In this document: piece after piece, positions 1 through 32,000 of the stretch
Layout of the letters: each line of letters starts with the position of its first letter
Numbering within the stretch: position 1 is the first letter of the stretch
DNA from: Geotalea daltonii FRC-32
GTDB lineage: Bacteria > Desulfobacterota > Desulfuromonadia > Geobacterales > Geobacteraceae
Length of the DNA stretch: 32,000 nucleotides
Direction of reading: 5' to 3'
NCBI RefSeq assembly: GCF_000022265.1
Contig: NC_011979.1
Location: forward strand, 1,740,001-1,772,000
The notes under the pieces: model-generated
Told to the model about the DNA's origin: nothing
What the model saw: only the letters and a program-made list of their open reading frames with translations
Databases searched by the model: none
Position numbers and translations under genes: made by a program

Positions 1-3
1 CAC

Positions 4-36
4 AAGGCCCCGAAGCGATTCGGGGCCTTTTTATTT
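4..36 (+). terminator. Rho-independent terminator of an upstream off-window + strand gene
   Basis: AAGGCCCCGAA / GCGA loop / TTCGGGGCCTT forms a perfect 11-bp stem, followed by TTTATTT. Confidence 0.8.
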
Positions 37-62
37 GGTGCAATCTTATGGGAGGTACATCC

Positions 63-278
63 ATGCGTCATCTCTTTCTGGTTCTGTTGCTGATCTGTCC
101 GCTCAGCTTTGCGGGCTGCTCAGGCGATAATGGCAAGCAGCTGCTGGAAACCGCACAGTTCGAGGAAAAACAGCACAACCTGGAACATGCCAAACAGCTC
201 TACGGGGAAATAGTCAGGAAGTATCCGGGCACTGAGAGTGGCAGGCAAGCCGAAGAGCGCTTGAAAACTCTCAAATAG
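63..278 (+). CDS. Small lipoprotein (71 aa)
   Basis: GGAGG at 51-55 lies 7 nt before ATG 63. The signal peptide MRHLFLVLLLICPLSFAG-C carries a lipobox. The ORF-track start at 48 is probably too early. Confidence 0.75.
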   Translation: MRHLFLVLLLICPLSFAGCSGDNGKQLLETAQFEEKQHNLEHAKQLYGEIVRKYPGTESGRQAEERLKTLK

Positions 279-290
279 AGGGGCTGCCGG

Positions 291-598
291 ATGCCCAGCT
301 ACATCGAACCCTTACTCAGGCCTCCCAATGAAGCGGGGAGCCTCATTTTCCAGATTACCCTTGGTTGCTCCCAGAATCAGTGCACCTTTTGCGGGATGTA
401 CAAGGGAAAACCTGTCAGACTAAGTCCTAAAAAACCATTCTCCGCTCCAACCGTGTCTCCAATTTCCTCAACCTGGCTGGCAATTACCTAAAGGACCACT
501 TTCGGCCCATGGCAAAGGTGGATTCCGCCATTGCCATGGCCGCTACCATGCCGGGATACCTGAATACGCCCCCGGAGTATGCGGAAGAATACTATTGA
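291..598 (+). pseudogene. Radical SAM enzyme remnant (internal deletion plus frame change)
   Basis: The frame starting at 291 encodes MPSYIEPLLRPPNEAGSLIFQITLGCSQNQCTFCGMYKGK, a Cys triad typical of a radical SAM N-terminus, and then degenerates. A different frame (431-598) encodes ..ILRSNRCSNFLNLAGNYLKDH...PEYAEEYY*, which resembles the C-terminal SNHxSNYL region of the same kind of enzyme. The expected core between the two pieces is missing. Confidence 0.5.
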
Positions 599-628
599 AA
601 TGCAAAAGCAAATGTGCAGGAGATGACG

Positions 629-1075
629 ATGCGTATCAACGACAAACCGGGATCGCGGCAGGTCGACAAAAAAAACAAGGGTGTTGCCTCCAGAAAGGTT
701 CTTGAGTCCGGAAGTTCCCTCTTTGCCAAAAAACTTGGGCTGATTTCCAGGGATGCAGCCGACTATGCCGGGCAGCTTCAGGAACTCAAGGAAGAGATTG
801 ACCAGGCCGGAGATAGTCTGGAAAAAGAACCCACCATCGTCAACTTCAAGATCTTTCGCAGCCTCATTTCCGCCTTTGCCAAAAAAGTGACCGCAGAGGC
901 CTACCGACTGGAGATTGAAGGCAGCCCCGGCCAGCGCTGTCATGAGATTATCACCATCATAGATCGGGAGGCGGACGCCCTCTACCACCTGATCATGCAG
1001 GAGCAGAGGAACCACATCAAGATAACGGCCCAGATCATGAAGATAAAAGGAATGGTGGTGGATTTTCACCTGTGA
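629..1075 (+). CDS. DUF327 / YaaR-family protein (148 aa)
   Basis: AGGAG at 618-622 lies 6 nt before ATG 629. Size, the MRINDK start and the C-terminal ..IMKIKGMVVDFHL resemble the YaaR/DUF327 family. Confidence 0.65.
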   Translation: MRINDKPGSRQVDKKNKGVASRKVLESGSSLFAKKLGLISRDAADYAGQLQELKEEIDQAGDSLEKEPTIVNFKIFRSLISAFAKKVTAEAYRLEIEGSPGQRCHEIITIIDREADALYHLIMQEQRNHIKITAQIMKIKGMVVDFHL

Positions 1076-1106
1076 GACTCGGCAATGATCCATAATTGCA
1101 GTCTTA

Positions 1107-1136
1107 TTGCTTGAAAAAAGTTGCTTGCAGTATTAT
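1107..1136 (+). promoter_or_regulatory. Putative sigma-70 promoter for the BNR-repeat gene
   Basis: TTGCTT (1107-1112), 18 nt spacer, TATTAT (1131-1136), about 50 nt upstream of ATG 1188. Confidence 0.4.
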
Positions 1137-1187
1137 TGTCATTCATTGTTAAGGGGCTTTAAAAATAGAGCTGGCGGGAGGGGCTTC

Positions 1188-3896
1188 ATGAAACTGTTGA
1201 GGGAAAAGTTTTCCATCTTGGGTTTTCTGGCTTTCTTTTGTTTCTGCAGCATATGGCATTTCCCAAGTGTGGCATTTGCCGCCACCGGCCAGTGGACCGG
1301 CCTCGGCCCCTGGGGTGGGGATGTGGAATGCCTGCTGGCAATTTCTCCTTCCATCCTCTATGCCGGAACCCAGAACGGCGGTGTCTTTAAAAGCAGTGAT
1401 GGTGGCGCCCATTGGGTCGCCGTCAACAATGGCCTTGGCAATCCCACCGTCTTCGCCCTGGCGGCCGATCCTGCAGCCCCCGCCAATCTTTATGCAGCAA
1501 CCTATGGAAACGGAATTTACAAGAGCCTTGACGCGGGCAGCAGCTGGAGCCGACTTGCTGCCTCCCCTGCCTTTGTTTATGCCCTTGCGGTAGATCCTGC
1601 AGACAGCAGTACTCTCTATGCCGGCACCGACGGCGGCGGGGTTTACAAAAGCACCGATGGCGGTGCCACCTGGAATGGAGCAAATGCAGGTATTCCCACG
1701 GCTCAGGTCAACGCTCTCGTCGTCGATCCCCGCTTGACCACAACAGTGTATGTAGCCACCGCAAACGGGATTTTCAGGAGCCCCGATGGGGGAGCCAACT
1801 GGAGCCTGGTTGCCGATACGGGCTGGACACGGGATATTGCCATTTCCTCCGTGACACCAGCCACGCTTTATGCGGCAACAGGTGCCGGAATCTTCAGGAG
1901 CAACGACGGCACCACCTGGACCTCCGCCGGACTCTCCGGCAGTTCCGCTTATGCCTTGGCCATAAATCCTGCCGACCCGGCAAAGGTTTTCGCCGGGACC
2001 ACCGCCGGAATATTCGGCAGCGCCGATTCAGGTGACAACTGGACCCTCGTTGCCAATGGCCTTACCAATGGCAATGTCCAGACGATAATATTCGACCCCA
2101 GTGACACAACCAATAGCTCGCTCTTTGCCGGCACCTGGGGTGGAGGGGTCTTTAAAACCAGTAATTCGGGTAACGACTGGCAGAGTGCCAATCTGGGCTT
2201 GGGCAATACCTTTGTCCAAGCGGTTGTCACCGATCCCAGCGCACCTGCAACAGTTTATGCAGGTTCCATCGACGGAATTCATATAAGCACCGATGGCGGC
2301 GCAACCTGGTTATCAAGTTCAAGTGGGCTGGGTAATAGGGATGTGGAGGCGTTGTTGGTGAATCCCATGTCTCCCACCCAGCTTTATGCCGGTACCTGGG
2401 GCAGCGGCGTCTACAAAAGCGCCGACGGCGGTGCAAGCTGGATGGCTGCCAATACCGGGATATCTTCTGCTCTGGTTCATGCGGTGGCCATGGATGCGGC
2501 TAATCCGCAGGTGGTCTATGCAGGCACCAACAGTGGGATCTTCATCAGCAGCGGCGGGAGCGCCTGGAACCTGTGCAGCAATGGAATTCCTGCAGACACC
2601 GAGGTCTGGTCCGTGCTGACTGCAGCCAACTCGGTTGTCTATGCCGGAACAGGGACAGGTTTTTACCGGAGCAGCAATGGAGGGGTTGAGTGGATCCAGA
2701 GCAATACCGGGCTAGCCCCCTGTGGTGTAGTCTACGGGCTGGCTGCCGATCCGACTGCTGACAGCACCCTTTATGCGGCCACCTGTGGCGGTGTATATAA
2801 AAGCACCAATGGCGGTGTCAACTGGACTTCGGCCAGTAGCGGCATTGGCGAGATTAACGTCTACAACCTGACATTTACCGGTACTGCTCCCGTCATAATT
2901 TACGCAGGTACAGACAGCGGCGTCTTTGTAAGCAGAGACGCCGCTGCAACATGGAACACCTTGAACACAGGGCTGACCAATGGGGACATTTATGCCGTTG
3001 CCGTTGCCGGGACATCTCCGGCCACCATATATGCGGGGACCTGGGGGGGCGGTGTTTTCTCCCTGACCAGCACCCAGGACATCTGCGTTTCTCCCCCCGC
3101 CCTGGATCTGGGATACCGCGTGGCATCGGGAAACTCGGCTTCACAAACAGTGACTATCAGTAACGGCGGAGCATCTGACCTTGTTATTGGTTCCCTTGCC
3201 ATCACAGGCGCTGGCGCCGCGGCATTCAGCGTCACTCCCGGTACCTGTTCCAGCCTCACCCCGACCATCCTCCCCGGCGGCAGTTGCACTCTAAATCTGA
3301 TTTTTGCGCCTCCTTCCGGTGGACCTTACGCAGCAAATCTGGAATTGGCATCCAACTCCGGGAATACGCCCATTGTAAATGTCGGCCTCAATGGTATAGG
3401 CGCTTTTTCACTCTCCGTCTTTCTCGGCGGTACCGGTAGCGGAGGAGTATCTGTGTCAGCAGAACCTCCAGTTGATGCAGGCTTGGTTTGCAGCCCCGCT
3501 TCCATATACTGTGGTGCTTTTGAAAGAGGCAGCTCAATCATTTTAACTCCATCTGCCGACAGCACTTCCTACTTTTCCGGCTGGAGCGGCTGCCCCATGA
3601 CCATGGGCGATTCCTGCTTCATAACAATGAACAATGCAGTTAACGCCACGGCAAGTTTTATCCGTGTGACGTCACTGCAGGCCATAATTGATGCTGCCCT
3701 TGGCGATGACATCATCAAGCTTCCCATCACAACATACGTGGAAAATGTGGTCATGAACCAAGCGGGAAAAAGCCTGACTTTGAGTGGCGGGTGGTCTGAC
3801 TATTCATTTCTAAGCCAGACCGGATTTACTAACATCCAGGGTTCGTTGACCATCGCCAATGGGACATTGATTCTGGAAAATTTCCAGATCATCTAG
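1188..3896 (+). CDS. Secreted BNR/Asp-box repeat beta-propeller protein with a C-terminal choice-of-anchor-D-like Ig domain
   Basis: GGCGGGAGGGG lies before ATG 1188. The signal peptide is MKLLREKFSILGFLAFFCFCSIWHFPSVAFA-A. Thirteen S-x-D-G-G-x-x-W type repeats occur at about 48-aa periodicity (LYAGT..GGV[FY]KS.DGG..W). They are followed by VSPPALDLGY..VTISNGGASDLVIGSL..PGGSCTLNLIFAP and a GWSGC-containing domain. The ORF-track TTG start at 1107 is unlikely. Confidence 0.85.
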   Translation: MKLLREKFSILGFLAFFCFCSIWHFPSVAFAATGQWTGLGPWGGDVECLLAISPSILYAGTQNGGVFKSSDGGAHWVAVNNGLGNPTVFALAADPAAPANLYAATYGNGIYKSLDAGSSWSRLAASPAFVYALAVDPADSSTLYAGTDGGGVYKSTDGGATWNGANAGIPTAQVNALVVDPRLTTTVYVATANGIFRSPDGGANWSLVADTGWTRDIAISSVTPATLYAATGAGIFRSNDGTTWTSAGLSGSSAYALAINPADPAKVFAGTTAGIFGSADSGDNWTLVANGLTNGNVQTIIFDPSDTTNSSLFAGTWGGGVFKTSNSGNDWQSANLGLGNTFVQAVVTDPSAPATVYAGSIDGIHISTDGGATWLSSSSGLGNRDVEALLVNPMSPTQLYAGTWGSGVYKSADGGASWMAANTGISSALVHAVAMDAANPQVVYAGTNSGIFISSGGSAWNLCSNGIPADTEVWSVLTAANSVVYAGTGTGFYRSSNGGVEWIQSNTGLAPCGVVYGLAADPTADSTLYAATCGGVYKSTNGGVNWTSASSGIGEINVYNLTFTGTAPVIIYAGTDSGVFVSRDAAATWNTLNTGLTNGDIYAVAVAGTSPATIYAGTWGGGVFSLTSTQDICVSPPALDLGYRVASGNSASQTVTISNGGASDLVIGSLAITGAGAAAFSVTPGTCSSLTPTILPGGSCTLNLIFAPPSGGPYAANLELASNSGNTPIVNVGLNGIGAFSLSVFLGGTGSGGVSVSAEPPVDAGLVCSPASIYCGAFERGSSIILTPSADSTSYFSGWSGCPMTMGDSCFITMNNAVNATASFIRVTSLQAIIDAALGDDIIKLPITTYVENVVMNQAGKSLTLSGGWSDYSFLSQTGFTNIQGSLTIANGTLILENFQII

Positions 3897-4059
3897 GAGT
3901 CTGTCGGACTTAGGGATCGAAAGCGAGAGAATGGAAAATCGAGGACGGATATTTGGAAATTTGAGAGCGAATAGTGGACCTGTTTGTCGAAATTTACGGA
4001 GATCCGGACCGATTTGCCATTTTCGCAGCCGATTCATTCTAAGTCCCACAGACTCCTAG
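3893..4059. mobile_element. MITE-like palindromic element E1 (167 bp including flanking CTAG)
   Basis: 17-bp terminal inverted repeats GAGTCTGTCGGACTTAG (3897-3913) and CTAAGTCCCACAGACTC (4039-4055) match at 16 of 17 positions. Both are flanked by CTAG (3893-3896 and 4056-4059). The arms remain complementary for about 75 nt inward. Confidence 0.7.
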
Positions 4060-4065
4060 CGCAAC

Positions 4066-4100
4066 AAAAAAGGCCTGCTTTCCCGAAGGAAGCAGGCCCT
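4066..4100 (-). terminator. Rho-independent terminator (minus strand, weakly bidirectional)
   Basis: GGCCTGCTT (4072-4080) pairs with AAGCAGGCC (4090-4098). On the minus strand the stem is followed by TTTTTTG. It lies 16 nt after the TGA at 4116-4118. Confidence 0.75.
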
Positions 4101-4115
4101 GTCATTTTTGAAGCT

Positions 4116-4259
4116 TCAATTGCACCCGCAGCTACCGGCATCGCTGCCGCCGACCGACTGTTTCCTGCCGCACTTCTGGCACCGCCAGAAGAGGCCACCT
4201 CAGCCGGGAAGCAGGATCATCTCAGCCTGACATTCCGGACAGATCTTTTTCGAATCCAT
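4116..4259 (-). CDS. Small zinc-ribbon ORF interrupted by an in-frame TGA (47 codons if read through, 19 aa if not)
   Basis: GGAGG at 4265-4269 lies 5 nt before ATG 4259. The product reads MDSKKICPECQAEMILLPG-TGA-GGLFWRCQKCGRKQSVGGSDAGSCGCN*. The two CxxC pairs lie on either side of the TGA at 4200-4202, and a terminator follows the second stop. The ORF is absent from the ORF track. Confidence 0.35.
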
Positions 4260-4288
4260 GGTCACCTCCACATTTTTATCTTAATGAG

Positions 4289-4318
4289 AAGGTAACGTTT
4301 TGCCGCCTGAAATGTCAA
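4289..4318 (-). promoter_or_regulatory. Putative sigma-70 promoter for the small zinc-ribbon ORF
   Basis: On the minus strand: TTGACA (4318-4313), 18 nt spacer, TACCTT (4294-4289). Confidence 0.35.
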
Positions 4319-4343
4319 GTATGCAAGAATTATAATAATATGA

Positions 4344-5000
4344 TTATGCGACTTTTAATTGCAGTTGTCCGACCCCGGGAATCTCTGCTTCGATGCTGTC
4401 TCCTGACTTGATTGGTCCGACTCCGGCCGGGGTCCCGGTGAGAATGACGTCGCCGGCCTCAAGGGTGAAAATGCCGGACATATAGCTGATCATGGCCGCC
4501 ACGGAATGGATCATCAGGGAAGTATTGCCGTCCTGCCTGAGCTGGCCGTTGACGGAGAGCCTGATCTGCAGATTCTGGGGATCGGCCACAGTTGCAGCAG
4601 CCACGAAGCCCGAAAGGGGACAGGCCGTGTCGAAGCCCTTGGCAATATCCCACGGCAGGCCTTTCTTTTTCAGTTCTGCCTGCACATCCCGCAGGGTCAG
4701 GTCGATGGCCATCCCATATCCGGCAATGTGCTCCAGTGCCTTTGCTGCAGGAATGTCTTTGCCCGGTTTCCCGATAAGTATGGCCAACTCCGCCTCATGG
4801 TGGCAATCGCTGGAATGGATGGGGATAATGATCGGCTCACCCTGAAAAATGACGGAAGTGGCAGGCTTCATGAAGACGACAGGTGCCTGTGGCATCTCAT
4901 TGCTCAATTCTTTGATATGATCCACGTAATTGCGGGCGATGCACAGGATCTTGCCTATCTGGAATTCTTTGTCCGTGCCGCTTATGGTGATAGTCTTCAT
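4344..5000 (-). CDS. Fumarylacetoacetate hydrolase (FAH) family protein
   Basis: 218 aa. KILCIARNYVDHIKE...VFMKP...HHEAELA...GTPAGVG matches the FAH / 2-keto-4-pentenoate hydratase fold. Confidence 0.9.
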   Translation of the reverse strand: MKTITISGTDKEFQIGKILCIARNYVDHIKELSNEMPQAPVVFMKPATSVIFQGEPIIIPIHSSDCHHEAELAILIGKPGKDIPAAKALEHIAGYGMAIDLTLRDVQAELKKKGLPWDIAKGFDTACPLSGFVAAATVADPQNLQIRLSVNGQLRQDGNTSLMIHSVAAMISYMSGIFTLEAGDVILTGTPAGVGPIKSGDSIEAEIPGVGQLQLKVA

Positions 5001-5095
5001 TGTCTACCTCGCAAGAATAAAAGTTCCGACGGCTGGCCCAGAGCCCTTTTACCTCGCTGGGCAGTGATTGGTCGTCATGGAAAGCCCGCCTCCTA

Positions 5096-6055
5096 TCAGA
5101 GGTTGCTGACGTTCCGTCCGCCTTCTGCCAGCCTGCATCCCTGCCAAGTGCCGCGTCTCTTGAGTTCGTTCACCACCGAATACCACATCTGGTTGTTTTT
5201 AAGGCCCCAGGTGGGAGCAACGCGAATGGCCAGTGGGGCGGAGCCGTAGAGCCGCTGGATGGTAACGGACGGGGGGGTGAGCTCCAGGAAGTCACAGAGG
5301 TCTGCCACATACTGCTGATGTGTCAGTGGAACAAAACGGCCGTCATAATACCACTCCGCCAGCCGGGTATCTTTCACGGCATGCAACTGGTGGATCTTCA
5401 GGGAGTTGACCGGCAGCGACGAGATCAGCTGTGCTGTTCTGATAAAGTCGGCGGAGGACTCGCCGGGGAAGCCGTGGATGAGGTGGGTGCAGATGTCCAT
5501 GCCCCTGCCGGAAACCCTTTCTACGGCCTGTAAATAGTCGGCAAGGGTATGGCCGCGATTAATCTGCGTCAGTATACTGTCATCCATTGACTGCAGGCCC
5601 AGTTCCAGGCAGACATAGCTGGTTCGGGCCAGGTCGGTCAAAAGATCGATAGCCGGATCACTGAGGGCATCGGGCCTGGTACCGATGGAAATGCCTACCA
5701 CATCGGGATGGGCCAGGGCGCGGCTGTACAGGTCATGTAGTTTTTCCACAGGACCATAGGTGTTGGTGAATTTCTGAAAGTAGATGATGAATTTTTCGCT
5801 GCCCAGTCTCTTTCTATGGTAGGCCATTCCCTCTGCCATCTGGATTTCAACAGGGATTGCCGCCACGGTCCCCCCGGGTGAAAAGGAACTGTTGTCGCAG
5901 TATATGCAGCCGCCCGTGCCACGCACCCCATCCCGGTTGGGGCAGGTGAACCCGCCATCCACGTTGACCTTGCTGATACGACAACCGAAACGCCGTCGCA
6001 GGTATGATCCATAGGAGTTTATATGCAGATCGGGATGTATGGAGGTGCTGATCAT
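5096..6055 (-). CDS. TIGR01212 (YhcC-like) radical SAM protein
   Basis: The N-terminus reads LRRRFGCRISKVNVDGGFTCPNRDG..GGCIYC, as in YhcC. Its start overlaps the thiE stop by 4 nt. Confidence 0.9.
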   Translation of the reverse strand: MISTSIHPDLHINSYGSYLRRRFGCRISKVNVDGGFTCPNRDGVRGTGGCIYCDNSSFSPGGTVAAIPVEIQMAEGMAYHRKRLGSEKFIIYFQKFTNTYGPVEKLHDLYSRALAHPDVVGISIGTRPDALSDPAIDLLTDLARTSYVCLELGLQSMDDSILTQINRGHTLADYLQAVERVSGRGMDICTHLIHGFPGESSADFIRTAQLISSLPVNSLKIHQLHAVKDTRLAEWYYDGRFVPLTHQQYVADLCDFLELTPPSVTIQRLYGSAPLAIRVAPTWGLKNNQMWYSVVNELKRRGTWQGCRLAEGGRNVSNL

Positions 6056-6711
6056 GTTTCTAGGTCGGATTCCGGAGCAGGAAGAAGGGATAGTAGGGTT
6101 CTGGCAGCCAGGCGTGGTTCCTCTGCCGACAGGATGGCGGAAACAATACCGATACCGTGGGGGGCTGCGGCCATCACTTCCGCAACATTGTCAGTCTTGA
6201 TACCGCCAAGGGCGAAAATCGGTATCTGTACGATATTGGTGGCTTCCTGCAGTCTTTTTAGACCCACCGGGTCACCATAAAGAGCTTTTGAAGGGGTGTT
6301 GTAAATGGGGCCGAAGGTGATGAAATCAGCGCCTTTTTCCTGGGCGATGATGGCCTGAACCTGATTGTGGCAGGAGACGCCGATCAGTTTCTTTTCCCCG
6401 AGGACCATCCTGGCCCGGTAGATGGGCATACTGTTGTATCCCAGATGAACTCCGTCCGCATCCACTGCCAGGGCAATGTCGATACGGTCGTTGATGATGA
6501 GCCTTGCGTTGTGGCGAGTCGTCAGCTTGCGCATCTCATAGGCAAGCTCATACAGTTCCTTGCTGGACAGATCCTTTTCCCGCAGCTGGATGGCACGGAC
6601 GCCTCCCCGGAGTGCGTCCTCAACCACGAATTCCAGGTTCCGGCCACCGGTCTGCTTGCGGTCTGTGATCAGATAGAGATCGAAATCTATCCAGGGAGAA
6701 GAGGATCTCAC
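6052..6711 (-). CDS. thiE: Thiamine-phosphate synthase
   Basis: DLYLITDR...[12 protein letters not shown]...[10 protein letters not shown]...IPIFALGGI. The start overlaps the thiG stop by 4 nt. Confidence 0.9.
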
Positions 6712-7487
6712 TCAATTATTCCTTCAATGGGGCTGGAGGCGGTCGCATAGAGTTTTTTCGGGATCCTGCCGGCCCTGTAGGCGAGGCGTCCGGCGCGAAC
6801 GGCAAGGTTCATAGCTTCAGCCATGGCGATGGGGTCTTTGGCTCCGGCAATGCCGGTGTTCATCAGAACGCCATCACAGCCCAACTCCATGGCAATGGCG
6901 GCATCGGAAGCGGTGCCTACACCAGCATCGACAATTACCGGCACTTTGACTGTCTCCATGATGATGCGAATATTATACGGGTTCCTGATGCCGAGGCCGC
7001 TGCCTATCGGCGCACCCAGGGGCATGACCGCTGCACAGCCGATGTCTTCCAGCTTCTTGCAGAAGATGGGATCGTCGGTTGTGTAGGGGAGGACGGTGAA
7101 TCCCTCCTTGATCAGGACTTTTGCTGCCTTGAGCAACTCTTCGTTGTCAGGAAAGAGGGTCTTCTCATCCCCCAGCACCTCAAGCTTGACGAAATCCGAG
7201 AGTCCGGCTTCCCGTGCCAGCCTGCATGTGCGGATGGCGTCTTCGGCGGTATAGCAGCCGGCGGTATTGGGCAACAGGGTATATTTGCCGGTATCGATGT
7301 GGTCCAGGAGCGATTCCTTGCTCCTGTCGGAGATATTCACCCGGCGCACGGCGACGGTGATGATTTCGGCGCCCGATACCTCAATGGCCTTGATCATCTG
7401 CTGGAAATTTGCGTATTTGCCGGTACCTACCATCAGGCGGGAATTGAACTCCCGGCCGGCTATTATCAGTTTATCGGAACTTGACAT
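6708..7487 (-). CDS. thiG: Thiazole synthase
   Basis: [19 protein letters not shown]...LPNTAGC...[20 protein letters not shown] Shine-Dalgarno upstream. Confidence 0.95.
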
Positions 7488-7506
7488 TGGTTTGTCTCCT
7501 GGGTGA

Positions 7507-7655
7507 TTAGCAGGTTGTTTAAAAACTGTTGCGTGGCCGATCTGCTGCGTTATCGCTCGCTCAAAACCTCAACGTACAGTGGGTACGCTTCGGCTTTTCG
7601 CTCGCTTAAGCCTTGCATTTCGGCCTACTCTCGACGTTTTTCAACAACCTGTTAG
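7507..7655. mobile_element. MITE-like palindromic element E2 inserted between thiS and thiG
   Basis: TIRs CAGGTTGTTTAAAAAC (7511-7526) and GTTTTTCAACAACCTG (7636-7651) match at 15 of 16 positions. They are flanked by a direct TTAG repeat (7507-7510 and 7652-7655). The interior is a long imperfect hairpin centred on GTAC-CCACT-GTAC (minus strand). Confidence 0.75.
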
Positions 7656-7667
7656 GGAATGATTGCG

Positions 7668-7868
7668 TTAACGGCCTCCGCCGACGAAATGAACGATCTC
7701 CATCTGGTCGCCATCCTTCAGCATGGTCGTGCCATAGTCGGCTTTGGGCAGGATATCGAGGTTCAGTTCAACGGCGACCCGTTTCGGATCGATTTCTATC
7801 TTTTGCAGAAAGGAGAGGACTGACATCGCGTCGATGGCTGTTTTTTCTCCATTTACGGTTATTTCCAT
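7668..7868 (-). CDS. thiS: Sulfur-carrier protein ThiS (66 aa)
   Basis: MEITVNGE...DGDQMEIVHFVGGGR*. The gene sits at the head of the thiG-thiE operon. Confidence 0.85.
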   Translation of the reverse strand: MEITVNGEKTAIDAMSVLSFLQKIEIDPKRVAVELNLDILPKADYGTTMLKDGDQMEIVHFVGGGR

Positions 7869-7899
7869 GATGACTCCATCCGATTAAACCAGCTGAGAA

Positions 7900-7928
7900 G
7901 GAAACAATAAAAGCCGCTGATGCGGCTT
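7900..7928 (-). terminator. Terminator-like hairpin in the thiS leader
   Basis: Minus strand: AAGCCGC-ATCA-GCGGCTT followed by TTATTGTTT. It lies between the predicted promoter and ATG 7868. Confidence 0.5.
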
Positions 7929-7951
7929 GTGGTTGCGATGACGCCTGGGGT

Positions 7952-7980
7952 AAATTACAATGTTACCCAGTTGCTGTCAA
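7952..7980 (-). promoter_or_regulatory. Near-consensus sigma-70 promoter upstream of thiS
   Basis: Minus strand: TTGACA (7980-7975), 17 nt spacer, TAATTT (7957-7952). Confidence 0.6.
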
Positions 7981-8031
7981 CTCTTTTCTTGGGGTAGAGT
8001 ATTGTTTTTAAAGGGGTTTGCGGCGATGAGG

Positions 8032-8565
8032 CTACTGTTGCAGCCGCTGTTTTCTGCCGGACTCGTCCAGGGCTTCAAGCTCCTTCCTGATCTCTTCATT
8101 GCAGAAGGTCCAGATGTGGTAGCTTTCCAGCCCTAAAACAGTGACCCCTGCGGCAAAGACTGCCCAGACATTGTCAGGCAGTACCCCTCCCAGGTGATAA
8201 AAAAGATAAAAGCCGGAAAGATATCCCACATGAGCCATGCCGCTGTAACTTTGAGAGCCCCCCATCATCCGTGACAGAATGAGGATGATGGCGGAAAAGG
8301 CATAGAGCAGAAGTGCGGTGCTGATCATGTTGGCCGATGGTGGTGTACCGAGAACGTTTCGCATCCCGGTTGGAAGGGAGGGGAGAAAGTCGAAATCCCT
8401 GATCGCCCCGATGCTGACGGCAGTGAACAGCGCCAAGGCGTGAAGCCCATGGCTGGACCTGGCTTTCAGTCGCCGGATCTTTTCCCTGCTTTCCCGGAAG
8501 CCTGGCGGCTCAGGCAACGGCTCATCATTTGCCTGCGTGTTTGAATGGGGAGCTTGCTTGCTCAT
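8032..8565 (-). CDS. Four-TM membrane protein of unknown function, last gene of the redox operon
   Basis: 177 aa with a polar N-terminal stretch of about 45 aa, then four hydrophobic segments. Conserved-looking His residues occur in AHVGYLSGFYLFYHLGG and ESYHIW. GGGAGA Shine-Dalgarno upstream. Confidence 0.7.
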   Translation of the reverse strand: MSKQAPHSNTQANDEPLPEPPGFRESREKIRRLKARSSHGLHALALFTAVSIGAIRDFDFLPSLPTGMRNVLGTPPSANMISTALLLYAFSAIILILSRMMGGSQSYSGMAHVGYLSGFYLFYHLGGVLPDNVWAVFAAGVTVLGLESYHIWTFCNEEIRKELEALDESGRKQRLQQ

Positions 8566-8606
8566 GGCCGATGGTATCTCCCGGGCCTCTGCGGCAGTGA
8601 AAGCAG

Positions 8607-9473
8607 TTACATCATTTCTTCAGCTTCCATGGCCGGCTTGTGATCGGTTTTGCGACTGCCTTTCAGTTTTCTCAGTTCCTCTTCAGCCAGTTTCAGTTGG
8701 GAAGCAATCGACCTGACATCACCGGCCAGATCGGTCAGTTCGCCGGAAATGCCTGAAAGATCATGAGAAAGACTACCACTGTTCACATTTGATGTAAATG
8801 TCCTGATTTGCCGAAGAGGCATGAAGACCTGTCGTCTCAGGAGAGCCGCGACTCCCCCGACCGATAACAGGAGGACCATGAAGCTGAAGACGATCATGCG
8901 GCTCTGCAGGACTGTCAAGTTGCTGTTCAGGTGCTCAGCCGAAAGGCCGATATCGAGGATTCCTAAAATCTTCTGGTCTGCGCTGTGGAAGTGGCACGAA
9001 GCCGTGTAGCAGGCAGGGTCATTGTAAAGGGGTGATGTTATGGCGATTATATCCTTCCCCTGCGGGTTTTGATAGCGCCTTGCCCGCTCCATCTGCTTGA
9101 GGGTTGATTTCGCTACCGGCCCGGCATGGCAGCCGATGCAACCCGCAGCCTTTTTGTCCACATAGGTGAAGACCTCACCGTGGTTGCCGGAGAACATGAC
9201 CAGCCCCTTCTTGTTGAAGATGCGCACATGCTCCACTTCATCCTGACTGCTGACGTTGTCGATGATGTTTCTCAGGGTCTCCCGGTCCCCTTTCAACATG
9301 GCGTAATGGGTCGATCTGGTGATGGTGTCGGCAAGCTTTGTTTCATAGGAGACGGCGTCGCTGATCATATCTTCTTTAAGCGCAGAGAAGAGAAGGATGC
9401 AACAGACAACGACGAATCCCGTTATGGCCACTGCTACCGGCACGATGGCTCTGGCTGTCAGGCTCTTCAACAT
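8607..9473 (-). CDS. Kinase-less membrane sensor: TM, periplasmic heme-motif domain, TM, HAMP
   Basis: GGAGGTG Shine-Dalgarno. Motifs CIGCH and CYTASCHFH are present. The protein aligns by eye along its whole length with residues 1 to about 270 of the kinase at 16314-17942. It ends after the HAMP / short coiled coil. Confidence 0.8.
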   Translation of the reverse strand: MLKSLTARAIVPVAVAITGFVVVCCILLFSALKEDMISDAVSYETKLADTITRSTHYAMLKGDRETLRNIIDNVSSQDEVEHVRIFNKKGLVMFSGNHGEVFTYVDKKAAGCIGCHAGPVAKSTLKQMERARRYQNPQGKDIIAITSPLYNDPACYTASCHFHSADQKILGILDIGLSAEHLNSNLTVLQSRMIVFSFMVLLLSVGGVAALLRRQVFMPLRQIRTFTSNVNSGSLSHDLSGISGELTDLAGDVRSIASQLKLAEEELRKLKGSRKTDHKPAMEAEEMM

Positions 9474-9520
9474 GATTGCACCTCCCCGGTCCTGCGTTTG
9501 TCCCGTGATTTCAGGTGTTT

Positions 9521-9553
9521 AAGGGGCTTCTTTTGGGGGACAAGAGGCCCCTT
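9521..9553 (-). promoter_or_regulatory. Intercistronic GC-rich stem-loop (not followed by a U-tract)
   Basis: AAGGGGCTTCTT (9521-9532) and AAGAGGCCCCTT (9542-9553) are complementary at 11 of 12 positions. The stem lies in the 99-nt gap between the nonaheme gene and the sensor gene. Confidence 0.4.
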
Positions 9554-9572
9554 CGACATCATCTTATCCCTA

Positions 9573-10337
9573 TTAAACTTTATGGCAGCGATCGCAGTTT
9601 TCCTTAACCGTAAATGCGGTTTTGCTGTCATGACATGCACCGCAGGATTTCCCTTTTTCCATTTCAGCCATGGTAACTGCTTTTTTGTGGCCGCGGTGGC
9701 TGTAGAGGTGGGCATGGCAGTCCTTGCATCCATATGCATCCAGGTGGAATACGTGGCTGAATTCCACATTGCCCGCCCCGGCTATTTTATAGCTTCGATC
9801 TTTTACGGGGTGGCAGCGGGTGCACTTGCTCAGGGCAAAACTTTTTTTCCCGTCATGACAAGCCCCGCACGACTTTCCTTTTTCCATTTCGGCCATATTC
9901 ACTCTTTTGTTTGGCCCCGGTTTGAAGATCGCGTTGTGGCAGGAACTGCACTGCATTGTCTTCAAATGCACCGAATGACTGAAGGTGGTTGGCCCGGTTT
10001 CCTTCACGTTATAGGTTATCTGGCGCACCTTATGGCATGATGTGCATCCGGAAAGGGCAAAGGCCTTGGCTCCGTTGTGGCACATGCCGCATGATTTGCC
10101 CTTGTCCATGTCTGCCATGGTATAGCGGACATTCTCTTTAAGATTGCTGTTGTGGCACGATTTGCAACCCACGTTGGCAGTTCTTGCATTTTTCTTTTTC
10201 AGGTGCGATGAGTGGCTGAAGACAACCTTGCCTGCCTTTTCCGTGTTGAAGGTTTTGTCTTTGAGTTCCATGGAGTAGGCCAGGGTGAAGCTGCCAAAGA
10301 GCATCGCCAGAATGTATGTTGTCCATCGGACTCTCAT
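9573..10337 (-). CDS. Periplasmic nonaheme cytochrome c made of three c7-type triheme modules
   Basis: Signal peptide present. Nine CXXCH motifs: CKSCH, CGMCH, CTSCH, CSSCH, CGACH, CTRCH, CKDCH, CGACH, CDRCH. The unit V.FSH..H......C..CH...(M)AEMEKGKSCG.CH......A......C..CH occurs three times. Confidence 0.9.
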   Translation of the reverse strand: MRVRWTTYILAMLFGSFTLAYSMELKDKTFNTEKAGKVVFSHSSHLKKKNARTANVGCKSCHNSNLKENVRYTMADMDKGKSCGMCHNGAKAFALSGCTSCHKVRQITYNVKETGPTTFSHSVHLKTMQCSSCHNAIFKPGPNKRVNMAEMEKGKSCGACHDGKKSFALSKCTRCHPVKDRSYKIAGAGNVEFSHVFHLDAYGCKDCHAHLYSHRGHKKAVTMAEMEKGKSCGACHDSKTAFTVKENCDRCHKV

Positions 10338-10385
10338 GACTGTCTCCTGTTACCTGGATTTAAATATGTGCCTCAACTGTTCCAA

Positions 10386-11747
10386 TTACTGGAATGAAGC
10401 CTCTTCCTTCGTCTTATAGCTGGCACCCACAGCAAGTCTTTCCTCACTCGCGTAAGCTTTGGCGACCCTGACCTTTTCCGTTGCCGGTTCCAGCGCGTCA
10501 GCGGTTTTCCATGCGTAGAGGATGGGCAGCCGGTAGAGAATGAAACGGTATACGACGATATAAATGGCGAATATGGTTACCGAGATTATCGCTTCACGCC
10601 AATGGGGAATTTCCCGCTCGGCAAGTTTCCAGTTGAAGGCGATCATGGCGGTGTTGATCCTGTTCAGAACGACGCCGAAGACGGTCAGGACGGCACTGAA
10701 ACGGACGACACCGACGAGGCGGTTCTTGATGCCGTATGCAAACAGCACAAGCGGGGCGATGACGCCGATAAAGATCTCTAACATGAACCATTGGCCCCAT
10801 CCGGTTGCCAGGTATTCCCACTCATTATCGTGGGCAATGCCGATCAGCTTGATGGTCAAATAGGTTGCAAGCCCCATGCTGGCCCCTTTGGCCAGAGCGA
10901 TGGTCAGTTTGTCCAGGTTTTCCTTGAAACGGTCGTCACAACGCCAGGCCATGGTCTTGCTGACAATGGTGCTGATGGCGATAACCATGCAAAGTCCACC
11001 CGGCAGGGATGAAACGAAAAAGTGCAACCATTGAAACGATGCCGAATACCAGAGAGGGTGTACCTTGCCTGGCGCATAGGTGAAGAGTGCCCCAAGGGCG
11101 CCCTGGTGCAAGGTAGAGAGGATGATTCCGGCCACTGTCAGGCCGAGGGTTATTTTTCGCACTCCCCGCTTGCCGACCGGGAAGCCGATCCACTCGAAAA
11201 ATGATGCCGAGACCTCCGCGACCTGCACGGAAAGATAGGTAGCCACATGCCAGGCGACCAGGAACAGTACTGCAGCAGGCCCAAAGGATACGACCATCGG
11301 GTATGGCAGGCGCCAGGGTTGCCCCAGGTCCACCAGCAGATAGACGACGGCAAAAAAGTAACCCAAGAGGCCATTCAGGAGGCCCAGGCGCTCTATGGGC
11401 TCAAAATCGTGCCGGCCGAAGATCTCGACGGTGGTGCCCAGTTGAAAACCGGAGGAGGATAGGGGGACCATGGCGAAGAGACCAAATCCGAGAAATAACC
11501 CCCATGGATAATCATTGGAGCTGTGGGTGACCCAGCTGAGACCGAAAATGAAACGGCCGAGAATGATGGGAATGCCCACGGCGAATATGGCCGCCAAAAT
11601 CCAGTTGAATGGGTTACGCAGGGCCTGGGCCACATATTGCTGTGGGGTGAGGCCGAGAAGCAGTTTTTCCATCAGCGTCCATTTTTTCTCGTCCTGCCGG
11701 TAATGGGAATCGACTATATCTATTCCTTCCTTTTTATATCTTTTCAT
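10386..11747 (-). CDS. NrfD/PsrC-type polytopic membrane quinone-interacting subunit
   Basis: ATG 11747 is preceded by GGAGGA and overlaps the FeS gene stop by 14 nt. The product is about 453 aa with many TM segments. The ORF-track N-terminal extension to 12047 runs inside the upstream gene. Confidence 0.85.
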   Translation of the reverse strand: MKRYKKEGIDIVDSHYRQDEKKWTLMEKLLLGLTPQQYVAQALRNPFNWILAAIFAVGIPIILGRFIFGLSWVTHSSNDYPWGLFLGFGLFAMVPLSSSGFQLGTTVEIFGRHDFEPIERLGLLNGLLGYFFAVVYLLVDLGQPWRLPYPMVVSFGPAAVLFLVAWHVATYLSVQVAEVSASFFEWIGFPVGKRGVRKITLGLTVAGIILSTLHQGALGALFTYAPGKVHPLWYSASFQWLHFFVSSLPGGLCMVIAISTIVSKTMAWRCDDRFKENLDKLTIALAKGASMGLATYLTIKLIGIAHDNEWEYLATGWGQWFMLEIFIGVIAPLVLFAYGIKNRLVGVVRFSAVLTVFGVVLNRINTAMIAFNWKLAEREIPHWREAIISVTIFAIYIVVYRFILYRLPILYAWKTADALEPATEKVRVAKAYASEERLAVGASYKTKEEASFQ

Positions 11748-12666
11748 TGTCGGAATCCTCCTGCGATGATTTTGGATGATCGTGCCCGTGCTCTTCTTCA
11801 TGCTCCTTTTTGCGAGTGGACAGCAGGTGGAAGCCGGTGAAAAGTGCCGGCCAGATTGCCAGTACCATGGGTACCGTGCCGAGGAATTCCTTGACATTGG
11901 AAATAATCGGTTCATTGCCCAGCGTCGTATCAAATCCCACCTTGTCGAAGGGAACACCGGAGAGATAGAGCCAGCCGGTTCCTCCCAGCTCCTTTTCGCC
12001 ATAGATGTGATCAACATATTTATCCGGAGTCTCTCGAATGCGCTCATGGCCCATTTTGATCAGATCTTTCCTGTAGCCGAAGGTCAGGACCTCCTGCGGG
12101 CACACTTCGACACAGGCTGGTGGTTTTCCGTATTTGACCCGCGTGTCGTAGCAGAAAATGCATTTTTTGACCACAGGGTTGGTGGCGCTGGAATAGCTGT
12201 AACCAGGGACATTGAAGGGACAGGCAATCATGCAGTTACGGCAGCCCACGCAGATCTTCGGGTTGTAGATAACGGCCCCTTCCTTGGTTTTAGTATAGGC
12301 ATTGACGAAGCATGAGGTGAGGCAGGCCGGTTCATTGCAATGGTTGCACTGGATTTTGCGATACACCGGGCCGCCCTGGTTTTCATAGCGATTGACAACG
12401 GTGTATGCTTCCTCCGTCGGCCGCCTTTTTTCTTCAAATACCGACTGATCGTCAAAGGGGATCTTCGGTTCGGGCAGTTTCTGCTCCTTGTTGCAGGCAG
12501 CTTCACAACTGCGGCAGCCGATGCAGCGCGTCAGGTCAACCAGGACCCCCATTCCCTCGGAATAACCTTCAAAAGAACCACTCCCCCAAGCTTTCTTTGC
12601 AGGCAGGCCAAGGGAGGATGCTGCTCCGCACAGCATGCAACCTTTCAGGAAATCTCTCCTCTTCAT
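11734..12666 (-). CDS. Tat-exported 4x[4Fe-4S] ferredoxin subunit (NrfC/HybA/HmcB family) with a C-terminal TM anchor
   Basis: Twin-arginine signal MKRRDFLKG. Four Cys clusters: CIGCRSCEAAC, CNHCNEPAC, CVGCRNCMIACP, CIFC...CVEVCP. A hydrophobic helix TVPMVLAIWPALFTGFHLL lies near the C-terminus. Confidence 0.9.
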   Translation of the reverse strand: MKRRDFLKGCMLCGAASSLGLPAKKAWGSGSFEGYSEGMGVLVDLTRCIGCRSCEAACNKEQKLPEPKIPFDDQSVFEEKRRPTEEAYTVVNRYENQGGPVYRKIQCNHCNEPACLTSCFVNAYTKTKEGAVIYNPKICVGCRNCMIACPFNVPGYSYSSATNPVVKKCIFCYDTRVKYGKPPACVEVCPQEVLTFGYRKDLIKMGHERIRETPDKYVDHIYGEKELGGTGWLYLSGVPFDKVGFDTTLGNEPIISNVKEFLGTVPMVLAIWPALFTGFHLLSTRKKEHEEEHGHDHPKSSQEDSDNEKI

Positions 12667-12707
12667 AATTGTCTCCTTGAAATACGAAGATTATTTTAGG
12701 CAAGGCT

Positions 12708-13232
12708 TTAATGCCCCTTGGCAACTTTTCCAGTCTTCTTGGGTGTGAAGCTCCCGGAGTTATAGAGAGCTTCCCCGGTCCTGTTCATCCGGTGGCAGTC
12801 CCGGCAACCTGTCGGTCCGCCCATTTTTTCATGGCATCCCATGCAGTTCAGGTGGTAGGCCCCTTTCAGTCCGGGCTTGTCCTGGTGATACAGTTTCAGG
12901 TTTGCCCGTTTCTCCTTTAGAGCTTCCGCCGAGAAGGGCTGTGCGGAATGACATCCCCGACAGGCTACCACCTTGGTTCCGCTGCTGTTCTGGTGGCATC
13001 TGGCACAGTTGGCGTCTTCCACCAGATTGCCGGTGGTGTGGTGATGGCATCCAGCGCAGTCCTTAAGGAGCCGGATATGCTGGGCGTGATTGAATTCAAC
13101 ACTGTCATAGTTTTTCACAAGCGAGTCGAGGGATATCATGTCGGGCAAATCGGCTCCCTGGCATATGTAAGGGATCGCCCCCAGCGCAATCATGAAAATG
13201 AATGTTTTTATGTTCTTTAGTCCTGTGTACAT
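12708..13232 (-). CDS. Pentaheme cytochrome c (c3/NrfB-like)
   Basis: AAGGAGA lies 7 nt before ATG 13232. Signal peptide present. Five CXXCH motifs: CAGCH, CARCH, CRGCH, CMGCH, CRDCH. Confidence 0.9.
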   Translation of the reverse strand: MYTGLKNIKTFIFMIALGAIPYICQGADLPDMISLDSLVKNYDSVEFNHAQHIRLLKDCAGCHHHTTGNLVEDANCARCHQNSSGTKVVACRGCHSAQPFSAEALKEKRANLKLYHQDKPGLKGAYHLNCMGCHEKMGGPTGCRDCHRMNRTGEALYNSGSFTPKKTGKVAKGH

Positions 13233-13282
13233 GTGGGGTTCTCCTTTGGATTGAGATAGCAATTCTTTCCGTGGCCCAAGCT

Positions 13283-13450
13283 TTACCCGTGCCTATCCCC
13301 GTCTTTGTGGATATAGCGGTAGAAAATGGGGAACCCGACAAAGAATGCAATGCAGATCAGGTATTCGACCCCTTTTATGTACTGGTAGAAATCCACCAGG
13401 GTAAAAACTTCCTTTATTTCTCCCATTGATGACAAGGCTTGATCGAGCAT
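13283..13450 (-). CDS. 55-aa single-TM protein (below the ORF-track size cut-off)
   Basis: AAAGGAGGAAAATTCC precedes ATG 13450. Product: MLDQALSSMGEIKEVFTLVDFYQYIKGVEYLICIAFFVGFPIFYRYIHKDGDRHG*. It fits exactly in the gap between flanking operon genes. Confidence 0.55.
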   Translation of the reverse strand: MLDQALSSMGEIKEVFTLVDFYQYIKGVEYLICIAFFVGFPIFYRYIHKDGDRHG

Positions 13451-13484
13451 GGAATTTTCCTCCTTTTCGCTATTTGTTTAATGG

Positions 13485-13730
13485 TCAATGTCTGATTTCA
13501 GCCTTCGCTTCTTTCTCTTTTCCTTTGCCGGCCACCAGTTCCTTGACTATTCCCCACAGGGTAAGGATGGCTGGAATCATCTGGATGACCACCACCAGGG
13601 CGCAGAAGCCGAGAAATGCCAGGACCAGAAGGCCGCTGCTGTAAACACGCGTGGTATTGGCTGCAAAAGCCTGGGGTACTGCCAGCATCCAGAGGGTAAT
13701 TGTGATGATCATTGTTTGTAGAGTTTTCAT
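13485..13730 (-). CDS. Small signal-peptide/TM protein B (81 aa), paralogue of 14191-14433
   Basis: AAGGAGA precedes ATG 13730. Product starts MKTLQTMIITITLWMLAVPQAFA-AN..LLVLAFLGFCALVVVIQMIPAIL.. and has a Lys-rich tail. The ORF-track start at 13802 is too early. Confidence 0.7.
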   Translation of the reverse strand: MKTLQTMIITITLWMLAVPQAFAANTTRVYSSGLLVLAFLGFCALVVVIQMIPAILTLWGIVKELVAGKGKEKEAKAEIRH

Positions 13731-13752
13731 GGCTTTCTCCTTTATACTTTTA

Positions 13753-14154
13753 TTAGCTCTGGGTTTTATGGGGCTTGTTTCCCTGCAGGTTCTCGAAGGC
13801 ACATTCCACTGCCTGGCGTATCTCCTCCCGGTCTTCGGGTTTTACCGGTTTCAGTGCGTGATAAAAAATGCCTTCTTTCCGCAGTTTGCGCATGAGTGGC
13901 AGAGAGATTTCATTTGAAACCAGAATGATTGTCAGGTTCTGATCGCATTTCTTCAGAATCGGCACCAGGTCAGTTGCCGTCAGTTCGTCGAATTCGCTGC
14001 TGAGCAGTACCACCTGGGCCGTCTTCTTCAGGATGCCGTAAAGCACGTTGGCTGCAGAATTGGTTACCATGACGTTGTATCCTGCTTCGATGAAGAGATC
14101 TGCCATGGATTTCCGGCTATCCAGATCTTCGTCTGCTATGAGAAGTCCTTGCAT
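13753..14154 (-). CDS. Stand-alone receiver-like domain lacking the phospho-acceptor Asp
   Basis: 133 aa with a CheY-like fold pattern. The acidic pocket is LLIADED. The beta3 end reads VVLLSSEF, with Ser where the phosphorylated Asp is expected. ILVSN and the ALKP Lys are retained. Confidence 0.75.
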   Translation of the reverse strand: MQGLLIADEDLDSRKSMADLFIEAGYNVMVTNSAANVLYGILKKTAQVVLLSSEFDELTATDLVPILKKCDQNLTIILVSNEISLPLMRKLRKEGIFYHALKPVKPEDREEIRQAVECAFENLQGNKPHKTQS

Positions 14155-14190
14155 ATCTAAACCTCTCTCCTTTTGGTTTAGCAGCTAGCT

Positions 14191-14433
14191 TTAGGATGTC
14201 TTGTCTGTTTTCTTTGCCAGAACTCGCTCTTTAGGAGCGACGAAAATCCCTTTCAGCATGGAAAAGAACAGCATAATGCCGGGGACCGCCTGAAATACGA
14301 TGATCAACGCCCCGAAGCCAAGAAACAAGTACAGCAGCAGGCTTGGTTCTGTTTTTTCCGCTCCGTTTGCAGCAAATGCTGTTGAAATGCTGCCGATGAA
14401 CGCCAATAATGCGTTTTTAATCGTGCTTTTCAT
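14191..14433 (-). CDS. Small signal-peptide/TM protein A (80 aa), first gene of the operon
   Basis: AAGGAGGA precedes ATG 14433. Product starts MKSTIKNALLAFIGSISTAFA-AN..LLLYLFLGFGALIIVFQAVPGIML.. and has a Lys-rich tail. Confidence 0.75.
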   Translation of the reverse strand: MKSTIKNALLAFIGSISTAFAANGAEKTEPSLLLYLFLGFGALIIVFQAVPGIMLFFSMLKGIFVAPKERVLAKKTDKTS

Positions 14434-14481
14434 GACATCCTCCTTTTTGTCTCCTCAGTAAGCTTCCTTGCATATGCATAC

Positions 14482-14497
14482 TGCATTGGTTATGCCT
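14482..14497 (-). promoter_or_regulatory. Sigma-54 (-24/-12) promoter of the redox operon
   Basis: Minus strand AGGCATAACCAATGCA has GG-N10-GC spacing, matching the consensus TGGCAC-N5-TTGCA. It lies about 50 nt upstream of ATG 14433, and a divergent sigma-54 activator gene sits next door. Confidence 0.65.
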
Positions 14498-14705
14498 GAT
14501 TAATAAATTTAAAATTTCTGTGGATAACTATTGGAAATTTCATGGTGTTATGCGTGACAAGTCAGGTGCAAGGCTTTGGCAGGCAACCCAAGGTGTATAG
14601 TGAATTCATACGCACAAGCAACATCAAAACCAAGCTACGGCTGCTGATTCGCCCGACACTCATGCTTTAGAAAGGCCTGCACGGTCAGAACTGTGCCTGT
14701 ATGAA

Positions 14706-14729
14706 AAAAAAATACAGCTGTATTTTTTT
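14706..14729. promoter_or_regulatory. Perfect 24-bp palindrome (candidate activator or operator site)
   Basis: AAAAAAATACAG|CTGTATTTTTTT, with a third CTGTAT copy at 14697-14702. It lies about 220 bp upstream of the sigma-54 element and about 40 bp upstream of the -35 of the activator gene. Confidence 0.4.
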
Positions 14730-14764
14730 AACTATCAAGATTTCATATTTTAAAATTAAAGTGC

Positions 14765-14793
14765 TTGCTTGATTTATCATTGTTCATTACTAT
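14765..14793 (+). promoter_or_regulatory. Putative sigma-70 promoter of the sigma-54 activator gene
   Basis: TTGCTT (14765-14770), 17 nt spacer, TACTAT (14788-14793). Confidence 0.4.
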
Positions 14794-14876
14794 GATTAAA
14801 ATGGTTAAGGCAGATTAAGTTTTAGCCCGGAACGCAGTGGGAGCATGACTCAGATGATGAAGTGAAGGGACGTGGC

Positions 14877-16298
14877 ATGGCTGGAAGGCGCATAATGGTG
14901 GTTGACGATGAGGCTATCATCAGGGAAGGGATTAATCGCATTCTCAGTGGCAGCGAATTTTTCGTCGAAACGTATGCCAACGGTTATCTTGCCCTGGAAA
15001 AGTTGCAGGAATCTTCCTTCGATCTGCTCATAACCGACCTTAAAATGCCCGGAATGGGGGGGATGGAGGTGCTGAAAAGCATCAGGGTGCTGCAGCCGGA
15101 AATGCCGGTCATCATCATAACCGGCTATTCTTCTGTGGATACTGCCGTCGAGGCTATGAAAAACGGCGCTGTGGACTATGTGTCCAAGCCGTTTACTCCC
15201 GACGAGATCCTTGCCAAGGTGAATAGCGCCCTGGAAAAAAAAGCGGTCCTGGTGGATGATATTTACCTGCGCAAGGAACTCCGCGACAATCATGGCTTTG
15301 ATCGGTTTATCGGTGCCAGCGCGGAAATGCAGAAGGTCTACCGCCGCATTATGCAGGTAGCCCCCACTGACAGCAGTGTGCTCATAACAGGGGAGAGCGG
15401 AACGGGAAAAGAGCTGGTAGCCTCTGCTATCCATAAAAACAGCCAGAGAAGAGATCAGGTTTTTGTCGCGGTTGACTGTACTTCTTTGGCGGAAAACCTT
15501 CTGGAGTCCGAGTTGTTCGGCCATGTGAGGGGCTCTTTTACCGGTGCTGTCCAAACAAAGACAGGGCTTTTCAAGGTTGCCGATGGCGGCACGCTTTTCC
15601 TGGACGAGGTGGCAAACATCAGCCTCACTACCCAGGCAAAGCTGTTGCGCGTCCTCCAGGAGCGCGAGGTTACTCCCATCGGCGGCACGCAGCCGGTTCC
15701 CATCAATATTCGTCTCATCACCGCCACCAACAGGAATCTGAAAACGATGGTAGCAGACGGCAGCTTCAGGGAGGACCTGTTCTTCCGGCTTAATATTATC
15801 CCCGTCGATCTGCCCCCATTGCGGGAGCGGAAAGGGGATTTGCCACTTTTGATTGCCTATTTTCTGAAAAAATTCGCCGATGAAATGGGCAAGGAAGTCA
15901 GGGGGCTTGCTCCCGATGCCCTCGCTCTGCTGGAAGAATATCCCTTCTCCGGCAATGTGCGTGAGCTGGAAAATATAATCGAACGGGCCGTGGTGCTGGT
16001 TGAGGGTGGGTTGATCAAGAAGGAAGACCTTGAACTGACTCTGCCTGAGGATGAAGAAGGTGAGAATATCCATGCATGCAGTCTAATACCCCAGAGTGTC
16101 TATGAACTGAAGGAAAGGAAACGGCATCTGCGCGAGATTGCCGTTGAGCCAATTGAAAAGGCTTTTGCACTGAATGCTTTGAAAAGGAACAACTGGAATG
16201 TGACGAGGGCGGCTGAACAGACTGGCATGCTTCGTCCGAACTTTCAGGCGCTGCTGAAGAAGCTGGGAATTTCCATCAGAGGGCAGTGGGACAACTGA
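14877..16298 (+). CDS. NtrC-family sigma-54-dependent response regulator (REC, AAA+, Fis-type HTH)
   Basis: REC domain with VVDDE and LLITDLKMPGMGG. Walker A motif GESGTGKE. GSFTGA loop (a variant of GAFTGA). C-terminal HTH ..NWNVTRAAEQTGMLRPNF. The start is ATG 14877 (GAAGGGA upstream) or GTG 14862. Confidence 0.92.
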   Translation: MAGRRIMVVDDEAIIREGINRILSGSEFFVETYANGYLALEKLQESSFDLLITDLKMPGMGGMEVLKSIRVLQPEMPVIIITGYSSVDTAVEAMKNGAVDYVSKPFTPDEILAKVNSALEKKAVLVDDIYLRKELRDNHGFDRFIGASAEMQKVYRRIMQVAPTDSSVLITGESGTGKELVASAIHKNSQRRDQVFVAVDCTSLAENLLESELFGHVRGSFTGAVQTKTGLFKVADGGTLFLDEVANISLTTQAKLLRVLQEREVTPIGGTQPVPINIRLITATNRNLKTMVADGSFREDLFFRLNIIPVDLPPLRERKGDLPLLIAYFLKKFADEMGKEVRGLAPDALALLEEYPFSGNVRELENIIERAVVLVEGGLIKKEDLELTLPEDEEGENIHACSLIPQSVYELKERKRHLREIAVEPIEKAFALNALKRNNWNVTRAAEQTGMLRPNFQALLKKLGISIRGQWDN

Positions 16299-16313
16299 TC
16301 TCTATCCACTGCG

Positions 16314-17942
16314 TCAGGTCGGAGCAGGAAGCATGCTGTCTTTTCTACTATACATCTCCCCGCCGCAAGCAATTTCACCTCTATCTTCCCCGTTTATGGG
16401 CAGTTCGATGGTAAAGGTAGTTCCATTTCCCACCACACTCTGCACGCAAATATCGCCGCGATGATTGCGGATGATGCCGTAGGAAACCGACAACCCAAGG
16501 CCCGTTCCCTTGTTTTCTTTCGTGCTGAAAAAAGGATCGAAAATCTTCGTCAGATTTTCTTCCGGGATGCCGCAACCGGTATCGGATATGCCTATAAATT
16601 CACTCAGGCCATCTTCGGTAATACCGGTCCTTATATTGAGGCTCCCTCCATTAGCCATTGACTGTCCCGCATTGAGCAGCATGTTGATGAAAACCTGCTC
16701 GAACTGATTGGGGTCCAGCATGATGTCCGGCATATCGAAGGTATAGTCCTTGATTAGGGCTATATTCTGAAAAAGTATCTGGTGTTCCACCAGTGAGAGG
16801 GCCAGGTCCAATATGTCATTGATGGATGACAGCTTTTTCTGGGGCAGTGATTCCCGGGAGAAATCCAGAAGTCCCTTGACGATTTTGCTGCAGCGTTCCG
16901 TTTCCTGAACGATGGTCTTCAGGTCATCTTTGAGCTCCGGATCCAGTTTCGGATCGTCATTGACAAGGGAAGAAAAAACAAGAATACCGGTAAGGGGATT
17001 GTTTATTTCATGGGCGATCCCGGCCACCAACTCGCCAATGGAAGCGAGTTTTTCCGACCGGATCAACTGGGCCTGGATTGCTGTGATCTCTTTGGTACGT
17101 TCTTCAACCTTTGTCTCAAGATTCTTGGCCCAGTCTTCCAGCTCATCCCTGGCTTGCTTCAGTTTTAGGGTCATCCTGTTGAAGCTGTCAGCCAGATCAC
17201 CCAGCTCATCGCCGGAGGCAAGGGATACGGTCCCGTCCATTTCCCCCCTTGCCAGCTTTTCAGTGTGTTTCACCAGTTGCTGTACCGGCTGATTGACCAG
17301 CTGTTGGATGAAAATGGTCAGAAACAGGGAAATGAGCCCCATGAGAAGGAGCGTTATGGCGATGGTGGTACCGCGGTAAGTGGCAAGCTGCTCATTCATG
17401 TGGTCTAGTGGTATGGTCACGTCCAGCACACCGAGCACCTTTATATCGGCTGGATGAAAATGGCAGGCAGCAGTATGGCACTTTTCGTCATTATAGATGG
17501 CCTTGGCCAGGCCGAGAAGCTGCTTGCCGTCGTGTCTGGTAAACTGCCTGCTCCTGTTCATGGAAGATGCATGAATGGCGGGATTGCCGGTTTCATGGCA
17601 CATGTTGCATGCCTCGTCCTTTTTGTCCAGCAGGGTGCCGATTTCTTGAGACTGGGTAGAGCAAATGATGGTTCCCGTCTTATCCATCAGCCTGATGTTG
17701 CCGATACCCTTTTCCTTGCCGATTTCTTCAATGATCTCCTGGGTGCGACCCCGGTCATCGTAGAGCATCTGGTGCTGGGTGGCCCTGATTACCGTGTCTC
17801 CAAGCTTGTCTGCATAGGTTACCGCTTCTTCCAAAAGCAGTTTTTTCAGGCTCTCAAGGTTTATATAGGCAAAGAGCGCCATGAAAATCAGCAGGATAAG
17901 GTTTATCCAGATGACAAGTTTTGGCAGCAGGCGCAGACTCAA
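16314..17942 (-). CDS. Sensor histidine kinase with a heme-motif periplasmic domain, HAMP, HisKA and HATPase
   Basis: TTG start with GGAG 7 nt upstream. TM, then a periplasmic domain with CNMCH and CHTAACHFH, then TM, then HAMP. H-box is AHEINNPL. The ATPase region carries GTGLGLS. Confidence 0.9.
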   Translation of the reverse strand: MSLRLLPKLVIWINLILLIFMALFAYINLESLKKLLLEEAVTYADKLGDTVIRATQHQMLYDDRGRTQEIIEEIGKEKGIGNIRLMDKTGTIICSTQSQEIGTLLDKKDEACNMCHETGNPAIHASSMNRSRQFTRHDGKQLLGLAKAIYNDEKCHTAACHFHPADIKVLGVLDVTIPLDHMNEQLATYRGTTIAITLLLMGLISLFLTIFIQQLVNQPVQQLVKHTEKLARGEMDGTVSLASGDELGDLADSFNRMTLKLKQARDELEDWAKNLETKVEERTKEITAIQAQLIRSEKLASIGELVAGIAHEINNPLTGILVFSSLVNDDPKLDPELKDDLKTIVQETERCSKIVKGLLDFSRESLPQKKLSSINDILDLALSLVEHQILFQNIALIKDYTFDMPDIMLDPNQFEQVFINMLLNAGQSMANGGSLNIRTGITEDGLSEFIGISDTGCGIPEENLTKIFDPFFSTKENKGTGLGLSVSYGIIRNHRGDICVQSVVGNGTTFTIELPINGEDRGEIACGGEMYSRKDSMLPAPT

Positions 17943-17969
17943 AGCTTGGCTCCACGGAGCTGAAAGTTA

Positions 17970-18425
17970 TCAGCCTCGGATGATGTAGACGGAACACTTG
18001 GCAAATTTTGCCACCTTATGGGAAACGCTCCCCAGCAGTTTCCTCTTGATAAAACCCTTTCCCGAGCTGCCGATAACAATGACATCTATCTCTTCAGTTT
18101 CCGCGAATTTCAGCAACTCCTCGGCGGGATCGCCGTAAACAACCTTTATTTCCAGCGGAATGCCGGCTTCCCTGGCGTCTTTTTCAATCACATAGAGCAC
18201 ACGTTCCCTTAATTGCACCCACTCATCGGACTCGGTAATGGGAGCCGCCGGGACAAAGTCGGTAAATGTATTCCGGGGGGCATTGGGCAGAACCAACATG
18301 GCGTAGATTTTGCTTTTGAACTGGCTGGGGTTTCCGGCTGCCATGCGCACTGCTTCTTCGGCAGCCTTGTCGGAAAGTGGTGAGCCATCTATGGCCACAA
18401 GAATTTTTTTTCTGAGATTGAGCAT
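17970..18425 (-). CDS. Universal stress protein (UspA family)
   Basis: 151 aa. ILVAIDGS...DVIVIGSSGKGFIKRKLLGSVSHKV. It sits immediately upstream of the kinase on the same strand. Confidence 0.9.
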   Translation of the reverse strand: MLNLRKKILVAIDGSPLSDKAAEEAVRMAAGNPSQFKSKIYAMLVLPNAPRNTFTDFVPAAPITESDEWVQLRERVLYVIEKDAREAGIPLEIKVVYGDPAEELLKFAETEEIDVIVIGSSGKGFIKRKLLGSVSHKVAKFAKCSVYIIRG

Positions 18426-18557
18426 CTGGCTAACACCTCCGCAAATTATAACAGAAGAAAAGATAAAACGATTCCGGTTGCATGAGATTTAATTGATTTA
18501 GGCATTAATGCCAACAAGAAAACAACAAATCTTTGTGAAAATTATAATTTTTCTTCC

Positions 18558-18586
18558 TTGACAAGTATAAAACACTATTCTATATT
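18558..18586 (+). promoter_or_regulatory. Distal sigma-70 promoter upstream of the IclR gene
   Basis: TTGACA (18558-18563), 17 nt spacer, TATATT (18581-18586). It lies about 195 nt upstream of ATG 18782. Confidence 0.45.
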
Positions 18587-18718
18587 CTCAAAAATAATAA
18601 TCGTAGCGAATGTAAATTTTCAAAACAATTGAATATTTTCTCTGGAATGTAAGTATTCATGCTGATGTCGTAGTTGGGGCTTGCCGGACCTGAGCCGGCA
18701 CAGGCGTATAAATTACCA

Positions 18719-18747
18719 TTGACATCTTTAATAAAAAAGCATATGAA
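18719..18747 (+). promoter_or_regulatory. Proximal sigma-70 promoter upstream of the IclR gene
   Basis: TTGACA (18719-18724), 17 nt spacer, TATGAA (18742-18747). Confidence 0.45.
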
Positions 18748-18781
18748 ATCCTGTTGAATCTAACAGGAACAGGTGTTACCA

Positions 18782-19561
18782 ATGGCGAAAAAAGAGAAAT
18801 CGGAATACATCATACAGGCAGTTTCCCACGCACTCGATCTTCTTGAGCAGTTCCATGACGACGTGGATGAATTGGGCGTAACTGAGTTGAGCAAACGGCT
18901 TAAGTTGCATAAAAACAATGTCTTTCGGCTTCTTGCCACTCTTGAATCCAGGAATTACATTGAGCAGAACAAAGTTACCGAGAACTATCGACTTGGGTTG
19001 AAGACTCTGGAACTGGGGCAGACATTTATCAAGCAGATGGGGCTTCTACGTCAGTCGCGACCGGTTCTCGAGTCCTTGGTGCACGACTGCAATGAAACCA
19101 CCTACGTGGCAATCCTGAAGGAATTCCATATCATTTACCTGGATGTCGTGGAAACCGATCTTACGGTAAGGGTTGTGCCTCGTGTCGGTGCAAGATTGCC
19201 TGCCTACTGCACTGCCGCCGGCAAAGTACAGATTGCCTACATGACCGACGAGGAGCTTGCCAACTTCCTGCCCAAGGAAATGAAACGTTTCACTTCCAAT
19301 ACCATAATCGACAGGGAAGAATTGAAAAAGCATCTGGCGCTGGTGGCCACGCAAGGATATGCCATCGATAACGAAGAGCTGGATGTGGGGGTAAAGTGCG
19401 TTGGAGCGCCTATTCGTGACTATACTCGCCGCATTATAGGTGCAGTGAGCATTTCAGGGCCATCAATGCGCTTTACCGATGAGCGGCTGGAAAAAGAGCT
19501 TATTCCCATGGTCATACAAGCCTCCGAAGAGATATCTTCAAAGCTTGGCTACCATAAATAA
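18782..19561 (+). CDS. IclR-family transcriptional regulator
   Basis: N-terminal wHTH LGVTELSKRLKLHKNNVFRLLATL plus an IclR effector domain (..AISISGPSMR..). The start is ATG 18782, with GTG 18773 as an alternative. Confidence 0.9.
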   Translation: MAKKEKSEYIIQAVSHALDLLEQFHDDVDELGVTELSKRLKLHKNNVFRLLATLESRNYIEQNKVTENYRLGLKTLELGQTFIKQMGLLRQSRPVLESLVHDCNETTYVAILKEFHIIYLDVVETDLTVRVVPRVGARLPAYCTAAGKVQIAYMTDEELANFLPKEMKRFTSNTIIDREELKKHLALVATQGYAIDNEELDVGVKCVGAPIRDYTRRIIGAVSISGPSMRFTDERLEKELIPMVIQASEEISSKLGYHK

Positions 19562-19581
19562 AAAGAACCTTTTTACACAAT

Positions 19582-19637
19582 AAAAAAGGCCCACATCTGC
19601 AGGTAACCTATAATCGGCTCAGATGTGGGCTTTTTGA
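19582..19637. terminator. Bidirectional terminator between convergent IclR and coaE genes
   Basis: AAAAAAGGCCCACATCTG ... CAGATGTGGGCTTTTT. The 11-bp stem (19589-19599 / 19620-19630) has an A-tract before it, a T-tract after it, and a 20-nt loop. Confidence 0.7.
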
Positions 19638-19650
19638 TTTTAATTATTTG

Positions 19651-20256
19651 CTATTGCTGCTTTTGCAGAACTTCCCTTTCCCACAGCTCCCTCACCAGGG
19701 TTGCCAGTTCCTTCTTGCTTCCCCGGTTGTCGATCACCACTGATCCATGAAGCTTCTTAACTTCCATTGGCATCTGGGCGGCTATTTTCTGCTGAGCCTC
19801 CTCCATGGTCACTTGGTCCCGTGCCATCACCCGTTTTAGCTGCGTTTCCCTGTCAACGTAAACTACCCATATTTCGTCGACTCTTGAGGTGGCTCCCGCT
19901 TCTATGAGCAGGGGTGCCATATAAATGACAATCCGGGCGCCTGTTTGCTTCAATTGCAGCAATTCTTCTTCTGCCCGCCTGCGTATGGCGGGATGGGTAA
20001 TGGCTTCCAGTCTAAGCCTGGCGGCAGGATCAGCAAAGATAACTTTGCCCAGGGCAGTGCGGTTGATGGTAAGGTCGCTGTTGAGGATGCTTGTGCCGAA
20101 CTCGGATACAATGGCATTATAGGCGGATTCCCCAGGGATCATAACCTGGCGCGATAGCTGGTCCGCATCAATGACCGGGATTCCCATATCTTTGAGTAGT
20201 TCGGCCACTGTGCTCTTTCCCGAGGCTATTCCCCCCGTAAGCCCGATTATACGCAC
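19651..20256 (-). CDS. coaE: Dephospho-CoA kinase
   Basis: GTG start with a GGGAGAA Shine-Dalgarno. P-loop IGLTGGIASGKST. 201 aa. Confidence 0.9.
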   Translation of the reverse strand: MRIIGLTGGIASGKSTVAELLKDMGIPVIDADQLSRQVMIPGESAYNAIVSEFGTSILNSDLTINRTALGKVIFADPAARLRLEAITHPAIRRRAEEELLQLKQTGARIVIYMAPLLIEAGATSRVDEIWVVYVDRETQLKRVMARDQVTMEEAQQKIAAQMPMEVKKLHGSVVIDNRGSKKELATLVRELWEREVLQKQQ

Positions 20257-20307
20257 TGACTTCTCCCGATATACCCGATATATTGCAGTTTTCCCTGGGG
20301 GCTGAAT

Positions 20308-21744
20308 TCAGTAGACAATGCCGTCTTCACCTCTGCTGAAAGTTTTTGACTGCAGATCGTCCTCAATCGTCAGCATTTTGTCGCCGACCATGATCTGCAC
20401 GCCGAAGTAGACACTGCTATCTACCTCAACTTTGGCGTTATTGACCAGTTCAAGTCGTTTCTGCAGCCTTTTTTTCTGCCTGTTCAACTCGGCGATCTCG
20501 GACTGCAGCAGGCTGTGTACCTTCTCCTTGAGCGCTGCCATGCCCGGATCTACTTTATTCGCATTCTCACGAATATAGGTCAGTGTCTTATCAATCTCTT
20601 CCTGGCGCTTTTCCTTGTCCGCCAGTTGCTGTTTTACTGCTGAAAGCTTTTCGTTAATGGCTGGGTCCACACCCACTTCAATCCTGGTGGGAACGTTGGC
20701 GGGGGACCCGGCGATGATGGCATGGACAAGGGTGGCTGCCCGGCAGACGCCCCCTATGATATGTCCCTTCCGCATTCCTTTTTCACCAACAGTTATTGAA
20801 TTTCCGGCGGTGATGTCGCTTTTCATGGCAACCTCGCGAATCATAACGTCCTGGCCGGCATGAATTAAGGCATGTTCCGCAAATTGAGCTGAAATCGAGC
20901 CCTGAGCACGGACGTGAGCGATGTCCGTATTCAGTTCCCCCCTGTCATTTCTTACCTCTTTCTGGCCTATTATGCCCCCTTTTATCTCGATGTTTCCTCC
21001 AGCCTCGACCTTTGCCGACTCTACCACGCCACCGATGATGATATCCCCTGTGGCGGTCACTTCCATGCCGGCTTTTACGTCACCGGAAATATCGATGGCG
21101 CCGGTAAAATGCAGGTTGCCCGAGGACAGGTCTACTGTTTTGACCTTGAGCACAGGTTCGACGATGATACCACGATCTATCAGGACCGGCAGCCCTGAAA
21201 TGGCAGCCAGGAGGAGATCGCTGTCATCGGGGGCAGGCGCCGTGCCGCTGAGGTTTGGCGCAAAGGCTATGTCGATGCCGTCGCTAGCGGGCAGTAGTGC
21301 CCCCTGAAGATTCTCACCGGGAACTCCTTTGGTCGGTGAAGTCCGCCGCAGCAACGGATCCCCGGGTTTGACACTTATGATGCCTCCAATATTGCGGTAA
21401 TCCACATTGCCCTCTTCGTCCGCCAATGGACACCGCTCCCTCATCTCAGGAATGAGGCTGATAAACTGTGAATCCTCTCCCGGTTGTGGTGGACGGCCTG
21501 CCGCAACCATTCTCTTGATAACTTCACCCTCGTGAACGGCTTTTTCTATCTCGTCATGGAGGATGCCGGTGATCACTCCCGCTCCAGTGAGGGCCTGGAC
21601 AACCTCATCCGAAGTGACCGACGTGCCCCCTTCGCCCGGTACAATGGTGACATAAGCCGACATCATATCCGGGTCAACAATCACTGTCATTGCACCGCCC
21701 CGGGCTTTTTCTAGCGATCCTGCTGTTTCTTTTTCATCCGTCAT
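20308..21744 (-). CDS. FapA/DUF342-family protein
   Basis: A Gly-rich beta-helix-like repeat region (..GDIIIGGVVESAKVEAGGNIEIKGGIIG..) and a C-terminal coiled coil are typical of DUF342. The start is uncertain (ATG 21744 or the ORF-track start at 21801). Confidence 0.75.
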   Translation of the reverse strand: MTDEKETAGSLEKARGGAMTVIVDPDMMSAYVTIVPGEGGTSVTSDEVVQALTGAGVITGILHDEIEKAVHEGEVIKRMVAAGRPPQPGEDSQFISLIPEMRERCPLADEEGNVDYRNIGGIISVKPGDPLLRRTSPTKGVPGENLQGALLPASDGIDIAFAPNLSGTAPAPDDSDLLLAAISGLPVLIDRGIIVEPVLKVKTVDLSSGNLHFTGAIDISGDVKAGMEVTATGDIIIGGVVESAKVEAGGNIEIKGGIIGQKEVRNDRGELNTDIAHVRAQGSISAQFAEHALIHAGQDVMIREVAMKSDITAGNSITVGEKGMRKGHIIGGVCRAATLVHAIIAGSPANVPTRIEVGVDPAINEKLSAVKQQLADKEKRQEEIDKTLTYIRENANKVDPGMAALKEKVHSLLQSEIAELNRQKKRLQKRLELVNNAKVEVDSSVYFGVQIMVGDKMLTIEDDLQSKTFSRGEDGIVY

Positions 21745-21833
21745 CGCAGCTGCCCCTGTTCCAGTCGGTTTTTCTTTATTATATATGAGAAATATCGGCA
21801 CGGAGTGGCATTTTCTTAAATCTTTGCAGTCAA

Positions 21834-22958
21834 TCAGAGCACAGATTTTCCCTCGGTTAAGAGTACTTTACGTGTGCCATTTGGCAGAATTGCTGTCAGG
21901 GTTGGTTTATAAAAGACGTAATCCTCATGGAACGGGGTACTTACGGTGCCGCCGAAACCGGAATTGTCACCAAGGGCGATGTGGATGGTGCCCAGTATTT
22001 TCTCTGCTTCCAAAATGTTATCCGGTCGTTTGGCCCTGTCATTGGTGCCGATTCCCAGTTCGGCAATGTTGCGATTATTGACGCTTTCGGCGAATTTCTT
22101 CTCCAGTTGTTTCCGGTGCGCATCTTCGCCTTCAATATCCACCACCTTCCCCCCTTTTACTGTCAGGACAAGTGGAGTGTCAAGTTTACGCGTCGGAGCA
22201 TATTCAAGAACCATCTGCCCCTCCGACATGCCTTCCACCGGTGCCAGGTAAACCTCCCCGGCCGGCAGGTTGCCGAAACTTCCCGGAGTCGTCAAAAGTC
22301 CGTCGTCTCCCTCAGCCGTACGTCCTTCTTTTCCCATCAGCATTCTGGTGCCGTTCGGTGTCGTAACCTCAAGGGTTGAAGCGAGATTGACTGCTGCGGC
22401 AAGTCGCCTGGTCCTCTCGGCGAGTGCAGGCCAATCAACCTGCATTGATGTAAGGAACATCTCTGGGTCGAAATGGGGGAGGCTGGCAAATCTGGCGCCA
22501 GCAGCAGTGGCTAACGAACGGAAACGGGTGTGACTGGTTGAATTGTTGGCCAGGGCGATGATTATTTCTGTGACGGCATCTTTTCCGGCGATAACGGTCT
22601 GTTTTGCCAGGTCCAGATCTTCAACTGAGGCTGTCTTGGATAAAAGTCTCTGCAGTATGCCTGCTACGGCTAACCTGTTGACGGTGTTGTCCCCCAGTGC
22701 CGCTCGCCAGACTTCTTGTGGTGGCTCGGCCCCAGAGGCCGCAGTTGCCGGAAAGGAGATGAAGGTTGTGTTGCCGTAGGTTTTCTTTGCGAAGGCAGCA
22801 GCTGCGGCAGCCGTTTCAAGAAGACGCTTGCGGCGGTCTGCATCGTCTGCGGAGGGCTGTTCTTCGGGCCTGATCATGTCGCTGAAGACAAGGATTCTTT
22901 CACCTGCTTTGATGCCCATATTTATGGTGAAAAGCGATGCGAAGGCTGCAGTATACAT
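21834..22958 (-). CDS. Aminopeptidase, M29 (aminopeptidase T/PepS-like) family
   Basis: 374 aa with a GGGAGAA Shine-Dalgarno. Motifs GNLPAGEVYLAP, ELGIGTN and IHIALGDN. Confidence 0.7.
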   Translation of the reverse strand: MYTAAFASLFTINMGIKAGERILVFSDMIRPEEQPSADDADRRKRLLETAAAAAAFAKKTYGNTTFISFPATAASGAEPPQEVWRAALGDNTVNRLAVAGILQRLLSKTASVEDLDLAKQTVIAGKDAVTEIIIALANNSTSHTRFRSLATAAGARFASLPHFDPEMFLTSMQVDWPALAERTRRLAAAVNLASTLEVTTPNGTRMLMGKEGRTAEGDDGLLTTPGSFGNLPAGEVYLAPVEGMSEGQMVLEYAPTRKLDTPLVLTVKGGKVVDIEGEDAHRKQLEKKFAESVNNRNIAELGIGTNDRAKRPDNILEAEKILGTIHIALGDNSGFGGTVSTPFHEDYVFYKPTLTAILPNGTRKVLLTEGKSVL

Positions 22959-23206
22959 GACCGGTTCTCCCTTACAGCTTTATTTGTGCAAAAAAGTGCT
23001 GCTGTTAACTATATAACAGAGCCTCTTTCGGCTGGCAACCATTTGCAGAACCCGCCTAAAGCAGTGATTTTTCCCTTGATTACCCAGCCTTGTTGTGCTA
23101 ATTATTTGCATACTGTATACAATGATTGGTTGTATATTTATTTAGTAAATACAGGTAGATAAACGCTTTACCAGGTATAATTTAACGGGTTTTTGTGGAG
23201 GCTGAT

Positions 23207-25225
23207 GTGGCACAGGTGGTTTTTTCCAGCTGGGGTAGAAATATTATTGATAATCGCAGCGGAGGCGAGGCTAAGGATGCCCAGTTCCGGTTGCCGGTCA
23301 CCTATGACGGGGAGCGTCCGCTGGCTGCATTCATGGGCTGGGATGGTCTCATCGTCTTCGACAGGAGTGTGGATGTACCAGCCATGGCAGCGGAATATAT
23401 GCGGCGCGTACAGACCCTTTACTGTTGCGGTAAGTGCACCCCCGGCAAAAAGGGTACAAAAGTGCTTATGGACACCCTGGCTGCCATTCTCGGCGGAAAT
23501 GCAACCGAGGCGGACCTGGACACCATAGAAGATCTGACGAAGCTCCTGGAAAACTGCAAGTGTACGCTTTGCCAGAGTTCCACAGTGCCGGTCCTGGACG
23601 CGGTAAAAAACTTCCGCAATGATTTCCTTGCCTATATCAATGGCGGCAAGAAAACTTCCGGAGATTTCCGTTATATCGAGAAGTATACGGCCCCCTGTCA
23701 GGATAAGTGTCCTGCCCACATCGACATACCTGCCTATATCGAAGCGATCAAGGAATATTATTACGATCATTCCCTTGGCACTATCCGTGACAGCATGCCG
23801 CTCCCCTCGGTCTGTGGCCGTGTCTGCCCACATCCCTGCGAGACAGCATGCCGGCGTAAGAACGTGGATGAACCGATCAGCATCATGGTGCTGAAGAGAA
23901 CGGCCTCCGATTACGAGTGGAAGCACAAGTTCGAGCCTCCCATGCAGCCAAAACCTCGCAAGGGGAAAACCATCGCCGTCGTCGGCGCAGGCCCTGCCGG
24001 CCTGGCCGCAGCATATTATCTGGCACTTGAAGGTTATCCCGTAACCATTTATGAAGCGCTTCCCGAAGGTTTCGGCGGCGGGATGGTTGCCGTCGGCATC
24101 CCTCCGTATCGGCAGCCGCGCCATCTGTTGCAGCGGGACATCGACATCATCTCCTCCATGGGAGTCGAGATGATATACAATACCCGCATCGGTAAGGATA
24201 TTTCCCTTGAGGACCTGAAGAAGAAATACGATGCCGTCTTCCTGGCTCCCGGCGCCCATCGCTCCAAGCCGATGGGAGTGGAAGGCGAAGACAAAGGATA
24301 CAAGGGCTTCCTTAAAGGCGGAATCGATTTTCTCCGCGAGGCATACATGGGTAAGCCTACCGGTATGGGGAAAAAGGTGGTTGTTGTCGGCGGCGGTAAC
24401 ACTGCCATTGACTGCGTTCGCGTCGCCCTTCGCGAAGGCGCCGAAGTATCGACACTCCTCTATCGTCGTTCCCGTAAAGAAATGCCTGCCGACGTTTGGG
24501 AGGTGGACGGTGCCGACGAAGAAGGGGTCAAATTCGAATTTCAGGTTCTTCCTACCAGGATTATCGTTGACGGTAATGACCAGATAACCGGTGTCGAATG
24601 CGTACGTATGGCCCTTGGCGAGCCGGACGCCTCCGGACGCCGCCGTCCTGAACCCATGGCCGGCAGTGAGTTTGTCGTCGAATGCGACACGGTCATCCCG
24701 GCCATCGGCCAGGATCCCGATCTCAGCTTCATCCCGGCAGACATGGGGATCGACATTACCAAGTGGAATACCATCATTACCAAGTATGTCCCTTACAAAG
24801 ATGCGGCCGGCAAGGATCTGAAAGACGGCATGGGCAACTACCAGTCAAGGACCCTGATCACCGATTGTAACGGAGTCTTTGCCGGTGGTGATGCTGAAAT
24901 CGGACCGCTTACTGTCGTCGCCTGCATCGGCAGCGGCCATCGTGCGGCCAAGGTGATGCAGCGCTGGCTGGAGGAAGGAAAGGCGTACCTGACCGATGAC
25001 GAGTACATGGAAGACATTCTCAACTACATGGGCGTCTACGACAAAAATGAAAATGTTTCCTGTCTTGATTCTGCGGCCAGGGCTCACCAGGGTGAGGTTC
25101 ACGGCAAGGAGCGCGCCAGCTACAAGAACTACTGCGAGGTGGAGCTAGGCTTCACCGACAGCCAAGCGGTGAAGGAGGCGCAGAGGTGTTTGCGCTGCTA
25201 CCGCGTCGCCATGGTTGCGGTATAG
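23207..25225 (+). CDS. sfrB: GltD-like NAD(P)H oxidoreductase, FeS/FAD subunit (SfrB-like)
   Basis: GGAGG lies 5 nt before GTG 23207. The N-terminal NuoF-like CCGKCTPG cluster region is followed by a GltD-type part (CGRVCPHPCETAC, VVGAGPAGLAAAYYLA, VVVGGGNTAIDC). Size and pairing with the downstream gene match G. sulfurreducens SfrB as I recall it. Confidence 0.8.
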   Translation: MAQVVFSSWGRNIIDNRSGGEAKDAQFRLPVTYDGERPLAAFMGWDGLIVFDRSVDVPAMAAEYMRRVQTLYCCGKCTPGKKGTKVLMDTLAAILGGNATEADLDTIEDLTKLLENCKCTLCQSSTVPVLDAVKNFRNDFLAYINGGKKTSGDFRYIEKYTAPCQDKCPAHIDIPAYIEAIKEYYYDHSLGTIRDSMPLPSVCGRVCPHPCETACRRKNVDEPISIMVLKRTASDYEWKHKFEPPMQPKPRKGKTIAVVGAGPAGLAAAYYLALEGYPVTIYEALPEGFGGGMVAVGIPPYRQPRHLLQRDIDIISSMGVEMIYNTRIGKDISLEDLKKKYDAVFLAPGAHRSKPMGVEGEDKGYKGFLKGGIDFLREAYMGKPTGMGKKVVVVGGGNTAIDCVRVALREGAEVSTLLYRRSRKEMPADVWEVDGADEEGVKFEFQVLPTRIIVDGNDQITGVECVRMALGEPDASGRRRPEPMAGSEFVVECDTVIPAIGQDPDLSFIPADMGIDITKWNTIITKYVPYKDAAGKDLKDGMGNYQSRTLITDCNGVFAGGDAEIGPLTVVACIGSGHRAAKVMQRWLEEGKAYLTDDEYMEDILNYMGVYDKNENVSCLDSAARAHQGEVHGKERASYKNYCEVELGFTDSQAVKEAQRCLRCYRVAMVAV

Positions 25226-25346
25226 GGGAAGGTCACTTTTCCGCCCTGGCTGTGTAAGTCTTCGCGATTGCTTGTGCGGCGTACCTTCCGGTACGCCTCC
25301 GCGCACTCCCTTGACAGCCTTGCCAGAACGAAAAATTGTCCTTCCC
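25226..25346. repeat. Long imperfect palindromic element E3 between sfrB and sfrA
   Basis: The ends GGGAAGGTCACTTTTCCGCCCTGGC (25226-25250) and GCCAGAACGAAAAATTGTCCTTCCC (25322-25346) are inverted repeats matching at 20 of 25 positions. The centre is a perfect hairpin GGCGTACC-TTCC-GGTACGCC (25278-25297). Confidence 0.65.
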
Positions 25347-25400
25347 GGTAAAGTATTAGCTATAAACAAAGACCTGAAAAAAATCTGAGGTAAAGATAAC

Positions 25401-27929
25401 ATGGTTAACCTGATAATCGACGGCAAGAATGTAACGGTGGCCAAGGGGGCAACGATCCTTGAAGCTGCGGCGACAGTGGGCATCAAGATCCCGACCCTCT
25501 GCTGGCTGCAGAAGGTTTCTCCTACCGGCGCCTGCCGCGTCTGCGCGGTTGAGGTCGAAGGGGTCGAGCGGACCATGACGGCCTGCAACACGCCCGTCAA
25601 GGAAGGCATAAACGTTACCACCCAGTCCGAGAGGCTTTCTGCCATCCGCCGTAAGGTCATGGAGCTGATGCTGGTTAATCATCCGCTGGATTGCCCCGTC
25701 TGCGATGCCGGAGGGGAATGTGACCTTCAGGATGCCTGCTACGGACTGGATGTGGCGAAGCAGGAATACTCCGCCCTTCTGGAAAGACGCAAGATCCGTT
25801 ACGACTGGCCGTTGATCGAAAGCGATCCCAATCGTTGCATTCTCTGTGAGAAATGCGTCAAGGTCGATCATGAGATTGTCGGCTGTGATGCCATTGCCGT
25901 TGTCAATCGCGGTGAAGCGACCATTATCGATACCGTGGATGGCAAGCCGCTCAACTGTGAATTCTGTGGTAACTGCGTTGCCGCCTGTCCTACCGGAACT
26001 CTCATCAGCAAGCCATTCAAATTCAGAGGCCGCCCCTGGTCATTCAACGTGACCAAGAGCGTCTGTGCCTTCTGCAGCAATGGTTGCCAGATCGAATACC
26101 ACTCCAGGAACGGTCGTGTTGCCCGCGTTACCAGCGACGACAGCACCTTTAACAATGGAAATCTCTGCATCAACGGCCGTTTCGGTTACAGCTACCTCAA
26201 TTCCGCCGATCGTTTGACCGTCCCACTGGTGGCAGAGGGAGGAAGACAGATCGCTGCCGACTGGAACCGAGCCATGGCTTTTGCTGCCGAGAAGCTGCAG
26301 GCGATAATCAAGACTTCGGGCGCCGATGCGGTAGCAGGCATCGCTTCGCCCCGTGTAACCAATGAAGAAAACTTCCTTTTCCAGAAATTCATACGCACTG
26401 CAGTCGGTACCAGCAATATCGATTCCGAGGCGAGGTTCGGCTATGCTGCGGCGCAGAGCGTGCTCAGGGAAAAACTGGGGCTGACGGGCGCCAGCGCAAC
26501 CATCGACAAGATAGATAATGCCGGCGCAGTTCTGGTCTTCGGGAGTGACCTCAATGCTGAGGCAACCGGTGCCGAGTACCGGGTCATCAAGGCTGCTTTT
26601 AAAAACGACGCCAAACTGGTGGTCGCCAACATGCGCCGGGTGAAGCTAAGGAAATATGCGAACAGCATGCTGCAGTATCGGCCCGACAGCGAGCTGGCGC
26701 TGATCAACGGCCTGATGAAGGCTATCATCGATGGCGGTCTTGAAGATAAAGGATTCGTCCAGGGAAAGGTGGCCAATTTTGAGGCACTGAAATCTTCTCT
26801 TGCCTCCCTGTCTTTGTCCGAGCTGGCAGCAGCGGCCGGTGTCGGCGAGGGTGAACTGCGTGAGGCCGCTGCCCTCATCTGCGGCAAGAAAAGTGTCGCC
26901 ATTCTTTTCGGTGCAGACCTCATGCGCAGCAAAGGTGCTGCAGAAAAGGTCGCAGCCCTTGCCGACCTGGCGCTGCTCGTCGGTTGTATCGGCAAGGAGA
27001 CCGGAGGTTTATTTCCTGTCGATGCCAAGAATAATACCCAGGGAATGCTGGATGTGGGTGCAGCTCCGACCCATTTGCCCGGCTATCAGCCACCCACTGC
27101 CAAAGGCAAAGATTTCTGGCAGATTTTGGATGGTATCGAACAGGGCATTATTAAAGCCCTTTACGTGATAGGTAGCGACCTGACCACCTATCCCGACAAT
27201 AACCGCATCAAAAAAGCACTGGCCAAGCTGGAGCTTCTCATAGTTCAGGATGTTCTTGCCAGCGAAACCTCAGCGATGGCCCATGTGGTCTTCCCTGCTT
27301 CAGCTGCTGCCGAGAAAAGCGGTTCCTTTACCACGACCGACAACAGGCTGCAGCTTCTTGGCAAGGCTGTCGATGCAACTGGCGATGCCCGGGAAGATTG
27401 GGATATCATCGGTGAGCTTTACAACCGTCTCACCCATGCAGGTCACGCGCACCTCCCGGCGGAGCTGTTGGAGGAATTCAAAAGCCTTACGCCCCTTTAT
27501 GCCAAGGAAGTACCAGCCATTGAGGGTCGCGGCATCGCCATCAACACCAAGGCATTCGAGCTGAAGCAGAATCTGGCATTTTCCGGGGCTGTTTCGTATA
27601 AATCTGCCGCTCAGTCCCAGTTCAATCTGCTGGTCGGTCCCATCGGCTACCATAACGGCACCACCACCACCCGGTCAGAGAATAACCTCAGTGTTTCAGC
27701 TGAAGGATACATCGAAATATTTGCCGGCGACGCAGCCAAGGTTGGCGTTGCTGACGGGGCAGCCCTTAAAATAAGCTCCCCAGCCGGTACCATCACAGGC
27801 AAGGCCAAGGTAAGCGACAAACTGCAGGCCGGGTTGCTTTTTGCTCCGTCCCACTTCCGCGACCTCAATGCCAACTCTCTTCTCCAGGGCAGTGTAAATA
27901 TCGTCGGCGTAACGGTGGAAAAGGCTTAA
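25401..27929 (+). CDS. sfrA: NuoG/FdhA-like FeS protein with a degenerate molybdopterin-oxidoreductase domain (SfrA-like)
   Basis: N-terminal 2Fe-2S region (..CRVCAVEV..), then 4Fe-4S motifs (CILCEKC, CEFCGNCVAACP, CAFCSNGC), then a molybdopterin-oxidoreductase fold. 842 aa. Confidence 0.8.
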   Translation: MVNLIIDGKNVTVAKGATILEAAATVGIKIPTLCWLQKVSPTGACRVCAVEVEGVERTMTACNTPVKEGINVTTQSERLSAIRRKVMELMLVNHPLDCPVCDAGGECDLQDACYGLDVAKQEYSALLERRKIRYDWPLIESDPNRCILCEKCVKVDHEIVGCDAIAVVNRGEATIIDTVDGKPLNCEFCGNCVAACPTGTLISKPFKFRGRPWSFNVTKSVCAFCSNGCQIEYHSRNGRVARVTSDDSTFNNGNLCINGRFGYSYLNSADRLTVPLVAEGGRQIAADWNRAMAFAAEKLQAIIKTSGADAVAGIASPRVTNEENFLFQKFIRTAVGTSNIDSEARFGYAAAQSVLREKLGLTGASATIDKIDNAGAVLVFGSDLNAEATGAEYRVIKAAFKNDAKLVVANMRRVKLRKYANSMLQYRPDSELALINGLMKAIIDGGLEDKGFVQGKVANFEALKSSLASLSLSELAAAAGVGEGELREAAALICGKKSVAILFGADLMRSKGAAEKVAALADLALLVGCIGKETGGLFPVDAKNNTQGMLDVGAAPTHLPGYQPPTAKGKDFWQILDGIEQGIIKALYVIGSDLTTYPDNNRIKKALAKLELLIVQDVLASETSAMAHVVFPASAAAEKSGSFTTTDNRLQLLGKAVDATGDAREDWDIIGELYNRLTHAGHAHLPAELLEEFKSLTPLYAKEVPAIEGRGIAINTKAFELKQNLAFSGAVSYKSAAQSQFNLLVGPIGYHNGTTTTRSENNLSVSAEGYIEIFAGDAAKVGVADGAALKISSPAGTITGKAKVSDKLQAGLLFAPSHFRDLNANSLLQGSVNIVGVTVEKA

Positions 27930-27952
27930 GAGAGCAACTTAAAAACAAACTC

Positions 27953-27988
27953 AAAGCCCCTGTGCACTTTTGCCAGGGGCTTTTTCTA
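27953..27988 (+). terminator. Rho-independent terminator after sfrA
   Basis: AAAGCCCCTG (27953-27962) pairs with CAGGGGCTTT (27974-27983) and is followed by a T-run. Confidence 0.8.
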
Positions 27989-28006
27989 TACTGATAAAGG
28001 CTTTTT

Positions 28007-28657
28007 ATGGGTAGCAGATCGAAAAGAGCTGAGCGTTGCCAAAACTGTAGAATGCATCTGCATCTGTGCATTTGCGACCTTATTCCGATCTACGACCTGG
28101 CGACCCGACTTGTCCTCGTCATGCATCACAGGGAATTTACCAAAACAACGGCAACCGGTCCCCTTGCGCTTAGAGTGCTAAAGAACAGTGAACTGCGCAT
28201 TCATGGCCACCTGGAACAGCCCCTTGACTGCAGTGACCTGATCCATCCTGAGCGGCGAACCCTGCTCCTCTATCCGGGGGAAGAAGTCCCGGTTCTTGAC
28301 CAAAAACTGCTGGATAAGGATCCTCGTCCGATAACACTGGTGGTGCCGGACGGCAACTGGCGGCAGGCCTCTCGCATGGGTCGCAGGCTGCCGGGGCTGG
28401 AAAATGTCGAGATGGTCCGACTTCCTGCGGGGCCACCGAGCGAGTGGGGAATCCGCCGTGAACATCACGAGGACGGGCTGGCCACCTTTGAAGCGATCGC
28501 CAGGGCCATGGGTATAATCGAAGGTCCGGTCGTGCAGAAGGGGATGGAGGAACTTTTCCGCCAGATGGTGCATCGCACGCTGGTTGCTAAGGGGGCTACG
28601 CCGGGTATTAACCTGCCGGGCGAGGGGAGGGGAATCGATGAAGTTTACCATCAGTGA
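28007..28657 (+). CDS. DTW-domain protein (tRNA aminocarboxypropyltransferase-like)
   Basis: N-terminal Cys cluster CQNCRMHLHLCIC and a DGNWRQA (DTW-type) motif. 216 aa. Confidence 0.8.
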   Translation: MGSRSKRAERCQNCRMHLHLCICDLIPIYDLATRLVLVMHHREFTKTTATGPLALRVLKNSELRIHGHLEQPLDCSDLIHPERRTLLLYPGEEVPVLDQKLLDKDPRPITLVVPDGNWRQASRMGRRLPGLENVEMVRLPAGPPSEWGIRREHHEDGLATFEAIARAMGIIEGPVVQKGMEELFRQMVHRTLVAKGATPGINLPGEGRGIDEVYHQ

Positions 28658-29816
28658 TCAGATCAGCAGGGTGCATTTTCCCCCGATTTCCGAAGTAAAG
28701 GGGTGGCTGGCGGCAGCTCGACCTGACCTGCCGCTCATCGATCTTTGTCAGGCTGTTCCCGATTATCCGCCGGCCACTGCTCTTACCGAATATCTGGCTG
28801 GCTTGATCAGCGATCCTCTCATTGCCAGGTATTCTCCGGACGAGGGACTCCCTGAGGTGCGGGAGGCGATCTGCGCCCGCTATGGCCGTACCTATGGGGC
28901 CAACCTTGATCCGGCGCAGCTGTGCCTGACCATCGGCGCCAGTCAGGCCTTCTGGCTTGCCATGGTTACCCTGTGCCGGGAAGGGGACGAGGTGATCCTT
29001 CCTCTTCCCGCTTACTTCGATCATCCCATGGCCCTGGAGATTCTTGGTATCTGCCCTGTCTATGTTCCCTTTGATGAGGCTGCAGGGGGGCTGCCTTCAG
29101 TTTCCTGCATGGAATCCCTGATTACATCACGCACCAGGGCCATTCTCCTTGTGACGCCCAGTAATCCCACTGGTGTCGTGACCCCGCCGGAAATCATCCA
29201 CCAACTTCATGCATTAGCTGCCAGACATGGCATTGCTCTGGTCCTTGATGAAACCTATTGCGATTTCATTGCCGGTGGAGCCCGGCCCCACGACCTTTTT
29301 ACCATGAGTGGCTGGGGGGACAACTTCGTCCATATTGCCTCCTTCGGCAAAACCTATGCCCTTACCGGTTACCGGGCCGGCATGCTGGCAGCCTCTGCAC
29401 AGTTCATCCACCATGCATTGAAGGCACAGGATACCATGGCTGTCTGTCAGCCAAGGATCACCCAGCATGCGGTTGGCTTCGGTGCGGAGAATCTGGATGG
29501 ATGGGTAAGGCAGAATAGGGTGATGATGGAAGAGCGGCATGACTGCTTCTGCCATGAATTTACCAAGCCTGGCAATGCCTTTGAGCTCGTCGCCAGCGGT
29601 ACTTTTTTCGGCTGGGTGCGGCACCCCTTTGCCGGCAGGACCGGCAGGGAAGTGGCAAAAAAGCTGGTTGAAGAGGCAGGACTACTGACTCTGCCCGGGG
29701 AAGTCTTTGGTCCGGGCCTGACCGATTATCTGCGGCTGGCTTTCGGCAACATTCGAAAGGACTTTATTGCCGAAGCGGTGCAGAGATTCCGTGATTTTCA
29801 ACCCGCCCAATGGTGA
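28638..29816 (+). CDS. Class I/II PLP-dependent aminotransferase
   Basis: ATG 28638 follows GAGGGGAGGGG and overlaps the DTW gene by 20 nt. PSNPTG, LVLDETY and the SFGKTYALTGYRAG Lys motif are present. Confidence 0.85.
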   Translation: MKFTISDQISRVHFPPISEVKGWLAAARPDLPLIDLCQAVPDYPPATALTEYLAGLISDPLIARYSPDEGLPEVREAICARYGRTYGANLDPAQLCLTIGASQAFWLAMVTLCREGDEVILPLPAYFDHPMALEILGICPVYVPFDEAAGGLPSVSCMESLITSRTRAILLVTPSNPTGVVTPPEIIHQLHALAARHGIALVLDETYCDFIAGGARPHDLFTMSGWGDNFVHIASFGKTYALTGYRAGMLAASAQFIHHALKAQDTMAVCQPRITQHAVGFGAENLDGWVRQNRVMMEERHDCFCHEFTKPGNAFELVASGTFFGWVRHPFAGRTGREVAKKLVEEAGLLTLPGEVFGPGLTDYLRLAFGNIRKDFIAEAVQRFRDFQPAQW

Positions 29817-30984
29817 AATAGAAGGTAGCGCCTTGGTCAACGGCAGCCTCAGCCCAGACCCTGCCTCCATGATGACGAATAATGCGCTTGACCGTTGTGA
29901 GGCCGATGCCGTTCCCTTCAAATTCATCTATACGATGCAACCTCTGGAACGGCTCGAACAGCTTGTCCGCATGCTCCATGTCGAATCCTGCTCCGTTGTC
30001 GGAAACAAAATAAACCTTTCCCCCGGCAAGGTCTTTTGCTCCGAACCTGATGACAGTCTTGTCCTTCCTGGCAGTGTACTTCCAGGCATTCCCAAGCAGA
30101 TTTTCCAGGACGGCACGTAGCAGTACCTTGTCCGCCATTGTTGTTAATCCGGCAGTTATCTCTAATTGAAGATTGTCCCGTGGCGATGTTTCACTCAAAT
30201 CCCGCATAATGTCCAGGGCTATCTGGCTCAGGTCCACCTGGGATACTGACAATTCAGTCAGATTCATTCTCGAAAAATTGAGCAGAGCCTCGATCTTTCC
30301 TTTCATTCTGTCAGAGGCGGCGATGATTCTCTCCATATACTGACAGGCCTGATCACTGAGACTATCGCCGCAATCCTCCAGCAAGGCGTTGCTGAAGCCG
30401 ATGATACTGGTCAGTGGTGAACGCAGGTCATGGGAAACGGCAAAACTGAAAGATTCCAGTTCCTGATTTGCAGTTTCCAACCGTCTGGTGCGTTCCCTCA
30501 CTCGCCTTTCCAGTTCCACCCGCAAGTTCTGAACCTTTTTTTCCGCTTCCTGCCGATCATGAATCTCTTTGTTGAGTCGCTGATTCAACTGACATAGTTC
30601 AGTGCTTTTTATCGAGACCAGATTCTCCAACTGCTCCTGACGGTCGATCACCTTCTGTCTTCTCATATCCCGAACATTTCCCTGCACTGGGCACCTCCCC
30701 CTGCCATTTTCATTGGCGGTGTCTGTTTCCATTTTTGCAGCAGAGCAGTACCTGGCTTTCGGGCCAAATTGGCATGGGCCGGCAGCTTCTCCGGGAAAGA
30801 TGGTTGACTGAGCAGCGATACGGAAGAACGACAGGTATCCGGCAACTATCACCGGTATAATGGATAGTGAGGTGATTGCGAATCCAAAGGTCCGATAGAC
30901 AGGTATGAAAACAATGACAAAAAAGAGGAGTGCTGTCACAACAAACAAATTTTTTGGCTGCATGGGGTAAACGAGTTCTCTCAT
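29764..30984 (-). CDS. Membrane histidine kinase (HisKA plus HATPase)
   Basis: Two N-terminal TM segments, a coiled-coil linker, H-box FSFAVSHDLRSPL, and an ATPase region with GNGIGL. Confidence 0.88.
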   Translation of the reverse strand: MRELVYPMQPKNLFVVTALLFFVIVFIPVYRTFGFAITSLSIIPVIVAGYLSFFRIAAQSTIFPGEAAGPCQFGPKARYCSAAKMETDTANENGRGRCPVQGNVRDMRRQKVIDRQEQLENLVSIKSTELCQLNQRLNKEIHDRQEAEKKVQNLRVELERRVRERTRRLETANQELESFSFAVSHDLRSPLTSIIGFSNALLEDCGDSLSDQACQYMERIIAASDRMKGKIEALLNFSRMNLTELSVSQVDLSQIALDIMRDLSETSPRDNLQLEITAGLTTMADKVLLRAVLENLLGNAWKYTARKDKTVIRFGAKDLAGGKVYFVSDNGAGFDMEHADKLFEPFQRLHRIDEFEGNGIGLTTVKRIIRHHGGRVWAEAAVDQGATFYFTIGRVENHGISAPLRQ

Positions 30985-31178
30985 GGATTGCCTGTCTCAA
31001 CATCATTAGTGCTGCAATTGGGGGCACGATAAGGTTTAGATAAGCTGTCAATAATTAATTCGCAATAATTCTAGCATGGAAAAACCTTATGGCAATCGAA
31101 AATTTGAATAGGCTGAATATTTAGCTGAGCCCTGATACCTCAATTTCAAGAGATAAACGTTTTTTCCCAGGGGCTGCG

Positions 31179-31206
31179 TTGACAAAAGGAAACTGTATTC
31201 TAGAGT
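31179..31206 (+). promoter_or_regulatory. Putative sigma-70 promoter for the OmpA-like gene
   Basis: TTGACA (31179-31184), 16 nt spacer, TAGAGT (31201-31206). Confidence 0.35.
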
Positions 31207-31255
31207 TGTTAATAAATTATTGTTAATATTTTAATTCGTCATAAGGGGGCGCGAT

Positions 31256-32000
31256 GTGAAGAAAATCAACTTTGTAATTTGCCTGGTTTCCCTGGTCACC
31301 CTTTCTCTGCTTTCTCCGGCGATGGCCGAAGGAATTCGTCCCGGCTCCTTCACACTTTCCGGGATTATCGGTGGATACACATTCGACGGCAGGCAGCATA
31401 TTGAAACCAGGCCCGTCTATGGGGTGCGTGGCGGCTACAACTTCACCAAACACTGGGGCGTCGAGGGATTGTTCGACTATGCCAGGACAGAATCGACCCG
31501 GGCCGATCAGGATATCAACTTCTACCGTTATGGGGGAGAGGTGCTCTTGCATGTATTCCCGGACAACAAGCTGGTACCGTACCTTGCGGCAGGCTATGTG
31601 GGGCTGACCAGGGATCCGGAAGGCCAGCACACAGTCAGCAAGGGAGCCTTTGACTACGGCATCGGCGCCAAATATTTTCTTACCGATGACCTTGCCCTGC
31701 GCGCCGATTTCCGCAATATGGTATTTCGCGAAGGGGCCAATGTCCAGCGTCCGGGGGAATACCACGATGAAGGCACCGGCTTTAATTATGAGTACACGAT
31801 AGGTCTTGCCTGGCAGTTTGGCGGCAAAGGGCCCGAGCCTGCGGTGATGGCCGCGCCGGAACCTCCATTACTGCAGGTAGTTCCCACTCCCCCTGTTCAG
31901 GAGGAAGCTCCGCCTGCTCCGGTTCCGGCAGCCGAACCGACCCCCGGCCGTTACAAATATTGCATTTCATTGAATCTTCAATTTGACATAGACAAGGCGT
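31256..32000 (+). CDS. OmpA-family outer membrane protein (5' part; runs off the window)
   Basis: GTG 31256 follows AAGGGGG. Signal peptide VKKINFVICLVSLVTLSLLSPAMA. The beta-barrel repeat pattern (..GGYTF.., ..GVRGGYNF.., ..YGIGAKYF.., ..YEYTIGLAWQFG) is followed by a Pro-rich linker and the start of the OmpA_C domain (..NLQFDIDKA). It is not in the ORF track because no stop codon falls inside the window. Confidence 0.85.
   Translation, partial: MKKINFVICLVSLVTLSLLSPAMAEGIRPGSFTLSGIIGGYTFDGRQHIETRPVYGVRGGYNFTKHWGVEGLFDYARTESTRADQDINFYRYGGEVLLHVFPDNKLVPYLAAGYVGLTRDPEGQHTVSKGAFDYGIGAKYFLTDDLALRADFRNMVFREGANVQRPGEYHDEGTGFNYEYTIGLAWQFGGKGPEPAVMAAPEPPLLQVVPTPPVQEEAPPAPVPAAEPTPGRYKYCISLNLQFDIDKA

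Follow-up and report, generated by a model that had tools for sequence, protein, structure and literature searches.

The Cbc7 locus of Geotalea daltonii FRC-32: a probable sigma-54-dependent respiratory operon with the chassis of the bccR-cbcBA (Cbc5) locus and a different quinol-oxidoreductase cargo

Introduction

In sulfate reducers, the Hmc, Nhc and Qrc relatives move electrons in the direction of the membrane or quinone, with periplasmic cytochromes as the source; ACIII is known to act as a quinol:cytochrome c oxidoreductase. In Geobacter sulfurreducens, two transcription units were reported within one frame: a five-gene operon consisting of GSU0597, GSU0596 (receiver), GSU3489, cbcA and cbcB, with a sigma-54 promoter, a divergent bccR gene and a terminator after cbcB, is followed by cbcC, cbcD and cbcE (Joshi et al.). 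The dependence of this promoter on BccR was shown by experiment, and the chassis drives a quinol oxidase required for Fe(III) reduction below -0.21 V (Joshi et al.). CbcC takes electrons from CbcA in vitro, and its expression time course differs from that of cbcBA (review PMC13591261). A CbcA homologue, Geob_3403, has been reported in G. daltonii (PMC9961858, Table 3).

Results

Locus identity and distribution

The window analysed here is a 32,000-nucleotide stretch of the G. daltonii FRC-32 genome (NC_011979.1), in which ten minus-strand open reading frames, g1 to g10, span positions 14433-8032. The deduced proteins match G. daltonii ACM19947-ACM19956 exactly, and the GenBank annotation assigns g4-g10 (Geob_1595-1589) to the subunits of a "menaquinol oxidoreductase complex Cbc7". 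The successive junctions measure 36, 22, 34, 50 and 41 nt, a 14-nt overlap (g6/g7), and 48, 99 and 41 nt; independent gene calls on identical metagenome contigs yield the same ten genes, confirming the gene model of the preliminary description. Its Shine-Dalgarno sites were likewise borne out, with an SD-like purine run at all ten starts, that of the g2 receiver (AAAGGAGAGAGG) included.

The Cbc7 locus is syntenic with the cbcBA locus, the flanking genes being 45-76% identical, so that the parallel with BccR and cbcBA drawn earlier is more than an analogy. In particular, the G. hydrogenophilus locus has the same order: CbcA (7 CXXCH motifs) and CbcB stand precisely in the place of g4-g7, and homologues of g1-g3, g8-g10, thiS and thiG surround them. 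Operons of both types, Cbc7-type and cbcBA-type, begin with g1 homologues. Of 80 related loci counted at species level, about 62 have the Cbc7-type frame, and many of the genomes concerned contain cbcBA as part of a second, paralogous sigma-54 operon; in G. uraniireducens Rf4, this second operon has its own regulators. Since cbcBA is encoded separately in Rf4, and Geob_3403 is the CbcA homologue reported for G. daltonii, Cbc7 need not do the job of CbcBA.

Regulators and chassis genes

Two regulatory genes adjoin the operon, and their domains confirm the activator and heme-motif kinase proposed from the first reading:

14862 to 16298, plus strand: divergent NtrC-type sigma-54 activator with receiver, AAA+ and DNA-binding parts (Pfam Response_reg, Sigma54_activat)
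16314 to 17942, minus strand: sensor histidine kinase with a periplasmic heme-c sensor domain (CNMCH, CHTAACH), HAMP, HisKA and HATPase

The activator, for which an internal start (ATG at 14877 or 14895) is possible, occupies the position of BccR (GSU0598). It is 72-75% identical to cbcBA-adjacent activators of Geobacter sensu stricto loci (about 74% to the one that takes the place of bccR in the syntenic cbcBA locus of G. hydrogenophilus), and 36-41% identical to the activators of B-type operons. The sensor kinase is 57-60% identical to kinases of cbcBA-type loci.

The genes surrounding the cargo are as follows:

14191 to 14433, minus strand: g1 (Geob_1598), 80-aa protein with signal peptide and one TM helix; counterpart of GSU0597
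13753 to 14154, minus strand: g2 (Geob_1597), stand-alone receiver (Pfam Response_reg, 2.9e-9); counterpart of GSU0596
13485 to 13730, minus strand: g3 (Geob_1596), 81-aa protein with signal peptide and one TM helix; counterpart of GSU3489
9573 to 10337, minus strand: g8 (Geob_1591), periplasmic nonaheme cytochrome with three c7 domains and 9 CXXCH motifs
8607 to 9473, minus strand: g9 (Geob_1590), CbcD homologue (TM, periplasmic heme-c sensor domain, TM, HAMP-like segment)
8032 to 8565, minus strand: g10 (Geob_1589), CbcE homologue, membrane protein with a weak Yip1 match (E 1.3e-4)

The g1 and g3 products are paralogues (38% identity over 47 aa, E 8e-11). The g2 receiver, aligned with BccR receivers and CheY, has Ser52 in place of the phospho-acceptor Asp and keeps D8/E9, S80 and K102; it is 73-76% identical to receivers of Geobacter metallireducens and G. 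hydrogenophilus. Three Cytochrome_C7 stretches (Pfam, 1.2e-47) and three matches to TIGR04257 were identified in g8, which is homologous to the 12-heme CbcC/OmcQ (GSU0592) and has nine hemes itself; it is about 50% identical to CbcC of cbcBA-type loci and is missing from most Cbc7-type loci. The g9 protein lacks a kinase domain, has TM helices at residues 10-28 and 194-212, and carries the motifs CIGCH (CXXCH) and CYTASCH (CX4CH), one of each type being kept in 64 of 69 homologues. g9 and the sensor half (residues 40-277) of the neighbouring kinase share 31% identity (E 5e-41). Finally, g10 possesses a single near-invariant histidine, H112, and is 52-61% identical to CbcE of cbcBA-type loci. 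The accessory genes that had been placed outside the described modules thus match GSU0597, GSU0596, GSU3489, CbcC, CbcD and CbcE of the Cbc5/bcc cluster. Of these, g1, g2, g3, g9 and g10 are part of the chassis rather than of the Cbc7 cargo, and most likely modulate signalling or assembly.

Cargo genes

The NrfCD/Hmc-type core recognized earlier is upheld by the NCBIfam, PDB and Foldseek matches of four genes:

13283 to 13450, minus strand: g4 (Geob_1595), 55-aa single-TM protein annotated as 'Cbc7 membrane protein subunit'
12708 to 13232, minus strand: g5 (Geob_1594), periplasmic pentaheme cytochrome c with 5 CXXCH motifs
11734 to 12666, minus strand: g6 (Geob_1593), HmcB/HybA-like 4x[4Fe-4S] protein, Tat-exported and anchored by a C-terminal TM helix
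10386 to 11747, minus strand: g7 (Geob_1592), HmcC/HybB/ActC-like integral membrane protein (NrfD family), for which 10 helices are predicted

The g4 protein is weakly HmcD-like (NCBIfam HmcD, E 1.3e-3, 18.7 bits against a cutoff of 34), and its central segment is strongly conserved among 64 homologues. Five CXXCH motifs are also present in 59 of 60 homologues of g5, which resembles the C-terminal domain of HmcA and of the nine-heme cytochrome (PDB 1h29/1gws, residues ~400-540, E 1e-15; also 1duw/19hc). The twin-arginine signal RRDFLK and four Cys groups of g6 were read from the sequence, and its TM helix spans residues 261-279; it scores 397 bits with NCBIfam HmcB (cutoff 420) and 203 bits with HybA, and matches Pfam Fer4_11 and, in the PDB, FdnH and NrfC/PsrB. 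The g7 protein scores 357 bits with HmcC (cutoff 550), 163 with HybB and 38 with QrcD; neither a Pfam match nor a PDB match by sequence was found for it. Its AF2 model of moderate confidence (pLDDT 62.6) has 10 long helices, and Foldseek ranks ActC and ActF of ACIII (E 4e-6 to 5e-4) as its top matches. It is presumed to be the quinol site of the complex. The cytoplasmic partners HmcE and HmcF are absent from the locus.

Promoter, palindrome and terminator

The following regulatory elements were identified:

14482 to 14497, minus strand: predicted sigma-54 promoter (-24 GG / -12 GC), AGGCATAACCAATGCA, with a predicted transcript start near 14472
14595 to 14611, unstranded: candidate upstream activator site, palindrome GTATGAATTCACTATAC (consensus GTATA-N7-TATAC), a conserved block in the alignment
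14699 to 14715, unstranded: candidate second, weaker palindrome copy GTATTTTTTTTTCATAC, with 2 mismatches, 104 bp from the first
7911 to 7928, minus strand: intrinsic terminator after g10, upstream of thiS, AAGCCGC-AUCA-GCGGCUU followed by UUAUUGUUU

Taken alone, AGGCATAACCAATGCA is weak and not above chance, matching 8 of 12 sigma-54 consensus positions, with 60 such matches in the window on both strands. The promoter is credible because about 59 related loci, cbcBA-type Geobacter loci among them, keep its motif, YGGCAY-N6-TGCA, in the orthologous place 60-100 nt ahead of g1; the alignment shows it too. The first bases of the palindrome GTATGAATTCACTATAC and of the promoter motif lie 114 bp apart, the palindrome being the more upstream. 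With at most one mismatch, GTATA-N7-TATAC occurs in 51 of 59 related loci (background, 0.09 per kb), mostly 111-116 bp ahead of the promoter (range 91-125; two outliers at 205). It is common to Cbc7-type and cbcBA-type frames and was not found upstream of the paralogous B-type cbcBA operons. The sigma-54/NtrC-type control first read from AGGCATAACCAATGCA is therefore sustained by the phylogenetic conservation of both elements. A hairpin equivalent to the terminator follows CbcE in the G. hydrogenophilus locus.

Discussion

Gene content, homologies, synteny, and the conservation of promoter and palindrome are established in this analysis, and the locus is a widespread, uncharacterised variant of a known system. 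It is probably a sigma-54-dependent respiratory operon, Cbc7, in which the bccR-cbcBA (Cbc5) chassis carries a different quinol-oxidoreductase cargo. The periplasmic heme-c sensor kinase (16314-17942) would sense the redox state of the periplasm and phosphorylate the activator at the BccR position (14862-16298), which would bind the palindrome at 14611-14595 and switch on the -24/-12 promoter (14497-14482) across an A/T-rich spacer. Transcription would then run from g1 to g10 and end at the terminator (7928-7911); such a single transcript is predicted and plausible.

It is possible, if rather doubtful, that only g1-g7 are sigma-54 dependent and that g8-g10, the cbcCDE homologues, are expressed separately, because two units were reported for G. 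sulfurreducens, with the terminator after cbcB closing the five-gene operon and differing time courses of CbcC and cbcBA, and because the cbcB-cbcC gap of G. hydrogenophilus contains a strong sigma-70-like promoter (11/12). The g7-g8 gap of the window, however, is only 48 nt long and contains neither a hairpin or terminator nor a sigma-70-like site, while a sigma-54-like match within it (10384) is conserved no further than the closest relatives. Within the 99-nt g8-g9 gap, a GC-rich hairpin lacking a U-tract (9553-9521) might also separate the genes, but its stability is no greater than that of shuffled sequence (z = -0.83).

The direction of electron flow in Cbc7, like the inducing signal, is one that we infer. 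Menaquinol would be oxidised by the 10-helix NrfD/ActC-like g7. The electrons would travel via the four [4Fe-4S] clusters in the membrane-anchored g6 to the pentaheme g5, the HmcD-like g4 serving as a small membrane subunit, and from there to the nonaheme c7 polymer g8 and PpcA-type periplasmic cytochromes. Homology alone does not fix this direction, since Hmc, Nhc and Qrc run toward the membrane or quinone. Operation of Cbc7 in that sense, with reduced periplasmic cytochromes feeding the menaquinone pool, is unlikely; so is the corresponding supply of electrons from H2, formate, electrodes or syntrophic partners for uses such as fumarate respiration. It would fit the Desulfovibrio Hmc subunits and HybA/HybB as closest curated families, and the likeness of g5 to the HmcA/nine-heme cytochrome domain, which accepts electrons from cytochrome c3. 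Redox equilibria of Cbc-cluster and PpcA-family cytochromes are also reported to be reversible (review PMC13591261). Nevertheless, the same chassis serves a quinol oxidase in low-potential Fe(III) reduction in G. sulfurreducens, HmcE and HmcF are missing, and the best fold matches of g7 belong to ACIII, a quinol oxidase.

The preliminary description regarded the locus as an unprecedented NrfCD composite with private signalling components, outside any described system; even though our literature search found no paper on Cbc7 and g1-g3, g9 and g10 have no assigned function in any organism, this is highly improbable and, as stated, refuted by the GenBank name and the synteny with cbcBA-type loci, each 'private' component having a same-position homologue in the published Cbc5/bcc cluster and the arrangement recurring across most of the related loci. 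The cluster is hence already named, but only half of 'already characterised under a known name' applies, because our search turned up no study characterising it.

Among described systems, G. daltonii Cbc7 shares its regulatory and accessory frame with the Cbc5/bccR locus of G. sulfurreducens, from which it differs in that CbcA and CbcB are replaced by the HmcD-like g4, the pentaheme g5, the HmcB-like g6 and the NrfD/ActC-like g7, a cargo that, among curated families, comes nearest to the Desulfovibrio Hmc subunits and HybA/HybB.

Gene organization and annotation of the cluster

The cluster consists of ten minus-strand genes (g1-g10), listed here with their best-supported starts and their GenBank annotation.

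14191-14433, minus strand: g1, 80 aa, Geob_1598, hypothetical protein
13753-14154, minus strand: g2, 133 aa, Geob_1597, 'response receiver'
13485-13730, minus strand: g3, 81 aa, Geob_1596, hypothetical protein
13283-13450, minus strand: g4, 55 aa, Cbc7 membrane protein
12708-13232, minus strand: g5, 174 aa, Cbc7 5-heme cytochrome c
11734-12666, minus strand: g6, 310 aa, Cbc7 iron-sulfur protein
10386-11747, minus strand: g7, 453 aa, Cbc7 'cytochrome b'
9573-10337, minus strand: g8, 254 aa, Cbc7 9-heme cytochrome c
8607-9473, minus strand: g9, 288 aa, Cbc7 HAMP cytochrome c
8032-8565, minus strand: g10, 177 aa, Cbc7 membrane protein

An ORF check and the independent, automatic gene calling of metagenome contigs encoding identical proteins recovered the same ten genes, with junctions that vary between an overlap of 14 nt at g6/g7 and a gap of 99 nt at g8/g9, which confirms the gene model of the preliminary description; purine-rich Shine-Dalgarno-like sequences precede all ten starts, including that of the receiver gene g2, which had been left unchecked. 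The deduced proteins are exact matches to ACM19947-ACM19956 (Geob_1589-Geob_1598) of G. daltonii FRC-32 (formerly Geobacter), and those of g4-g10 (ACM19953-ACM19947, Geob_1595-Geob_1589) are each named as a subunit of a putative 'menaquinol oxidoreductase complex Cbc7'. The gene composition, previously held to be unprecedented, therefore already carries a name, and its core recurs in most of the related loci sampled. The literature searched for Cbc7 with Geobacter, Geob_1590-1597 or Gura_3649-3656 contained no relevant publication, and GSU0592 alone is given as conserved by Butler et al. (2010); the Cbc7 cluster is thus named, with no published characterisation found.

Three long ORFs at 9126-10040 (plus strand), 14850-16073 (minus strand) and 11776-12315 (plus strand) run antisense to g8/g9, the activator gene and g6, respectively, and are better read as shadow ORFs of the coding strand than as genes. 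A universal stress protein (Usp) gene at 17970-18425 (minus strand) lies directly upstream of the neighbouring sensor kinase gene on the same strand and is followed by an IclR-type regulator gene at 18773-19561 (plus strand); of the related loci, only the three closest ones (L005-L007) had a detected counterpart of the Usp gene, at 93-99% identity.

The oxidoreductase core g4-g7

Judging from its sequence, the core is composed of a small transmembrane (TM) subunit, a pentaheme cytochrome, a four-cluster iron-sulfur protein and an NrfD-family membrane protein. The g6 product carries a twin-arginine signal (RRDFLK), four cysteine groups to bind as many [4Fe-4S] clusters and, at its C-terminal end, a TM helix; it matches the NCBIfam profiles HmcB (397 bits, cutoff 420) and HybA (203 bits), as well as Fer4_11 in Pfam and NrfC/PsrB and FdnH in PDB. 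The membrane protein g7 matches HmcC (357 bits, cutoff 550), HybB (163) and QrcD (38); no Pfam family matched it, NrfD included, and a PDB sequence search gave no match. An AlphaFold model of g7 built from 26 homologues, of moderate quality (pLDDT 62.6), contains ten long helices, and its best fold matches are ActC and ActF (E 4e-6 to 5e-4, probability 1.0, TM-score ~0.5). Five CXXCH motifs are present in g5, likewise in 59 of 60 homologues, and the protein aligns to the C-terminal domain of the 16-heme HmcA and of nine-heme cytochromes. Finally, g4 is a strongly conserved single-helix protein of 55 aa with a weak match to HmcD (18.7 bits, cutoff 34). These profile and fold matches uphold the earlier assignment to the NrfCD/Hmc type and lead us to regard the core as a reduced Hmc/Nhc-like, ACIII-like module. 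No gene for the cytoplasm-facing HmcE (b-type) or HmcF (HdrD-like) was found in or beside the cluster.

A regulatory frame shared with the bccR-cbcBA locus

In G. sulfurreducens, a sigma-54 promoter precedes an operon composed of GSU0597 (hypothetical), GSU0596 (receiver), GSU3489 (hypothetical), cbcA and cbcB, with bccR oriented divergently; cbcEDCBA make up the Cbc5 cluster, and the whole Cbc5/bccR-cbcBA locus spans GSU0590-GSU0599 (Joshi et al. 2021, bioRxiv 10.1101/2021.04.15.440034). The cbcBA-type locus of G. hydrogenophilus (L015) encodes, in order, a small TM protein, a receiver (76% identical to g2), another small TM protein, CbcA, CbcB, a 12-heme c7 polymer (50% to g8), CbcD (52% to g9), CbcE (56% to g10), ThiS and ThiG; its CbcA has seven CXXCH motifs and a C-terminal TM helix, and upstream lie a divergent activator (74% identical to that of the window) and a kinase (60%). 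The corresponding genes of the window, namely the regulators, the leader triad g1-g3 and the trailing CbcC/CbcD/CbcE-type genes g8-g10, hereafter the frame, have the same order, 45-76% identity and the same thiS/thiG neighbours. The core g4-g7 occupies the exact slot held in L015 by CbcA and CbcB, neither of which has a match anywhere in the 32-kb window.

The genes listed in the preliminary description as foreign to any described module thus have homologues at the same positions in the published Cbc5 cluster, the exception being g4, which is the only one of them belonging to the new cargo (g4-g7). Both regulators described beside the operon bear the expected signatures, a Sigma54_activat AAA+ domain in the divergent NtrC-type activator and CNMCH and CHTAACH heme motifs in the sensor kinase.

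Within the leader triad, g1 and g3 are paralogues (38% identity over 47 aa, E 8e-11), each with a signal peptide and one TM helix. In the receiver g2, Ser52 stands at the phospho-acceptor position in a multiple alignment with CheY (D57) and BccR (Asp), a position filled by Ser, Gly or Asn in the homologues of g2; the protein still has the acidic pair D8/E9 as well as S80 and K102, and an invariant Asp, D56, follows four residues past the missing acceptor (VVLLSSEFD). The multiple alignment decided this point, as g2 and the receiver domain of the activator are too diverged for BLASTP. Residues 40-277 of the neighbouring histidine kinase are collinear with the g9 product (31% identity, E 5e-41); the shared part comprises two heme motifs (CIGCH and CYTASCH in g9, CNMCH and CHTAACH in the kinase), the second TM helix and a HAMP-like segment, and stops short of any kinase domain. 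One CXXCH and one CX4CH motif are kept in 64/69 g9 homologues, and a PDB sequence search with g9 gave chance matches only. Near-invariance of one histidine (H112) and a weak Yip1 match characterize g10.

Promoter and candidate activator site

The following elements were found upstream of g1.

14497-14482, minus strand: sigma-54 promoter candidate AGGCATAACCAATGCA, 8/12 consensus positions, conserved in orthologous loci
14611-14595: palindrome GTATGAATTCACTATAC, consensus GTATA-N7-TATAC, second conserved block in the upstream-region alignment
14715-14699: weaker copy of the palindrome, found by sequence match

The promoter candidate has the -24 GG and -12 GC elements with 10-nt spacing. By consensus alone it is not significant, since 60 sites score at least 8/12 in 64 kb (both strands of the window). 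About 59 loci, cbcBA-type Geobacter loci included, have, however, a YGGCAY-N6-TGCA motif 60-100 nt ahead of their g1 homologue; the motif often reads TGGCACG-N4-NTGCA, with a score of 10-11/12. It is this conservation at the orthologous position that makes the earlier call of AGGCATAACCAATGCA credible despite its weak score. The palindrome, with at most one mismatch, was found in 51 of 59 loci (background 0.09 per kb). From its start to the promoter motif downstream the distance is in most cases 111-116 bp, and ~100-104 bp in Geobacter sensu stricto and a few other loci; apart from two outliers at 205, all values fall between 91 and 125. An A/T-rich stretch separates the two elements. Palindrome, spacer and promoter together have the layout expected around an enhancer-binding-protein site, for which the palindrome is a candidate. 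Dependence of expression on RpoN and the activator has been shown only for the orthologous frame of G. sulfurreducens, whose counterpart promoter is experimentally BccR-dependent (Joshi et al. 2021).

Transcript organization

The 48-nt gap between g7 and g8 contains no hairpin and no sigma-70-like site. A second sigma-54-like sequence, TGGAACAGTTGAGGCA (10369-10384, minus strand, 8/12), located 32 nt upstream of the g8 start, is shared by G. daltonii and G. toluenoxydans but by no other locus carrying g8, and was therefore rejected as a probable chance match. In the 99-nt gap between g8 and g9, a GC-rich hairpin (AAGGGGC...GCCCCUU, 9521-9553, minus strand) was discarded as an internal terminator, being no more stable than shuffled sequence and lacking a U-tract; it could act in RNA processing or stability. 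Downstream of g10, at 7928-7911, lies a canonical intrinsic terminator. A signal-free g7-g8 gap and a terminator after g10 make a single ten-gene transcript plausible in G. daltonii, as read from the DNA.

About 180 nt separate cbcB from cbcC in cbcBA-type loci, and the gap of L015 (179 nt) contains a near-consensus sigma-70-like promoter (TTGACT-17-TATAAT, 11/12, L015:12563-12591), which fits the separate transcription of cbcCDE, or two-unit organization, reported for G. sulfurreducens (Joshi et al. 2021). Downstream of g10 come thiS, thiG and thiE. The g10-thiS interval (7869-8031) also includes a sigma-70-like TTGACA...TGTAAT stretch at ~7978-7950; an Rfam scan of the whole window gave no family at gathering score and no TPP riboswitch before thiS.

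Distribution of the two cargo types and a second, paralogous operon

The receiver g2 had matches in 290 genomes. All window proteins were mapped onto 80 species-level loci encoding relatives of g2, a sample biased to relatives of the query. The cargo following the leader triad was distributed as follows.

Cbc7 core: about 62 of 80 loci
CbcA and CbcB: 14 of 80 loci
Unassignable: the remaining loci, mostly truncated contigs

Loci of the Cbc7 type include Geotalea, Geomonas, Citrifermentans bremense, Geoalkalibacter and many Desulfuromonadales MAGs, and those of the cbcBA type G. hydrogenophilus, Geobacter sp. AOG1 and Geomobilimonas luticola. The c7 polymer g8 is present in only about 16 Cbc7-type loci, g9 directly following g7 elsewhere; a set of nine genes is thus the commoner form, of which the ten-gene arrangement is a Geotalea-like subtype. 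At two Cbc7-type loci (L024:1629-4518 and L032:2431-5338) the homologues of g9 and g10 are located on the other strand beside the activator gene instead of after g7, so that the sensor paralogue and CbcE are separable from the oxidoreductase genes.

At least ten Cbc7-type loci harbour a second operon (B-type) 6-8 kb away on the opposite strand, with its own kinase, its own activator (36-41% identical to that of the window) and its own leader triad, the receiver of which is 50-61% identical and also Asp-less. Its order is small TM protein, Asp-less receiver, small TM protein, CbcA and CbcB, followed in several loci by a g10-like gene (examples are L009:1892-4759, minus strand, L085:3640-11223 of G. 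uraniireducens Rf4, L013, L021, L063, L072 and L081). The B-type kinase has cytoplasmic sensing domains, and in G. uraniireducens Rf4 the operon is at a distant site behind a hybrid GAF/PAS kinase and an activator. A sigma-54 motif is present in the B-type operon, and the GTATA-N7-TATAC palindrome is absent from it (Rf4 locus). In G. daltonii, Geob_3403 is given as the counterpart of CbcA (PMC9961858, Table 3); with cbcBA present in Geotalea as well, Cbc7 does not have to fill the same role as CbcBA.

In neighbour-joining trees, built from short proteins and without support values, the B-type receivers stand apart from all receivers of the BccR-type frame (frame A), whichever cargo the latter accompany, and the frame-A CbcB proteins fall in one clade. 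Together with the activator identities, these trees suggest a common regulatory frame for the bccR-cbcBA and Cbc7 arrangements, with a single exchange of cargo, in either direction.

Proposed function and significance

The locus is a named, widespread and uncharacterised variant of the BccR/Cbc5 system and not a new kind of system. In the proposed mechanism, the heme-sensor kinase would sense the redox state of the periplasm and signal it to the activator in the BccR position, which would act from the palindrome on the sigma-54 promoter. Menaquinol would be oxidised by g7, with electrons passing from the g6 clusters to the g5 hemes and on to g8 and PpcA-type cytochromes, the step to g8 having an analogy in CbcC, which accepts electrons from CbcA in vitro (PMC13591261). 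Pairing with the kinase may allow the kinase-less sensor g9 to modulate it, g2 may be a phosphorylation-independent partner of signalling proteins, and the possible roles of g1, g3, g4 and g10 are those of assembly factors or small membrane subunits. Common to both cargo types, the leader triad and the kinase-less sensor should have a cargo-independent function. The main rival to menaquinol oxidation is reversed electron flow through Cbc7, as in Qrc, Hmc or Nhc of sulfate reducers.

Knowledge of Geobacter respiration near the thermodynamic limit rests on G. sulfurreducens, where BccR turns on CbcBA. In Geotalea, an activator sharing ~74% identity with the bccR-position activator of Geobacter sensu stricto cbcBA loci sits with the unstudied Cbc7, amid the same promoter architecture and accessory genes; this arrangement recurs in about three quarters of the related loci sampled, and cbcBA is wired to other regulators in several Cbc7-type genomes. 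Regulatory or marker-gene inference from G. sulfurreducens to environmental Desulfuromonadales may consequently indicate the wrong complex, and Cbc7 becomes a defined, testable candidate low-potential quinol oxidase. The literature searched contained neither the cargo-swap relationship between Cbc7 and CbcBA, nor the conserved palindrome as a candidate activator site, nor the pairing, in many relatives, of a BccR-position-like activator with Cbc7 and of a different activator with cbcBA.

More broadly, we tentatively consider, while leaning somewhat against it, that kinase, activator, palindrome with sigma-54 promoter, leader triad and trailing CbcD and CbcE constitute a conserved redox-sensing chassis with interchangeable quinol-oxidoreductase cargo, namely CbcBA in Geobacter sensu stricto and Cbc7 in most sampled Desulfuromonadales (Geotalea, Geomonas, Citrifermentans and many MAGs), where cbcBA would be found in a second operon under a different activator. 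If so, the low-potential quinol oxidase under BccR control in most of the order would be Cbc7 and not CbcBA, and the wiring of G. sulfurreducens would be the exception.

Comparison with known systems

With Cbc3 (CbcVWX), Cbc4 (CbcSTU) and Cbc6 (CbcMNOPQR) of G. sulfurreducens, which are predicted inner-membrane quinol:cytochrome c oxidoreductases, the core shares the combination of an iron-sulfur protein, an integral membrane subunit and a multiheme cytochrome. It is set apart from them on the basis of their descriptions and of the separate number, Cbc7, given by the annotators. The description of CbcS as a membrane-anchored NapC/NirT-type tetraheme cytochrome rules out g4-g7 as a Cbc4 orthologue, and no G. 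daltonii protein is given as the counterpart of CbcX in Table 3 of PMC9961858.

The core resembles ACIII (ActABCDEF), NrfCD and PsrBC in its pentaheme cytochrome, four-cluster iron-sulfur protein and ten-helix NrfD-family quinol subunit. It differs from ACIII in having a single NrfD-like subunit, with only 13-16% sequence identity between g7 and ActC, and in lacking ActD, ActE and the molybdopterin-like domain of ActB.

Likeness in subunit type is also seen with Hmc (HmcABCDEF) and Nhc (9Hc) of Desulfovibrio, in the HmcB-like, Tat-exported and C-terminally anchored g6, the HmcC-like g7, the HmcD-like g4 and a g5 related to the C-terminal domain of HmcA or the nine-heme cytochrome. However, g5 carries 5 hemes instead of 16 (HmcA) or 9 (nine-heme cytochrome), the genes have the order D-A-B-C, and the module is set inside a sigma-54 regulatory frame. 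All Hmc scores of the window lie under the NCBIfam equivalog cutoffs (397/420, 357/550, 18.7/34 and 44/400), so the core is not Hmc proper.

With Cbc5, the locus has in common its regulators (a heme-sensor kinase and a divergent sigma-54 activator, the latter 72-75% identical to its counterparts in cbcBA-type loci), a -24/-12 promoter and a GTATA-N7-TATAC palindrome, both conserved, and a leader triad in which two small TM proteins flank an Asp-less receiver. At the trailing end, next to thiS/thiG, both loci have the c7-polymer cytochrome CbcC, then CbcD as a kinase-less sensor and CbcE as a membrane protein. The locus differs in its CbcC-type g8, with 9 hemes instead of 12, in the gap between core and CbcC (48 nt versus ~180 nt) and in the replacement of the heptaheme CbcA and the diheme b-type CbcB by the Hmc/NrfCD-type g4-g7, which include no b-type cytochrome.

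Follow-up and report, generated by a model that had tools for sequence, protein, structure and literature searches.

Geobacter-type bacteria pick among several inner-membrane quinol oxidoreductases by the redox potential of the acceptor. A gene cluster in the window analysed here (32,000 nucleotides of Geotalea daltonii FRC-32) contains one haem-c sensor domain twice, once as part of a kinase and once with no kinase attached. A sequence-only reading of the window had described the second copy as a kinase-less paralogue of the neighbouring kinase and had suggested a dihaem redox sensor, which might heterodimerise with or titrate the kinase, or dock onto the respiratory complex.

Identity of the kinase-less protein

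The coordinates previously assigned to the two sensor genes are correct, and each gene lies on the minus strand:

8607..9473, minus strand: cbcD orthologue, kinase-less, 288 aa, with TM1, a haem-motif sCache/PAS domain, TM2, a divergent HAMP domain and a coiled-coil stub
16314..17942, minus strand: sensor histidine kinase, GSU0599 orthologue, 542 aa, with Pfam matches to HAMP, HisKA and HATPase_c and a two-haem-motif sCache domain

The shorter gene has a GGAGG ribosome-binding site 5' of its ATG. Its product is the Geotalea orthologue of Geobacter CbcD (GSU0591, "Cbc5" cluster). It aligns over its full length with the G. sulfurreducens protein at the GSU0591 position (54% identity, 265 aa, E = 2e-111) and is closer to that protein than to the kinase of its own genome (31%, BLASTP). 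The kinase in turn shares 60% identity with its G. sulfurreducens counterpart, which occupies the GSU0599 position. The name CbcD was already known, as was its listing together with GSU0599: according to published reviews, two signal transducers of G. sulfurreducens carry two c-haem motifs, namely GSU0591 and GSU0599. For the window alone, the outcome is an orthologue of a named, uncharacterised protein. What is new is a CbcD clade made up of short proteins only, the alignment of its CX4CH motif and Met59 to a proven haem site, the conservation of its membrane helices over its HAMP domain, and its linkage to CbcE.

Organization of the gene cluster

The remaining features of the cluster are, from the activator to the end of the operon:

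14862..16298, plus strand: sigma54-dependent activator with receiver, BccR/GSU0598 type (Pfam Sigma54_activat 1.4e-69, Response_reg 8e-33)
14191..14433, minus strand: first operon gene, 80-aa signal-peptide/TM protein at the GSU0597 position (ORF call)
13753..14154, minus strand: single-domain receiver, GSU0596 type (Pfam Response_reg 2.9e-9)
about 13485-13730: gene of ~81 aa resembling the 14191..14433 product (ORF; likeness by eye only)
13283-13450: 55-aa ORF in a DVU_0533-like slot (ORF call)
12708..13232, minus strand: class III (c3-type) multihaem cytochrome, CbcS-like subunit (Pfam Cytochrom_CIII 7e-10; five CXXCH by eye)
11734..12666, minus strand: HmcB/HybA-type iron-sulfur subunit (NCBIfam HmcB 5.3e-119; Pfam Fer4_11)
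10386..11801, minus strand: HmcC/NrfD-type integral membrane quinone-interacting subunit (NCBIfam HmcC 1.8e-106, below cut-off; HybB 1.7e-47); start codon uncertain, 11801 or 11747
9573..10337, minus strand: CbcC-like periplasmic cytochrome (Pfam Cytochrome_C7 1.2e-47, three stretches; NCBIfam nanowire_3heme 4.5e-78)
8032..8565, minus strand: cbcE orthologue, 177-aa four-helix membrane protein adjoining cbcD; G. sulfurreducens homologue AAR33921.1
7911..7928, minus strand: terminator-like hairpin after cbcE, with a 7-bp stem, 5 GC pairs, then TTATTGTTTC

The gene cbcD is the second-last of the cluster. No terminator-like site was found on the minus strand in the intergenic gaps from 14433 to 8032, the only two such sites lying inside coding sequence, and the hairpin at 7911..7928 is likely the end of the transcription unit. 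This supports the earlier placement of cbcD inside a respiratory operon. The CbcC-like cytochrome comprises three c7-type trihaem domains with nine CXXCH motifs, counted by eye. The order of small genes at the operon start is repeated in four other loci (L005, L007, L013 and L014). The activator gene is divergent from the operon, in a position that matches bccR in G. sulfurreducens. A scan for the sigma54 promoter consensus gave 44 matches against 38.5 expected, which is no better than chance. In receivers of the GSU0596 type the position of the phospho-acceptor Asp is occupied by Ser or Gly in 7/7 orthologues, which are 68-91% identical overall; the window protein has Ser and is, judged by this residue, a pseudo-receiver. 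Among named clusters, Cbc6 (GSU2930-2935) was ruled out as the match since it is a Rieske/cytochrome b cluster, and Cbc4 (CbcSTU), to which only the first three structural genes show a resemblance, was set aside as a full account of the cluster.

Paralogy with the sensor kinase

A BLASTP comparison of CbcD with the 542-aa kinase aligned residues 40-276 (238 aa) with one gap, 31% identity and 53% positives (E = 5e-41). All three sequence blocks that had been matched by eye fall inside this alignment, and CbcD is a true paralogue of the adjacent GSU0599-type kinase. By region, the identity is 34-38% in the sensor domain, 34% in the N-terminal helix and 30% in the HAMP domain. For TM1 and TM2 it is 4% and 12% within one genome, although each helix is conserved among its own orthologues. 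A homologue search with the kinase sensor domain alone returned 10 proteins, mostly fragments.

The absence of a kinase core, as first read, is borne out: window CbcD has no Pfam match to HisKA or HATPase_c, and the chain ends at residue 288. A tblastn search with the kinase core detected no remnant 3' of cbcD, and a recent truncation was rejected on this ground. The CbcD clade comprises 19 representative clusters (50% level), all of at most 317 aa and all matching CbcD with much higher scores than the kinase. Since all 19 clusters are short and no kinase remnant is left, the kinase-less state is ancient. In Geobacteraceae and relatives, full-length orthologues with 55-99% identity to the window protein number more than 120 and measure 267-332 aa. 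CbcD represents an old branch within the Geobacter-type family of periplasmic haem-c PAS/sCache sensors, one that has stably remained without a kinase.

Overall structure

The AlphaFold2 model of CbcD (monomer without cofactors, pLDDT 79.8, confidence lowest around the first CXXCH loop) consists of TM1, a long helix, a PAS/Cache β-sheet, TM2, a helix-loop-helix motif, a coiled-coil stub and a disordered tail. It agrees with the proposed order of TM, periplasmic domain, TM and HAMP before the chain ends, the HAMP domain being divergent. In a Foldseek search the best match was the N-terminal TM-Cache-TM-HAMP region of WalK (E = 5.6e-11, TMq 0.69), followed by KinD, CitA and the haem-c sensors 3b42 (E = 6e-4) and 3b47, so that a PAS/Cache fold between two TM helices is present. 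A PDB sequence search with the single protein gave chance hits only. As comparison class we used the haem-c PAS/sCache sensor domains of PF21563 (GSU0582, GSU0935 and GSU0303; PDB entries 3b47 and 3b42). PF21563 matches 84/90 family members at E<=0.01; the window protein itself scores 22.4 bits, below the Pfam gathering cut-off of 27.

The Pfam HAMP model (PF00672) has no match in window CbcD at E<0.01; it picks up only 10/90 family members, and 10 divergent representatives of CbcD all go unmatched. The family profile reaches the HAMP domain of Af1503 (E = 0.003), and the clade retains Pro219 and Glu245, which are HAMP hallmarks; for these reasons we assign a divergent HAMP domain to CbcD. In the model, helices 180-231 and 247-276 are split by a loop after TM2. 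Because the hairpin has constant length and both hallmarks in all clade members, a cytoplasmic output is also conceivable.

Across five matched genomes, CbcD identity is 83% in TM1, 73% in TM2, 64% in the PAS core and 48% in the HAMP domain, against 62%, 53%, 64% and 58% for the kinase. Within these five genomes the membrane helices are thus the best-conserved part of CbcD and the HAMP domain the worst. The helices could just as well be conserved because they pack tightly in a homodimer or touch a different membrane subunit.

Haem motifs

CbcD carries CIGCH at residues 112-116 and CYTASCH-F-H at residues 155-163, and the kinase CNMCH and CHTAACH-F-H. Both translations contain the one CXXCH and one C-x4-CH motif noted before, the latter in the form CX4CH-x-H. 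C155, C160, H161 and M59 are found in 11/11 representatives of the CbcD clade and H163 in 10/11, so the Cys-His motif is conserved in orthologues. Kinase-type representatives keep M59, C155, C160 and H161 in 123-126/127 cases, and all five positions including H163 in 119-126/127. Nearly all kinase-type representatives (126/127) have the first CXXCH, against only 7/11 in the CbcD clade. The idea that the four Cys residues bind a metal cluster and not two haems is not favoured: four of the 11 clade representatives lost the first motif and kept the second, as did some kinase-type fragments. Because the first site can be lost with the second kept, the two behave independently.

In the alignment, the CX4CH motif of CbcD coincides with the haem-binding CXXCH of the GSU0582-type methyl-accepting chemotaxis protein (MCP), and Met59 with a Met on its N-terminal helix, the position of the distal ligand Met60. 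CbcD thus has both the N-terminal-helix Met and a c-haem motif at the family position, the motif being CX4CH and not CXXCH. For GSU0935 and GSU0582, ligation by Met60 and His144 has been published, together with a redox-linked switch in spin and coordination. These correspondences lend support to the idea of a dihaem periplasmic redox sensor.

Linkage to CbcE

A CbcE homologue accompanies cbcD in 10/10 loci whose downstream genes were read. Six were aligned, five directly after cbcD and one (L008) with an activator gene in between; four (L010, L012, L013 and L014) were assigned by size and position, with a gene of 169-182 aa at the cbcE place. The linkage holds with a CbcBA-type module (L010, L012), with a c3/HmcB/HmcC-type module (window, L001, L005, L007, L008, L013, L014) and in L009, where the oxidoreductase module is absent and cbcD and cbcE adjoin a kinase whose sensor domain differs. 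A GSU0599-type kinase gene is located within the cbcD cluster in 8/10 loci examined; the locus of Geobacter sp. DSM 9736 (L007) ends inside a second activator gene.

The G. sulfurreducens counterpart of CbcE (GSU0590, AAR33921.1) is annotated as "menaquinol oxidoreductase" or "Yip1 family". A Foldseek search of the PDB with the AlphaFold2 model of CbcE (pLDDT 81) yielded nothing significant. A bis-His b-type cytochrome was rejected, with H112 in 57%, H150 in 80% and only H124 at 95% of 79 homologues.

Proposed mechanism

Based on these results we propose that the kinase-less CbcD orthologue is a redox-responsive haem sensor that signals via membrane contacts, probably with CbcE, a reading to which we give an even chance. 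A c-type haem would be bound to C155-x4-C160-H161, where His161 would be its proximal ligand, and Met59 on the long N-terminal helix would be a redox-labile distal ligand, as in GSU0935. In most members a second haem may be bound to C112-x2-C115-H116. Reduction or oxidation of the haem by the periplasmic cytochrome pool would change its coordination and move the N-terminal helix and the TM helices. With no kinase to drive, the signal would be used inside the membrane, where the unusually conserved TM1 and TM2 could pass it to a membrane partner, most likely the four-helix CbcE. The divergent HAMP domain and coiled-coil stub would mainly be a dimerisation or coupling element. CbcD and CbcE might ultimately control how the neighbouring quinol:cytochrome c oxidoreductase works or is assembled, or they might act in signalling. 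The GSU0599-type kinase, we infer, works with the BccR-type activator to control the cluster; the CbcBA paper names the regulator BccR and mentions neither a kinase nor a sensor.

Instead of signalling to CbcE, CbcD could be a feedback decoy that tunes BccR-dependent expression of its own operon by mixed dimers with, or titration of, the GSU0599-type kinase. Such a role would suit the true paralogy of sensor and HAMP domains, the kinase gene in the same cluster at most loci and the coiled-coil stub retained after the HAMP domain. The N-terminal helix forms swapped dimers in GSU0582/GSU0935 and is similar enough between the paralogues (34%) that a periplasmic mixed dimer is conceivable. The membrane helices speak against it, being conserved within each orthologue group yet unrelated between the two, as do the persistence of cbcD-cbcE beside a different kinase in L009 and the weak conservation of the HAMP domain. 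Moreover, a terminator is reported after cbcB in G. sulfurreducens, and in G. metallireducens cbcCDE was induced 2-2.8-fold where cbcBA was induced 29-42-fold, a weak coupling for a feedback device. We regard the decoy as quite improbable: the heterodimerise-or-titrate model is not supported and in part somewhat disfavoured, and docking onto a membrane partner fits better. A further variant would make CbcD and the Asp-less GSU0596-type receiver a "shadow" two-component pair in the target operon. Together with CbcE, the pair could bind the kinase and/or the BccR receiver interface and thereby define, or make sharper, the redox potential (about -0.21 V in G. sulfurreducens) at which the cell turns on the low-potential quinol oxidoreductase; this is a long shot.

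In the Geobacter literature CbcD is annotated as a plain electron carrier: a cytochrome c subunit of the quinol:cytochrome c oxidoreductase, anchored in the membrane and with one or two haems, through which electrons would move between the membrane module, CbcC and periplasmic cytochromes. Cbc5 is commonly drawn as a five-subunit complex with three cytochromes, CbcD among them, and the two conserved haem motifs and the adjoining multihaem cytochrome genes agree with this. The fold, however, is that of a sensor and not of a cytochrome, the same domain is the input of a genuine kinase in over 100 representative clusters, and the homologous haem of GSU0582/GSU0935 switches spin and serves as a sensor. 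The two TM helices and HAMP hairpin kept clade-wide go beyond the needs of a simple anchor, cbcD persists where the oxidoreductase module is swapped or absent, and the first haem motif is lost in part of the clade. We consider a mere carrier unlikely. A decaying remnant, a truncated kinase gene heading for loss, would account for the missing HisKA and HATPase_c and the divergent HAMP domain. It has practically no chance, being already refuted by the conservation data: the many full-length orthologues, the uniformly short clusters and the invariant motif residues, together with the empty downstream region and the detection of the GSU0591 protein in G. sulfurreducens.

If CbcD is a redox sensor and not an electron wire, the picture of Cbc5 as a five-subunit, three-cytochrome complex needs revision, and the CbcD-CbcE pair would become a candidate for the point where low-potential respiration is controlled, post-translationally or by signalling.

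Comparison with known systems

The closest known relatives are CbcD/GSU0591 of Cbc5 (cbcEDCBA) and Gmet_2931, which are orthologues of the same length class with the same two haem motifs. The window and G. sulfurreducens share a c7-repeat cytochrome upstream of cbcD, CbcE and then thiS/thiG downstream, and a GSU0599-type kinase with a BccR-type activator upstream. They differ in the oxidoreductase module: cbcA and cbcB are not present beside window cbcD, and where G. sulfurreducens has CbcA (7-haem c) and CbcB (dihaem b), the window encodes a c3-type cytochrome together with an FeS protein of HmcB type and a membrane protein of HmcC/NrfD type. Pfam detects the HAMP domain in G. sulfurreducens CbcD, whereas it is missed in the window protein.

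With the GSU0599-type kinase, CbcD has the two-motif sensor domain in common (34-38% identity) and a related HAMP domain (30%), but it lacks the DHp and catalytic domains and its TM helices are unrelated (4% and 12%). The GSU0582/GSU0935 domains share its fold class, the TM-sensor-TM-HAMP topology, a haem motif after the same β-strand and the conserved N-terminal-helix Met at the Met60 position. In contrast to them, CbcD has CX4CH instead of CXXCH, an extra CXXCH in an insertion of ~17 residues, and an output that ends with HAMP and has no MCP signalling domain.

Membrane-bound auxiliary regulators of kinases are known as "three-component systems", for example YycH/YycI acting on WalK. To our knowledge, regulators of this type are not paralogues of the sensor domain of their kinase. 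A WalK-YycH model was among the Foldseek matches to CbcD. Like YycH/YycI, CbcD is a catalytically inert membrane protein near a two-component system and could act by helix contacts; in its case, the comparative evidence favours CbcE over the kinase as the partner.

Relation to the neighbouring kinase and identity of the protein

The genes considered here are the following (window positions).
8032–8565, minus strand: CbcE, membrane protein of 177 residues
8607–9473, minus strand: window protein, 288 residues
14862–16298, plus strand: BccR, sigma54 activator
16314–17942, minus strand: window kinase, 542 residues

A BLASTP alignment of the 288-residue protein with the first half of the kinase, encoded on the same strand, was significant (E = 5e-41, 31% identity over 238 residues, one gap). 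The three blocks matched by eye in the sequence-only reading all lie inside this alignment; the likeness is correct and well above chance. Each protein indeed carries one CXXCH and one C-x4-CH motif: CIGCH (residues 112–116, first haem motif) and CYTASCH-F-H (residues 155–163, second haem motif) in the window protein, CNMCH and CHTAACH-F-H in the kinase. Pfam assigns HAMP, HisKA and HATPase_c to the kinase. For the window protein it gives only sub-threshold sensor-domain matches, PF21563 Mcp40H-20_sensor (E = 1.6e-4) and sCache_3_2.

The closest relatives are annotated as 'HAMP domain-containing proteins' from Geotalea and other Geobacteraceae, the best 120 matches being 267–332 residues long and 55–99% identical. 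A homologue look-up for the 177-residue downstream protein led to Geobacter sulfurreducens AAR33921.1 (locus L010). The order there is kinase (536 residues), convergent with a sigma54 activator (470), an 80-residue protein, a receiver (130), a 77-residue protein, a multihaem cytochrome (349), a Ni_hydr_CYTB protein (218), a c7-repeat cytochrome (329), an sCache+HAMP protein (283), the membrane protein CbcE (176) and thiS. This region matches the published cbcEDCBA (GSU0590-0594) with bccR (GSU0598). The window protein is 54% identical to the 283-residue protein over its full length and the window kinase 60% identical to the 536-residue kinase. Together with the gene order, these identities make the window protein almost certainly the orthologue of CbcD (GSU0591), beside an orthologue of GSU0599.

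It thus adds a member to a family already known and named. A 2021 review lists GSU0591, annotated as 'cytochrome c family protein', and GSU0599 as the two signal transducers of G. sulfurreducens with two c-type haem motifs (CX2-4CH), in agreement with a 2013 paper citing Londer et al. 2006. Further papers describe CbcD as one of the complex's subunits, a periplasmic cytochrome. The literature search found no paper testing CbcD function, and the CbcBA paper mentions neither kinase nor sensor.

Family and motif conservation

Searching 1.84 billion representative proteins with a profile gave 476 members at E ≤ 1e-30, mostly of 490–790 residues. When the listed representatives were each scored against both CbcD and the kinase, they split cleanly: 19, all of at most 317 residues, score far better to CbcD, and the remaining ones are kinase-type. 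A tblastn search of the window with the kinase core gave just two matches, the kinase gene it came from and an unrelated kinase (29821–30441), so no kinase pseudogene remnant follows cbcD. The gene is not a recent truncation; the kinase-less state of the CbcD clade is old and maintained. The unrelated histidine kinase gene (29764–30984, minus strand, 406-residue ORF) was matched at E = 1e-16.

Residue conservation among representatives of at least 240 residues
Residue; CbcD clade (n = 11); kinase-type (n = 127)
M59; 11/11; 126/127
First CXXCH (C112, C115); 7/11; 126/127
C155; 11/11; 126/127
C160; 11/11; 124/127
H161; 11/11; 123/127
H163; 10/11; 119/127

The expected conservation of the Cys-His motifs in orthologues therefore holds for the second site but not throughout for the first. 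Some of the relatives P0128, P0129, P0138, P0141, P0142 and P0171 lack the first CXXCH yet retain the second site, which in P0142 and P0171 is CX3CH instead of CX4CH. The conserved site therefore tolerates different spacings, with CX2, CX3 and CX4 all occurring in the wider family.

Gene context

Ten loci were read around cbcD (the window, L001, L005, L007, L008, L009, L010, L012, L013 and L014; L002 from Geotalea toluenoxydans was left out). Alignment confirmed a CbcE homologue in six of them, directly after cbcD in five and with an activator gene between in L008; L010, L012, L013 and L014 have a gene for 169–179 residues in the CbcE position. At least 18 contigs are apparently common to the CbcD and CbcE matches listed, which hints indirectly at many more linked pairs. 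The paralogous kinase is encoded within the cluster in 8/10 loci, including L012, where an intact GSU0599-type ORF (4963–6720, plus strand) is uncalled in the source record of this metagenomic contig; the stretch from Geobacter sp. DSM 9736 (L007) ends in a second activator gene. In the metagenomic contig L009 the kinase has a different sensor domain and stands beside a porin-cytochrome pair. There (5230–11346) cbcD and cbcE adjoin a multihaem cytochrome, an MtrB/PioB-type porin and an AMP-binding enzyme, not a quinol oxidoreductase; the differing periplasmic domain of that kinase also has a CXXCH (CIRCH).

The quinone-oxidoreductase genes encode CbcA and CbcB in G. sulfurreducens (L010, 6111–7820) and a fused CbcAB in L012. 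In the window (10386–13262, minus strand) c3-type cytochrome, HmcB-type FeS and HmcC/NrfD-type membrane proteins replace them, as also found in L001, L005, L007, L008, L013 and L014. The oxidoreductase module thus seems to have been exchanged while the regulatory and accessory genes around it (BccR/kinase, CbcC, CbcD and CbcE) form a conserved frame. A 55-residue ORF (13283–13450) occupies the slot where other loci show a weak DVU_0533-type match.

At the head of the operon lies a GSU0596-type receiver (13753–14154, minus strand). Ser or Gly replaces the phospho-acceptor Asp in 7/7 aligned orthologues, which are 68–91% identical overall; judged by these residues it is a conserved pseudo-receiver. 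GSU0596 has been described as a response regulator. The window receiver is flanked by two proteins of about 80 residues (14191–14433 and ~13485–13730, minus strand), alike by eye only; both have a signal peptide and a single TM helix (LFLGFGALIIVFQ-like).

On the minus strand of the window, from 14433 down to cbcE, no terminator-like site was found between genes; downstream of cbcE lies a good T-run hairpin (7928–7911). Between cbcD and the gene of the c7-repeat cytochrome, the 100-nt spacer (9474–9572, minus strand) holds a GC-rich inverted repeat (AAGGGGC...GCCCCTT) without T-run, which may serve in mRNA processing or stability and not in termination. A terminator has been reported after cbcB in G. 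sulfurreducens. Published induction in G. metallireducens is 2.6-fold for cbcC, 2.0-fold for cbcD and 2.8-fold for cbcE, against 29-fold for cbcA and 42-fold for cbcB.

Overall structure and constrained regions

The AlphaFold2 model (90-sequence alignment, pLDDT 79.8) comprises TM1 running into a long helix (residues 5–61), a five-stranded PAS/Cache core, TM2 continuing as a helix to residue 231, a loop, a helix (residues 247–276) and a disordered tail. The suggested TM-periplasmic-TM-HAMP architecture is thus borne out for the TM helices, core and hairpin, but the HAMP part has no Pfam match. The Pfam HAMP model matches 10 of the 90 family members in the alignment and, out of ten divergent CbcD-clade representatives, not one; several of the matching ones must be kinase-type, as four kinase-type entries have a precomputed HAMP match. 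Despite this poor matching, the HAMP-like hairpin, Pro219 and Glu245 are kept in CbcD.

Mean pairwise orthologue identity in five genomes having both proteins, and identity of the paralogues within one genome
Region; CbcD orthologues; kinase orthologues; CbcD vs kinase, same genome
TM1; 83%; 62%; 4%
N-terminal helix; 73%; 63%; 34%
PAS core; 64%; 64%; 38%
TM2; 73%; 53%; 12%
HAMP; 48%; 58%; 30%

According to these values, the membrane helices are the most constrained part of CbcD and have nothing in common with those of the kinase. The CbcE model shows a four-helix protein with an amphipathic N-terminal helix and a long C-terminal one; R99, H124, E147 and C155 are each at least 95% conserved. 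No structural relative of CbcE was found.

Proposed function

CbcD may be a redox-responsive haem-c sensor domain with an output other than phosphorylation, which would signal or dock within the membrane with CbcE as partner. We consider the chances of this combined reading to be about even; CbcE as the partner, taken by itself, is a slightly more tentative assignment. The intramembrane part derives from the strongest comparative signals, the high conservation of the TM helices and the constant presence of CbcE nearby.

Three features speak against a mere electron carrier, though not decisively: a labile Met/His site inherited from the sensor family, a pair of TM helices with a HAMP-like hairpin kept throughout a deep clade, and the use of the same domain by more than 100 kinase clusters. 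Equally short of decisive are the arguments against a mixed CbcD-kinase dimer as general function: unrelated TM helices, a weakly conserved HAMP region, the gene context in L009 and the weak co-induction of cbcD with cbcBA. The sequence-only reading, which had offered heterodimerisation or titration of the kinase beside docking, is partly supported, with docking favoured.

Comparison with known haem-c sensors

Foldseek places the CbcD model closest to the N-terminal TM-Cache-TM-HAMP region of WalK (E = 5.6e-11, TMq 0.69); sensor domains of WalK, KinD, CitA and DctB follow, as do two haem-c sensors, GSU0935 (3b42, E = 6e-4) and GSU0582 (3b47). A 696-residue MCP with a PF21563 domain is encoded eight genes from cbcE (L010, 17670–19760, minus strand) and, judged by position, should be the structurally characterised GSU0582. 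C155-x4-C160-H161 of CbcD aligns to its CQSCH with a two-residue gap, and Met59 to a Met in its N-terminal helix. The first CXXCH of CbcD sits in an insertion of about 17 residues absent from this MCP. The CX4CH site probably binds haem. In GSU0935 the haem is ligated by Cys140, Cys143 and His144 with Met60 as redox-labile distal ligand, and in both GSU0935 and GSU0582 reduction turns the high-spin oxidised form into a low-spin one.
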